From IMG/VR virus record IMGVR_UViG_3300022902_000004, positions 62,268-126,267 of that record: 64,000 nucleotides of DNA, one strand, 5' to 3'. The position numbers and the translations under genes are program-made. This DNA is from a virus. Shown here in pieces: positions 1 to 64,000 of the stretch. The notes beneath the pieces were generated by a model, which saw nothing but the letters and a program-made list of their open reading frames with translations, was not told where the DNA came from and did not search any database. Positions within the stretch are counted from its first letter, which is position 1. Each line of letters opens with the position of its first letter.

Positions 1-557
1 GATACCGTCAGCTTATCAGCCGTTTTTCCTCCAACACCTGGCACACCTGGAACATTGTCTGTGGGATCGCCTCGTAGGGCTTTCCAGGTGAGATAATCAC
101 AGTACCAAGGATCTGCAAACGATTTCTTCCGAGGGTTCCAAAGTTTGACATTGCCAGAAATCAATTGGATGAAATCTGTGTCCATTGAAACAATCGTGAC
201 ATCATCATTCTTATGAAAATCCGTGGCAACCCGCTTGACAACATCATCACACTCAAAATCTGGATGCTGGATGTACACGAAGCCTGATGTTTTCTTGATC
301 GTTTCGAACACCTCTGTTATCTCGCGGTCGAACTGCGGGTCATCCAATTTTTTCCTGTTGGCCTTATAGTCTGGTTGCAAATCCACTGATTGGGTCGGGT
401 GCCCTTCATCAACGACGTAAACAATGTCGGGTGAGTGTCTCTTTATTTCGCTGTTTAGCATTCTAAAGAAGTTAAAATACACCTTGTGATCGCCACGGCC
501 AAAACCATATCTGGCACGATGAAGCATATTATACGAATCAATGATCAATACTTTCAT
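1..557 (-). CDS. 5'-3' exonuclease / flap endonuclease (FEN, RNase H-like); C-terminus runs off the window edge
   Basis: Minus-strand ORF starts at ATG 557 (MKVLIIDSYNMLHRARYGFG, PIN-like 5' nuclease N-terminus) and is still open at position 1. Last residues in the window are ...DNVPGVPGVGGKTADKLTV, the H3TH motif of FEN-family 5' nucleases. It is absent from the ORF track because it is truncated. Confidence 0.65.
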   Translation of the reverse strand, partial: MKVLIIDSYNMLHRARYGFGRGDHKVYFNFFRMLNSEIKRHSPDIVYVVDEGHPTQSVDLQPDYKANRKKLDDPQFDREITEVFETIKKTSGFVYIQHPDFECDDVVKRVATDFHKNDDVTIVSMDTDFIQLISGNVKLWNPRKKSFADPWYCDYLTWKALRGDPTDNVPGVPGVGGKTADKLTV

Positions 558-958
558 GCTTGGAAACCTTCTGGAACAACCATACTCACGTTTGCTTTTG
601 TTCCATTCTCTAGAATGATTTGCTTGATATTTGGATCTGTTTGTTTTGGCTGTGGCACAGGTGCTGATGTAGGTTTGGCGAAGCGTGCTGCTTTTTCTTT
701 AGCCTGCATGCTGAGTGCCTGAATGAACCTCGTCGCGTTTTCAATTAGATGTTTTTCCGCGCTGGCTGATGTTTCGAAAACTGTGATGTCGGCTTTCGTA
801 TCTTCAAGGCACGCAGACTGGCCTTCTACCGTTTGAATGGTATGCGCTGTCGCAAACCCATCAGCATTTTCGGTCGTTGTTTTCGACACGACCTGCACCG
901 GTGCGATTGAATTCGATGTCTTCGAAATCAACCATAATACTTGTCCAATTTTATACAT
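554..958 (-). CDS. hypothetical protein (134 aa)
   Basis: Tightly packed minus-strand ORF with ATGA overlap to its neighbour; no recognisable motif. Confidence 0.35.
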   Translation of the reverse strand: MYKIGQVLWLISKTSNSIAPVQVVSKTTTENADGFATAHTIQTVEGQSACLEDTKADITVFETSASAEKHLIENATRFIQALSMQAKEKAARFAKPTSAPVPQPKQTDPNIKQIILENGTKANVSMVVPEGFQA

Positions 959-1633
959 TTACGCAGCCTCGAATTCATATACGAATTTTGTGGGTGTTGT
1001 CTTCCAATACTCAATTTGCTTTAGCAGTTTTTCTCGTGTCTTTACAGCTCGTTGTGAACAATTGCCGAGCTTCACATTCAATTCTTTCAACCGGATTTCG
1101 TTCTTGTCGTGAATGTTTCCCCAAATGACCCTTCGCTTGGGAAGGGCGACATGCTTCAACATCTTTGCTTTGCCTCTGCCGGACGCATGAGGCTTTGCGA
1201 AGTCAGATACCTCTAAATCAGTATAGTGGATCGCGATGAAGTTTTCAAAAGATTTGTCAGCAATGACATAAAGATAATCTAGCTTTTTCTTTTTTTGAAG
1301 TGTCGCATAATCTGTTTGGAATACCACTGCACCAGATTTGTATGGCGACGTCAGTTTGCACTCGAGCTCTTTATCAAGCTCACCGATCAAGATATCGGCT
1401 GCACCTGTGTTCCCGTCGTTTTTTACACCACAAAATGATGAAGATAAGGCCTTCGCAAAAAAACGCTCCTGCGGTTGTGACATCATCATGTTACGTCGGC
1501 CAGTATTTGATGCCATCGATAAACCATGACCGGTATACAACGCTTGTAATTCGGTATTGAACTTTTTCATATCGGAAAGGGCCAATTTTGCATGTTCACG
1601 AGTGATGTACGTCATTTTTGCTCCATCAGCCAC
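959..1633 (-). CDS. hypothetical protein (224 aa), possible PD-(D/E)xK-like nuclease segment
   Basis: The segment AADILIGELDKELECK resembles a D...ExK nuclease core. This is weak; otherwise no match. Confidence 0.35.
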   Translation of the reverse strand: MADGAKMTYITREHAKLALSDMKKFNTELQALYTGHGLSMASNTGRRNMMMSQPQERFFAKALSSSFCGVKNDGNTGAADILIGELDKELECKLTSPYKSGAVVFQTDYATLQKKKKLDYLYVIADKSFENFIAIHYTDLEVSDFAKPHASGRGKAKMLKHVALPKRRVIWGNIHDKNEIRLKELNVKLGNCSQRAVKTREKLLKQIEYWKTTPTKFVYEFEAA

Positions 1634-1672
1634 AATTGACCTCTAGAACATTATAACACAAATGAGATCTTT

Positions 1673-2023
1673 TTACACAGATGAAATGGCTTTGCGGATG
1701 TTTTCTGTGATTTGTTTTCCGGCAGCAGATGCCTCAACTAGGGGCTGCAAACCTAGAGCTGCGCGAACCTTGTCGTACGTCACTGCATCCAATTTACGCT
1801 TCAGTGTGTCTGTGTTCGCATACTGCGTCAACGTCAATTCAGTGATTGGCAACTCTTCGCCGTCAGGACCAGGTTCGACCTCACCGGACTCCCGAGATTC
1901 AAAAATGAAGAGCATCCTCGGCATTTCTTCATCGTCAGGAACTGCGATGAATGGAATATGACTGGTCAGCGCAGCATCGGAATCATCTTCATAAAAAATT
2001 TCTGGGACCCATTGGTTTGACAT
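1673..2023 (-). CDS. hypothetical acidic protein (116 aa)
   Basis: ORF in the co-directional gene array; acidic composition. Confidence 0.35.
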   Translation of the reverse strand: MSNQWVPEIFYEDDSDAALTSHIPFIAVPDDEEMPRMLFIFESRESGEVEPGPDGEELPITELTLTQYANTDTLKRKLDAVTYDKVRAALGLQPLVEASAAGKQITENIRKAISSV

Positions 2024-2046
2024 CGTTAATTTACCTCTAGTTTAGC

Positions 2047-3327
2047 TTATGAGGAACCGAGCGCATTCGTCAGTGCCTGTTGTGCTTTATCATAACTTTG
2101 CTGGGAATTTTCGTAAATCTCTATGAGTTGCTTAGCCTCGGGGATGTTCGTTCTTTTCTTGAGTTGCTCAATCGTTTTTGAATCTAGCTTGGTTTCTTCA
2201 CGGAGTTTTTTGATCTCGGCTGCGAAGCTTGCAATACCAAGTCCTCCGGCTCCGCCAATTGCCTGCTCATTGAAACTTACCTTTCCAGCATTGAATGCCA
2301 CTTTGCGGGCTGCATCAGCCAGCATCGCATCGGTGACCTTTTCTACATCGACGCCTTGTGTCTGGGCTGCGGTAGCTTTGAAGTCCTGGCTGGCTGCTAA
2401 CTGCTTTGCCTGCTGCTCGATTTGCGGTACGATCTTTTCGAATTCTGATATATCACCAGCATCCAATTGATTTTTTGAAACGGCCGCCTTCAGCACTTCC
2501 TGGAAATCCTCAACTGAGTCCGTCCCAATCAGTTTGGCAACCACAAGCATTCGTTGTGTGGCAGACGCAACCTCCTGCTGGACACTAAGCTGATTCTTGA
2601 TTGAGTCTGCTGCAACTTCATCAAATGCCTGATCGAGACCAGTATCTTTGAAGAAGTCCGCCAACCATGCCTGCTCGCTGCTGGTATCATACTTGGCAGC
2701 TTTTTCTTTTTGTTCGCGGAGAACTGATTCGTTTGTTTCCCCGCCAAAGAAGAGCCTTGATAGCTTGCTTTTTATTGTTGAGCCTTTACCAGCTTCTTCC
2801 GATTGCAACTTCAAAATTGCATTCAGTGCATCGAGTTCTGTTGGCATTCTCCACAACTTTTCAAGGAGTCGTTCCCAAGATTCGCCTGATATAATTTCGG
2901 CTGCCGTTGCACCGGTTTTGATTCCGGCCGCCAAACCTTGTGCCGCGAAGTATGCTGTTGGCATCAATGAAAACGAAAGGAGCGGGTCGGCGTTCTGGAT
3001 TGCATCGAGTGAGTCGCCGATGATGGGTTTCCATTCTGCACGAAGCATAGCACGACGCTCTTCAAAGGCCTTTCTTTTTTCAATCAACTTTTTTGAGTCG
3101 AACGCCAGAAGGGTTCCCAAGATAAGGCGTGTCGAGTTACCGATGTCCATGGCTGTCAACTTCAGTGCTTTGAAAATGTCCGTGAATGGTTTCACGAATG
3201 CCTTTACCGCTGGGCCGGAACCAGGATCCCACCTTTGTTCAACGATTACCTTAGCTTCACGGAGAATCTTCTCATACTTTCGCTTTGCCGTCAGGTAATT
3301 TATTCTTGTTTCTAAGTTTGATGACAT
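2047..3327 (-). CDS. hypothetical protein (426 aa), alpha-helical/coiled-coil rich
   Basis: Long ORF with heptad-like charged stretches; no enzymatic motif recognised. Confidence 0.5.
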   Translation of the reverse strand: MSSNLETRINYLTAKRKYEKILREAKVIVEQRWDPGSGPAVKAFVKPFTDIFKALKLTAMDIGNSTRLILGTLLAFDSKKLIEKRKAFEERRAMLRAEWKPIIGDSLDAIQNADPLLSFSLMPTAYFAAQGLAAGIKTGATAAEIISGESWERLLEKLWRMPTELDALNAILKLQSEEAGKGSTIKSKLSRLFFGGETNESVLREQKEKAAKYDTSSEQAWLADFFKDTGLDQAFDEVAADSIKNQLSVQQEVASATQRMLVVAKLIGTDSVEDFQEVLKAAVSKNQLDAGDISEFEKIVPQIEQQAKQLAASQDFKATAAQTQGVDVEKVTDAMLADAARKVAFNAGKVSFNEQAIGGAGGLGIASFAAEIKKLREETKLDSKTIEQLKKRTNIPEAKQLIEIYENSQQSYDKAQQALTNALGSS

Positions 3328-3372
3328 TGCAACCCCTTGATTGTATTATAAATATTGAATCGGCAACGTGTT

Positions 3373-3735
3373 CTAAAGGACCCCAGAAAGCTTCAGAAGC
3401 CTTTGGGCATGTAATACCCCATGGTACGGCCGCCGGGACGTTCTGGGGACGACGTGGGACTCTAAGATGTCATCTTTGGGGAGGTTGCGATTGATGTCGC
3501 GTAGTTTACCACGCAGAACCTTCAGAATGCCGTTGTAGTGACTGCGTGCCGCCGACCGAAGTTTTTCTTCATTACGGGAATGTGTCGCATCAGCAATCCT
3601 CTTTTCAATGTCACCACGAGCTCGTTCGCTGTAGAGTTTCACCACTCGACCGGTAAGACACTTATGCTGGCTGCCTTTCTTCTTTTGCTCGATAAGGACG
3701 TTGATATTCATGTCCGAACCAATTGGAATTATCAT
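3373..3735 (-). CDS. hypothetical basic protein (120 aa)
   Basis: ORF with 4-nt overlap to the next gene. Confidence 0.3.
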   Translation of the reverse strand: MIIPIGSDMNINVLIEQKKKGSQHKCLTGRVVKLYSERARGDIEKRIADATHSRNEEKLRSAARSHYNGILKVLRGKLRDINRNLPKDDILESHVVPRTSRRPYHGVLHAQRLLKLSGVL

Positions 3736-4409
3736 GATGCCCCAACAACGATTACGTCTTGTCGCTTCTTCGGTAATGTGGAACCCTTATTTAGGTTCTT
3801 CTTTGGTTCCTGCTTCTTTTGTGGTTGTGCCTGCTTCTGTTGCTCGGTCGGTGTTGTTACAGGTGCAGAATGATCTGGCTCTGCCGCAGTTGTTCCGGAC
3901 GACACTCCTGACATTACCTGTGCCAGACTGTTCAGATAAATCAGCACCTCACGGCGCTCGACCTGATCAAGCTTATCAATGTAGGCTTTCAAGTTCCTGC
4001 GAACTACTTTATCCTTGATTGACTTACCGCCTCGTAGGAGATTTATGTTCTTCGCGATGGTCTGGAAATCCGGTGCTTGCAATTCCTGTTCGGTCGGATC
4101 ATGCATGTTCTTCGACGTAGGCGTACCTGGTGTCTGCTTTGCAATATCTGTTTTTTGTTTTTCGACCTTGGCGGCAGCAACATCAGGATCGCCTGTCAAT
4201 TTGATGCCTTTAGGCTTCTCTTCTTTCTCATCGTCTTCAATATCATCTTCGACTTCAACAACTTCTTCGTCCTCATTTTTGACGGGAGCACGGAAATTAT
4301 GCTTGTCTATTTTTTTTGATTGTACTTTTTGACGCAATCGTTCACGAGAGCCAAATGTCTCATTGACAGCCTTCACAACCAAATCATCAAGTTCATCAAG
4401 AAATTTCAT
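3732..4409 (-). CDS. hypothetical charged low-complexity protein (225 aa)
   Basis: Contains a D/E-rich block (EDEEVVEVEDDIEDDEKEE) and a Q/K-rich tail; 4-nt overlaps on both sides. Confidence 0.4.
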   Translation of the reverse strand: MKFLDELDDLVVKAVNETFGSRERLRQKVQSKKIDKHNFRAPVKNEDEEVVEVEDDIEDDEKEEKPKGIKLTGDPDVAAAKVEKQKTDIAKQTPGTPTSKNMHDPTEQELQAPDFQTIAKNINLLRGGKSIKDKVVRRNLKAYIDKLDQVERREVLIYLNSLAQVMSGVSSGTTAAEPDHSAPVTTPTEQQKQAQPQKKQEPKKNLNKGSTLPKKRQDVIVVGAS

Positions 4410-4600
4410 TTATCATACCTTATTTTGTTGCCAGGCAGTTCCTGATATCGTCGTCGCCACTTCTTTCCAAGCGACTCGTCCTCATCACGTTTCTGCTGTT
4501 TCTTTCGAGCCTTGTTCTTTTCAGTACGTTTCTCGATGTCTTTCATAAATTTGTCAAAATTGAATTCTTGCATAACTATAAATATCCTGCTATCCTGCAT
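4406..4600 (-). CDS. small basic protein (64 aa)
   Basis: K/R-rich ORF coupled to the upstream gene by an ATGA overlap. Confidence 0.3.
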   Translation of the reverse strand: MQDSRIFIVMQEFNFDKFMKDIEKRTEKNKARKKQQKRDEDESLGKKWRRRYQELPGNKIRYDK

Positions 4601-4928
4601 GTGTCATGTCATTCAGAAAAAGATGGACGGTCCATACCCCTTCGTTATGTTCAGCACTCGTATGACTTGCAACAATCGCCGATTCACACATTAGGCCATG
4701 AAGTGGTAAGCCCCTAAAAAACTCGATAAGGTGTCTTGCCGGGACACGGATTGAAACGCTGTTGTCGAATGTGTCCCACCCCACGACATCAAACGTCGCG
4801 AAGAGTGATGGGATACTCAATTGTAGTCCAGATCCTATTGGTTCTTCAACCAATAAGTTTCCTACACGATCTTCGAGACCCTCACTCATGAGGAGCGTGC
4901 TATCTGTCGAATGCTGCGATGTCTTCAT
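4590..4928 (-). CDS. hypothetical protein (112 aa)
   Basis: ORF in array. Confidence 0.3.
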   Translation of the reverse strand: MKTSQHSTDSTLLMSEGLEDRVGNLLVEEPIGSGLQLSIPSLFATFDVVGWDTFDNSVSIRVPARHLIEFFRGLPLHGLMCESAIVASHTSAEHNEGVWTVHLFLNDMTHAG

Positions 4929-5256
4929 AAATCTCGTCTACCTTGGCTGCCCACTCAATATCAAGTTCGGTGACCTGTTGAAGAACTTCCGTTGTTGCGT
5001 GTGCCAAAACCTTCTTTTTCTCGACAAGGAGCTTGCCGTGATGACCGAGCTCCTCCTGCATTTGTAGGACGTCTTCCAGAAAATCAATCAGTGCCTGAGT
5101 CGTTTCAAACTCGAATAGTCGCCGAATGGCTTCAGGATTCTCTGTCCTCGTCCACACTTCCTTCGTGACAGTAATGGGGACATCCCTGCCCGGAGCTTCA
5201 AGAAGCCTTCGGCCGTTGACCTTGAAATATTCCTGCATTAGAGCTGAAACTTGCAT
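4900..5256 (-). CDS. hypothetical protein (118 aa)
   Basis: ORF in array. Confidence 0.3.
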   Translation of the reverse strand: MQVSALMQEYFKVNGRRLLEAPGRDVPITVTKEVWTRTENPEAIRRLFEFETTQALIDFLEDVLQMQEELGHHGKLLVEKKKVLAHATTEVLQQVTELDIEWAAKVDEIYEDIAAFDR

Positions 5257-5262
5257 ATTTCA

Positions 5263-6450
5263 TTACACCGCTGCTGCTTGGACGTTGGCATCATTCGATG
5301 CCTTCTTCAGGATTCCCATCAGTTTCTTCTTGTTCAACTTTGCATATCGTTGCAGTGCCATCTCGGCGAAGTCGTCACCCGTCACCGCGAGGGTTTGAAG
5401 AGCACGGAACTTGTTTGCAAGTTCGTCTGCCAGTTCATCAGCCCTGTTTTGCTGGATTTGACCAGCCTTGACAGCAGCCTGAAGCTGGTCCGTGATAATT
5501 TGGTGATTTCTTGGAACCTCACCAACAAGCTGGTTGATCATCGATGCCTTCACTCTCGGAGGCAGGTTCAATTTACCAAGTGCCTGATTCAATGAGTTCT
5601 TGCCTTGCTTCTCAACAGCCTTCGCCGCCGGCAACACCATCGCGTGGAACAGAAAGTACTTGTATGACGGCAGGTTTGCAACCTCAGATTTATTCTGAGC
5701 CATGAACTTAGCATCTTCTCCGCTGATGGAGCCCGATTGCTCAAGCAGGTCGAGGTATTCACCCACACCAAACTCAATCAATGCATCGAACTCTTCATCA
5801 GGGATATTAGAGAACTGCTTCACGCGGCCGAGGAGCTTGTACAGAAAGTTTTTCACACCACTTGGACCTGCAAAGCCTGTCTCGTTTGCGATGTCCTTTA
5901 GCGATGTTTCATCTTGCGGTGCCTCCGGTTCTGGGGCACCCTCAGAGTCGTCCATCAGTGCGTCCAAGGTGTCTTCCGGATCAGCACCGAACTCCTCTTC
6001 AAATTGCTTTCGAAGATAATCGATATCCTCATCTTCCATTGCCTCTTTGATTAGCATGTTTAGTGTTTTTGATTCGCTCATTGGTCCCCCTGCGATTTCT
6101 TGTTCAGCTTCCATTTCAATTTTCTCAACCATGCCTTGGTACTGTTTATAAAATGCATGGATTTGTTCCTCAGGTATCGTTTTTGCCAGCTCAGCAACGG
6201 CCAATGACAGACTCTTTATTGTCGATGGCACATAATCCGGATCATCAACAGGTGGACGATCAACAGAAAGCTGTGTGGCAACCTGTTCTGACGCCACAAC
6301 TGGTGTTATCACATCTTCAAGGCCGAACTTTTCTTCGTCGTCCTCCACCGGGCCTGGCTGATCGAACATACCATAATCTGTGGTCAGCTCATTCAAAGCT
6401 CGTTTACTTGGCCGTTTTCTTTTGGTTATTCGGAGTTTTCTCATATTCAT
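5263..6450 (-). CDS. hypothetical highly acidic protein (395 aa) with basic N-terminal tail
   Basis: N-terminus MNMRKLRITKRKRPSKR followed by long D/E-rich regions. Confidence 0.5.
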   Translation of the reverse strand: MNMRKLRITKRKRPSKRALNELTTDYGMFDQPGPVEDDEEKFGLEDVITPVVASEQVATQLSVDRPPVDDPDYVPSTIKSLSLAVAELAKTIPEEQIHAFYKQYQGMVEKIEMEAEQEIAGGPMSESKTLNMLIKEAMEDEDIDYLRKQFEEEFGADPEDTLDALMDDSEGAPEPEAPQDETSLKDIANETGFAGPSGVKNFLYKLLGRVKQFSNIPDEEFDALIEFGVGEYLDLLEQSGSISGEDAKFMAQNKSEVANLPSYKYFLFHAMVLPAAKAVEKQGKNSLNQALGKLNLPPRVKASMINQLVGEVPRNHQIITDQLQAAVKAGQIQQNRADELADELANKFRALQTLAVTGDDFAEMALQRYAKLNKKKLMGILKKASNDANVQAAAV

Positions 6451-6459
6451 AAATAGGCA

Positions 6460-6921
6460 CTATTTTGATAGACTGACAAGTTTTGCCGCGCCCAGCGCCA
6501 AACCAAAACCACCGACGACACCGATACCAATTAGTACAGGTGTGGACTCATACCAAGCCCTCGGAAGATAGTTTTTTCTCAAGAAATCAATTTGTTCTTG
6601 CTTGACGCCCAGGATAGCTTTATGCTTTTCTTCGGTGGCAGTGTACTTTGCATCAGCTAGTGCAAGTTTGCGCTTCGCTTCAGCTTCACACATGGCAACC
6701 GACGCCTTTGCTTTTGCTTCGCACACCTTCTTTGGGAGGTGTGTTTTCCTTTCTGCTTCAATCCTGCTAGTCAACTGCTTGTTCATCAGTGTTCCAGCAA
6801 ACGGAGCTCGTTGACCCTTTTGTAAGTTGGAAACCTTGTCTCCAGGATTTGCAAATGCCGATCCCATCGCCATGAAGAAAACCAGAAGGAATGCAATGAT
6901 ACGTTTACTCGTCTTCTGCAT
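6460..6921 (-). CDS. membrane/periplasmic protein with a signal-peptide-like N-terminus and a C-terminal transmembrane helix
   Basis: Internal start gives MQKTSKRIIAFLLVFFMAMGSAFA (n-region, hydrophobic core, AFA cleavage-site-like). The central region is a charged helix, and the C-terminus VLIGIGVVGGFGLALGAAKLV is a TM helix. There is no lipobox Cys. Confidence 0.4.
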   Translation of the reverse strand: MQKTSKRIIAFLLVFFMAMGSAFANPGDKVSNLQKGQRAPFAGTLMNKQLTSRIEAERKTHLPKKVCEAKAKASVAMCEAEAKRKLALADAKYTATEEKHKAILGVKQEQIDFLRKNYLPRAWYESTPVLIGIGVVGGFGLALGAAKLVSLSK

Positions 6922-7315
6922 CAACGACCTCCGCACCGAATGTATTGGCAAAACGACGGGTCAGTTTCTCGCCGGTCAGTTTTCCATTTTCCTGCTCACG
7001 TTCGACGGCTGTCTCCTTGGCATCCTCAAGATCTTTGATTTTGGTGCGTTCGATTTTTACCAGCTCTTCGCTATGAATCTTTTCAATGGCCTTTTCGTGT
7101 TGAGCGATGCTTACGTCATATTGTTTTTTGATTTCATCAACACGCTGGTTGGTCTCTATTTCGTTCGTTAGAACCTCGCGTTGCTCATGAGATATCAGCG
7201 CAAACCGAACCCACAAACCAATTGCCAGGGCAACCCCAATGAGTATCTGCCAGTATTTTGACACGAAATTTTTTGTTTTTGTCCACATGTTAGTCATCCT
7301 TGAAAAGTCCTTCAT
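6905..7315 (-). CDS. type II membrane protein with N-terminal TM helix and periplasmic coiled coil (i-spanin-like architecture)
   Basis: WQILIGVALAIGLWVRFALI is a TM helix, followed by a charged helical domain (EQREVLTNEIETNQRVDEIKKQ...). Confidence 0.4.
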   Translation of the reverse strand: MKDFSRMTNMWTKTKNFVSKYWQILIGVALAIGLWVRFALISHEQREVLTNEIETNQRVDEIKKQYDVSIAQHEKAIEKIHSEELVKIERTKIKDLEDAKETAVEREQENGKLTGEKLTRRFANTFGAEVVDAEDE

Positions 7316-7565
7316 TACCGATTACATCGTAAAGGTTCTCAGCATATTTTTCTTCAAGCTTACCAACTTCTTTGTTATGTTTCGAGGCTTGAAGTTCGTC
7401 AAGCATCTTGATTGCATGAGGATGTCCTTCAACGATCAGTGATGCCATATATTCTAATGTCTCTTGAATTGAAAGTCCACGCGAGACCAATTCCTTTTTC
7501 AAGCCCATATGTGTTTTACCGAACATTGAGATGTGAACAGATTTCTTCCGACCGGCGTTGAGCAT
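7290..7565 (-). CDS. small basic protein
   Basis: The ORF track gives 7290..7733. An internal Met (MLNAGRKK...) avoids the 158-nt overlap with the acidic gene upstream. Confidence 0.3.
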   Translation of the reverse strand: MLNAGRKKSVHISMFGKTHMGLKKELVSRGLSIQETLEYMASLIVEGHPHAIKMLDELQASKHNKEVGKLEEKYAENLYDVIGNEGLFKDD

Positions 7566-7575
7566 CGCCCTAACT

Positions 7576-8325
7576 TTAGAGTCCGCCTGCCGCTGAGCCA
7601 CCGACCGCAATTGGGGCTTCTGGTACTTCTTCTTTTTCGGTTCCGCCGATTGTGCTTGTTTCAATGTCATATTCCTGTTCCAAAATATCGAAGAGTGCCT
7701 TTGATGTTTCTTCGCCATAGTGATTATTGACAAATGACCGAGCCTTGTTTAGGATTACCGACTCCCAGTCAATCAAGTTCTGATAATTTTTTACGAACCT
7801 GGCAACGTTTGCCGCGAAGCTTTGAAGGTCAATGTCGCTTCCTTCACCCTCATAAAGCATGCGAGACTCAGTAACCGGTGAATTTACTACGGATGATTTT
7901 CTGGCTTCTTCCTCAAAATCAATCATAAGAGCATCAAGTTCTTGATCAATCGAGTCGCTCATGCTGTATTCTTCTGCTGCAGAAACCTCGACCTCTGGCT
8001 CTTCAGGCGCTGGTTCTCCGCCGCCTTCGTCTCCACCCATACCGCCGCCGCCGCCGCCCATTCCGCCACCGCCGCCACCGCCGCCTCCGCCGAAATCAGC
8101 ATCATCACCAAATTCTTCGCCGCCCTCTTCTCCGCCTTCTCCACCACCGGCTTCATCACCAGAGATTTCGCCGTCGTCACCGCTGGCGTCTTCGTCACCG
8201 AAAAGGTCATCGTCGCCGCCCTCAGGTTCGACATCAGGTTCTTCATCCTGCTCGAAAAGCCGGCCATAAACTAGTTTCTTTAGGGTGAATTTGTTCATTC
8301 TGTTATCCTTGCGATCTTCTCGCAT
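7576..8325 (-). CDS. extremely acidic protein with a poly-Gly tract (249 aa)
   Basis: Contains DDLFGDEDASGDDGEISGDEAGGGEGGEEGGEEFGDDADFGGGGGGGGGGMGGGGGGMGGDEGGGEP. The Gly run is encoded by a (GGC)n repeat. Confidence 0.5.
   Translation of the reverse strand: MREDRKDNRMNKFTLKKLVYGRLFEQDEEPDVEPEGGDDDLFGDEDASGDDGEISGDEAGGGEGGEEGGEEFGDDADFGGGGGGGGGGMGGGGGGMGGDEGGGEPAPEEPEVEVSAAEEYSMSDSIDQELDALMIDFEEEARKSSVVNSPVTESRMLYEGEGSDIDLQSFAANVARFVKNYQNLIDWESVILNKARSFVNNHYGEETSKALFDILEQEYDIETSTIGGTEKEEVPEAPIAVGGSAAGGL
8043..8095. repeat. GCC/GGC trinucleotide simple-sequence repeat (~50 nt) inside the acidic gene
   Basis: The plus strand reads accgccgccgccgccgcccattccgccaccgccgccaccgccgcctccgccg. It encodes a Gly run on the minus strand and produces a spurious Pro-rich plus-strand ORF at 7961..8269. 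Confidence 0.7.
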
Positions 8326-8984
8326 GTCTTGAATCGATCGTCAATGATTCCCCATTTGAGTTCTCGCATCATGTTTGTAACATACAACTCGAGGTTGTCA
8401 AGGTAATCTCTGTAGTAGCAACCCTCGGATACATCAAGGACGATAACGGGAATCGCTGAGAATGGGACGCCAATGTCAGCCGAGTCAACGACAAAATTGA
8501 TGTATCGCCTGAGATAAATGCTGTATGCTGTTACGGCGTACCCATCACGTGAACTCTTGGCGCAGGCAATAAAATGCTTCTGCCAGTTATCGAACGTTCC
8601 GAAATCTCGTGTGAGGCGCATATAACATAGCATGTCCATATTGATTTCACTGTTGGGATCACTGATGTTGTCCAGATACTTTCCTTGCAGGAACGAATCG
8701 TTGATTGCGAAGGACTCGGCGATTTTGAGATTTCGAAATGTGTTGCTGATATCGTTATCAGCCTCTTCAATTCGAGCTCCGTCCAGTTCAGCACTAACCC
8801 TGTTTAGCGTCGTCACTGACTTTTCGAAGTGCCTGATTCTAGCCGCTTTTACTTTCTCGCTGAGTTTTTCAGTGGTGAGCTGAAACTTCCTGGGAGATAC
8901 AACGTATGCCTCATTCAATCGTTTTCGTTTCGGTAGTACGCCATCAATAGCTCGCAGTACGTCATTTTTGATATTGCTTTTCAT
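8295..8984 (-). CDS. hypothetical protein with Fe/Mn superoxide-dismutase-like sequence signature; metal ligands not conserved
   Basis: DFGTFDNWQKHFIACAKSS...GYAVTAY resembles the SOD C-domain FGSFDAFKEEFTKAA...FGSGWAWL. VLDVSEGCYYRDYLDN resembles GIDVWEHAYYLKYQN. The N-terminal IRHFEKSVTTLN resembles HHSKHHQTYVNNLN. His ligand positions are replaced (R/D/G). Confidence 0.35.
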   Translation of the reverse strand: MKSNIKNDVLRAIDGVLPKRKRLNEAYVVSPRKFQLTTEKLSEKVKAARIRHFEKSVTTLNRVSAELDGARIEEADNDISNTFRNLKIAESFAINDSFLQGKYLDNISDPNSEINMDMLCYMRLTRDFGTFDNWQKHFIACAKSSRDGYAVTAYSIYLRRYINFVVDSADIGVPFSAIPVIVLDVSEGCYYRDYLDNLELYVTNMMRELKWGIIDDRFKTCEKIARITE

Positions 8985-9337
8985 CTAACCTCATACTCCT
9001 TTTCAAACTCGTCTGACGGCACGGCCAGCAAGTCATCTTTCTTTTGTGCCTTGTCAGTTGGTTCGTAATACATCGAACCTAGGTCTTCGACGGGTTCCGT
9101 TTCATAAAGCACACTGCCTTGACGTTGTTGATGCGGGAGAACATTCGCCTTCTTCTTGGTGTCAAACCTTGCCGTTTCTGGTGAAGCCAACATGATTGTT
9201 ATATCGCCGCCAGGTTCCTGAATTACGCTGTCAACCGTATATTCGTACTGTGACAATTTGTGGCGTACTTTTAGGCCCTTCGAGATTACGACGTTCCCGC
9301 GGGGATCTTTCACGTCCATTTCTTTCATGTTTTGCAT
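8981..9337 (-). CDS. hypothetical protein (118 aa)
   Basis: ORF in array with 4-nt overlap. Confidence 0.35.
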   Translation of the reverse strand: MQNMKEMDVKDPRGNVVISKGLKVRHKLSQYEYTVDSVIQEPGGDITIMLASPETARFDTKKKANVLPHQQRQGSVLYETEPVEDLGSMYYEPTDKAQKKDDLLAVPSDEFEKEYEVR

Positions 9338-10506
9338 TAGTCAATCACCCCTGCCAAGTTTTTCCACCGATTGAATGTCTCGGCATCTTTGTCACTGATT
9401 TTGTCTGCTTTTATGCGCCGCGGGCCCGTCAAAAGGCCTTCCTCGAAAACTGTTTTGCCGACAGCTTTATTTACCGCCTGTTTGAATTTCAGACGTTGTT
9501 TCTCGCCGCCTCTTTTCGACTGTGTCATCCGCGGGGATTTCTTTATCAAATCAATGAATGCCTGTTTAGAAACGAACGGGCCGTCATTTGCTTCTGATTC
9601 ATCTTCAGGTGTTGTAGGATCATCTGTATTTTCGGCATCGTCTTGATCAGCGTTCGAGGCTTCAGCTTCAGGGGTTTCCTGCTCTAAATCAGCCGCGGCT
9701 TCTTTTGATGCATCACCGATATCATCGCTTGGGTTTGGATCAGCTTCAGGTATTGGCTGAAAGAGCTTTGAAAGAGGTACCTTCATAATAGCGTCTGCCA
9801 TGCCTTTGATCATTCCTGCGTCGATGTCAGGGATTGCGCTCATTATCTTTTTTTCGATGCCACCAATTTTACCGTTTCCAAAAAAATTACTGATTCTGGT
9901 TAGGTAACCACCCTTAATCGCTTTTGTCAGGGCGCTTTCAATTCCTGACTGGAGTGTGTTTATATCAGGGATTCCATTTTTTCCTGCTAAACTGTCTAGC
10001 GAACCTGACTGATCCAAAGAGCCTGATAAATCTGCATCGCCAGCTAGCGATTTCAGATTTGTCTGGATGTTGTTCATTGCTTTGGTAAAACCTGTCGTAA
10101 AGTCCGTCGCCTTTGTGTACAATGTTGCCACAGTCTTGATTATACGAGGCAGTGTAACTTTACCTCCCCACACCTGCGACACAGGGTTGGAGCCTGCGAA
10201 ATTAATTTTTGCCAATTCACCTTGTGCAAGGTTTAGAGCATCATCAATGCCTGAGACATATTTCGCAACATTCGGCAACTCGACGCCAAGACTGCCAATA
10301 TATTCGGTTATTCCTGTTGCTGCCTTTCTGGCTTTTGCGAGCGAATCAAGTACAGTCTTGACATCAGCCTCATCAAGCTCTTCTGTTATAAGGCGTGAGA
10401 TGCTGCCTTCAAAAAGGCACAGTTCCATGGCACGATCCGCATCGAGGCATTTTTCCAAAATCACTTGCAACTTTGGATCGGCAACAATTTTCATACGATT
10501 TTTCAT
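9337..10506 (-). CDS. hypothetical protein (389 aa) with acidic low-complexity insert
   Basis: GSLDQSGSLDSLAG repeats and a DPNPSDDIGD...EDESEANDGP acidic block. Confidence 0.45.
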   Translation of the reverse strand: MKNRMKIVADPKLQVILEKCLDADRAMELCLFEGSISRLITEELDEADVKTVLDSLAKARKAATGITEYIGSLGVELPNVAKYVSGIDDALNLAQGELAKINFAGSNPVSQVWGGKVTLPRIIKTVATLYTKATDFTTGFTKAMNNIQTNLKSLAGDADLSGSLDQSGSLDSLAGKNGIPDINTLQSGIESALTKAIKGGYLTRISNFFGNGKIGGIEKKIMSAIPDIDAGMIKGMADAIMKVPLSKLFQPIPEADPNPSDDIGDASKEAAADLEQETPEAEASNADQDDAENTDDPTTPEDESEANDGPFVSKQAFIDLIKKSPRMTQSKRGGEKQRLKFKQAVNKAVGKTVFEEGLLTGPRRIKADKISDKDAETFNRWKNLAGVID

Positions 10507-10511
10507 TTGGC

Positions 10512-10748
10512 TTAGTACCCACCAGGACCGTAGCCGACGCCGTCAAGTTCGTCAAACGATTCTTGCACGATTCTCATGCATTCTGTTTTTAGTTGCTGTA
10601 TTGGTGTGCCATACCCTACTTCTTCTTCTTTTGCCGCAATATAATCATTGATTGCCTCAAATAGCGTAACATCAGCTGGGCTGAAACCTCCGCCGCCAAG
10701 CTGTTCTTTGATTAGCTTTCGTAGTTCTGTCTTTGAGATTTTTTTCAT
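10512..10748 (-). CDS. small protein of the QLRRLIRE N-terminal leader family
   Basis: N-terminus MKKISKTELRKLIKEQL matches the recurring leader. Confidence 0.4.
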   Translation of the reverse strand: MKKISKTELRKLIKEQLGGGGFSPADVTLFEAINDYIAAKEEEVGYGTPIQQLKTECMRIVQESFDELDGVGYGPGGY

Positions 10749-10784
10749 CGCTATGTCTCCCTCGTTATACTAAATATGGCGAGG

Positions 10785-11201
10785 TTATTCAAATTGACGA
10801 ACTTCGATCCCAGAATTTTGGAGTAGGGTGATTCCTCTTTCATCACGATATTTCACGTCATAAATGACCTGGCGGATACCGGCGTTGACAATTGCTTTTG
10901 CACATCTGGTACACGGCGACAATGTCACATACATCCGTTTTTCAACCGGGTTGTTGTAGTCCATTTTTATCAGCGCGTTGATTTCGGCATGAATACAGCC
11001 GCTTTCACCTGGAAGAGCCGACTCAACCTCGTTGGCTCCCCCGGCTTCATCTCCATTGTATCCTACCGCCAGGAGTTGTGTGTTGTTTCCTGACACAACA
11101 ATGGCACCGACTTTCCACCGTGGATCAATACTTCTGTGCGAAATTGTTCTGGCAAATTGCATCCAGATAGAATCCCATGTTGGTCTTTCATTCTTCGACA
11201 T
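10785..11201 (-). CDS. dCMP deaminase (zinc-dependent cytidine/deoxycytidylate deaminase family)
   Basis: HAEINAL (HxE) and SPCTRCAKAI (PCxxC) zinc motifs, plus the N-terminus RPTWDSIWMQFARTISHRS...GAIVV. Start is trimmed to an internal Met to remove the overlap with the upstream gene. Confidence 0.8.
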   Translation of the reverse strand: MSKNERPTWDSIWMQFARTISHRSIDPRWKVGAIVVSGNNTQLLAVGYNGDEAGGANEVESALPGESGCIHAEINALIKMDYNNPVEKRMYVTLSPCTRCAKAIVNAGIRQVIYDVKYRDERGITLLQNSGIEVRQFE

Positions 11202-12030
11202 CAAAAATACCCTCGATGTCCATCCCATCGATGATGAAACCAGACGCGTTTGGGTGACCTCCACCACCGAAGGACCTTGCAATCTCGGATGCATCGACAA
11301 TGGCGTGCTGGCCTCGGAGACTTACCTTCGTACGATTGCTGTGGTGGTCATAAAACCAAATCACAGCCAAATCGGCTTTCATTGCCATCGCTGCACCAAG
11401 TTCTGACATAAGGTGCTGAGAGTTTATGACGAGAACATCATGGCCTCGCAGTTTCCGTTTCGACGCCTTCTCCATCAATGTCTTGACAACTGTCTTTGTG
11501 TATGCAAGAATGTAGCTTCCTCGCTTCACGGCATCATCAAACACAGAATCATCCTCAAACTTTTCGAACTCCTCAAACTCGAATGGAACCATGTCGAATG
11601 CACGACTGAATTCCTTAGAATACGGCAGCTCGAAACGCCATAGGTCACGGTCAGTTATATACTGGATGAACTTGGGCACTGTCTTGTCAGGATGAAAGTA
11701 ATTCCATGCCATCGTGGCACCTGAGTTATTCATGTCAAAAATCGTTTCAGAGATGTCATGCAGCTCAACCACAGCACTTTTGTGGTGGTCGATGATTAGC
11801 AATGAGTTGGCGTCTTCAATCATCTGCTTCGTCACCGCGTTGGGGAACGAAAAATCAAGGATCGCCACATTCTTGCCTACAACATCGGGTGGCGGGTTTC
11901 CGTGGGCACATGGAATGTATTCTGCTCTGTTCCCCAATAGCTTCCAGGCTGCATATGCAGCTCCCATGCCATCAGAGCATTTTGCATGATAAAGTACCAC
12001 GTTCACATCACTAGGATTCATTCGACTCAT
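11188..12030 (-). CDS. DHH-DHHA1 phosphoesterase (NrnA/nanoRNase- or pAp/cyclic-dinucleotide phosphodiesterase-like)
   Basis: VVLYHAKCSDGMGAAYAAW (motif I), ILDFSFP (motif II), IIDHHK (DHH motif III), and GGGHPNASGF (DHHA1 GGGH motif). Confidence 0.7.
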   Translation of the reverse strand: MSRMNPSDVNVVLYHAKCSDGMGAAYAAWKLLGNRAEYIPCAHGNPPPDVVGKNVAILDFSFPNAVTKQMIEDANSLLIIDHHKSAVVELHDISETIFDMNNSGATMAWNYFHPDKTVPKFIQYITDRDLWRFELPYSKEFSRAFDMVPFEFEEFEKFEDDSVFDDAVKRGSYILAYTKTVVKTLMEKASKRKLRGHDVLVINSQHLMSELGAAMAMKADLAVIWFYDHHSNRTKVSLRGQHAIVDASEIARSFGGGGHPNASGFIIDGMDIEGIFDVEE

Positions 12031-12046
12031 ATTATTCCCCTGTTAC

Positions 12047-12649
12047 TTACTCATCGCCATTCATAAAAAATGTATGTTCGTGGCACCTTGGTGAGTACAC
12101 TTCTTCTCCACCCACATGGATTTTGTCTAGACCTTCAACTGTCGCGATTGTGTAGAACGCATCAGCTCCGGAAATTGGACAAACTGCAGGACAGACCTCC
12201 ACCTGCGTCGCCCACGGAAACATTTTCTGTATTTCATCAAATGGTTCCCCGGTCGATGACAACTGGATTGATGATACGTATACATCTTTCCCAGACTTGA
12301 ACAGTTTGATGAGGGCGTCTGCAGCCCCATCGATCATGAAGGCCTCATCCACGGCAATCACATCAGCACCCGCACTAAGCCCCAGGATCTCCTTGCCGGT
12401 ACTCACGCACATCGCCGGTACCTCAGCACCTCCGTGTGTCACAATCTTGTCAATTGTATAGCGGTGATCCATTTTCGGCTTGAATGCAGCGACTGTTCTA
12501 GACTGGTATTTTGCCCTGTCAATCGCTGCCAGCATCCACGAGGTTTTCCCGCCAAACATGGGCCCACACCAAATAATGAACCTGGGATTCCTGGCGTACC
12601 TTTTTTCATCTTTTTTCAACGGTTTACCTCCAAACATGATGTTATACAA
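12047..12649 (-). CDS. tdk: thymidine kinase
   Basis: P-loop IIWCGPMFGGKTSWML (GPMFSGKS-type), Cys-rich C-terminal CPAVCPISG...CHEH, length about 195 aa. Confidence 0.85.
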   Translation of the reverse strand: MYNIMFGGKPLKKDEKRYARNPRFIIWCGPMFGGKTSWMLAAIDRAKYQSRTVAAFKPKMDHRYTIDKIVTHGGAEVPAMCVSTGKEILGLSAGADVIAVDEAFMIDGAADALIKLFKSGKDVYVSSIQLSSTGEPFDEIQKMFPWATQVEVCPAVCPISGADAFYTIATVEGLDKIHVGGEEVYSPRCHEHTFFMNGDE

Positions 12650-12672
12650 TATTTATATCAAAAGGAGCTGAT

Positions 12673-13539
12673 ATGTACATTACTAAAGAAATTTTCTCTG
12701 TCTTCAAAAAAGATGGTTCACTAAGCACACGACAAAAAATCATTTTCGTTTTTGAATGCGACTCATGTCATATGACATACAAAAAGCCTAGACACAAAGT
12801 TAGCAAATCTAAATCCGGTCTCACGTTTTGCTCTGTTTCATGTCGCCATGCGGCGAACAAAAAAGGAAATAAACTTTGTGAAAGTAGAGAAAAACATTGT
12901 ATTGAAAAATATGGCACCTCAAGTCCAACAAAATTACTGGAAACACAGGAAAAGGGACGAGCAACGCTTAGAAGAAAATATGGTGATGACGTTAGTTCTC
13001 CGCTGGCTGTTCCCGGTGCCAAGGAGAAGCGCCGGAGAACTCATCTTGAAAGATATGGTGCTGAAGAAACATTTCAAAATGAGCAATTTGTCAAGAAGCG
13101 TGCTGCAACGTGGTTGAAACGTTATGGTGTCCCATATCACCCATTCCCAAAAGATGCAAATATCAAGTCTCGACTAGCCATGGCAAAGATGCCTCATAAA
13201 TGGTCGTCCAAAGTAGAGCTTGAATATGGTGTGCTCCTCCGTGAACGCTTTGGTGCAGATGATGTTTTTGCACAAAAATGGATAAATAGGTGGCCTATCG
13301 ACTTTTATATCAAATCAATTGACACATATATTCAATTCGACGGCGTTTATTGGCACGCGCTAAATTGTTCGCTCGATGTACTCAAAGAATCAAAATCGCC
13401 ACGAGATAAAGCAAGACTAAAAAAGTGGGAAGCAGATCGAACACAAGACGAATGGTTTAGTTCGCATGATCTGCGATTAGTCAGGATCACAGATGAGGAG
13501 TTCAAGTACTCTCCTAGCCATTGTATTGACATACTATAG
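12673..13539 (+). CDS. free-standing homing-endonuclease-like protein (Zn-finger, K-YG repeats, C-terminal Vsr/PD-(D/E)xK-like FDGVYWH motif)
   Basis: AAGGAG RBS 6 nt before ATG. CxxC...CxxC N-terminus, repeated (K/R)YG modules, C-terminal PIDFYI...IQFDGVYWH. It is inserted on the opposite strand between tdk and the epimerase. Confidence 0.55.
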   Translation: MYITKEIFSVFKKDGSLSTRQKIIFVFECDSCHMTYKKPRHKVSKSKSGLTFCSVSCRHAANKKGNKLCESREKHCIEKYGTSSPTKLLETQEKGRATLRRKYGDDVSSPLAVPGAKEKRRRTHLERYGAEETFQNEQFVKKRAATWLKRYGVPYHPFPKDANIKSRLAMAKMPHKWSSKVELEYGVLLRERFGADDVFAQKWINRWPIDFYIKSIDTYIQFDGVYWHALNCSLDVLKESKSPRDKARLKKWEADRTQDEWFSSHDLRLVRITDEEFKYSPSHCIDIL

Positions 13540-13540
13540 T

Positions 13541-14545
13541 TCAAATTAGTCCTTTTAGTTTCAATATTTTCTCAAGCCCTTGTTCGACTGTCGTTTTGAC
13601 GTCCCACACATTCCGGAGCCGAACGGTTCCAGCACATGTATGCTTCACATCTCCCGGGCGAGAGGGTGACTTATTGATTATAATCTCCGGACGATGCTTT
13701 TTCAAGATTTTCAGGATTTCGTTGCTAGAGACAGATTTGCCAGTACCTACGTTGAGGCGCACGAAGTTTTCAGTCGTTTTCCGGATCGCCATTGCTATCA
13801 TTGTGCCGACGACATCATCGACATATACCAGATCTCGTGTCTGAGTTCCATCGCCGTCAAGTCGCAATGGTTTCCCGGTAGCAATAGCATCAACCCATGC
13901 CGTAATGGCTGTCATGTATTTCGTGCCATCGGCTCTCGCCGGCCCATATACATTGAAGAATCTGAGTGCTACCGCTGGGATCCCATACAGATCTGCAAAC
14001 TGCTTTATGAATTGTTCGCAAACAAGCTTTTGGAGACCATATGGGCTGACAGGTTCACATGTATCTCGTTCATCATACCATGTGCTATCTTGGTCACCGT
14101 AAACAGATGATGAAGATGCAAAGACAAATCGTTCCAAATTTGCTTTACGACACGCATCGAGAAGCTTCACCGTCTTCATGACGTTTGTGTCTGTCGTCTC
14201 AACCGGATGTTCAACAGAATATTCCACGCGAGGATTTGCAGCAAGGTGGAACACGTGTGTGTAGCCTCCTGTCACTAACTCACGAAGAACAACTGCATGC
14301 GTAAAATCACCATTCACAACAAGACAATCATTGAAATCAGGAAGCTGTTTTCGGAACTGGCGTATCATAGACGGCAGCACAGTTCGAAATTCAACCTCTT
14401 TGTCACGTAGATTGCCCAGCGTCCCAGAGGAGAAGTCGTCCACGATAGTGATGGACCAACCCTTCACATACAGCTCTTTTACGAGGTGTGAACCAATAAA
14501 CCCCAGCCCACCTGTGATCATCGCGCGCTTTCTATTTACTTTCAT
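13541..14545 (-). CDS. NAD-dependent sugar-nucleotide epimerase/dehydratase (GalE/UDP-sugar 4-epimerase family, extended SDR)
   Basis: Rossmann MITGGLGFIGSHL, catalytic YGLQK (YxxxK), FASSSSVYG, about 330 aa. Confidence 0.8.
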   Translation of the reverse strand: MKVNRKRAMITGGLGFIGSHLVKELYVKGWSITIVDDFSSGTLGNLRDKEVEFRTVLPSMIRQFRKQLPDFNDCLVVNGDFTHAVVLRELVTGGYTHVFHLAANPRVEYSVEHPVETTDTNVMKTVKLLDACRKANLERFVFASSSSVYGDQDSTWYDERDTCEPVSPYGLQKLVCEQFIKQFADLYGIPAVALRFFNVYGPARADGTKYMTAITAWVDAIATGKPLRLDGDGTQTRDLVYVDDVVGTMIAMAIRKTTENFVRLNVGTGKSVSSNEILKILKKHRPEIIINKSPSRPGDVKHTCAGTVRLRNVWDVKTTVEQGLEKILKLKGLI

Positions 14546-15371
14546 TTTTATATTGCCTCCTTAGTGATTGAATACTTTTATCAAAAAACGAATAAGATAG
14601 CTTTTGCAAATCATCATGCATTAGTATTCTGTAGAGGATGTTTATTTCTGTTGTGTAGCGCTCAGCAGCACCTTTTTTAGCCATAAGCTTGTTATGTTTC
14701 TCATATCCTTTTACCTCTTCTAAAACTGTTTTGCCATCTAATTGCTGTATTAAAAAATCAGGCACATAATGATGTTCTGTGTCACCTAACTTATACGGAA
14801 TGCAAATTCCATGATTTTTCGTCCATGCACTTACGTTATCATCAATGTCAAGAATTTTCATTCTCAAATATTCATAAAATGAATCAAATCGATTTTGTTC
14901 ATTCGTTTTTGTTGATTTGTAAGTACCTGCGATATATCTTGGGTGTGTGGGTATTTCACCGTTAGCGATTTTCAGCGATCTTGTTAGTGACATTTGTCTT
15001 TTAGATGCTATAGAATGCTTTTTGCCTTGAAAACCGACAGAGCGACGTTTTCCATAATTCATTTTTTCTTTTGCGGCGGGCGTCATACTTTGAAGACCGA
15101 TCTTTACATTTTTGCTCATGAGCTCCTTTGATAAAGCTGTATGTTTTTTGCCATAAAAAGGATTGCCTTCGCCCATCATCATGTTTGACATTTTATTTTT
15201 CCACTCTATAGAATGTAGCCTCCCACGATTTACACAATTACGACTACAAAATAATCGCTTTCCGGCACGAGCCTGTCGACTGTTTAGCCATTTTTCTATA
15301 TGACAACTGTTACATACAAAAAGATACATCATTCGACCATTTATTTTTTTTCGTTGTAATATCATGTACAA
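14532..15371 (-). CDS. free-standing homing-endonuclease-like protein (NUMOD-like NPxYGK repeats plus C-terminal PD-(D/E)xK-like YVPDF...EEVKG)
   Basis: CxxC Zn finger (CNSCH...CSRNC), GEGNPFYGKKHT repeats, HHYVPDFLIQ...LEEVKGY. Confidence 0.55.
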   Translation of the reverse strand: MYMILQRKKINGRMMYLFVCNSCHIEKWLNSRQARAGKRLFCSRNCVNRGRLHSIEWKNKMSNMMMGEGNPFYGKKHTALSKELMSKNVKIGLQSMTPAAKEKMNYGKRRSVGFQGKKHSIASKRQMSLTRSLKIANGEIPTHPRYIAGTYKSTKTNEQNRFDSFYEYLRMKILDIDDNVSAWTKNHGICIPYKLGDTEHHYVPDFLIQQLDGKTVLEEVKGYEKHNKLMAKKGAAERYTTEINILYRILMHDDLQKLSYSFFDKSIQSLRRQYKNESK

Positions 15372-15387
15372 TAAATATCAAACCACA

Positions 15388-15417
15388 AAGAAACCGCCTG
15401 TCACCAGGGCTTTCTTT
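15388..15417 (-). terminator. candidate stem-loop between the glycosyltransferase and homing-endonuclease genes
   Basis: AAAGAAAccGCCTGtcacCAGGGCTTTCTTT is an imperfect inverted repeat flanked by T-rich sequence. Coordinates are approximate. Confidence 0.25.
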
Positions 15418-15424
15418 ATTTGCT

Positions 15425-16249
15425 TCATAATTTTTTCTCAATGCTTGGTGTGTCGGTGAATCGCTCGACCCATATTTGTGGACTATTTTTCCAGTTATCC
15501 ATTCTGATTATCGTTTCTTTTTCGTACCATTTTGGATTATCATACTTTGCGCGATACAACGGCTCATCGCGTTTGATTTGTGCTCGATGAATCGGGCCGT
15601 GATCGCCGGTTTCCTCTGGCATATGCGTATGGTGAGCTACCTGGCCTAAATATAACATCATGTTTGCGCCCATGTACGCTGCACGATTTCCTAGGTCTGT
15701 ATGTGCCATTGGGCATGTTTCCCACGCACAATTCAGACCCCCGAGCTCATCAAAAAACGTTCTATGCATAATGCCCAGATTGATAATCAAATTTGAATCT
15801 GGAATATATTTCGATTTCAACGATTTATGACTATTACATGAAAAATAATCGGGAGAATATGGCGATGCATTGGCACCTTCTGAATACACACACGACACAA
15901 TATCCCTATTCGATCCATACGTCGATTCAAGTTCTTCCAAATGGTCAATGACCCGATCTAGCTCATTTGGAAAAAATAATCCGTCATCCGCCATCCATGT
16001 GATGTATTTTCCTTCTGCAACTGACGCCGCCAATTGATTTGCTCGACATGGAGAACCAAAATCCTTGATGTATTTTATATTTACCATGCCGTTCATGATG
16101 TCAGGAAGGGGATATGGGCCACACACGATCAGCTCGGCAGGATATTTCGTACATGAGTTTGCAAGAGAAGTAACTAAGTCGTGTATCTTTTCTGTACGAA
16201 TGCTAGGTAACGTTACCGATAACATCATTTCATTTTCCGTTTGTTTCAT
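15425..16249 (-). CDS. GT-A fold glycosyltransferase (family-2-like), soluble
   Basis: MLSVTLPSIR (compare SVIIPTYN) and YITWMADDGLFFPNEL (DxD motif). No TM segments. Confidence 0.55.
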   Translation of the reverse strand: MKQTENEMMLSVTLPSIRTEKIHDLVTSLANSCTKYPAELIVCGPYPLPDIMNGMVNIKYIKDFGSPCRANQLAASVAEGKYITWMADDGLFFPNELDRVIDHLEELESTYGSNRDIVSCVYSEGANASPYSPDYFSCNSHKSLKSKYIPDSNLIINLGIMHRTFFDELGGLNCAWETCPMAHTDLGNRAAYMGANMMLYLGQVAHHTHMPEETGDHGPIHRAQIKRDEPLYRAKYDNPKWYEKETIIRMDNWKNSPQIWVERFTDTPSIEKKL

Positions 16250-16256
16250 AATAGTC

Positions 16257-19200
16257 CTATAGGATTTGCTTCATTTTGTATGATGCCGTGGAATGTCCCC
16301 AGTCGGCGTCGTGTTTTGTGTATGTCAGCCAAAGTGTGTAAGGCTCGACTTTTATTTTCTCTTTGCCCCAAACACGTAGCCAGGCGATTCGTGATTCATC
16401 ATCAATCACGCGGCAACGCATGAATGGTTTTCCGTTCTTCGTTTTCTTACGCTGGATCGTCTCGATACACATCCAGCCGATACCCTCATGCCCTTGTGGA
16501 ATGTCGTGCAATTTTGGAATACCTTTTGATTTCAGATGCGCCATGAGTTTAGGTGGAAATAACAGCTCAGTATTCGCAGCAGATGTTAGGTCATACGACA
16601 TTTCAACCTTTTCGGCCCGAGTCCAATCGCTGATGTCAGCAAAACGAGCCAGCTCAGTTTCTAGGAACAGCGGAGGCACTTCTCCCAACTTATTTGCTTT
16701 CTTGATCGCTGCCGCAGTCATTCCTAGGTTACCACGCTTGAGCTTAATATAATTCTTGTCGTCAGTGAGAGCAAACAGAAGCTGCCTGTAATTCAGAACA
16801 GACCCGTTGTGAATATCCTCCAATGAATCCATGGCTTCAATTTTGCAGAGCGCCTTCAATGCAGTTTTATTTGCCTTACTCAGTTTCCAGTTTCCATTTT
16901 CGTCAAAGAACATTTCATCCAAGGTTTTGAATGGACGCTCATTGATAATTTCGCGCATGGCAACCTTGCCGATCCCCTTCACGGCAGCCATTGGTGGCAC
17001 GAAAGCGTTTGCCGCCTCAGCGAATGTCCACTCGAAGTCAGAGTAATTCACGTCGACCTTTGCAATTGCATGGCCCATCTCCTTGATTTCTGCCAATGCC
17101 CTTGAAAGGCCTTTCGGGCTGCCATTCTCAGTTTCCAGAACCGTAGCCAGCCACTCCTTCTCATAGTGTGTCATCAACCAGGCACCGTAGTACGAATCGA
17201 TGGCATAAGCAATTGCGTGTGACTTGTTGAAGCCGTACAGCGAGAAATATGCAATCTTATCGAACAAGTCCTGTGCTTTCTTTCGGTTCATGCCACTTTT
17301 TTCAACACACCCATCAACAAACTTCTTTTCCAATGCCTCCTTTTCAGAAGATTTCTTTCCCAAAGACGTTAGATCCTTTTTAACCAATGTCTTCCGCATC
17401 TTGTCGGAGTCGCCTTCAGTAAACCCTGCCAATTTCACAGCAAGAAGCATGAAACTTTCCTGGAACACAATGAACCCGCATGTTTCTTCAAGCACCTCTT
17501 TGATGACAGGGTGGTCGTAAACCTGGGCAGCCGGGTTTGCCTTTGCTTTCACATAATCACGGTGAACATTTGCCTTCAATGGACCAGGACGATAGATTGC
17601 CGTCACCGCTGCCAACTCTGTCACGTTGTTTACCTGGGCATCTTTACAGAACTTCCTGGCTCCGCTCGATGTGAACTGGAAAATCCCAGGCCACTTGCCT
17701 TTTTTGTACACGTTATCAAACACCGACTGATCATCCGGATCAACATACCTGCAATTCAGCTTTTCATCATAGAATCGCTTGATATCTGCAAACGTAGGTG
17801 CTTTACCGGTCTCTTTCTTCAAGATTCGACGAATACAGTTCTCAACCATTTTCATTTGCTTGAGACCGAGGAAATCGAACTTCAAGAAACCGTTTTCCTC
17901 GAGGTTTCGAATGTTGACACCCTCTGTCCAGGGCGTCTGAAGTTCACCACGAACCTTGATCAATGGCATCGACTTTTCAAGCTCTGGACAAATCAGCACA
18001 CCACCGGCATGGCGGCCAACTGAGCGATTCATCATGAAGAGCGCCTTGATGTTGTGCTCGACGTCCGGATATTTCTCCATGAATGCCTTGTATGCTTTTG
18101 AGTATTTCATACAATCGTCATGCTTGAGCACAAACATCGACTTTTCCATGTTCGGATCACGGGATTTTCGCTCAACCTCTTTCTCCAGTGGTCCTGTGAC
18201 GGCATTTACCTCCGTGAACGGCACCCCGAAGAACTTCGAGACATCTTTTACCAACGATTTCAGCTTCAGTGTGTTGAAATTCGAGACTGGAATCACAGCA
18301 TCATCGCCGAAGAGTTCGCGAGCTGCGAAAATCAGTTCATCACGGTCACCAGCGTCAACGTCAATGTCAGGCCAACCAACACGATGACGACCAAGGAATC
18401 TGCCCCAAAGCAGACCGTGCGGAATCGGATCGACATGGGTGATGCCAAGGAGATAATTCACCAATGAACCGGCGCCAGATCCTCGTCCGGCACCCATCAA
18501 TGTTTTCTGTTCAGCGAGGTGCATTACCTTCTGCAACGTCAAGAAGTAGTTTTCAAAGCCCAGGAACTTGATGTCACTTAGCTCTGACAATGCTCTGGCA
18601 ACGTAAACCTTATCCTTCGACAGGCCTTCATCAACCAAAGCCTGCTTCACATTATCTCGGAGCTGGTCGAATGCAGACTTATCAGGCCTATCGAACGAAG
18701 GCAATTTCGCTGTGGTATCGAACCAAACCTCATCGCACATTTGCCATGCAACATCATGACCATTCTCAATTGACCCACGGACGAGATCCTCTGTCCCTTC
18801 ATACCAGTCGTACTTATCACGACATTTCAGGTATTCGTCCCACATTTGCTTTGCGTTTTTAGGGTAAAGCATGGTCTTCATTTCTTCACGTTCAGGAAGC
18901 TTGATCTCTTCTCCAACCTTCATACGACCAGGAAGCAGGTTTCGATAAATCTCACGAGCCTCCCAAAGATCAGGTCCTGGAAAGTGAGAATCAGCTGTTG
19001 AAATCAGACGTGTTCCCGTCTTCTTTGCCGCGTCAAGAACACAACGGTTCGTTAGATCCTGGGCACCCAAATCATTGAACTGCAATTCCAAGAAGAAGTT
19101 GTCAACACCCACGCAATCCGTGAAGCGGTCAATCATGTTCTCGATATTTCCAACAATCTTGCCACGAAGATTTGCATCATCAACGAGTTCCGGCTTCAAG

Positions 19201-19820
19201 CCCATGAACTTTGTATCAGGAAACTCCTGGAAAATGATTCCGGCGGGGCGACCTGAAACGCATGCCGTAGAAACTACAAGGCCTTCGCCATGCTCCTTTA
19301 GCATTTCGTAATCGATTCGAGGGAATCTATAGAACCCTTCCATGAACGATCGCTTCACCAGCGTGAACAGGTTGGCTAATCCAGTGGCATTTTTTGCAAT
19401 GACAACGAGGTGGTGACGTCGGTTTACATTGAAACCGGAGATGTCGACACGGGATTCGCCAACGTCTTCGACCACAAGACCGGCATCACTTCCGTCACCG
19501 GTTTGAGCTGTTCCCTTCTTTTTGGCGTCTTTCATAAGCGCTTTGTTTTTCGTCCACTCTTTGATAGAAGGAACGAAGTAGAATTCGACGCCGTAGATTT
19601 GACGGTATTTTTGGCCCTTCTTTTTTAGTTTCTTAGCGTGCGCGTGAGCATGTGCGAGACCGTTTCCGTTTCCGTGATCCGTTAGTGCCCAGCCATCAAG
19701 TTCATTCGATAAGCAGAAGTCGATATGCTGGTGGGGTTGCCCGAGTCCATCATACGCGCTGAACGTCGAATGAGAATGTATCGACACAAATCGATCCGGA
19801 GGAGTAAGAATACCTGTCAT
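16257..19820 (-). CDS. dnaE: DNA polymerase III alpha subunit (DnaE-type replicative polymerase, with PHP domain)
   Basis: The N-terminal PHP domain is FVSIHSHSTFSAYDG...DHGNGNG, and the palm is GAGRGSGAGSLVNYLLGITHVDP. The single continuous 1187 aa ORF shows no intein-sized insertion. Confidence 0.9.
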   Translation of the reverse strand: MTGILTPPDRFVSIHSHSTFSAYDGLGQPHQHIDFCLSNELDGWALTDHGNGNGLAHAHAHAKKLKKKGQKYRQIYGVEFYFVPSIKEWTKNKALMKDAKKKGTAQTGDGSDAGLVVEDVGESRVDISGFNVNRRHHLVVIAKNATGLANLFTLVKRSFMEGFYRFPRIDYEMLKEHGEGLVVSTACVSGRPAGIIFQEFPDTKFMGLKPELVDDANLRGKIVGNIENMIDRFTDCVGVDNFFLELQFNDLGAQDLTNRCVLDAAKKTGTRLISTADSHFPGPDLWEAREIYRNLLPGRMKVGEEIKLPEREEMKTMLYPKNAKQMWDEYLKCRDKYDWYEGTEDLVRGSIENGHDVAWQMCDEVWFDTTAKLPSFDRPDKSAFDQLRDNVKQALVDEGLSKDKVYVARALSELSDIKFLGFENYFLTLQKVMHLAEQKTLMGAGRGSGAGSLVNYLLGITHVDPIPHGLLWGRFLGRHRVGWPDIDVDAGDRDELIFAARELFGDDAVIPVSNFNTLKLKSLVKDVSKFFGVPFTEVNAVTGPLEKEVERKSRDPNMEKSMFVLKHDDCMKYSKAYKAFMEKYPDVEHNIKALFMMNRSVGRHAGGVLICPELEKSMPLIKVRGELQTPWTEGVNIRNLEENGFLKFDFLGLKQMKMVENCIRRILKKETGKAPTFADIKRFYDEKLNCRYVDPDDQSVFDNVYKKGKWPGIFQFTSSGARKFCKDAQVNNVTELAAVTAIYRPGPLKANVHRDYVKAKANPAAQVYDHPVIKEVLEETCGFIVFQESFMLLAVKLAGFTEGDSDKMRKTLVKKDLTSLGKKSSEKEALEKKFVDGCVEKSGMNRKKAQDLFDKIAYFSLYGFNKSHAIAYAIDSYYGAWLMTHYEKEWLATVLETENGSPKGLSRALAEIKEMGHAIAKVDVNYSDFEWTFAEAANAFVPPMAAVKGIGKVAMREIINERPFKTLDEMFFDENGNWKLSKANKTALKALCKIEAMDSLEDIHNGSVLNYRQLLFALTDDKNYIKLKRGNLGMTAAAIKKANKLGEVPPLFLETELARFADISDWTRAEKVEMSYDLTSAANTELLFPPKLMAHLKSKGIPKLHDIPQGHEGIGWMCIETIQRKKTKNGKPFMRCRVIDDESRIAWLRVWGKEKIKVEPYTLWLTYTKHDADWGHSTASYKMKQIL

Positions 19821-20728
19821 TTAGATTCCCAGTGTTGTATTGTGGATGAGTATCGTCCACAAAGATCATTATATTCAGTCTCGCCAATTATTTCAATTTT
19901 TACTTCAGGGTACTGTGCTTCGAACTCAGCAAACTTTTCCTTCGCTCGGGGTGTCCACCAGCCCTTCACCTCATAGTACAAATCGCCTACCTTGAAGTCC
20001 GGCGTGTATGTTCGGCCGCTTTCCAGCACGAAACTATCTGGTTCGTATTCGAACACTTTTCCTTCGTGAAGCAGGTAGCGTGCAAAATTGGCTTCCCAGC
20101 AACTACGAACATAAAAGCCCAAATCATCCCGAGTACCGCCTCTACCGAAAAACGAATGCTTGTTCCTTCCTTCACGAACTCGCTTTGCTGCCGCGATTCG
20201 CATGTTTCGTTTTGTTTTCTCGGAGTGCTTGAAGTTCTTCAGCCTTTCGCTGGTGAGTTTTCGAGCCTCAGGTGTTTTCATCCAATGCTCAACGCCGTGG
20301 TTATCAATGTACCCCTGCTTCACTTTTTCACGGAACTCGTCAGTTTTCCATCTTGCGGCTAGTTCCCGGGACATTCTTGCTTTCGTTTCATCTGGTATTT
20401 GATAGCCGCCGGCTTCACGAATCGTTTTCATCGAAGCAACCATCTTCGCGTTCTGTTCGTCAGTCCGGGTATAGCTTCCATTTGCCATTCTGGTGGCCAC
20501 CATTCCGCTCTGGACGCACGGAAAACATTTGGACACCTGTTTCTTTTTGCTGGTGTCTTGGAACGTTCCAGAGCAAACCAGGCACACCTTCTCAGTCGGT
20601 GGATGTTTCGTGTGCCTGGTTTTGTTTCTGAGCTTGTACCCGCAGGTCTTTCCGCAGGTTTTCACTGTTCCGTTTTTCGTTTCAAATTTGCACTCGCAAA
20701 CTTGGCATGTTTTGGTGTGTATCTTCAT
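19817..20728 (-). CDS. free-standing homing-endonuclease-like protein (C4 Zn finger plus C-terminal PD-(D/E)xK-like)
   Basis: CQVCECKF...CGKTCGYK, and the C-terminal TYTPDFKVGDLYYEVKGWW. Its stop overlaps the dnaE start (ATGA). Confidence 0.55.
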   Translation of the reverse strand: MKIHTKTCQVCECKFETKNGTVKTCGKTCGYKLRNKTRHTKHPPTEKVCLVCSGTFQDTSKKKQVSKCFPCVQSGMVATRMANGSYTRTDEQNAKMVASMKTIREAGGYQIPDETKARMSRELAARWKTDEFREKVKQGYIDNHGVEHWMKTPEARKLTSERLKNFKHSEKTKRNMRIAAAKRVREGRNKHSFFGRGGTRDDLGFYVRSCWEANFARYLLHEGKVFEYEPDSFVLESGRTYTPDFKVGDLYYEVKGWWTPRAKEKFAEFEAQYPEVKIEIIGETEYNDLCGRYSSTIQHWESK

Positions 20729-20774
20729 GTGTCTAAGTATCGCCGACGTTCATGAGCGCTCAACCTTTATTAGC

Positions 20775-21155
20775 CTAATTACAAATGCTTCGCACTTTTT
20801 TCGACAGTTTATAAGCCTGCTCATAGTGCTTCAAAGCTACAGCCCTGGCCATCTCAACAACCTCGCGGTGGTGGGCTTTTTCAGCTTTATCAGCTTTTTT
20901 CAATCTGGCAACTGCAATGTGTAAGAACTTTATTGAAAATCTGGCCTGACCGGCAGCATCGGTGAACTGAGCTTTAGCTGCCTTACATTTGACACTTTTC
21001 GATTCTTCGTCAATGGTGACTGGCGCCGTTTTTGCGGGCTGTGTTTGGGTCGTACCTGTTGGCTTACTTGGCGATTTGCCATTGGTACTAACAAAGGCAA
21101 GCCAGACAAAAGCAAGAAGAGCTGCAATAGCGAATTTGAAATTTGTCTTAGTCAT
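20775..21155 (-). CDS. secreted/periplasmic protein with cleavable signal peptide (126 aa)
   Basis: MTKTNFKFAIAALLAFVWLAFVSTNG is a typical Sec signal. Confidence 0.4.
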   Translation of the reverse strand: MTKTNFKFAIAALLAFVWLAFVSTNGKSPSKPTGTTQTQPAKTAPVTIDEESKSVKCKAAKAQFTDAAGQARFSIKFLHIAVARLKKADKAEKAHHREVVEMARAVALKHYEQAYKLSKKVRSICN

Positions 21156-21158
21156 TTC

Positions 21159-21608
21159 TTACTCCTCATACCCGCGGGCCCATTCCAAAGTACGAAGGGC
21201 TAGAACGCCCAGGCAATCTTCGTTGCGACCGTTTTTATGTGACGAAAACACGTCCTTTTTACGCCGGGTGTCTGTCACCTTGACATTCCATGATGCTGCG
21301 TATAGCGGCTGCCTTTCCCATACCAACTGGAATTCGTAATAATCACAAACTTTCTCAATCTCACGCTGGATACAACCGACTGTCGCCGCGTCTGTTAAGT
21401 CAAGATACACGTCGGCTTGCTTTCCACTGTGACTCTTGAGGGCTGCTTGAACACCGAGGAAGTGCCAATCACTCAAGTTCGGACTGTACGTCGTGATAAC
21501 ACGTGTCCAATAATCAGTTTCCAAATCCCTAACAAGGCAACCCTGCCAAATCATTTTCCAGTCGGCCTTCATTGCTTCTTTCGATTTTTCTTGCCACATC
21601 TTATTCAT
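21159..21608 (-). CDS. hypothetical protein (149 aa)
   Basis: ORF in array. Confidence 0.35.
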   Translation of the reverse strand: MNKMWQEKSKEAMKADWKMIWQGCLVRDLETDYWTRVITTYSPNLSDWHFLGVQAALKSHSGKQADVYLDLTDAATVGCIQREIEKVCDYYEFQLVWERQPLYAASWNVKVTDTRRKKDVFSSHKNGRNEDCLGVLALRTLEWARGYEE

Positions 21609-21904
21609 GTTGTTTTTCCCCAGTCATCCCAGTCATTCTCTAGATCAACCCAGTCTTCTGCTTCCACTAGTGTCGTGAACACATCTTCCCGAGACACGCT
21701 ATCAATTTTACCGTCGCTGAGGACACGAAAACCCGGGCCGCCACCTGACGACCACGATCCGTCGTCCCAATTGTCCACCGGTTCCATCAGCAAAACCGGC
21801 CCTTCGATATAGAACTCAGGGTTCGCTGGGGTCGCCTGTGCATACGGGCGGGTTTTCGCTACCCAAACTAAATCACCGGTTTTCATTGTCGCCGTCCGCA
21901 TCAA
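21605..21904 (-). CDS. hypothetical protein (99 aa)
   Basis: ORF with 4-nt overlap. Confidence 0.3.
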   Translation of the reverse strand: MMRTATMKTGDLVWVAKTRPYAQATPANPEFYIEGPVLLMEPVDNWDDGSWSSGGGPGFRVLSDGKIDSVSREDVFTTLVEAEDWVDLENDWDDWGKTT

Positions 21905-22217
21905 GCCATGTTTTCAAGAGTGCTAGCGAATCAGCGTTATGCTTTGAAACACCTTCGTGGCCTTGCAGCGCTTCCAATACACCAATCACAGCGGCGCCGC
22001 AAGTTTCATTTACTTCGCGAAGCACTGGAAACATGATCCCAGGATTTCCACGAGTGGAAACGCACACGCCATTCCACGCCCGCATCACACCGATATAATC
22101 ATCGTCACCAAAACATTTCTCAATTTCAGCAATATACTGTTCAGCAGTCATACAATCATCCCTCCGTTGAGATTCATTATACCATATTTTTTCGCCCTTT
22201 ACACGCGGTGCGAGCAC
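21873..22217 (-). CDS. hypothetical protein (114 aa)
   Basis: ORF in array. Confidence 0.3.
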   Translation of the reverse strand: MLAPRVKGEKIWYNESQRRDDCMTAEQYIAEIEKCFGDDDYIGVMRAWNGVCVSTRGNPGIMFPVLREVNETCGAAVIGVLEALQGHEGVSKHNADSLALLKTWLDADGDNENR

Positions 22218-22248
22218 CTTTTGTGCGAGCTACACGATATTTAGTGGT

Positions 22249-23178
22249 ATGATACACACATTGCGTCAATTGGTCCGTGAAACATTACTTGCTGAGAAGC
22301 GTATGCAGCCCGTTGGTGGGGAACACTTGGTAAAACGATTGAATCTAGAAATCAAGAAACTTTTATCTGAACCTGACATAAAAAATGAAATGAAAGCAAA
22401 ACTGCGCGGATCGACAGGTCTTCGTGACGATGACAAACTAGAAAAATTTGTCCATGATGACATTTCGAATGCGTCACACATCGCACAACTCCATCGAAGC
22501 TCAGGATACGTCGTTATAGAGTTTTATATTTCTCAATTTTTGAACTCGGGACCAATTAGAACGATGGCCGAAAAACGTGCAGACGACATAATTCGAAAAA
22601 CATCTAAAAACTATGGATGGTCTGTTCTTTCTGCAAACCATCGAGCACCCCCAGCCAGAGAGCTTCGTTATAACCTAGAAAGAAACTATGGGAATCGTAT
22701 AAGCGAAACAGAGGAGGTGTTATATCACGTGACGCGGTCACGTGACGTAGAAAGGATCCTGCGACAAGGGCTCACCCCTCGTCAAGCATCACACGAAACC
22801 GAAGAAGATAAACAAAACGACAGAGATTCAGGAGAACAACTGCAACAAGGGCGACAATATTCGCCCCGGGTGTACGTCACACCAAGCCTTGAGCTGGCAG
22901 ACGAGCTCTCCTTTTCATTTCAGCAGGATGGTTCAGACATGGGCGAGTACGATTATGAGGACTATACGTTTCTTAGAATTGACACGAGCAAATTGTTGCC
23001 TGGAACGAAATTTTATGAAGATTCAGAATTCGCCACGTCGCGTTACAAAGGCCAGTCATTCTGGACGTATTCTAGAATCCCAGCGGTGGCACTTTCAGTT
23101 GATATCGAAAGCCTCGCCGGCTACAAAAAATACCTGCGTGAGGTTGAGGCAGCAGCGCATGAAGACCCATGGTACTAA
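22249..23178 (+). CDS. Tpt1/KptA-like (RNA 2'-phosphotransferase / ADP-ribosyltransferase fold) protein, paralog 1, with conserved N-terminal leader
   Basis: The C-domain EVLYHVTRSRDVERILRQGLTPRQ...RVYVTPSLELADE resembles KptA [34 protein letters not shown]. The N-terminal leader is TLRQLVRETLLAEKRM. Confidence 0.45.
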   Translation: MIHTLRQLVRETLLAEKRMQPVGGEHLVKRLNLEIKKLLSEPDIKNEMKAKLRGSTGLRDDDKLEKFVHDDISNASHIAQLHRSSGYVVIEFYISQFLNSGPIRTMAEKRADDIIRKTSKNYGWSVLSANHRAPPARELRYNLERNYGNRISETEEVLYHVTRSRDVERILRQGLTPRQASHETEEDKQNDRDSGEQLQQGRQYSPRVYVTPSLELADELSFSFQQDGSDMGEYDYEDYTFLRIDTSKLLPGTKFYEDSEFATSRYKGQSFWTYSRIPAVALSVDIESLAGYKKYLREVEAAAHEDPWY

Positions 23179-24119
23179 ATAGTATGCATATGATATTTAA
23201 TGGTATGCCTAGCACATTACGCCAATTAGTCCGTGAAACACTGCTCGCTGAGCGACGCATGCAGCCCATCGGAGCAGAACATCTGGTGAAACGGTTAAAT
23301 GTAGAGTTCGGCAAAATCCTAAACTCACCTGCTGTTTTGAAACAAATGAGGAATGATGCCATTGCATCAATTGGCGAGAAAGGTGATCACACCGCAATCG
23401 ATGAAATTGTCGCATTAAAAATTAAGGAAAATTCAGATCCAGTCGGAAGCCACATTGACGACGCCGGCTACATCAACGTCATCATTCGTGTTGATCGCAT
23501 TTTAGCCGACGGCCCATTCATGGATTCATTTGAAAAAAACGTCGCCGAAATGTTCAAAACAACAGTTGGGAATTATGGCTGGTCGATACAGTCACTATCT
23601 CGTTCTTGGCATTCCCGTTGGATGATGTACGTGATAGAACGAAACTATGGCGACCAACAGCTCAATATGTCAAAAAAAATATACCATTTGGCGCGGTCAC
23701 AGGACGTAAAGAAAATCCTGAAAATGGGATTAATTCCGAAAAGACCATTGCAACTCGGGAATCATGATGAAGACTCAGAACATCTCGAGGTGGGTCGACA
23801 GTACGCGCCACGCGTTTATGTCACGACAAGCCGTAAACTAGGGAAAGAGCTTGTCAGTTTGTTCAGTGAGGCTGGTGGCTATAAAGGATCAGACAATATG
23901 GAGCATTATACTTTGCTCAAGATCAAAGGCCGGAAACTTTTACATGGCACTAAGTTTTATGCTGATGCAGAATTTGTATACAGCGATAAATGGAATGATC
24001 GCTCATTTTGGACGTACTCAAGAATTCCTCCGGAAGCAATCTCAATCGACAAAAAATGGCTCGCGGAATACCAAGAGTTTATGTCCCGTGATGATGATGA
24101 CGACCCAAGCTGGCCCTAA
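23169..24119 (+). CDS. Tpt1/KptA-like protein, paralog 2 (tandem duplicate)
   Basis: IYHLARSQDVKKILKMGLIPKR...RVYVTTS, and the N-terminus STLRQLVRETLLAERRMQPIG. There is nucleotide-level identity to paralog 1 over the leader (CAATTAGTCCGTGAAACACTGCTCGCTGAG). Confidence 0.45.
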   Translation: MVLNSMHMIFNGMPSTLRQLVRETLLAERRMQPIGAEHLVKRLNVEFGKILNSPAVLKQMRNDAIASIGEKGDHTAIDEIVALKIKENSDPVGSHIDDAGYINVIIRVDRILADGPFMDSFEKNVAEMFKTTVGNYGWSIQSLSRSWHSRWMMYVIERNYGDQQLNMSKKIYHLARSQDVKKILKMGLIPKRPLQLGNHDEDSEHLEVGRQYAPRVYVTTSRKLGKELVSLFSEAGGYKGSDNMEHYTLLKIKGRKLLHGTKFYADAEFVYSDKWNDRSFWTYSRIPPEAISIDKKWLAEYQEFMSRDDDDDPSWP

Positions 24120-24454
24120 ACAGCAAGTTTCGGTGTGATTTGCAACGGGACATACGGGGCATAAACATGGCCTGCATCAACAAATGACACACCCTTTCGA
24201 TTGTATGCGTAATCGTGAAGTTCCTTGGCTCTTTTTTCTGCTTCCGACTTGGACGTGAAAACGTTGACAATCAAGCATTCCCTGTCCTGCGCATTGACAA
24301 GTACCCAACACCGCCCTTCCCAGCAAGCCGGTTCCGGCGGATCGCTCGGCATCATTGTGATGAGCCCGGGATTGACCGTATATGGAGGTACTGATGTGTT
24401 GTGTGAGCGTATCGTCTGTGCGTCGACAACCCAAACTAAATCACCGACTCCCAT
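24116..24454 (-). CDS. hypothetical protein (112 aa)
   Basis: ORF convergent with the Tpt1-like pair. Confidence 0.35.
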   Translation of the reverse strand: MGVGDLVWVVDAQTIRSHNTSVPPYTVNPGLITMMPSDPPEPACWEGRCWVLVNAQDRECLIVNVFTSKSEAEKRAKELHDYAYNRKGVSFVDAGHVYAPYVPLQITPKLAV

Positions 24455-25306
24455 CTAAAAGTTTCCTCGCGCCCAACCTGATGCCAGTTTGTCGAGAACA
24501 AATGCAGATCCACCGAATATATCATATGCCTGCTTGAGCCATGCCGCCGGGCCGGCCAACGATGTTAATGAGGATCCAATAAGTTTGCCGACCATATCAC
24601 CCAGCATGCCAATCAACATATCAGTTAATTCATCAACGATTATGTCTTTGACGCCTTGCGCTGCAGCTCTGGTAATGTCCCCTGCTGTCATTTCATGTAT
24701 TTTTCTTAATACTGGCATAACATTTTCGGCAAGCCAACTAAATCCAAGCAGGCCGGCTGCTGCCGTCAACAATCCTTTCCACCCAGATGCCTGCATGTTA
24801 TCCCTAGCATTTTCCAATTTTGCTATAAGAGCCTTAACGATTTTTGAAACTGGTCCCATATTTAGCTCGTCCAGCCTTTTTATGAGCTTGTGCAAGTACT
24901 TCAAAATAGTCTTGGCTCTTTTCTTCATTAACTGTTGCAAACCGTTTTTGAAAGTATCAAGCTTGTCTGGATCTGTAACTGCCGCCGCCATGGCTGCTAT
25001 AACACCTTTTGCATTTCTTCCATAGGTTTTTAATGCGTTAGCCGGGACAGCGGCTTTCTGCTTGATGTTTTCAATACTGTCACCAACAAACTCAGCAGCA
25101 GATGACCACCATCCTTCAAATAGGAAATGTTCACGGAGTATGTACACTTGGAGCTTATTGTTTCCGCGAGACTCTACAAGAACATTCCGATCAATACCCA
25201 GGACACGCGTTACATATGCTTCATTAAATTGATGCTTAAGCGCTGAATCTGCGATTAGTGTTTCATTTACAAATCGCCGCAAGTTACTATTCATCGGTAC
25301 TTTCAT
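24455..25306 (-). CDS. hypothetical protein (283 aa) carrying leader-like N-terminus
   Basis: N-terminus MKVPMNSNLRRFVNETLIAD. Confidence 0.45.
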   Translation of the reverse strand: MKVPMNSNLRRFVNETLIADSALKHQFNEAYVTRVLGIDRNVLVESRGNNKLQVYILREHFLFEGWWSSAAEFVGDSIENIKQKAAVPANALKTYGRNAKGVIAAMAAAVTDPDKLDTFKNGLQQLMKKRAKTILKYLHKLIKRLDELNMGPVSKIVKALIAKLENARDNMQASGWKGLLTAAAGLLGFSWLAENVMPVLRKIHEMTAGDITRAAAQGVKDIIVDELTDMLIGMLGDMVGKLIGSSLTSLAGPAAWLKQAYDIFGGSAFVLDKLASGWARGNF

Positions 25307-25580
25307 CCTGCTTTATCTTCTTTGCAGCAGACTTTAGCAGCGGAAATATCCTGGTGATGTCATCTCCTGCATTCAAAATCGCTATAAAGAACTCGGCAAT
25401 TATATTATCTTGCAATCTGGACCTATCGCTAGTCGTCATCGCTTGCATCAGCTTTTGTTTGTTAATTTTTTGTCCTAGGCCCAATTTCGTGATGACCGAT
25501 GACAATTCATCATTTGTGTTTACTTGTTCAGTCAACGTTTTTCGAATAATATTTGTTAGCTGTCGTCTTGTGAATTTCAT
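25287..25580 (-). CDS. small protein of the leader family (97 aa)
   Basis: N-terminus MKFTRRQLTNIIRKTLTEQ. Confidence 0.35.
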   Translation of the reverse strand: MKFTRRQLTNIIRKTLTEQVNTNDELSSVITKLGLGQKINKQKLMQAMTTSDRSRLQDNIIAEFFIAILNAGDDITRIFPLLKSAAKKIKQDESTDE

Positions 25581-25610
25581 GAAAATCCTCTTTTAGCTAA
25601 ATATCCGGAG

Positions 25611-25910
25611 TCATTCAAGTTCTTCCTTAATTTTCTTGAAATACATCTTACGAAACTCGAATGTCTTCGGATCCGCGACCGTAACCATATACGCCCGACC
25701 TGATTGCGCAAGCTCATCGCTCTCGTCTATCTTTTCATAGAGACCTAGCATTTTGTACTGTGGAGGATCGAACTTCTCAGTTTGATTCGTGGCCGTATTA
25801 TAAAACATGTAGCCTCGCTTGATTGACCACACCTCTACGCCGTTTGCCACACATTCACGATTTATGATCGACGGTGTCAATCTCAGCTTCAAATCATTCG
25901 ATTGCTGCAT
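25611..25910 (-). CDS. hypothetical protein (99 aa)
   Basis: ORF in array. Confidence 0.35.
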   Translation of the reverse strand: MQQSNDLKLRLTPSIINRECVANGVEVWSIKRGYMFYNTATNQTEKFDPPQYKMLGLYEKIDESDELAQSGRAYMVTVADPKTFEFRKMYFKKIKEELE

Positions 25911-34137: not shown

Positions 34138-34235
34138 GATTCACCCCCGGTAGTTGTTCACGTTGCAGGTATTCATCCCCGGCAACATATACATTATATC
34201 ATGAGCAGGACAGTTTTACACGTTGTGGATGCAAT

Positions 34236-34562
34236 TCATCCGCATGCATAATCTGACGACCTATAATCCTCGTCACAGGTACCATAGTTACGAAGTGCCG
34301 TTTCGGCATAATCATATATGGCGTCGTCCGACATTCCGGCCTTGTCCAGGAGATACATAGCTTGCCGGTGCTGATCGTCGTACTCGTCGCCTGTGATGTT
34401 AACCTCGTTGGCGAGATGTTCGAGGGCTTCCTGGTATCCTGGATCATTATTCATCGCGGCAGGGTTCTCAGAGTGCACAACTAAAACACGATATGGACCA
34501 CTTAGTTGGTCTTCTACAGATTCTCGGATCAGTCGCCGGAGCTGGTTTTTTGTAATTTTCAT
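34236..34562 (-). CDS. leader-family small acidic protein A
   Basis: N-terminus MKITKNQLRRLIRE, then a unique acidic body. Confidence 0.45.
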   Translation of the reverse strand: MKITKNQLRRLIRESVEDQLSGPYRVLVVHSENPAAMNNDPGYQEALEHLANEVNITGDEYDDQHRQAMYLLDKAGMSDDAIYDYAETALRNYGTCDEDYRSSDYACG

Positions 34563-34951
34563 GTGGCGTTTCTCTTCGGTGTAGGTTGCTCGGTATGGAT
34601 GTGCCAGTCACGATATTCATCCGCTGACATATCATCGTCATCGTAGTCATCACGTTCGCCGGTGTAACCGAATGTGTCAACAATCCACTCAGCGTTTTCA
34701 GTCGCTGTTTCTTCATCAGCACCTGCACCTTCAAACGCGCGTGCTATGTCCATGACATGTGCGGTGTAGTCGTCGTTGGCGAACATGACAGCCAACGCCG
34801 ATGCCGCCTCTTCAGATTCCGGGGAACCCTGAGTGGCAGACATAAAGTTATATGTGTGCGTACGCTCGTCATCTTCATCATCTCCAGGCATCATATGTGG
34901 CATTGTCTGCTCTCGGATCAATCGTCGAAGCTGGTTTGGCGTGATTTTCAT
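34559..34951 (-). CDS. leader-family small acidic protein B
   Basis: N-terminus MKITPNQLRRLIRE; 4-nt overlap with A. Confidence 0.45.
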   Translation of the reverse strand: MKITPNQLRRLIREQTMPHMMPGDDEDDERTHTYNFMSATQGSPESEEAASALAVMFANDDYTAHVMDIARAFEGAGADEETATENAEWIVDTFGYTGERDDYDDDDMSADEYRDWHIHTEQPTPKRNAT

Positions 34952-34954
34952 TGT

Positions 34955-35305
34955 TTATTCCTCAAAGAATTGGTGAAAGATTTCTTCTGCCTGCCATGCG
35001 TCATCTTCATCAAAACCCATGGCCTCTGCTAGCTCCTCTAGCACACCTTCCCAAGATTGCCCCCAGGAAAGCCGACCGTCTGTTCCGACTTGACCGTAGC
35101 CCATCCCACGACCTCCGCTGAATTCGCCTTCATCTTCATGGCGCTGAAATTCTTTGACGATATAATCTACGACCTCAGGCTGAAGACTTAATTCGCGGGC
35201 TTTGGCGTGGGCCTCTTGCGGTGTCATAGCCCGGTCGGATGATGTTGTGTAGCGTGAAACTTGCTCACGAATTAGTCGACGTAGTTGGTTTTTTGTAACT
35301 TTCAT
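34955..35305 (-). CDS. leader-family small acidic protein C
   Basis: N-terminus MKVTKNQLRRLIRE. Confidence 0.45.
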   Translation of the reverse strand: MKVTKNQLRRLIREQVSRYTTSSDRAMTPQEAHAKARELSLQPEVVDYIVKEFQRHEDEGEFSGGRGMGYGQVGTDGRLSWGQSWEGVLEELAEAMGFDEDDAWQAEEIFHQFFEE

Positions 35306-35324
35306 TGTTTCCCTCGTTGTTCCT

Positions 35325-35861
35325 CTAAATATCTGACAACTTCACAGCATGAGTTTTAATTACGAAAATCAAATATTTCATCAGTGCTGTCGCATCATCC
35401 TCAGACAATTCGACTGAAACATCACGCCAGGAAGACGACGAGAAGTTACGGCCCCCTGTATACCCAAGAACACGACCATCCTTCTTCTTAACGAGAAAGG
35501 CCTTGAGGTGGTGACTTTGTGTCAGGAACCAGGAGACATTCGGCCATGCATCGAAATGGGCATTATTCCTTGCGTCCCTCTTCTTGGATTTTGCAATGCA
35601 ATGTTCACAATCAGGAGTACAGATGATCGGGTCGCTCTCTGAGAGCAGGAAAATCACCTTCTTACCTTTATTTGACAAACCTAGAATCTTCTGGGGACGA
35701 CGATCAAAACTATACTTAGCTGCCGTGTTCTCACCGGTGTCTGAGATTCCAGCGTACATTCCATACGTCGAAATCATGATCGTTTCGGTGTCTTCCTGGG
35801 ATGCCTCCCAAAGAATTGTGTCCCAGTATTCTTGGCTGTCGGTAATCATTACTTTTTCCAC
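35325..35861 (-). CDS. hypothetical protein (178 aa), weak PLD/HKD-like segment
   Basis: HHLKAFLVKKKDGRVLGYTGGRNFS is loosely HxK..D..G.xN. It is not convincing. Confidence 0.35.
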   Translation of the reverse strand: MEKVMITDSQEYWDTILWEASQEDTETIMISTYGMYAGISDTGENTAAKYSFDRRPQKILGLSNKGKKVIFLLSESDPIICTPDCEHCIAKSKKRDARNNAHFDAWPNVSWFLTQSHHLKAFLVKKKDGRVLGYTGGRNFSSSSWRDVSVELSEDDATALMKYLIFVIKTHAVKLSDI

Positions 35862-36379
35862 GGGATTGTGCGGGCATCCTGGGTGTCGAAATCATACACG
35901 TAAACTTCGATGCCCTTGGCGATCAACTCTTCATTCACGATTTTCTCAATCTCTGACCATTTGCCGCCAGCCAGACCACAACCAATTCGAGGCATGTGAA
36001 CTGAGGCATGCATGACACCTGCATATGCAGCAACCTTTGATAAGCAGGAAGCTAAGGCATCATAACGAATCGGCGGGATGGCATCTTTCGTAAAGATGCC
36101 ATGCTGTGCAATCATGTTTACGACCGTGATTCCGTCAGATGATTCAACATATTGAACTTCGCCCAGACTCAGACGAGGCTGGCCTAGATGAGCTTCAGGA
36201 GGGTTTCCTTGATACCAGCTTCTGTACGCAGTTTCTGCAGCAGGATGTTCCTTCGATAAAGACAGGACAAATCCGCGGCCCCACCCGCCAATATCGTTGC
36301 AGATATGCGTGATTAGTTTCGTGCCTTCACCGATTGGTTTTGTGGCGTCGCCGTTGACATACTTGATTTCATTTTTCAT
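35849..36379 (-). CDS. macro domain protein, TARG1/OARD1-like (ADP-ribose / ADP-ribosyl-hydrolase family)
   Basis: GDATKPIGEGTKLITHICNDIGGWGRGFV and SVHMPRIGCGLAGGKWSEIEKIV match the TARG1 signatures (HCISEDCRMGAGIA; DLSMPRIGCGLDRLQWENV). Ends with EVYVYDFD. Confidence 0.8.
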   Translation of the reverse strand: MKNEIKYVNGDATKPIGEGTKLITHICNDIGGWGRGFVLSLSKEHPAAETAYRSWYQGNPPEAHLGQPRLSLGEVQYVESSDGITVVNMIAQHGIFTKDAIPPIRYDALASCLSKVAAYAGVMHASVHMPRIGCGLAGGKWSEIEKIVNEELIAKGIEVYVYDFDTQDARTIPWKK

Positions 36380-36656
36380 TCTCTATTACTCCTAATTCAT
36401 ATTTCGCGAAGGGTCTTTTGTCTTTATCTTCTTCAAAGAAAAACCATTCCATCCGATCGTGAAATTGTAATGTTACATATTTCGCATCGGGATCTCGTAT
36501 TACCCCTGAGCACAATGCTGGGCCTCTGTCATCACGATCACACCTATATGTTGTTTGACCGTGATAGCTCTTCGATGATAGCATAAGCTGGGTGAGCCTT
36601 ACTAGATCGCCCTTCTTTGGCATCCTTCCGATGATGTTTACCCATTTTTGCGACAT
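36369..36656 (-). CDS. hypothetical protein (95 aa)
   Basis: ORF in array. Confidence 0.3.
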   Translation of the reverse strand: MSQKWVNIIGRMPKKGDLVRLTQLMLSSKSYHGQTTYRCDRDDRGPALCSGVIRDPDAKYVTLQFHDRMEWFFFEEDKDKRPFAKYELGVIENEK

Positions 36657-37267
36657 TACATCTCATCTCGTGGGCCGTCCCAGCCGCGATAATAATCTAG
36701 GGCCTCTTGCATCACCTTGTCATAAAAATCGTTCTTCGTCATCTCCGGCCAGCCTTCCTTTAGGGATGCAGCCATCCACCCATCAAGGTTCAGTGCCAAT
36801 CCCTTTGCTGCGTACGCGGCGAAAGATGTAATTGAGGCTTCCCTGGCTAACATGCTCCAGGATGACGTTTTGTAATAGCTGAACCCGGCCACGAAGAAAC
36901 CAGTTTCGAGCTCAAACTCCTCGTGCTTCTCAACGTAGAAGTTGTCCAGGTGGTAACCCCAGACGATCCTTCCTTTCTTTGGAACGAATACACCATGGCC
37001 ACCCATGTTGTGCATCTCGCCGATGTAAAGAAGTGTCTCCCCTGTTTTCCATGGGTACGAACTTGCGTAACCTTTGGGAGCACAGAAAACCACGGCGATG
37101 TTCTTGGCGGCGGGATATTTCTGGACATAGTCAGCCAGGTTTGTCATCTCATTTTCAATAAACTTTCGTGTTTGTAGTTTCATGATTTTTTCCGTGATGG
37201 GACACATACGCTCTTGTGGATCCATGGGCGTTTCCTGCCATGTTTGAGACGAAGATATGCATCCCAT
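36656..37267 (-). CDS. hypothetical protein (203 aa)
   Basis: ORF in array; no motif recognised. Confidence 0.4.
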   Translation of the reverse strand: MGCISSSQTWQETPMDPQERMCPITEKIMKLQTRKFIENEMTNLADYVQKYPAAKNIAVVFCAPKGYASSYPWKTGETLLYIGEMHNMGGHGVFVPKKGRIVWGYHLDNFYVEKHEEFELETGFFVAGFSYYKTSSWSMLAREASITSFAAYAAKGLALNLDGWMAASLKEGWPEMTKNDFYDKVMQEALDYYRGWDGPRDEM

Positions 37268-37404
37268 TTATCAGCTATTTCATAGACCTCGCCGGCGTAT
37301 AAGTCAACAACAACCCTGCCGGCTTTATTACGACCACCGATCACAAAATCCGGGCTATCAAGTCCTGTTGGATCCACAATCATGATTTTGTCACCGATTT
37401 TCAT
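37180..37404 (-). CDS. hypothetical small protein (74 aa)
   Basis: ORF; overlaps the 5' end of the preceding gene, so one of the two starts is probably internal. Confidence 0.25.
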   Translation of the reverse strand: MKIGDKIMIVDPTGLDSPDFVIGGRNKAGRVVVDLYAGEVYEIADKWDAYLRLKHGRKRPWIHKSVCVPSRKKS

Positions 37405-38669
37405 TTATCAAGCCTCCAGCAAACGAAGGTGCCGAAGCGAAGCGAACCATCCTCCGTCTCTTCCTGGTATCGACATTCTGCAGTCATGCCCAGGAAATCG
37501 TCTTTGTTATTCCAAATCTCGACACGTTGTTCGTCATCGAAACCAGAACCAATTTTCACCTCGACACCATTGTGGTCGACCCACACAGCGCCAAGTTTTC
37601 CAACATTCTTGCCGGTTCCTTCCTTGAAACCGATGACCTCAAGATCGATGTCGATGAAGGACTTCACCTTCAGCATGTCATGTGAGCGACCGAACTTGTA
37701 GACGGCGTCTGGGCTTTTGACCATGGCACCTTCGAAACCCAGCGATTCCCAATGGGCTTGATGTGATGCGATTGCATCCATTGACTTTTCAACTTCCTGT
37801 TGCTCGATGAGGAAGATGTTGTCAGAACCAACGTTGTCGAACAGTGATTCAAGCCACTCACGACGCTCCCGCATTGTTGCGACACCTTTTCGATTGTCCC
37901 ACTCTTCCAGGGTGACATAGTCGAAAATGGTCAGGTACGATTTCGAAACGTTGGCACCGGTTTGGCGACGGTATTGACGCATCAAAGCAGTGAAATCTTC
38001 ATCCATAACCTCGCCGTCGTACACACCCTCCGGCCACGTCGCCAATTGGGCGCCGATGGTATCATCGAAATTGCTGATTCGTTTACCTGAGCGGGCATAC
38101 GATTCGCATGCGCCGTCCCGTACGATTGAAAGCAACCGGATTCCATCAAGCTTTGGCTCAAGGAAAACGTTCTTCGGCATCTTCTTGGCTGTTTTCTCGT
38201 TCCACTTGTCCGCAAGCTGGACTTTGAATGTCGTGATGAGCCCGGGAAAGACCTTGTTCGTGGTCGTTCGTGCGATACCAACGGCCGATTTCTTCTGAAT
38301 CAGACGGCGCATCCAGTACTCATCTTCTGGGGTGACCTGAACCAGCACGTTGCAGATGGCGTCGCGGGCTGCGTTGCCAGTAAGCTCTCGTGCCTGGCAC
38401 ATTTCCAGCACGTTGAAAAGCAGCTCCCAAATTTCGGCATCGGTCCGTGGGTGTTTCACGTCAATGCGAAGGTTAATCTTCGGAACCTTCTTGACCCAGA
38501 ATTGAATCGACTGGTCAAGGCTCAGCTTCAAAGCACGCTTCAGTGTCTCGTTGTCGCCGTTGGCTCGTAGAATGTCCAGTTTGGCATTTGTGCCTTTGGT
38601 TTCATTCACTGCATTCAAAATATCTGTAACACGCATTAGTTGACCTCTTTGTATCGTCCCCGGGAACAT
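37401..38669 (-). CDS. ATP-dependent DNA ligase
   Basis: Adenylation motif I is FLEPKLDGIRLL (KxDG). The nucleotidyltransferase is followed by an OB-domain, and the protein is 422 aa long. Confidence 0.85.
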   Translation of the reverse strand: MFPGTIQRGQLMRVTDILNAVNETKGTNAKLDILRANGDNETLKRALKLSLDQSIQFWVKKVPKINLRIDVKHPRTDAEIWELLFNVLEMCQARELTGNAARDAICNVLVQVTPEDEYWMRRLIQKKSAVGIARTTTNKVFPGLITTFKVQLADKWNEKTAKKMPKNVFLEPKLDGIRLLSIVRDGACESYARSGKRISNFDDTIGAQLATWPEGVYDGEVMDEDFTALMRQYRRQTGANVSKSYLTIFDYVTLEEWDNRKGVATMRERREWLESLFDNVGSDNIFLIEQQEVEKSMDAIASHQAHWESLGFEGAMVKSPDAVYKFGRSHDMLKVKSFIDIDLEVIGFKEGTGKNVGKLGAVWVDHNGVEVKIGSGFDDEQRVEIWNNKDDFLGMTAECRYQEETEDGSLRFGTFVCWRLDK

Positions 38670-38696
38670 GTTTATTATACCACAACGGGACGTGTT

Positions 38697-39113
38697 TTAC
38701 ACGTGCGATACAACAGAACCATCAGGATAAATGATCCAAAGCATTTTCTTGACCTTTTTTGCATACCGAATTGTTGCCCATGTACCTGACCCACGCCACT
38801 GTTCTACCCATCCATCTGGGAACGCAAACATCATTTCGCTCTCGTCAACGATGTCGTGGTTCCTTGCTAGCGGACGTTTTTCTTCATGAATCGTGGCTGC
38901 CCAAGAATGAGCTCTTGCTCCTGGAAAATCGCATGGCCTGATTGTGATCTCATGGCCTTTTTCGACGGCCAACATATGTGCTTCTGTGTCTGCACCATGA
39001 CAATCACCGTGAATCAAATGACAAAGTTTGGGGTACCGTTCAAGCAGTGTGAAAAACTTTTGATACTGTTCGTGTGACATGCCTTTCCTTGAACCGGTCA
39101 TGCCATATTTCAT
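38697..39113 (-). CDS. SLOG-superfamily (DprA/LOG/YspA-like Rossmannoid) protein
   Basis: GMTGSRKG...CHLIHGDCHGADTEAHMLAVEKGHEITIRP matches GxTGxR ... HGxxxGAD. Confidence 0.4.
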   Translation of the reverse strand: MKYGMTGSRKGMSHEQYQKFFTLLERYPKLCHLIHGDCHGADTEAHMLAVEKGHEITIRPCDFPGARAHSWAATIHEEKRPLARNHDIVDESEMMFAFPDGWVEQWRGSGTWATIRYAKKVKKMLWIIYPDGSVVSHV

Positions 39114-39349
39114 TACGGCGCCTCAGAGCATTCGCATCGCTTAATTTTCAATTGCTTGGTCCGGGAGAACAATTTCGCCCTGTACTTCCCACATGAGGAG
39201 CACTTTCCGCAGGTGACGCAAACAGGCTTACCACCCTTTCCATTGCACTTATAGCATGAGGCACAATTCAATGTGAACCCAGATCCTGAGCATGTTGCGT
39301 CTTCATCCAGGGGTGCAGCACACCTGTAGCATTGTTCGTTCTTAATCAT
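39113..39349 (-). CDS. small Cys-rich zinc-ribbon protein
   Basis: Multiple CxxC pairs (CYRCAAP, CASCYKCNG, CVTCGKCSSCGK, CECS); start trimmed to an internal Met. Confidence 0.35.
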   Translation of the reverse strand: MIKNEQCYRCAAPLDEDATCSGSGFTLNCASCYKCNGKGGKPVCVTCGKCSSCGKYRAKLFSRTKQLKIKRCECSEAP

Positions 39350-39632
39350 TTTGTTTCTCCAGCTTCTTATCATTTATCACATCGAACCATGCAATTTGGC
39401 ATGTCGGGTAATCTTCAAACGTCCAGATTTCGCCGTTTATTAGCAAGCTTCCGACGCCGTCATGTATTGGTGGCTGTACACATAGCCCAAACTTCACATG
39501 TCCGCCGGCGATTATAATCTCATATCTTATCAAATCACCAGTCTTTGGGATCTGGTTGAGTTTTATCCTAGCATGGTTCACTCTCATCCCCTGCCCATGA
39601 AACCACTGTTTGACGGGCTTCATGGGATTCAT
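39342..39632 (-). CDS. hypothetical protein (96 aa)
   Basis: ORF in array. Confidence 0.3.
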   Translation of the reverse strand: MNPMKPVKQWFHGQGMRVNHARIKLNQIPKTGDLIRYEIIIAGGHVKFGLCVQPPIHDGVGSLLINGEIWTFEDYPTCQIAWFDVINDKKLEKQND

Positions 39633-40048
39633 TATTTAACTTCCTCAAACCATTGCTCAGCACTGTTGTCTCGGACGAAACCAAACTTGGTACCGCCGGC
39701 CAGCAAAATTTCGCCTGCCATGAGGTTTTTCGGATCGTATTCATTCAAAATCAGGCCCGGGATTGGTTCATCATTCATCGGATGACAATAATTCACCATC
39801 ATGCCCTTTCTCGGCACGACTTCGAATCGTACATGAAGTGTTGCCAGCTGCTCAACGGCATCAGCAAGAAGCTCTGCGTCGATTTCGTCGGCTATCTGCT
39901 GGGCTACTATGCTTTTTATGGCATCTCTTTTTTTCAATGTTTCGGATAATTCCTCGGGCGTGTCCTCCTCAACAGCGGTCCACTTCATCTTTAGCTTTCG
40001 AGGCTTAGAAGAACCTTGTACTTTGGTTTCAAACCCGGGAATCTCCAT
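39632..40048 (-). CDS. hypothetical protein
   Basis: ORF; start trimmed to an internal Met to avoid overlap with the protease gene. Confidence 0.35.
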   Translation of the reverse strand: MEIPGFETKVQGSSKPRKLKMKWTAVEEDTPEELSETLKKRDAIKSIVAQQIADEIDAELLADAVEQLATLHVRFEVVPRKGMMVNYCHPMNDEPIPGLILNEYDPKNLMAGEILLAGGTKFGFVRDNSAEQWFEEVK

Positions 40049-40049
40049 C

Positions 40050-40673
40050 TTACTTATCCTCGTCGCAGTTGTGAAACTCGAAGTTGACATCGACGCTAAC
40101 TGTCATTTTTGGGATGCAGATATGGTTTGCAAGGTTGTGCTTCTTAGCCTCTTTCGGCGTGAAGAACCAGTCTGCACCTCGTTTCTTCCTGCTAAGCTTC
40201 TTGAAGTAATCGTCCTTTTGACCGCAGTTTCGTGACATCATGGTGTACAGCATCTTATCAAGGCGTTTGGCTTCTTTCGTGCTAACTTTCATTTCTTCAA
40301 TCTTGCCGACGGCCCATGACGAAACATCATGAATCAAATATGTCGCATCAGGTGAGCAAAATCGCATGCCTTCAGCCCCACACGATGCCAAAGCGGTGCC
40401 GCATGACATCGCCTTTCCAAGCACGATTGTCGCGACGGGCACCTCAGAGGCTTTTATCGTCGAGACCATTGATGTCAGCGAATATACTGCCCCACCGTAG
40501 CTATCAATCACGACAGGGATGACAGGCTGACCGGTCAACTGTGCTTTCCCCATATCCTCGGAGAACTTCTTGGCTGCTTCCTCATTGAACTTGTTGACAT
40601 ACACAATCACGGGCTCATTCTTGAGAACCGTCTCTGATTTCAGCAAATTACTCACTACTTTTTTTACGAACAT
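40050..40673 (-). CDS. ClpP-family serine protease (S14/S49-like; candidate prohead protease)
   Basis: IPVVIDSYGGAVYSLTSMVSTIKASEVPVATIVLGKAMSCGTALASCGAEGMRFCSPDATYLIHD aligns with ClpP [48 protein letters not shown]...RFCLPNSRVMIHQ. The catalytic Ser (MSCG) and His (LIHD) are present. Confidence 0.75.
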   Translation of the reverse strand: MFVKKVVSNLLKSETVLKNEPVIVYVNKFNEEAAKKFSEDMGKAQLTGQPVIPVVIDSYGGAVYSLTSMVSTIKASEVPVATIVLGKAMSCGTALASCGAEGMRFCSPDATYLIHDVSSWAVGKIEEMKVSTKEAKRLDKMLYTMMSRNCGQKDDYFKKLSRKKRGADWFFTPKEAKKHNLANHICIPKMTVSVDVNFEFHNCDEDK

Positions 40674-40990
40674 TCTTTTCTCCTGATCAAATCTGTGAAA
40701 TCCCTAACGCGGCTAAATCCACCGAAGGTCTCATATTTCCAATTCTCACCAAGAAATTTGGCGATGGTTGCATCATCTTGGGTCAATGCCCTAAAGTGCC
40801 ACCTGTTTTCAGCATATGTGTCACGAACCACATAACGACTTGGCTTTCGTAACTGGGCAATCGCAAGATGCGTTTCTTCAGAAATGATAGACATAATCCT
40901 GTCCTCATGATCATCAGCGCTTGTGTTTTCCCACCTTGTGTAGAACTTTTGCATATCAGTCATCCTCGTTGTATTTGTACTCATATTCAA
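40664..40990 (-). CDS. hypothetical protein (108 aa)
   Basis: ORF in array. Confidence 0.3.
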   Translation of the reverse strand: MNMSTNTTRMTDMQKFYTRWENTSADDHEDRIMSIISEETHLAIAQLRKPSRYVVRDTYAENRWHFRALTQDDATIAKFLGENWKYETFGGFSRVRDFTDLIRRKECS

Positions 40991-41282
40991 GATGAAATAT
41001 CCCTGTCGAGGGTGCTGTCATGGGTTGAACAGAACAAATATCTTTCGCGGTCATGTGCAAACTCTTTCGCTTGGCGGTAAGTGCCTCTTGGGCTCCCTGC
41101 TCTGTTTTGTAGAACCGGTTCTTCCATTTCACTTTCTTACCGTCGAAAAGCAACGTTCGGGTCTCGGCATCGACAATTAGCGCAGAAAATGAACTGTATT
41201 GCATGAACGGGGCGTTGATTCCCAATGTCCAAATCAGATCTCCAGTTTTGAACTCATATTCCCTTGGCTCATTTTCCTTCAT
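40956..41282 (-). CDS. hypothetical protein (108 aa)
   Basis: ORF in array. Confidence 0.3.
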   Translation of the reverse strand: MKENEPREYEFKTGDLIWTLGINAPFMQYSSFSALIVDAETRTLLFDGKKVKWKNRFYKTEQGAQEALTAKRKSLHMTAKDICSVQPMTAPSTGIFHLEYEYKYNEDD

Positions 41283-41481
41283 TTTGCTTCTCCAGAAAAT
41301 GGAACGTGTCCGCTACGATCTTACGATAGTTTTGGCGTGTCAAAATCGGCCGATTACTGAATGTATGGCAGTTTTGAGTTGTGCATTTTGGGCACACGTA
41401 ATGATGAATACCATTCATCCCTTGTGTACTGGCAGGCTGCATTATCAATTCGCACTTATCGCAAACAGGCGGTCCCAACAT
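41269..41481 (-). CDS. small Cys-rich protein (70 aa)
   Basis: CDKC...CPKC zinc-ribbon-like. Confidence 0.3.
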   Translation of the reverse strand: MLGPPVCDKCELIMQPASTQGMNGIHHYVCPKCTTQNCHTFSNRPILTRQNYRKIVADTFHFLEKQNEGK

Positions 41482-42361
41482 TTTCCTCTCCCTCTATGTC
41501 AGTCTCATCAACGACATCGAACTCATCATTTGTACATGATTCGTTCATTGTAATTTCATCGCCGTCTTTGTGTCCCATTTTGTACCAACGCTGGTCATTT
41601 GGGTTTCCATCGCTTGAACCGACGACATATATTCCAGTATATACAGAAGTGCCTGTTTTTTCACCGTCTTCGTTGGTTAGGGAACCTTCCGGCCAAAGTG
41701 TGGCACCCCGGAAGCATTCAGAGCCTTCCTTGAACCATGTGTCCGGCTTGGCGAAGTATCGGCGCTTGAACATGAAGTCAACCGTCTCAGAGGTTTCAGA
41801 TGTTTCCGCGGTGCAACCATCGTCTGGGCATACCCAATCGACCTGCATCTCATAAATCCCTGGACAGGTATACAGGCAACCCGTGACCTCGATCACCTCA
41901 CCGAATGCAGAGTATCCTGCTTCATCAGGTTTTTTATGCCTTACAATGTCGCCCTGCGCAAACTCATGCTGTGTATACAAATGCTTGATCCCTTTTGAAA
42001 CCTGTTCCCAGGTAAAAAACAGTGGGCAGTTATTCCAGCGTTCGTAGTCTTCGGCGACTGCGAACTCGTTTTGACTCTTATCGAATTGAACAAACACACC
42101 ATTGGAGATTGGAAACTGGGCTGCTGTAACGACAGTTCCTTTGAGCCAAATATAATCATGTGGTCGATGCCGGAATCCATTTCGACCACCCGACCAGTCG
42201 GCCTTCAATGTCCATGCGAATGGAAGTATTCTTACTTCATCACCTTCCTTGATATTGTCTACTGTTGGCTCACCGATTTTAGGCAAAACCTTAGGAGGTG
42301 CCGGGTGGGTCGAAGGACCAATTCGGGCCCTCGCTTTGGCAAATATTTCTTCGTTCGTCAT
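41456..42361 (-). CDS. hypothetical protein (301 aa)
   Basis: Long ORF; Cys and Trp rich; no motif recognised. Confidence 0.45.
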   Translation of the reverse strand: MTNEEIFAKARARIGPSTHPAPPKVLPKIGEPTVDNIKEGDEVRILPFAWTLKADWSGGRNGFRHRPHDYIWLKGTVVTAAQFPISNGVFVQFDKSQNEFAVAEDYERWNNCPLFFTWEQVSKGIKHLYTQHEFAQGDIVRHKKPDEAGYSAFGEVIEVTGCLYTCPGIYEMQVDWVCPDDGCTAETSETSETVDFMFKRRYFAKPDTWFKEGSECFRGATLWPEGSLTNEDGEKTGTSVYTGIYVVGSSDGNPNDQRWYKMGHKDGDEITMNESCTNDEFDVVDETDIEGEENVGTACLR

Positions 42362-42363
42362 GA

Positions 42364-43296
42364 CTAATCCAGGATCGCTAGAATCTCACCGACTTTCTTG
42401 CGGGATTCAGACTTCGGTGACAAACTCCTTTGAACACCTTTTATTTCAACAATCTTGTATCCATAAAAAGCGTAGAGCCCTCGGGCAGCCGGACAATCTG
42501 AGTTTGAGATGTAAACCTTGGCACCTCGCTTGTGGGCTTCAACACCCATTTTTGCAAGCTCAGACTGCTTGTCTCGGTCGAAATTCCCAACGAACCCAAC
42601 AAATTCTTGTTTCGGATCCTTGATACTGATGTAAGGCGGGTCACAGTAAACCAAATCGCCCTTCCCGAATCCCTCGAAATGTTGTTCAAAACCCAACCAC
42701 TTGACACAGACACGTTCTGATGCCAAGAAATCGCGGGCATATTTCATATCTTTGCCAGTCAGATTGACGATGGCTTTCTTCTTGGCGTGGTTCCATGGAA
42801 CGTTGAAGTACCCTTTCTTCGGGTTGTAGCGCATCAGACCATTGAAACAATTCTTGTTCAGGTAGAGTGTTCTTGCCGCTTGGTCGATGTCCTTCGTCCT
42901 TTCCTCGAAATGAACCTCTTCGCGGTCCTTGTTTCTGATCTCGTAATATGCATCTTCACCAAACGGAAGGGCATTTACTTTTTCCTCGAGCAGTGCCGGG
43001 TGCTTCGAGAACATTTTATGAACGTTGACGACTTCCCAGTTTTCATCAGAGAGCATCACATTCGTGACCTCTTCAGGAATTTCAACGTTCAACGCCGAGC
43101 CTAGTGCCCCACAGAAAGGTTCGAAGTAGGCCGTCACACCATCCCACTTGAAATATGGGGAAATCTTTGCCATAACTTTGGCTTTGTTGCCGGCATATTT
43201 GAAAATTGTCTTATTGGTCATCACATTCCATGGGATTTTGTGCTGGATCATTCCAGTCTCTTTTTCTTGCAAGCTCATCGAGTTTGTTGCACGCAT
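42364..43296 (-). CDS. dam: DNA N6-adenine methyltransferase (Dam-like, alpha-group)
   Basis: IFKYAGNKAKV (motif X), FEPFCGALGSAL (FxGxG motif I) before VYCDPPYIS (DPPY motif IV). Confidence 0.8.
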   Translation of the reverse strand: MRATNSMSLQEKETGMIQHKIPWNVMTNKTIFKYAGNKAKVMAKISPYFKWDGVTAYFEPFCGALGSALNVEIPEEVTNVMLSDENWEVVNVHKMFSKHPALLEEKVNALPFGEDAYYEIRNKDREEVHFEERTKDIDQAARTLYLNKNCFNGLMRYNPKKGYFNVPWNHAKKKAIVNLTGKDMKYARDFLASERVCVKWLGFEQHFEGFGKGDLVYCDPPYISIKDPKQEFVGFVGNFDRDKQSELAKMGVEAHKRGAKVYISNSDCPAARGLYAFYGYKIVEIKGVQRSLSPKSESRKKVGEILAILD

Positions 43297-43444
43297 TTTC
43301 GTATTCTTTATTTTGCTCTGCTTCGTCGGCTTCTTTCACCAAACGTAATGCATGGGCAACCCCTTCCATGTATGATGATATATCGTAACGACTTGGGATT
43401 TCGTTGATGTCGATTTTGTAGACTCGGCGATTATTCATCGTCAT
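43211..43444 (-). CDS. hypothetical small protein
   Basis: The ORF track gives 43211..43576; start trimmed to an internal Met because of heavy overlap with 43431..43637. Confidence 0.25.
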   Translation of the reverse strand: MTMNNRRVYKIDINEIPSRYDISSYMEGVAHALRLVKEADEAEQNKEYENACNKLDELARKRDWNDPAQNPMECDDQ

Positions 43445-43637
43445 GCACCACATGTGAGCGTACAAAGTATGTCGCATGGTATTCCGGGGTCCCCCATTGA
43501 CACTTCTCGCTAAAGCGAGTTGCTGCGTCTTCGTCCTTACAGACACGAACGATATCTGTCTCAGGGAGGAACCCATCCTGTTTGTGCGTCGTACACATCA
43601 CAATATGCACAAATTTCGTTGTATGTCTGGCAACCAT
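43431..43637 (-). CDS. hypothetical small protein (68 aa)
   Basis: ORF in array. Confidence 0.3.
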   Translation of the reverse strand: MVARHTTKFVHIVMCTTHKQDGFLPETDIVRVCKDEDAATRFSEKCQWGTPEYHATYFVRSHVVHDDE

Positions 43638-43676
43638 AGCAACCCCCTTTCTTACTTACATTATAGGGGATGAGCG

Positions 43677-43937
43677 TCAGGTGTTCAAAGAACCTGTGGG
43701 CCTACACGCTACCAAAACCAGGTCATCCTCTCTTTCAACCCAGCCATGGGCTTCCGGAAATAAATGGTATGCTCGAGCTTTGTCTGCGGACAGCGGTGGG
43801 TATTCAGAGACCGTCTGCGTGAAAAATCCCTCCCACACATCAGTGACAAGCCGGCACGTTCTCCCGGCGATGCATCCGGTTCCGTAGTGCCCTATCCGGA
43901 CCAAATCGCCGACGTTGAATTTACTTTCCGGCTTCAA
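43677..43937 (-). CDS. hypothetical protein (86 aa)
   Basis: ORF in array. Confidence 0.3.
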   Translation of the reverse strand: MKPESKFNVGDLVRIGHYGTGCIAGRTCRLVTDVWEGFFTQTVSEYPPLSADKARAYHLFPEAHGWVEREDDLVLVACRPTGSLNT

Positions 43938-44472
43938 ACCAGCCCCAACCTAAAATCCGACTGCACAACTCGCTGAAATCTCCGCGTTTCTCCGTGATGT
44001 CATCTGCAAGATCGCGACCAAGATTACGTGTACCGTCAAGAGCGGCCATAAGTTCGTGAGCCTCAAGTTTACGATCACGGTTGCCCATTCCAATATTACG
44101 ACCCATTGAGTATACATGCCCAAAGAGATCGTCAACCAATTGTTGAAACTTTTCCAGGTCGCCGTCGACGGTAGCGTCGATGTGCTTTCCATCGTCGGTG
44201 GTGAATGCAGAGATCTTGCCTGATTTTATCGCTGCATCAGATTCTTCTTCTGTCAGATATACCAACCGCGCAGTCCTTGGGGGCGGGACAATTTCCAGGC
44301 AATGCTCACCATACTCACATGCTGCGATCAGTTTATATTTCTCTTCTCCTGAATCAAATGCTGCGCGGTCGCTCGCCTCTTGTGCTGCGGCCAAGTCTGA
44401 CAACTCTTTGAACTCTTTGTTTAGTCGCTCGTCTTCAACCCTAAGGGCTTCATTTTCTTCTTCTGTGTTCAT
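43921..44472 (-). CDS. hypothetical acidic protein (183 aa)
   Basis: ORF in array. Confidence 0.4.
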   Translation of the reverse strand: MNTEEENEALRVEDERLNKEFKELSDLAAAQEASDRAAFDSGEEKYKLIAACEYGEHCLEIVPPPRTARLVYLTEEESDAAIKSGKISAFTTDDGKHIDATVDGDLEKFQQLVDDLFGHVYSMGRNIGMGNRDRKLEAHELMAALDGTRNLGRDLADDITEKRGDFSELCSRILGWGWFEAGK

Positions 44473-44672
44473 TCTGTTTCCTCCAGGTTTTCTTCAAGAT
44501 CAGTCAACTGTATAAACATTCCACCGAATTTGATGTAATCTTCATAAGTGGCATACCCTTCATAATCATTATTCGCCTTACGGTGCCACGCAAGAAGACT
44601 GTCTTTGAGTGGTGGTAGGCTATCGAGAATTTTCGTTAATTCTTTTCGTCTTTTGTCTTTAATTCGTGACAT
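44469..44672 (-). CDS. hypothetical small protein (67 aa)
   Basis: 4-nt overlap. Confidence 0.3.
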   Translation of the reverse strand: MSRIKDKRRKELTKILDSLPPLKDSLLAWHRKANNDYEGYATYEDYIKFGGMFIQLTDLEENLEETE

Positions 44673-44686
44673 TTTAGCCCCTTTGC

Positions 44687-45331
44687 TTATCGTTCATTTG
44701 TTGTATTCCAATCCAAGGTAAAACTTGATTCATCAATTGCGCAGCCCCAAAGGGCATCCCTGCGCAACGTTTTTTTGATGTCGGCGTCTGACATCCCGTA
44801 AAGCACGCCTTGAGCCGAAGAGTACGCATGGTATTCGTCCTTTGCTCTGAGTTGAGCCTGCTCATATTTGGATTTTGCATCGAAAGACACGACATAATCT
44901 TCAAAGGTCGGCCTGAAGTGGGAACCGGTCACATGCTGCCTATTGATTATGTGGTTGACTTCGTGGACAATTACCGCAATTGTTTGTAGCTCAATAACGG
45001 GATCTATTTTATAGCCGTCGTTGCAAATCGCATGTTTCAACTCTTTCACTTTGAAGTTGTCATTTTGGTGAAACAACGCTCTAGATAGAAATATTTCATT
45101 GCATAGCGTCACCCCAGAAAACGGAATCAAATCTTTGTACATCAGTTGGTACGCAAACTTGGCCCCGTTAATTAGGTATGGGATCTCAGGGGTGACATCT
45201 TCACCGACGACATAAACCGGTGTGGTCCATTTTTTAATGTATTTCGCGGTATTCCTGACTACTTCTTCTGTGTGATTGAGCATCGTATCCAGGATTTTTT
45301 TGAAGGCTGGGTCGTTGTTTCTACTCTTCAT
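44687..45331 (-). CDS. putative zinc metallopeptidase (HExxH)
   Basis: IAVIVHEVNHII is an HExxH motif; no other family assignment possible. Confidence 0.4.
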   Translation of the reverse strand: MKSRNNDPAFKKILDTMLNHTEEVVRNTAKYIKKWTTPVYVVGEDVTPEIPYLINGAKFAYQLMYKDLIPFSGVTLCNEIFLSRALFHQNDNFKVKELKHAICNDGYKIDPVIELQTIAVIVHEVNHIINRQHVTGSHFRPTFEDYVVSFDAKSKYEQAQLRAKDEYHAYSSAQGVLYGMSDADIKKTLRRDALWGCAIDESSFTLDWNTTNER

Positions 45332-45545
45332 GCAGCGATTTCTCTTCGTTCATTGTTTCTGTGATTTTTTCGAGACACTCCGGACAGCCAATAAGGCGCG
45401 AGTCCCATACCCGGTTGTGAAGCCAGTGGTCGATGCTCGTAAAACAAAATCCAGCAATTTTATGGCCGCACAATGTGTCAGTAGCATATAGTGCATTGGT
45501 ATTCATGGTATTCATGATGCATGTGATATATTTAGGACGTTTCAT
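45321..45545 (-). CDS. small Cys-rich protein (74 aa)
   Basis: ORF in array. Confidence 0.3.
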   Translation of the reverse strand: MKRPKYITCIMNTMNTNALYATDTLCGHKIAGFCFTSIDHWLHNRVWDSRLIGCPECLEKITETMNEEKSLHEE

Positions 45546-45793
45546 TCTTGGGTATACACGATATGTTTGCCGAATTGCACATCTTCTTTGCTGTTTTTAT
45601 TGATAGAAACCTGTGCGATTTTTGTTACAAGCTCCCCGGTGGGTGTTTGCTCAACGAAGACATATTCCTCCATCATACCAGGCCGGCACTCGGGACTTTG
45701 TTGCCAGGATCCCGGTAGAATGCCTGGCGTTGGTGGCGTCATAGTTTGCAAAACCTTGACCGCTTGGTCAAATCGTTCTTGTGTCAATAACAT
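45542..45793 (-). CDS. hypothetical small protein (83 aa)
   Basis: 4-nt overlap. Confidence 0.3.
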   Translation of the reverse strand: MLLTQERFDQAVKVLQTMTPPTPGILPGSWQQSPECRPGMMEEYVFVEQTPTGELVTKIAQVSINKNSKEDVQFGKHIVYTQE

Positions 45794-46772
45794 TCTTTAT
45801 TTCCTGTCGTTTCATTTCGATGTCGTCTGATTCCCAAACCACTATAACAGTGTATCCCATTCGTCGTAAGTTTTCACTTCGTTTGGCATCGGCAGCCCAT
45901 TTTTCTTCAGCAAGAAACGATTGGCCCCGAAGGCGCACATTGAATTTGGCTTCATAGAGTTTCGGGTTGGCATGGACATAATCACCATTGATTTCGACAA
46001 TGACCTTTTTCTTTTCGTTGAGCTCATCAGCAAAGTAGGCGCCCACTCGTTGCTCTGATACAAAGCCCAGTTTTGTCAGGCCGAGCTCTTTCCGGAGGCG
46101 TTGGTGGAGCTTTGACAACCTGTTTTTGGAACCGGCGAACATCTTACGTAATGTCGCTGCTTTTTGCGCCGGGGTTCTGTTTTTTCTCCAGTGCGCTTGT
46201 TTCTTCCTGTATGATTCCTTTTTCCAATTTCGTTTTGAACCCTTCCCTATCGCTTTCTTCCAGGTCTCGTCCATGACGACTTCACCTTTTGCCCACCTAG
46301 CTTTCATCTTCTTGGATGAACCTTTGGCGATATGGGGAAGCTGCCCGACGTTTTTGACACCGTACTTCTTCTTCACGACCTTCTTGATTTTTTCTTGTGT
46401 TTTCTTTAGTGAAAAGCCGGCGTTCAGTCCGGAGCACCTTTGTGAGCAATACGATTTTGGTTTGCCACGGACGAAAGTCACAGCCTTCTTGCAGGACTTC
46501 TCCTTACATTTGGGCTTGCCATACTTTTTGATATAGAGTTTTTCTCTTGTCTTGAATTTGTCGTGAGTAAGAGCATATCTCTTGAACACACCCCTGGCAA
46601 ATGCAGGAGGCAGATCGCAAAGCCCACAAATGCACTTTGGTGGTTTGCCATCAAGCTTGTGCTTAATGACGTAATCGACCATTTCCATTTTGTGGGCTTT
46701 GCGGAGATGAGTAGTTAGCTGTCCGCCTAAATTATCCTTGAATCCTTTTTTGCATTCTTTGCACTTGATCAT
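45768..46772 (-). CDS. free-standing homing-endonuclease-like protein (Zn fingers, K-rich, C-terminal Vsr/DUF559-like VIVEINGDYVH)
   Basis: CKECKK...H..H, CICGLC, multiple K-rich repeats, the C-terminal FADEL...VIVEINGDYVHANP. It sits next to the RNR gene. Confidence 0.5.
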   Translation of the reverse strand: MIKCKECKKGFKDNLGGQLTTHLRKAHKMEMVDYVIKHKLDGKPPKCICGLCDLPPAFARGVFKRYALTHDKFKTREKLYIKKYGKPKCKEKSCKKAVTFVRGKPKSYCSQRCSGLNAGFSLKKTQEKIKKVVKKKYGVKNVGQLPHIAKGSSKKMKARWAKGEVVMDETWKKAIGKGSKRNWKKESYRKKQAHWRKNRTPAQKAATLRKMFAGSKNRLSKLHQRLRKELGLTKLGFVSEQRVGAYFADELNEKKKVIVEINGDYVHANPKLYEAKFNVRLRGQSFLAEEKWAADAKRSENLRRMGYTVIVVWESDDIEMKRQEIKNVIDTRTI

Positions 46773-46825
46773 TTTATACCTCGTGGGTATAAATATGCCT
46801 AGGGTTGCCTAACTTGCAAAGAATG

Positions 46826-49285
46826 TCACCCGCAGGCCGAGACTCCACAAGCGGCGCAGGTCTTACATCCTTCCTGGTACACCAGGGAACCTTCTGCTTC
46901 ACAATTTTCGCAGACCTGGGATCCGCCAACCTCAGCTCCATCCTGAATGTATTTCTTCAGGATGCGTGACATAACCTTATTGAAACTGGTGAAGTCTGAA
47001 TCTTTCGTTTTCGTCAGTTGCTCACAAACATATTTCACGTCAGCACCATGTCGAAGTGCGAGAGAAATCGTCCTGGTAAACGCCGAGTGGTTTGCATTCT
47101 CAAAAGCATCCACAACGTTCTTCACCGTAACTTCGTCGCCATTTTCACCAAACTTCAGGTCGTAAACGCTGTTCATCGTTTTTCGTGGGTGCTTGATGAT
47201 TCGCCCGGTTGAATATTTGGCTGGAATCTCAACGTACTTGCTCAATCCACCCATCAATTCGTATGGGCGATCTTTATATAGCCCGACGAGGATCGTCCAT
47301 TTTTCCCCTTTGATCGATGCATGATGAATGTCACAAGCAAGCGAGTCGGGTCGTTTTGGTGCGGAAACCTCGGGGAAATTTGTCTCATCTTTCTTCTCGT
47401 CAGTTGAAACCAGAACTCCTGTTCGGCAACCATCACGATAAACAGTGAAACCCTTACATCCTGATTTCCAGGCTGCCTCGTATATCTTACGAACCGTTTC
47501 CTTTGAAACGTCAGACGGCAGGTTACATGTCGATGAGATTCCGTGGTCGACCCACTTCTGGGCTTCGGCTTGGATTTTCACACGTTGTGCCCAGTCCAAC
47601 TCCGGAGCTGTTGCTCCCCAATACGGTGAATTCTCGATGTCATCGTCACCTGTCACATCCATCCATTTTTTGAGCATGTGATGGTAAACGTCGTATTCAA
47701 CCCACTCATCGCCCATCGCATCAACAAAATCAGCCTTGAGGTTCTCCCCATGGGTGATTTTCCTTCGGCGGCGGTATTTGAGCATGAAGACCGGCTCGAT
47801 TCCAGAGGTTGTCTGGGTCATTGTTGAAACAGAACCTGCTGGTGCGGTTGTCGTCAGGGCAATATTTCTGCGACCGTATTTCTTGTACAGACTGGCGAGC
47901 TCTTTGTTTGAAACCAACAGTCGTGCCAAGTATGGAAGATCTTTTTCCCTCTCGGCATCGAAAATCGGGAATGCACCTCGTTCCTTGGCCAGTTTGCATG
48001 ACGAAATGTGAGCATTGATGCCGAGGGTTTTGTAGATTTCCCCGATGGCGATAACCGACTTATCCGATCCGTATTTCATGCCCATCATTGCGATGGCATC
48101 TCCCACCGCGGTGACACCCAGTCCTGTTCGTCGTCCCAGGAGAGCCTTCTTCTTGATTCGCTCCCACAAATCCAACTCGATAGCCTTGATACTCGCGTCC
48201 TCTGGATCAGCTTTGATCTTGGCGATGATTTTGTCGACGCTTTCAATCTCCAAATCAATCAGATCGTCCATGAGACGTTGTGATTGTTGGACCACCTTCG
48301 CAAAACGTTTCCACTCAAAGTATGCTCGGCCCGTGAATGCGTTCTTGATGAACTTGGCGAGGTTGATGAGTAGCAATCTACAACTGTCATCACGACAAAG
48401 AACCAATTCAGCACACGGGTTGCATGACTCAGTCTTGAAACCTAAATCAGCGTAGCAATCAGGAATTGAGCTCTTGATTACGTTGTCCCAGAACAGAACA
48501 CCTGGTTCAGCCATCGTCCATGCTGAATCAATAATCATGTCCCAGATTTTTCGGGCGCTGACGGATTTTGCACACTCAGGATTCGCTGAGTCTACCGGCC
48601 ATTGTTGCGTGTAATTTTTGTTGTTTGCCGCTGCCAACATGAAATCATCGGTCAGGCGGATTGAAATATTGGCACCGGTGACTTTGTCGAGGTTCCGTTT
48701 GATGTTGATGAACGTTTCAATCTCCGGGTGACGAATATCGATTGAAATCATCAATGCACCACGTCGGCCCCCTTGAGCAACCTCTCGTGTTGAGTTTGAG
48801 AAGCGCTCCATAAAGATCGCAAGACCGTCGGTTGTTCTGGCTGCGTTGGATGTAACCATTCCCTTCGGGCGGAGGTTTGAAATGTCGAATCCGACACCAC
48901 CTCGACGCTTCATTATCTGGACTTGCTGTTGGTCAGTGTGGAGAATACCTGCGTATGAATCCTCTGGGGCACCAACAACGAAACAGTTCGAGAGTGACTG
49001 AAGTTGGTGATCATTTCCAATACCTGACATCGGGGAACCTTGCGGCACCACCTCCCATGATGAAAGCAACCTGAAGATCTCAGCCTCATTCATTGGGTTG
49101 TCATATTTTCTTTCGATTCGTGCGAACTCTTTGGCTAGTCGCTGATGCATATCGTCTGGCGTATTTTCCCAGATGACACCATCTTTATCCGTAATCGCAT
49201 ACTTGGTCGTGAAGACCGTCGCGGCGAGTTCATCGCCATGAAAATATTTGCGTGATGCTGCCAGCACCTCCTCTTTTGTGAACAT
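46826..49285 (-). CDS. ribonucleotide reductase large subunit, probably class II (adenosylcobalamin-dependent, NrdJ-like)
   Basis: RNR fold motifs (SNCFV, DISNLRP), 819 aa, C-terminal zinc-ribbon tail CENCEAEGSLVYQEGCKTCAACG. There is no NrdB-like small subunit nearby, and no intein. Confidence 0.8.
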   Translation of the reverse strand: MFTKEEVLAASRKYFHGDELAATVFTTKYAITDKDGVIWENTPDDMHQRLAKEFARIERKYDNPMNEAEIFRLLSSWEVVPQGSPMSGIGNDHQLQSLSNCFVVGAPEDSYAGILHTDQQQVQIMKRRGGVGFDISNLRPKGMVTSNAARTTDGLAIFMERFSNSTREVAQGGRRGALMISIDIRHPEIETFINIKRNLDKVTGANISIRLTDDFMLAAANNKNYTQQWPVDSANPECAKSVSARKIWDMIIDSAWTMAEPGVLFWDNVIKSSIPDCYADLGFKTESCNPCAELVLCRDDSCRLLLINLAKFIKNAFTGRAYFEWKRFAKVVQQSQRLMDDLIDLEIESVDKIIAKIKADPEDASIKAIELDLWERIKKKALLGRRTGLGVTAVGDAIAMMGMKYGSDKSVIAIGEIYKTLGINAHISSCKLAKERGAFPIFDAEREKDLPYLARLLVSNKELASLYKKYGRRNIALTTTAPAGSVSTMTQTTSGIEPVFMLKYRRRRKITHGENLKADFVDAMGDEWVEYDVYHHMLKKWMDVTGDDDIENSPYWGATAPELDWAQRVKIQAEAQKWVDHGISSTCNLPSDVSKETVRKIYEAAWKSGCKGFTVYRDGCRTGVLVSTDEKKDETNFPEVSAPKRPDSLACDIHHASIKGEKWTILVGLYKDRPYELMGGLSKYVEIPAKYSTGRIIKHPRKTMNSVYDLKFGENGDEVTVKNVVDAFENANHSAFTRTISLALRHGADVKYVCEQLTKTKDSDFTSFNKVMSRILKKYIQDGAEVGGSQVCENCEAEGSLVYQEGCKTCAACGVSACG

Positions 49286-49287
49286 TA

Positions 49288-50712
49288 TTAGTTTTCCTCT
49301 CCGCTTTTTACTTTTTGCCAGGCGGCTGCAAGCGCTGCCTTGGCATTGCCATTGGTTTGTTGTACCGTCTCAGTAAGTGTCAACGAGTTCTCATCCAATA
49401 TCTCAAACATTGACATTGATGTGTCAATTGATATTGGAAAAAGGATTCCGTCACGACCTGCTCTGTTCTTTGCGATATAAAGACGACCAACACCTGTTGA
49501 TTTTTCCATTGCTTTTCTTGAGATGCTGATGACCACATCAGCAACCATTGCTTTTCCATAAGCTTCAGACATATTTTCGAGACCTACAATGTCCGATTGG
49601 GCACTATCTCGATTTGCCTGTGACGCTGTCCAAATAGGAACGTCTAATTCCATAGATAGATTTCTGAGTTCTTCGTAAATAAACTTTAGCTCGTGGCGCA
49701 GTTCACTTGACTTACGATCTGAACGCATGATGTCGGCGTAATCGACAAGAATGATGTCAGGCTTGAAGCCTTTCAGTGACAATTTCTCGATATGGTTGCG
49801 CAACGTTTGTACCGTGGCGCTTCCTGTCGGGTACTCTTTGATTATTAGGCGCCCGAGATTTTTGCTTTCGTAGACCTCTTTGACCAAATCGATATTGTCT
49901 TGGATGTCGTTTGAAGGAAGTCCGCAAAGATTGCTGTCATACCGAATACCGACTTTCGTCTCAGACAATTCGAATGTGTAGTGCAGGACGTTTTTCTTGG
50001 CCCGCATGGCGTTGGCACCGAGGGCAACCAGCCAGTGACTCTTACCAACGCCGGTATTAGCAACGACGATTCCAATCTCACCACGACCCAGCCCACCAGC
50101 AAAAATGTCCTTTGCATCCAGGATTGGGAATCCTGTCGGACATGCATGTCGATTTAGTTTGATAAATCTGGCTTCAAGGTCTTCGAAGAAATCGTGACCA
50201 ACACTATGAGGAGTACCAAGTGAAATGGCATCCTTCATCAGAGCCATGACTTCTTCGAACCCATCACCCTCAATCAAGGTGACAGACTTTTCCAATGCTG
50301 CTTTGAACGCTTGTCGCTTACAGAAATCCAACGACTTGTCTTTGACGTAGGCGATGTCTCCTGGGTTCCGGTTGGCCTTGACCCGCAACAAGAACTCAAT
50401 GATTTGGTCACGAAGGATGTCGTCTTCACCGTCAGATAATTCATCACGAATGACGTTGACAAGCAAACCCAACGTCGGGAAACACTTGTATTTCTGGTGA
50501 TACAGGAAGTACTTTTCAGTTAGAAATTGGAGATACTCGACATCAAAAAAGTTTGGGCGCATGACCTCAACCATTTGAGATGCCCACGGAGTATCAAAGA
50601 TTAGTCCTTGAAAGATTTTCTCTTGGAATGATTTTCCATGCTGGGCAAAATATGGTACGTTGTTTGCATTGTCTATGATTCCCTGCATGAAGTTGTTTTT
50701 CGATTCCGCCAC
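49288..50712 (-). CDS. DnaB-family replicative DNA helicase
   Basis: Walker A GIVVANTGVGKSHWLVALGANAM with a RecA-like C-domain; 474 aa continuous. Confidence 0.8.
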   Translation of the reverse strand: MAESKNNFMQGIIDNANNVPYFAQHGKSFQEKIFQGLIFDTPWASQMVEVMRPNFFDVEYLQFLTEKYFLYHQKYKCFPTLGLLVNVIRDELSDGEDDILRDQIIEFLLRVKANRNPGDIAYVKDKSLDFCKRQAFKAALEKSVTLIEGDGFEEVMALMKDAISLGTPHSVGHDFFEDLEARFIKLNRHACPTGFPILDAKDIFAGGLGRGEIGIVVANTGVGKSHWLVALGANAMRAKKNVLHYTFELSETKVGIRYDSNLCGLPSNDIQDNIDLVKEVYESKNLGRLIIKEYPTGSATVQTLRNHIEKLSLKGFKPDIILVDYADIMRSDRKSSELRHELKFIYEELRNLSMELDVPIWTASQANRDSAQSDIVGLENMSEAYGKAMVADVVISISRKAMEKSTGVGRLYIAKNRAGRDGILFPISIDTSMSMFEILDENSLTLTETVQQTNGNAKAALAAAWQKVKSGEEN

Positions 50713-50840
50713 ATTGCCTCATTTGCGCCTCACTCCGGCACGTTCGTATGCATAAATAATAGAAAAGCAAACCCGTATTTACATGTTTATTTGCGCTCGG
50801 GTCACGGGCAGATATTTATAGAGAGAAGTAAGAGGGCACC

Positions 50841-51176
50841 GTGAAAATCACAAGAAAACGACTAACAAAACTCATTCGTGAAGCCGGGCTGGCTGACATT
50901 CGGGATTCCACGCTTGATTGGTACACCGACCACAATGGCAGACAACGAATGGTTCCTGGTGGTAGAAACTACGGAAAACGCAAAACCTTTCCAACAGGTG
51001 AATTAGCTAGCTTTGTCGATGAGATCATTGAATATACAGAACCTGAGTGGGCTAATGAATCTGATGAGTCGATTGTCAAGCGGGCAATTTGGAAGGTTGT
51101 AGATGAGGAAGGTGCATCTTACGAAGATGTCAAAGAAGACGTTCGTGCCGCTGGCAAACATAAAGTCTGGTGGTAA
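50841..51176 (+). CDS. leader-family small protein (plus-strand island)
   Basis: GTG start preceded by AGAGGG; N-terminus MKITRKRLTKLIRE. Confidence 0.45.
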   Translation: MKITRKRLTKLIREAGLADIRDSTLDWYTDHNGRQRMVPGGRNYGKRKTFPTGELASFVDEIIEYTEPEWANESDESIVKRAIWKVVDEEGASYEDVKEDVRAAGKHKVWW

Positions 51177-51179
51177 GTG

Positions 51180-52154
51180 CTAACGTCGAATCGCTGTAAT
51201 TGCCTGAAAGTGCCTATCAATATCAAACTTTTGCATGCCCGACTGTATTAGCTGGCGCATCAGTTCCATTTTGTTTGGTTTTCCCTCGTTTTCAATCTGG
51301 TGGTTTACCTTTTGAATCTGGGTCCCGGAGAGCTGTGATGTGTCCAGGTAAATCAGCTTCCAGTTTTTCAATGCCAAATCCCTAGATTCTGCGATTCGAT
51401 GGATCGTTTTGGCTGCTTTCGTTTCCGCCAACTCGACCGCGCTGTCGACAATATCATTGTGACTTACGAAGTCAGGCCCACCCAATTGAGGGAACCACTT
51501 CGCCATATTCTTGAAGCCCACACCTTTGACACCCGGGACGTTGTCACTCGGATCCCCGATGAACACCCGAGCTGAACAAAAATTCTGCGGCGAAACACCA
51601 AATTTGTCTATAACTGATTGTTCTGTAATCAGTTTTTTCTGTCCGGGTGACCATTGTTGCACTCGTTCATCGATGAGCTGATAGAAATCCTTATCTGAAG
51701 ACACCAGAATGACCCTGGACGTCTTGAAATGGTACCGGCCTAGGTAACCTATAACGTCGTCTGCTTCGCAGCCACTGACGTACACCTGTGTCACCGGCAA
51801 GCATTTCAAAGCTCGGGTGATAAATAGGACTTGCATGGCAAAATTCTCAGGCGTCGTTGGAATATCATCGCCGTAGTACCGGTTCATTTTCGGTGCCTTG
51901 CGACCATTCTTATATGATGCCGAGATTGCCCGTTTTCTTTGGCTTCCACCTGACTCGAAAACAACGATTACCTTTTTGGGATTGTATGTTTCGCACAGCC
52001 GCCCAAGCCCACCAAGAAAGCCCATAACTCCGCCGACTGGTTCCCCCGTTGTTGCCATGGACGGATTCGCTTTGAAGTGTCGAATGAACATGTTCATGAA
52101 GTCGACAATCAAGATTGGGCGATCTTGGTGGGCTGGTTTGTTCATCTTATACAA
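51180..52154 (-). CDS. 5'-3' exonuclease / flap endonuclease (second FEN-family paralog)
   Basis: The N-terminal PIN domain (PILIVDFMNMFIRHF) plus H3TH motif SDNVPGVKGVGFKNMAKW. Confidence 0.7.
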   Translation of the reverse strand: MYKMNKPAHQDRPILIVDFMNMFIRHFKANPSMATTGEPVGGVMGFLGGLGRLCETYNPKKVIVVFESGGSQRKRAISASYKNGRKAPKMNRYYGDDIPTTPENFAMQVLFITRALKCLPVTQVYVSGCEADDVIGYLGRYHFKTSRVILVSSDKDFYQLIDERVQQWSPGQKKLITEQSVIDKFGVSPQNFCSARVFIGDPSDNVPGVKGVGFKNMAKWFPQLGGPDFVSHNDIVDSAVELAETKAAKTIHRIAESRDLALKNWKLIYLDTSQLSGTQIQKVNHQIENEGKPNKMELMRQLIQSGMQKFDIDRHFQAITAIRR

Positions 52155-53382
52155 TTTCCTCTAGCGCATCAGGATCGAGAGCTCCAAGCTCATCAGCAAG
52201 TGCTGTGACTTCTTCATATGAGTTCTCGTCGATTTCTATGTCGTGTGGGTTGATGATTGTTTTCACGTAAATCTTATCGAATAAATCGGCAAGGTATGGA
52301 CCATATTCGTCACTGTCCAGAAGTTTGTTGAATTTTGATTTGTAGAACTTCTTTTCAATAAGGACTTCACCGGTTTCTGTGTCGGTGACAATGAAATCTT
52401 TGCTTGCGCCGGCGCCGCTGACTGATATGGTTTTCCCATCAATGTCCTCTGGACCGTGTTTCCGCATCACATCAAAAACCTGCTCATGTTCAAAAATACC
52501 CTTACCAAAGTGGATTTCGAATTTGACTTTCCGGAAAGGCATGGCAACCTTGTTCTTGATTGTCTTTGCCCACACATGGATGCCGATGACATCACCGGAC
52601 TTGTCCTTGATTTGCTGACCGGCTCCCAGCCTAATCCTTACTGACGAGTGGAATGGAATCGCTGCTCCGCCGGGTGTTGTTGTCGGATCACCAAACATCA
52701 CACCGATTTTCGTTCTCGTCTGGTTTAGGCAAACGAGCAGAACATTTTGGCTGCCAATGATGCCGGTGATTTTCCGCATACCTTTTGAAATGGCTCGTGC
52801 CTGAAGCCCAATTGAGTTTTTGTCGTAGTCTCCGTCCAGCTCTTCTCGTGGTGAACAGGCAGCGACTGAGTCCCAAATTATTGTAATCGGCACATCTTTT
52901 TTCATGGCCTTGGCTTTCAAGATCGTTGACTCGGCAGTCTTCAAAACATCTTCTGTACAATGTTGGTCGACATACACGAATCGCTTTGAAATATCGATGC
53001 CCAACATTGCCAGGTTCTCAACTGATGTTGCGTTTTCGGTGTCAATATACACAGCCAACCCGCCCATCTCTTGGGTCGATCTTGCAATCTGCGTTGCGAT
53101 GTGTGATTTACCAATTGAAGGCGGACCGAAAATCTCAATGATACGACCTTCTGGAAGCCCACCGTTGCGACGGTTTGAAACCATATAATTGATCTGGCGG
53201 GAGCCAGTAGGAATCCACCGTTTCACATGTGTAGGTGAAGTCTCTGTACCCAAATTATATGCAACCTTTGAACCGAACTCCTTGTTCAGCGATGCGATTA
53301 GGTCTTTTGTAAAGTCCTCAGTTACTGCATCTTTCTTAGTTGCCCTCTTTTTCCTCGGCGTTGCTTTCTTTTTTACTACCAT
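52147..53382 (-). CDS. RecA/UvsX-family recombinase
   Basis: GGLPEGRIIEIFGPPSIGKSHIATQIA...AVYIDTENA matches the RecA Walker A region GRIVEIYGPESSGKTT...AFIDAEHA. Confidence 0.8.
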   Translation of the reverse strand: MVVKKKATPRKKRATKKDAVTEDFTKDLIASLNKEFGSKVAYNLGTETSPTHVKRWIPTGSRQINYMVSNRRNGGLPEGRIIEIFGPPSIGKSHIATQIARSTQEMGGLAVYIDTENATSVENLAMLGIDISKRFVYVDQHCTEDVLKTAESTILKAKAMKKDVPITIIWDSVAACSPREELDGDYDKNSIGLQARAISKGMRKITGIIGSQNVLLVCLNQTRTKIGVMFGDPTTTPGGAAIPFHSSVRIRLGAGQQIKDKSGDVIGIHVWAKTIKNKVAMPFRKVKFEIHFGKGIFEHEQVFDVMRKHGPEDIDGKTISVSGAGASKDFIVTDTETGEVLIEKKFYKSKFNKLLDSDEYGPYLADLFDKIYVKTIINPHDIEIDENSYEEVTALADELGALDPDALEEIV

Positions 53383-53427
53383 AATTTCCTCTATGTATGT
53401 ATATTAGTATTTTCCCCTCCAAAGAAC

Positions 53428-53461
53428 AAAGCGGGGATGACAATAATGCCGTCCCCGCTTT
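53428..53461 (-). terminator. candidate intrinsic terminator downstream of the SSB gene
   Basis: Perfect 10-bp stem AAAGCGGGGA / TCCCCGCTTT with a 14-nt loop. On the minus strand it is followed by UUUGUUCUUU. Coordinates may be off by 1 nt. Confidence 0.45.
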
Positions 53462-53482
53462 GTTGCTGATTTACACAGTCAT

Positions 53483-54268
53483 TTACATGTTGTCTAAATC
53501 AGCGAAAGCGTCGTCCAGCTCTTGGAATGTCGAAGGCTTAGCATCATCTGCTTTGTCCTCTGACTCTTCAGCTTTCTTTGGGGCATGACGTGGAGCCGAT
53601 GGCGCCTCGTCGTCTGGGTTCTCCAACCACGCGTTGATGATGTTTTCCAACTCATCGTAGCTCTTCAAGGTGAACAGGTCATCAAGATTCGGGATGCTGT
53701 CGAGCCATTCCTTCGCTTGCTTCTTGTCATCGCTCAACGGCGAACGAACAGGTCGTGCTCGAGGCGTCGTCTTTGCATACTGCTGACCAGCAGGCTGGGT
53801 CACAGTAACCTTGACATCAAATCCGTTCTTCGGGTCGGTAATATCGCCGAAGTCAGCATCCAACATTGTGGAAATCAAGTCCTGGTAAACCTGCTTTCCG
53901 AAGCCCCACAAACGAACGCCCTTGTCCTCTTCACCGCGGACGATGACTGGAACGTATGAACGCATTTTCGGGTATAGCTTCTTGCAAAGCTCGTAACCTT
54001 CCTTTGTGTCCTGGGCACGTAGCTTGTTGATTAGCTCCTGAATTGGGTCAGGCTTACCATACTGGTTCGGTGACAACAGGCCGCGATTGCTTCCGATGTT
54101 GTAGTAGAACCAAAGTTCTTTAAACGGTTGTCCGTCGTTGTCTGGGAAAGAGATGAGTCGTACAACGGACTCCTTACCCTTCTCAGGTCGCCAGAACGCA
54201 TTCTTTCGAGAGCCCTCACCATTCAATTGGGCCAACTTCTTCCGTAGTGCTTCTAAATTAACTGCCAT
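53483..54268 (-). CDS. gp32-like single-stranded DNA-binding protein
   Basis: LRKKLAQLNGEG resembles T4 gp32 LAAQMAKLNGNKG, and VVRLISFP resembles VIRFLPS. The acidic C-terminal tail ENPDDEAP... matches the gp32 ENPDD tail. GGAGG RBS 7 nt upstream. Confidence 0.7.
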   Translation of the reverse strand: MAVNLEALRKKLAQLNGEGSRKNAFWRPEKGKESVVRLISFPDNDGQPFKELWFYYNIGSNRGLLSPNQYGKPDPIQELINKLRAQDTKEGYELCKKLYPKMRSYVPVIVRGEEDKGVRLWGFGKQVYQDLISTMLDADFGDITDPKNGFDVKVTVTQPAGQQYAKTTPRARPVRSPLSDDKKQAKEWLDSIPNLDDLFTLKSYDELENIINAWLENPDDEAPSAPRHAPKKAEESEDKADDAKPSTFQELDDAFADLDNM

Positions 54269-54299
54269 CTTAAACCTCCAAGTTTATAAATTAGGCTTC

Positions 54300-54321
54300 C
54301 ACAATTTGTGATTTGTCAAAT
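54300..54321 (-). promoter_or_regulatory. two adjacent 11-bp palindromes in the SSB 5' leader (candidate translational/transcriptional operator)
   Basis: CACAATTTGTG followed directly by ATTTGTCAAAT about 30 nt upstream of the SSB start codon. Confidence 0.3.
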
Positions 54322-54365
54322 TTGTATGTTATATCTTATTGTTTTTGTTGCTGTTGTTCAAATAT

Positions 54366-54632
54366 TTATTTAGTGTTTGGTGCTTTTGCATTGCCACCGG
54401 ATGCCGCGACTGCGGACTTCTTGTTTGGGTACGTTGAGTCAGTACCTAACGGGGTCGTGACACCGGCTACACCAGCACACACGCTTTGCTCTTGGGCATC
54501 TTCTTCGTTCTCTGTCGATGCGTCTGGTTCTACAAGCAATTCAGTCGACGGATCGTCATCATCACCCTTATCATAGATTTCGTGCATCCACTTTACAACT
54601 TCCCAAAGGCTCTTTTTCATGTTCTTTTTCAT
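54366..54632 (-). CDS. hypothetical small acidic protein (88 aa)
   Basis: ORF in array. Confidence 0.3.
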   Translation of the reverse strand: MKKNMKKSLWEVVKWMHEIYDKGDDDDPSTELLVEPDASTENEEDAQEQSVCAGVAGVTTPLGTDSTYPNKKSAVAASGGNAKAPNTK

Positions 54633-54674
54633 ATATCTAAATATCCTGTTGCATTCGTTTCGACAACATCATAT

Positions 54675-55247
54675 TCACTTTTGTTTCATTTCGTTGAATG
54701 TTAATGTGCGGCACATTTGTAGCGCGCTGGCCAATGGTAGGTTCTCATTTGCATAAAACCGGTTCTCATCGTATTGAAATCCGGCTGATGTCAAGATTGC
54801 AACCCATTCATCCATTGTCACCTTGAATCCGTATTTCGCGATGTAGAATAGCGTCCTATGAGATGACGACATTTTTGGGCAGGCTTCGTTATATTTGTAG
54901 TTGCGATTCAACTTCTCACGATGCCAGTCCGATGTTTCTGTCACAAACAAGTCTGCATGCGGCCCGCCTACTCGACCCAACTCATGAAGCAAGGCAACCC
55001 GTACCAACGATCTGTGGTTGACGGCCTCGTGAAATATCTTCGTCTGTTTAGCTACATTTAGTGAAAACGATACCAACCCTCCTGGAATTCCGCCCAAATC
55101 TGGGGTTATGTCTCTCGGTGCAAGAAATAGTCTCTCTCCTAGGTCGGCTTCCATGCAATCAATTGCATCACTCGATTCGGGAAAGAACTTCTTGAGAAAG
55201 CTCAAATATTTTGCGTATGTTTGTTTTAGTTCTTCAAAGTTTTCCAT
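54675..55247 (-). CDS. HD-superfamily-like phosphohydrolase (divergent, HD to HE)
   Basis: RVALLHELGRVGGPHAD resembles the ALLHDLGK HD motif with E in place of D; 190 aa. Confidence 0.3.
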   Translation of the reverse strand: MENFEELKQTYAKYLSFLKKFFPESSDAIDCMEADLGERLFLAPRDITPDLGGIPGGLVSFSLNVAKQTKIFHEAVNHRSLVRVALLHELGRVGGPHADLFVTETSDWHREKLNRNYKYNEACPKMSSSHRTLFYIAKYGFKVTMDEWVAILTSAGFQYDENRFYANENLPLASALQMCRTLTFNEMKQK

Positions 55248-55282
55248 GATAGCATTATAGTCATATTATGGAATGTTTTCAA

Positions 55283-55813
55283 TTACTTTGCGTAAATTGT
55301 TGGTTTCGAAACCAGCTTGGCGTTGGCAAACCCGATGCCTTTATCGAGGTTCAAAATGCCACCGTTCTCTGCTGCGCGTAACGTAATAACAAGATACTTC
55401 GTTGCATCCCGTTGTTTCAAGTCTTCATCGAACGAGATGCTGAATCCTTCGACGTCTTGGCCTTTCGAGTTCTTCGTACGTGTTCTTTTGAAGTCGCCGT
55501 AAGCTTCTGCCATAATCTCGTTCGACCGAATTGCTTGCTGTAAAACGGAAACAGCTTTGATTGCATCCGTCTTACCTTCCGCTTTTTGAGTTACACCGAG
55601 ATCGCGTAATAGGCCTTTTGGGTCTGCTTCTGCTCGTCCTTTCGTAAACGCAATCTCCTTGGCGAAGGTACCGCCAGTGCCATACGCACCATGCCAGTCG
55701 ACCTTGCTCTTATTGGCTTTTGCTTCATGTAGAAAATCTTCGACCGCCTCTAAAAGCATCGCATCAAGTTTGTCGTTCATTGTATCACCTTTCCGCATAT
55801 AAATATCAAACAA
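55283..55813 (-). CDS. hypothetical protein (176 aa)
   Basis: ORF in array. Confidence 0.35.
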   Translation of the reverse strand: MFDIYMRKGDTMNDKLDAMLLEAVEDFLHEAKANKSKVDWHGAYGTGGTFAKEIAFTKGRAEADPKGLLRDLGVTQKAEGKTDAIKAVSVLQQAIRSNEIMAEAYGDFKRTRTKNSKGQDVEGFSISFDEDLKQRDATKYLVITLRAAENGGILNLDKGIGFANAKLVSKPTIYAK

Positions 55814-56921
55814 TAGCCAGCGTCGATGGAAACTTTATGTTTTCAAATTGTAATGCTGCCAACTCGGTTTTCAATGTTTCGATGTCACATTTTGGAATCT
55901 CAGCAATGAGGGCATCATGAATCACCAGCTGAGGCTTCATCGATGGCACTGCATCACATAACTTTGCAAATAACAGCACCGCCAACTCGGCCGCTGTCGA
56001 CTGAATGTAGTGGTTTACCCTTACTCTTTCAGTCTTTGTCGCATCATGCAGAGGTCGGCCGAAAAAATTCCTGACCATACCTTGTCTGGCTTGCTCTTCT
56101 AGCATCCCCTCTAAACTTGGTACATCAAAAAATGCCTTGACGTTTGCTACGACTGATGCCGCCTTACTTTTTGACTTCACCGTTTCTATGAGGCTACGCT
56201 CTGATGCCCCATACAACGCCGAAATTGTTGCAAGTTTTGCGATAGGACGAGTGGAAATATCACAGACATCCATAAGATACTCGTACACATCCATGTTCCC
56301 GATGTCATGTTGCAGCAACATTAGTGCAACTCGTGGCTCCATTGACGTAAAATCAATAATTGCGATATCCGAGTCACTTTTTGAAGCTCGGAGGGCTTTC
56401 CTTGACTTTGCTGGTGCAACAAGGAAATTCGGCCCCTTGGTAATCGTTAGCCTGCCGGTCGCCGAACCTGCTGTGGAGTATTTCACCCTTGGAAGAATTC
56501 CCGTCAAAATTGATGCCTTGAATGCATTTCCTTTCATAATTTGTGATTCTTGACGGATTGCGCTCCATGGCTTCGGCACTGTATAGATCCTATGCAAGCT
56601 GTCGAGGAAATCCCTAACCTGCAACCACGTCGACAAATACGTTTGATTTTCATCGAAACTCATCGCCTGCTTCATAGCCCGAAGTGACGCAGCCACAATT
56701 TCGTCGCGCTTCTTTTTTGCAATCATGACTGGCCACAATGATGAGTCGTTTGTAAGCGTGCTCGTCATGGCAAGCGTTTCATCGCCAACGAATTGGTACT
56801 TTTCATTGTCAACGATTGATAGGAACTCCTCAAGCATATCGAGAGTCAGAATCCCGTCAAGACCGTCTGCAACGTTGCCGACCCGAAGAAGATCATTTTT
56901 GACTTGAAGACATAAATCCAT
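55806..56921 (-). CDS. minimal family-A (Pol I-type) DNA polymerase, polymerase domain only
   Basis: KYSTAGSATGRLTITKGPNF (compare TATGRLSSTDPNLQNIP). Motif A is IAIIDFTSMEPRVALMLL (DYSQIELR), motif B RPIAKLATISALYGAS (RRxAKxxNFGxxYG), NHYIQSTAAEL (QGTAAD), motif C LVIHDALIAEIP (VHDE). 371 aa with no exonuclease domains. Confidence 0.7.
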   Translation of the reverse strand: MDLCLQVKNDLLRVGNVADGLDGILTLDMLEEFLSIVDNEKYQFVGDETLAMTSTLTNDSSLWPVMIAKKKRDEIVAASLRAMKQAMSFDENQTYLSTWLQVRDFLDSLHRIYTVPKPWSAIRQESQIMKGNAFKASILTGILPRVKYSTAGSATGRLTITKGPNFLVAPAKSRKALRASKSDSDIAIIDFTSMEPRVALMLLQHDIGNMDVYEYLMDVCDISTRPIAKLATISALYGASERSLIETVKSKSKAASVVANVKAFFDVPSLEGMLEEQARQGMVRNFFGRPLHDATKTERVRVNHYIQSTAAELAVLLFAKLCDAVPSMKPQLVIHDALIAEIPKCDIETLKTELAALQFENIKFPSTLAIV

Positions 56922-56952
56922 GTAGTAATATTAGCAAATTCATGCCGGGTTT

Positions 56953-59907
56953 TCAGGACTTTTTTCGTTTTGATGCATTTGCAATTTCGATTGTGACGAT
57001 CGTGTCTTCAATCTCGCTGTCAACATGAACAAATGATCCGAATGCATCTGTTTGAATCAAATCGACGTTCGTTTTGAACTCACCGCGGTTGATTGTATGG
57101 TTTACACTTGTCACGGCATAAAAATTGTCAGCCGATGTATTCGTACCCATGTCAACAAAAAACTTCTGTGCCATCCTGAAATATGGACAGCCAAACGTTT
57201 CAAGTCGCAACGTCGTCGGGTGAACCATCAGTGGTAACGACATATCTTCCTTGGCGCCGTTTCCGTCTTTTCCAGTTATTGCTTTTGTCAGTGCTATCGA
57301 TGTTAGCGCGTCGTTCTGTTGTGATGACAAATTTGCAGACAATATACCGGATGCTGCAGAGCCGTATATCAGACTCGGGGCAAACTCAAAAAACAGTTCC
57401 TTGATGTTGTTTTTTGCCTTTTTGAAATTGAAAACCTCAGTTGCGTTGAGTCGCTCCCTCAGCTCAGTTTCTTTCTTTGGCGGGAACGGGAGCTTGTCTG
57501 CCTTCGATATCCTTTTTATTTCCTCGATGATGTCATCAATTTTGCTTGTTCCACCAAGATGGTCAGCAAGCGAAGCAGTAAGCTTTCTGTCACGAAGTGT
57601 TTTGTATGTTGCCGCTGATGTTTCGCCATGGCGAGCACCTCTTTCATTCGCTGGACCGTTGAGCGAATCATTAACAAAATGGCCTAGCCTTGCGGCCTTA
57701 TTGAATGTGTCTATAATCGGCATAACCTGGCCGGCTGCGGCGTCGAAAAATGTCACCCGTGTGATGTTCTTTCCCGAGTTGTCGGAGCTTTTTCTGGTGA
57801 CAATATTCATCGTAACATGCGGCGGCCGGAATGTTGGCCTGATGCGTTTCATTTCATAAATGTTTCGCAGGTTTTCATGCAGTTTGTTATTGAACGATTT
57901 CCTATTGCCTTTTTTGCTTAGTATTCTATCAATATTTGCCCGGTAAACAGCTTTAAGGGTTTTATCATCTCGCTTATCAGGCTGATAGATATCGGACAAC
58001 CCATATGCACTACTTCCTTGGAACGATAAAAAGTACTTTTCTACGAACTGCAAGAGTTCATACGCCGAGATTTTCGTCTTCTTTTTTGCCTCTGCAACAA
58101 GGTACTTTCGCAAATCGTCGATATCGATTGGGAACTGTGAGATGTTGTGATCATACATCGCACCAGCAGAGCTATTAAATGGCGTGAAAATAAGCTGAAG
58201 ATCATTGTCCTGCGACGAGAACACCGGTGTCAAGAAATGTGTCATTAGCTTCCCGAACGAGATGTATGCTTGTTTTCCACGTTTTGATTTTTTGTTTTGG
58301 TTAAGCTTGCCGCCCTTGGTAAGATGTCCATCATTCAATTTTGATGATGTTACCCCACGCTTTGTTGGTCGAAGAAACGGATCAGGCGTTGACCGAAGGT
58401 AGTCGATGTGATCAGTGATGTTCTCTTTCACTGTTTTTTCTGCTCGATCCAGCAATGATTTCTTTCCACGAGACCGCACGCCGATGAGCTTTATAAGTTC
58501 GGTGTTGACGTCTTTTAGGCTTGTTCCTGATTTTCTTAGCTTCGCTGACGCTTTTTTTAGGGCTTTTTTATCCTTCGGGGTAAGGTTTAACACGTTTTCA
58601 GGACTTATGCCCATGACAATCTGGGGAATGCTCACGTTTGGCATCCTTTTTTGAATGTCTCTCATCTTTTTCTGGATTGCATGCATTACTGACATCACGC
58701 TAGCAACGCTTTCGCTGTCAGCGACACTTAGAATATCAGTTGCCGATGCGGCGCCAGTACCTACCATCGCCAAATCAACACTTACCGCAACTGTTCCATC
58801 ACTCTCAAATTCAAATGAGCTATTCGTTACAATATACGATTCTGATATCCGCATTGCATTTATCAAGTCTCCCATTTTTGTTTGAGATGCGTCAGCGCCC
58901 CTTTGCACAAACTGGCCGTCTGGGTGTGACCAGCCATACGTAATGTAGAACTGCACATTTCCTTTCCGCTGTGGTGAGACTAGTGGGGCAATATCCTGTA
59001 GCCGACCTCGATCGAATAGTTTCATATTCAATTTCGCGGATTTATGAGAAATCGTTCCAAACGCCGTTGGCACAATACTGATTTCTATTCCGTCGAGGCT
59101 CAAAAAGGGCCTAAACTTGTCAATCGGTCTCGATTCGCCTGGCTCATATGTTCTGTCGGCAGCCACCATAGTTTGCGGCGACGTAAAAACTTCCATTGAT
59201 GAAACAGCCTGCAGGTTTGATTGCTTGCTTGAGGCGAACGTGTCGGCTGTCCCAACCTTACCCAAAAATTTGCCACGGAGAGCCTTCTCTGATATTCCTG
59301 CACCTAAAAACTTACCAAGGGAAAAGTGTGCATCCTGGACGAAATTTCCAGTATCTTTATCGACGCCTGCATCCCCCACAGCCGATGATACAGTGATGTC
59401 AATATATGGCACTGCCCGAGACATTTCTAATGATGTCAAGTTACTCATAAACAGCGTGATGATTTCAGTGTCTGCAATGTCATGCCCTCGTGCCGCCGGG
59501 AAAACCTGGTATACGGTTGCTGCATTATCTGGCACCTTCGATGTTTGAATGACGTCCGTGTATATTCCGTAATGTTTTTCTTTTGGTTTTCCCCACCCCT
59601 GATCTTTGCCCGGCACGTTCAATACATCATCAGGAATACTACCTTGCTCATCTGCAGGAGTTACGCAAACATCAATTTTTGCATTTTTGCCATAACTGTT
59701 TAGCAGTTTGTAGATTTCAGCATCTGGCATAAACTCGACACCGTCGCCAAAAATCTCCTGAAAGAACATGTCCTTGCTGGTTTGACGTGCTGAACTTGCT
59801 GATTTCGCTGTCGAGTTTTCAATTGCAGACAGGAATGCGTCCTGTTCACGCAATCCAAAGTACCTCGCTAAGTCATTGTATATTTTTCTTGCTGTTCGAA
59901 CTGCCAT
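56953..59907 (-). CDS. large virion-associated (structural) protein, about 984 aa
   Basis: Long ORF. The track gives 56953..60015; start trimmed to the Met that abuts the stop of the upstream small gene. No enzymatic motif recognised; follows the LysM/gpX-like gene. Confidence 0.45.
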   Translation of the reverse strand: MAVRTARKIYNDLARYFGLREQDAFLSAIENSTAKSASSARQTSKDMFFQEIFGDGVEFMPDAEIYKLLNSYGKNAKIDVCVTPADEQGSIPDDVLNVPGKDQGWGKPKEKHYGIYTDVIQTSKVPDNAATVYQVFPAARGHDIADTEIITLFMSNLTSLEMSRAVPYIDITVSSAVGDAGVDKDTGNFVQDAHFSLGKFLGAGISEKALRGKFLGKVGTADTFASSKQSNLQAVSSMEVFTSPQTMVAADRTYEPGESRPIDKFRPFLSLDGIEISIVPTAFGTISHKSAKLNMKLFDRGRLQDIAPLVSPQRKGNVQFYITYGWSHPDGQFVQRGADASQTKMGDLINAMRISESYIVTNSSFEFESDGTVAVSVDLAMVGTGAASATDILSVADSESVASVMSVMHAIQKKMRDIQKRMPNVSIPQIVMGISPENVLNLTPKDKKALKKASAKLRKSGTSLKDVNTELIKLIGVRSRGKKSLLDRAEKTVKENITDHIDYLRSTPDPFLRPTKRGVTSSKLNDGHLTKGGKLNQNKKSKRGKQAYISFGKLMTHFLTPVFSSQDNDLQLIFTPFNSSAGAMYDHNISQFPIDIDDLRKYLVAEAKKKTKISAYELLQFVEKYFLSFQGSSAYGLSDIYQPDKRDDKTLKAVYRANIDRILSKKGNRKSFNNKLHENLRNIYEMKRIRPTFRPPHVTMNIVTRKSSDNSGKNITRVTFFDAAAGQVMPIIDTFNKAARLGHFVNDSLNGPANERGARHGETSAATYKTLRDRKLTASLADHLGGTSKIDDIIEEIKRISKADKLPFPPKKETELRERLNATEVFNFKKAKNNIKELFFEFAPSLIYGSAASGILSANLSSQQNDALTSIALTKAITGKDGNGAKEDMSLPLMVHPTTLRLETFGCPYFRMAQKFFVDMGTNTSADNFYAVTSVNHTINRGEFKTNVDLIQTDAFGSFVHVDSEIEDTIVTIEIANASKRKKS

Positions 59908-60203
59908 TAGATTACCTCTAAAACCGCGTTGAGATCGCTTGGGATTACGATCCGAGTGCCGGCTGGTGCCTGGAGCCACCAACCTATACCAGATGCTGCA
60001 GCAATAATCCACCATAACCTGCCGTCTCCATAATTATGATTTGCAATTACGTCGAGACGTTGAGCGCCCCTTAGCACTGTTGTTGTCGTTTGTATCCTGC
60101 CAGTTGAGATCGCGTTTCTGAGTTTTATTATTGCATCGTTTGTTCCTAAAAGTTTGCCTGACATTACCAGCTTGTCATTTTCATATCTGTTTATTGATGC
60201 CAT
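59907..60203 (-). CDS. small tail/baseplate assembly protein, LysM/gpX-like (tentative)
   Basis: 98 aa; the C-terminal LQAPAGTRIVIPSDLNAVL resembles the LysM-like tail protein X of P2-type myophages. Sits between two >980 aa ORFs. Confidence 0.3.
   Translation of the reverse strand: MASINRYENDKLVMSGKLLGTNDAIIKLRNAISTGRIQTTTTVLRGAQRLDVIANHNYGDGRLWWIIAAASGIGWWLQAPAGTRIVIPSDLNAVLEVI

Positions 60204-64000: not shown

What the first reader, a model, noticed from the sequence alone, without database searches (positions are those of the whole stretch)
55806..56921. 371-aa stand-alone family-A polymerase domain coexisting with a DnaE-type replicase
All Pol I palm and fingers motifs are present: the TGRLT/PN segment, the motif A DFTSMEPR, the motif B RPIAKLATISALYG, the QSTAAE string, and the motif C HDA. 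No 3'-5' or 5'-3' exonuclease domain is attached.

The protein sits at the boundary with the structural genes. Two separate FEN-family nucleases are encoded elsewhere in the window (1..557 and 51180..52154). The nuclease and polymerase modules of a Pol I-like enzyme therefore appear to be encoded as separate genes.

The second carboxylate of motif C is Ala (HDA rather than HDE). Polymerase activity may therefore be altered, and the enzyme could be specialised, for example for gap filling.
Basis: partly seen in the sequence, partly recalled or inferred. Interest (0 to 1): 0.55.

Follow-up and report, generated by a model that had tools for sequence, protein, structure and literature searches.

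The report
Minimal second DNA polymerase in phage
This gene encodes a stripped-down family-A DNA polymerase with no nuclease domains that a large group of marine phages carries alongside their main replicase; the type was first noted in 2024 ("divPolA1") and its job is still untested.

Summary

HDA is a family trait (201/216), and it comes with loss of the C-terminal NWxxAH tail (0/216). In T7 Pol the motif-C Glu positions that tail's terminal His. H734 is Tyr and F762 is Leu/Ile/Met throughout, while both metal-binding Asp, the steric-gate Glu, K758 and Q849 are invariant.

The gene is a core gene of a large uncultured phage clade (284 IMG/VR loci). It always sits between tail-type genes and SSB-RecA-FEN-DnaB-RNR, and DnaE lies elsewhere in the genome.

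This matches "divPolA1" (Yutin et al. 2024; Flavobacterium phage immuto), so the kind is known; this is a less derived, much larger branch.

Most likely it is an active, distributive, non-proofreading auxiliary polymerase doing short-patch synthesis with the Pol I-type FENs and the ligase. A primase role is weakened but not excluded.

The parts
55806..56921 (-). Mini family-A DNA polymerase (371 aa; divPolA1-like)
56724..56921 (-). Variable N-terminal element (residues 1-66: beta-beta-beta plus helices), possibly a vestige of the 3'-5' exonuclease domain
56601..56717 (-). Short thumb: two 18-residue antiparallel helices (69-86, 90-107) joined by a 3-residue turn, with no tip subdomain
   Evidence: DSSP of the model. 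Thumb truncation is also reported for divPolA1 (PMC11348598). The comparison with Klenow was not measured on coordinates.
56427..56459 (-). TGRLT..GPN hairpin (R157 = Klenow R668)
   Evidence: R157 in 216/216
56331..56354 (-). Motif A DFTSMEPR (D190 = D705 metal ligand; E195 = E710 steric gate)
   Evidence: D190 and E195 in 216/216
56208..56249 (-). Motif B / O-helix RPIAKLATISALYG (R754, K758, Y766 equivalents; I233 at the F762 position)
   Evidence: K229 in 216/216; position 233 is L 110, I 102, M 4, never F or Y
55986..56003 (-). QSTAAE (Q307 = Q849)
   Evidence: Q307 and S308 in 216/216
55911..55919 (-). Motif C HDA (D336 = D882 metal ligand; A337 replaces E883)
   Evidence: H and D in 216/216; A in 201/216
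55806..55829 (-). C-terminus ends right after the last palm strand (FPSTLAIV-stop); the G.NW..AH tail of Pol I and T7 Pol is absent
   Evidence: E. coli ...VGSGENWDQAH, T7 ...GPNWAICH; 0 of 216 members have such a tail
55283..55780 (-). d1, conserved 165-aa alpha/beta protein of unknown function directly downstream
54675..55247 (-). d2, conserved 190-aa protein of unknown function; its slot is taken by a DEDDh RNase_T exonuclease in 23 of 84 related loci
   Evidence: no family hit
54366..54632 (-). d3, small acidic protein with a conserved C-terminal motif
53483..54268 (-). gp32-type ssDNA-binding protein
   Evidence: present in 74/80 loci
52147..53382 (-). RecA/UvsX-type recombinase
   Evidence: 72/80 loci
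51180..52154 (-). Pol I-type 5' nuclease (FEN), the candidate partner
   Evidence: 67/80 loci
49288..50712 (-). DnaB-family replicative helicase
   Evidence: 65/80 loci
37401..38669 (-). ATP-dependent DNA ligase
33024..33671 (-). Fpg/Nei-type DNA glycosylase
16257..19820 (-). DnaE (Pol III alpha with PHP domain), the 'regular' DNA polymerase
   Evidence: found on the same contigs as the mini-PolA in relatives
1..557 (-). Second Pol I-type FEN (5' part; 267 aa in full on a related contig)
56953..60015 (-). Conserved ~1000-aa upstream protein, probably a tail or virion protein; 31-nt gap to the polymerase gene with no terminator
   Evidence: positional analogy with the immuto tail genes; no family hit

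Best explanation
The gene encodes an active but minimal DNA-dependent DNA polymerase of family A. It has fingers and palm, a stubby thumb, no proofreading domain, no 5' nuclease domain and no C-terminal tail. It serves as a second, auxiliary polymerase next to the phage's main replicase, which here is DnaE.

Its build points to a distributive enzyme that makes short patches of DNA at primer ends, gaps, flaps and recombination intermediates. It would hand the product to the separately encoded Pol I-type flap endonucleases and the ATP-dependent ligase. That covers Okazaki-fragment maturation, extension of D-loops or primers during recombination-dependent replication, and repair after glycosylase action.

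Shown: homology, fold, invariant catalytic residues, purifying selection, fixed position in the replication module, and coexistence with DnaE. Inferred: catalytic activity, low processivity, and the specific substrates and partners.
For: Fold and family.

Catalytic residues across 216 family proteins: D705, E710, R668, K758, Q849, H881 and D882 equivalents are 100% conserved.

Selection: dN/dS 0.053, similar to FEN 0.051, RecA 0.031 and DnaE 0.028.

Tolerability of the deviations: Klenow E883 mutagenesis lowers kcat only 26-fold, and in T7 Pol the equivalent Glu positions the C-terminal His704 at the primer 3' phosphate (PMC3241644). Here both the Glu and the His tail are gone, which looks like a coherent remodelling rather than decay. 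A Klenow sub-fragment without the exo domain is folded and catalytically characterised (PMC6457538). Thumb-truncated Pol I stays active but less processive (cited in PMC10061031).

Context: the gene lies at the head of SSB-RecA-FEN-DnaB-RNR in all 80 IMG/VR loci wherever the flank allows. Both FENs are Pol I-type. Ligase and Fpg are in the window. DnaE is on the same contigs across 31-91% mini-PolA identity.

Published parallel: divPolA1 is judged likely active and replication-linked, and always accompanies a regular DNAP (PMC11348598).
Against: There is no biochemical evidence for any member. The kind persists in relatives whose main polymerase is a full-length PolA (immuto) or a PolB (PMC11348598). 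Those replicases normally fill their own gaps, so a simple Pol I substitute for DnaE cannot be the whole story. Loss of E883 and the C-terminal His could lower activity more than assumed. The d1, d2 and d3 neighbours are of unknown function and could redefine the activity. No interaction with FEN was tested.
Confidence: 0.55

Rival explanations
1. It is a PolA-based primase or primase-polymerase, like CcPol-MP, the PolA-SSB primases or TV-Pol. A truncated PolA, helped by a small ssDNA-binding partner, starts DNA chains de novo for the DnaB helicase.
For: The architecture resembles CcPol: exo-less with a short thumb (PMC7581432, PMC10061031). It also resembles the minimal TV-Pol domain, whose published alignment includes a Microcystis phage Ma-LMM01 protein (PMC2579912). 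Small conserved genes and an SSB follow the polymerase, and DnaB is in the same module. No DnaG or AEP primase was detected in the 64-kb window. Loss of the C-terminal tail that contacts the primer-terminus phosphate could make room for an initiating triphosphate (inference).
Against: The immediate downstream protein d1 is not an OB fold and matches no SSB. The cultured relative immuto, which has the same module, encodes a conventional DnaG primase elsewhere in its genome. The window covers only part of a genome of more than 184 kb, so absence of a primase here is weak evidence. The module is tightly linked to nucleases (FEN, RNase_T), unlike TV-Pols (PMC2579912). No D5/Cch-type helicase or recombinase is adjacent.
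Confidence: 0.12
2. It is the conserved core polymerase of the replisome, for example an initiator or primer-extension polymerase that hands off to the processive enzyme. Analogies are Pol I at ColE1 origins and DnaE before PolC in Bacillus. On this view the 'regular' DNAP (A, B or C) is the interchangeable module.
For: The mini-PolA and its neighbourhood are invariant across the clade, whereas the regular DNAP differs in family between lineages and sits in a variable neighbourhood (PMC11348598; DnaE here, PolA in immuto). The gene lies next to SSB, RecA and DnaB.
Against: No proofreading and a stubby thumb make it a poor bulk replicase for 150-300 kb genomes. It evolves faster than DnaE (29-55% vs 51-67% identity over the same contig set). 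No clamp-binding feature was identified.
Confidence: 0.15
3. It is a catalytically dead or nearly dead pseudo-polymerase, kept as a DNA-binding or scaffolding subunit.
For: Motif C lacks the Glu, and the C-terminal His tail reported as essential for catalysis in T7 Pol (PMC3241644) is missing. The more derived branch (immuto, Mel-JY01) has also lost TGR, the steric-gate Glu and the motif-C His.
Against: Both metal-binding Asp, the steric gate, and the O-helix Arg, Lys and Tyr are invariant or nearly so in 216 sequences spanning down to about 20% identity. That is hard to explain without catalysis. E883 mutagenesis in Klenow costs only 26-fold in kcat (PMC3241644).
Confidence: 0.06
4. It is a specialised polymerase for non-canonical substrates, such as modified dNTPs, lesion bypass or RNA templates.
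For: It has fixed active-site departures (Tyr for H734, Leu/Ile for F762, Ser for G850, Ala for E883). The window is rich in nucleotide-metabolism genes (ThyX, TK, dCMP deaminase, NT5C, deoxyribosyltransferase). Immuto carries a 7-deazaguanine pathway.
Against: No base-modification pathway was identified in this window. The deviations are shared across lineages with different nucleotide-metabolism gene sets. The F-to-L change in Taq gives a slower, more accurate enzyme rather than a more permissive one (cited in PMC6302109, PMC9069017).
Confidence: 0.07

Closest known systems
divPolA1 (Yutin et al. 2024, Virol J 21:200, PMC11348598): Flavobacterium phage vB_FspM_immuto gp001, uncultured phages LR796xxx, GOV bins MK892584/766/784
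   Same: [quoted passage not shown] It occupies the same position, after the tail genes and before SSB-RecA-5' nuclease-DnaB-RNR (vs 16, 74). The regular DNAP sits among chaperonin and nucleotide-metabolism genes. The thumb is truncated and there is no active 3'-5' exonuclease. Motif C is x-D-A and there is no C-terminal tail.
   Different: Sequence similarity to immuto gp001 is faint (17 bits with the family HMM) and moderate to the Mel-JY01 protein (48 bits). The window's family keeps the canonical motifs TGRL, D..S.EPR, R...K...YG, QSTA and HDA and passes Pfam DNA_pol_A, whereas Mel-JY01 does not pass Pfam and neither it nor immuto keeps those motifs. It is shorter (350-410 aa vs 408-441). 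The published marine representatives (QDP51333, CAB4155247) could not be fetched, so direct membership is untested.
Klenow / KlenTaq / Bst large fragment (bacterial Pol I polymerase domain)
   Different: No 5' nuclease and no 3'-5' exo domain, a short thumb, Ala for E883, Tyr for H734, Leu/Ile for F762, and no NWxxAH tail. It falls far below the NCBIfam Pol I cut-offs (26 vs 720 bits).
CcPol-MP / PolA-SSB primases (PMC7581432, PMC10061031)
   Same: A truncated PolA lacking a working exonuclease, with a shortened thumb, encoded at the head of a replication operon that contains a helicase. The steric-gate Glu is kept.
   Different: No small OB-fold partner was found next to it. The helicase is DnaB rather than Cch/MCM-like. 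There are no recombinases. CcPol keeps F762, whereas here the position is Leu/Ile. Hosts are marine phages rather than Bacillota mobile elements.
TV-Pol (Iyer, Abhiman, Aravind 2008, PMC2579912)
   Same: A minimal domain of coiled-coil thumb, Arg hairpin, two-Asp palm and fingers with Asp plus RxxxK. It is found in viruses that keep their usual replicase. A Microcystis phage Ma-LMM01 protein is in their alignment.
   Different: TV-Pols are linked to D5-like helicases or TV-PolN and are never linked to nucleases. This family is linked to DnaB, FEN and, in a subclade, RNase_T.
Split T7-like PolA (S-SBP1 exo + pol genes; PMC10201439)
   Same: The polymerase domain is encoded without its exonuclease.
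   Different: In the T7-like case a recent frameshift split one gene and the exo gene is adjacent. Here no cognate exo gene exists in the window and the domain loss is ancient and family-wide.

Membership tests
Family A DNA polymerase (PF00476) | Profile score above Pfam's gathering threshold | tested here: met
   46.4 bits vs 34.3; members P0055, P0067 and P0073 score 41-54 bits
Family A DNA polymerase (PF00476) | Right-hand fold with fingers, palm and thumb superposable on solved PolAs | tested here: met
Family A DNA polymerase (PF00476) | Motif A and motif C metal-binding aspartates, motif B RxxxK...YG | tested here: met
   D190, D336, K229 and G238 in 216/216; R225 in 215/216; Y237 in 204/216, with Phe in 11
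Family A DNA polymerase (PF00476) | Motif C Glu (HDE) and C-terminal His/Lys tail | tested here: not met
   A337 in 201/216; no NWxxAH tail in 0/216
Bacterial DNA polymerase I (NCBIfam PRK05755 / TIGR00593) | Three-domain architecture (5' nuclease, 3'-5' exo, pol) and score above cut-off | tested here: not met
   26 and 21 bits vs cut-offs of 720 and 600; only the pol region matches
divPolA1 (Yutin et al. 2024) | Encoded in addition to a regular DNAP in a large myophage genome | tested here: met
   DnaE at 16257..19820; both genes on six related contigs
divPolA1 (Yutin et al. 2024) | Conserved replication genes downstream (SSB, RecA, 5' nuclease, DnaB, RNR) and tail genes upstream | tested here: met
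   The window and 80 loci have the same order as immuto
divPolA1 (Yutin et al. 2024) | Regular DNAP neighbourhood holds a chaperonin and nucleotide-metabolism genes | tested here: met
   TK, dCMP deaminase, ThyX and NT5C lie around DnaE; Cpn60 lies just beyond the window's left end on a related contig
divPolA1 (Yutin et al. 2024) | Truncated thumb and lost or inactive 3'-5' exonuclease | tested here: inconclusive
   No DEDD motifs or domain. The thumb is two 18-residue helices with a 3-residue turn by DSSP, but no coordinate-level comparison was possible.
divPolA1 (Yutin et al. 2024) | Sequence homology to the published members | tested here: inconclusive
   Family HMM vs Mel-JY01-type 48 bits, vs immuto gp001 17 bits. 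The marine representatives MK892584/QDP51333 and LR796625/CAB4155247 are not in the local collections.
PolA-SSB primase (CcPol-MP type) | Small OB-fold ssDNA-binding partner encoded next to the polymerase | tested here: not met
PolA-SSB primase (CcPol-MP type) | Primer-independent DNA synthesis | not testable with these tools
   Needs biochemistry
PolA-SSB primase (CcPol-MP type) | Operon with a Cch/COG3378-type helicase and site-specific recombinase | tested here: not met
   The helicase is DnaB family, five genes away; no recombinase in the module
TV-Pol (Iyer et al. 2008) | Linked to a D5-like helicase or TV-PolN; never linked to nuclease genes | tested here: not met
   Conserved linkage to FEN (67/80 loci) and RNase_T (23/84 loci)
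Split T7-like exo/pol PolA | Adjacent gene encoding the cognate 3'-5' exonuclease domain | tested here: not met
   The upstream 1020-aa and downstream d1 proteins have no exo similarity; phmmer of the Klenow, T7 and RNase_T exonucleases against all window ORFs found nothing

The most novel reading that the evidence does not exclude
The mini-PolA, not DnaE, is the invariant polymerase of this clade's replisome. It would be a dedicated initiator or hand-off polymerase that extends RNA primers, R-loops or RecA-made D-loops for a short distance before an interchangeable processive enzyme (family A, B or C, depending on lineage) takes over. Its joint loss of the motif-C Glu and the C-terminal His clamp on the primer terminus would be the adaptation that allows easy release or hand-off, or even de novo starts.
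Probability: 0.15. Interest if true: 0.75.

Novelty: new member of a known kind. Interest (0 to 1): 0.42.

Why it matters
If the enzyme is active, it is among the smallest natural family-A polymerases: 350-410 aa, with no nuclease domains, a stub thumb and no C-terminal tail. It also has a fixed, unusual active-site signature (HDA, Tyr734, Leu/Ile762). That makes it a natural experiment on which parts of Pol I are dispensable, and a compact scaffold for engineering.

Biologically, a polymerase that is never lost or swapped, while the 'main' replicase changes family between related phages, raises the question of how labour is divided between two polymerases in these abundant, mostly uncultured aquatic phages. 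The cultured relative immuto (host Flavobacterium) makes that question experimentally approachable.

Tried and rejected
1. Frameshift or truncated-gene artefact: rejected. The identical gene is on independent assemblies, family lengths are 280-461 aa, and dN/dS is 0.05.

2. Direct hits in GenBank phages with the window protein (tblastn) and with 12 kb of DNA (megablast): none. Only divergent family members reached Mel-JY01 and, through it, immuto.

3. Sequence-level test of the N-terminal 110 residues against the Klenow and T7 exo domains (hhalign): no signal.

4. Search for a DEDD exonuclease in the window (phmmer with the Klenow exo, T7 exo and RNase_T against 432 ORFs): none.

5. Search for a primase in the window (Pfam, PHROGs, precomputed Pfam, and immuto DnaG by tblastn and phmmer): none. 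This is uninformative, because the genome extends far beyond the window.

7. Function of d2: no hit in Pfam even at E = 10, nor in PHROGs or NCBIfam. An HD-like pattern seen by eye (GGLVSFSLNVA ... LLHELGRV) is unverified.

9. Look-ups of two window proteins by exact sequence failed, probably because of different start calls.

10. Fetching the published divPolA1 genomes MK892584 and LR796625 failed, as they are not in the collections. The paper's supplement held no sequences.

Full report
**1. Observation**

The minus-strand ORF 55806..56921 encodes 371 aa starting at ATG 56921. It matches Pfam DNA_pol_A at 46.4 bits against a cut-off of 34.3, over residues 147-355, and PHROG 17 'DNA polymerase'. 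By phmmer it matches KlenTaq, with IHDA aligned to VHDE.

The codons CAT GAT GCC at 55919..55911 read His-Asp-Ala. No nuclease domain is attached.

The window also holds:
- DnaE at 16257..19820;
- a DnaB-type helicase, a Pol I-type FEN, RecA, a gp32-type SSB and a class I RNR large subunit;
- a second, partial FEN at 1..557, an ATP-dependent ligase and a Dam methylase;
- an Fpg/Nei glycosylase.

**2. Not an artefact**

The identical 371-aa protein is called on contigs from ENA, JGI and Logan assemblies of different samples, always with the same neighbours. A word-indexed search found 73 relatives of 207-461 aa, nearly all 350-405 aa. An exhaustive profile search found 646 clusters at 50% identity with E <= 1e-30, and the best 150 are all 283-430 aa. 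Canonical Pol I would score only about E 1e-13 in that library, judging from its 65 bits.

dN/dS between the window and its closest IMG/VR relative is 0.053. This is like FEN (0.051), RecA (0.031) and DnaE (0.028).

**3. Structure**

By DSSP the thumb is two 18-residue helices (69-86 and 90-107) joined by three residues, so it has no tip subdomain. Before it lies a beta-beta-beta-helix element (residues 1-66). That element is missing in the shortest family members and longer in the ~400-aa members. It shows no sequence similarity to exonuclease domains. I could not inspect coordinates, so 'vestigial exo' and 'truncated thumb' are inferences, although they are consistent with what was published for divPolA1.

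**4. Active-site signature**

I aligned 216 full-length family proteins to the family HMM.

| Klenow residue | Window residue | Conservation in 216 sequences |
|---|---|---|
| R668, D705, E710, D732, K758, Q849, H881, D882 | R157, D190, E195, D211, K229, Q307, H335, D336 | 216/216 |
| E883 | A337 | Ala in 201; Gly 4, Glu 4, Ser 3, Cys 2, Asn 1 |
| H734 | Y213 | Tyr in 216 |
| F762 | I233 | Leu 110, Ile 102, Met 4; never Phe or Tyr |

With real E. coli PolA and T7 gp5 sequences, the protein ends at ...KFPSTLAIV, directly after the last palm strand. Pol I continues ...VGSGENWDQAH and T7 continues ...GPNWAICH. None of the 216 members has such a tail.

The literature links the two losses. In T7 Pol, E655 (the E883 equivalent) positions the C-terminal His704 against the phosphate of the primer's 3' nucleotide. 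Klenow E883 mutagenesis lowers kcat 26-fold (PMC3241644).

It is not a random lesion. The rest of the catalytic machinery is under absolute constraint, which argues for an active DNA polymerase; the steric-gate Glu in particular is invariant.

**5. Genomic context across the clade**

A pattern scan of IMG/VR found 284 loci, and the best 80 were analysed. In every locus whose flank is long enough, the order on one strand is: ~1050-aa protein, ~1000-aa protein, mini-PolA, small genes, gp32, RecA, FEN, DnaB, RNR. Counts out of 80 are gp32 74, RecA 72, FEN 67, DnaB 65 and RNR 52. Four more distant loci from other collections show the same order.

DnaE lies tens of kb away. It is found on the same contig as the mini-PolA in six cases spanning about 27-91% mini-PolA identity (the sixth is matched through contig length to P0066). 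Both lists were capped at 80, so this is a lower bound.

Both FENs resemble the 5' nuclease domain of bacterial Pol I far more than they resemble T5 FEN or T4 RNase H.

The slot two genes downstream holds one of two genes:
- d2, a 190-aa protein of unknown function, in 58 loci including the window's own lineage; or
- an intact DEDDh RNase_T-type exonuclease, in 23 loci.

No locus has both, and 3 have neither.

There is no terminator between the upstream gene and the polymerase gene; the gap is 31 nt.

**6. Prior art**

Divergent family members hit an unannotated 408-aa protein of Microcystis phage Mel-JY01. That protein in turn hits gp001 of Flavobacterium phage vB_FspM_immuto, annotated 'DNA polymerase family A'.

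Immuto, a cultured 160-kb myovirus from the Baltic, has the same layout: tail sheath, tube, baseplate hub, tape measure and large proteins, then gp001, two small genes, SSB, RecA, 5'-3' exonuclease, DnaB and RNR.

Yutin et al. 2024 (PMC11348598) named this protein divPolA1. [quoted passage not shown] It has conserved replication genes downstream. The regular DNAP sits in a variable neighbourhood that always includes GroEL/ES and nucleotide-metabolism genes. In the models the thumb is truncated, the exonuclease is inactive, and the palm residues are conserved, and they judged it likely active.

The window fits each of those points:
- DnaE lies among TK, dCMP deaminase, ThyX and NT5C.
- Cpn60 lies just beyond the left end on a related contig.
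- In immuto the regular DNAP is a 777-aa PolA next to GroES/GroEL.

The immuto and Mel-JY01 proteins are more derived than the window's family. They have TSRP for TGRL, D.D..H for D..S.E, and YDA for HDA. The one tested, Mel-JY01, fails Pfam DNA_pol_A.

The window's family scores E. coli Pol I at 62 bits, Mel-JY01 at 48 bits and immuto at 17 bits. It therefore looks like a less derived and much larger branch of the same kind. The published marine representatives could not be fetched, so strict membership is untested.

I found no mention of this class in the 2023 reclassification of PolAs (PMC10201439), the virioplankton PolA surveys (PMC6302109, PMC9069017), or the jumbo-phage overview (PMC7824862).

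**7. Function**

The best-supported reading is an active, distributive, non-proofreading auxiliary polymerase that makes short patches of DNA. It would act with the Pol I-type FENs and the ligase in Okazaki maturation, repair, and recombination- or primer-linked synthesis.

One caveat matters. The kind persists in lineages whose replicase is family A or B, so it is not merely a Pol I substitute that DnaE requires.

The main rival is a CcPol-MP-like primase (PMC7581432, PMC10061031) or TV-Pol (PMC2579912). Two results weaken it:
- d1 is not an OB fold.
- Immuto encodes a DnaG primase elsewhere in its genome.

It is not excluded, because no primase was found in this window and because d2 and d3 were not modelled.

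A second rival is an invariant initiator or hand-off polymerase paired with an interchangeable processive enzyme. The swap pattern makes it attractive, but it is untested.

**8. Verdict**

New here are:
- the scale of the family;
- its canonical-motif branch;
- the coupled loss of the motif-C Glu and the C-terminal His tail, with Tyr734 and Leu/Ile762 fixed;
- the d2/RNase_T alternation;
- the selection estimates.

Noticed in passing
window 54675..55247 (d2); L006:11787-12626 and 22 other loci: The gene slot after mini-PolA and d1 holds either the 190-aa d2 protein or an intact 279-aa DEDDh RNase_T-type 3'-5' exonuclease. Counts are 58 loci with d2 only, 23 with RNase_T only, none with both, and 3 with neither. 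This in-situ non-homologous replacement hints that d2 may be functionally analogous, for example a nuclease or end-processing enzyme.
   Followed up: partly
window 53483..54268 vs L013: gp32 has a far lower synonymous divergence from the closest relative (dS 0.17) than all neighbouring genes (dS 0.74-1.47). This suggests recent recombination or gene conversion of that one gene, or unusual codon constraint.
   Followed up: no
window 14532..15371, 19817..20728, 26916..27773, 32224..33021, 45768..46772: At least five homing-endonuclease-like genes (TnsA-N/NUMOD3, HNH/resolvase-like, GIY-YIG+NUMOD3, DUF559) are scattered among replication and nucleotide-metabolism genes. Two of them bracket the DnaE region.
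   Followed up: no
L102, L105, L172, L178, L179, L184-L187 (IMG/VR DnaE loci): DnaE matches in several relatives span 4.8-5.3 kb instead of about 3.55 kb. This suggests inteins or inserted endonuclease genes inside dnaE.
   Followed up: no
window 33024..33671: A phage-encoded Fpg/Nei-type DNA glycosylase is present. Together with FEN, ligase and the mini-PolA it makes up a possible base-excision repair set.
   Followed up: no
L010:8539-9765 and L010:13934-14974 (Microcystis phage Mel-JY01, PP395634.1): The divPolA1-type gene is annotated 'hypothetical protein', while the stand-alone 5' nuclease is annotated 'DNA polymerase I'. Both annotations are misleading.
   Followed up: partly
window 54366..54632 (d3); L007:11821-12513: This small acidic protein has a conserved C-terminal motif (..VAG....PLG..) across the clade. 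In L007 the motif is at the end of a longer 230-aa protein.
   Followed up: no
beyond window position 1 (related JGI contig); window 8295..8984, 40050..40673: The phage carries Cpn60, a sigma-70 factor, an Fe/Mn superoxide dismutase-like gene, pterin-4a-carbinolamine dehydratase and ClpP. These are host-like auxiliary genes typical of the immuto-like group.
   Followed up: no
window 56953..60015 and 60204..63350: Two clade-conserved proteins of about 1000 aa lie directly upstream and have no hit in Pfam or PHROGs; PDB was searched for the first only, also without a hit. By position they correspond to the tape-measure and large tail-associated proteins of immuto.
   Followed up: partly
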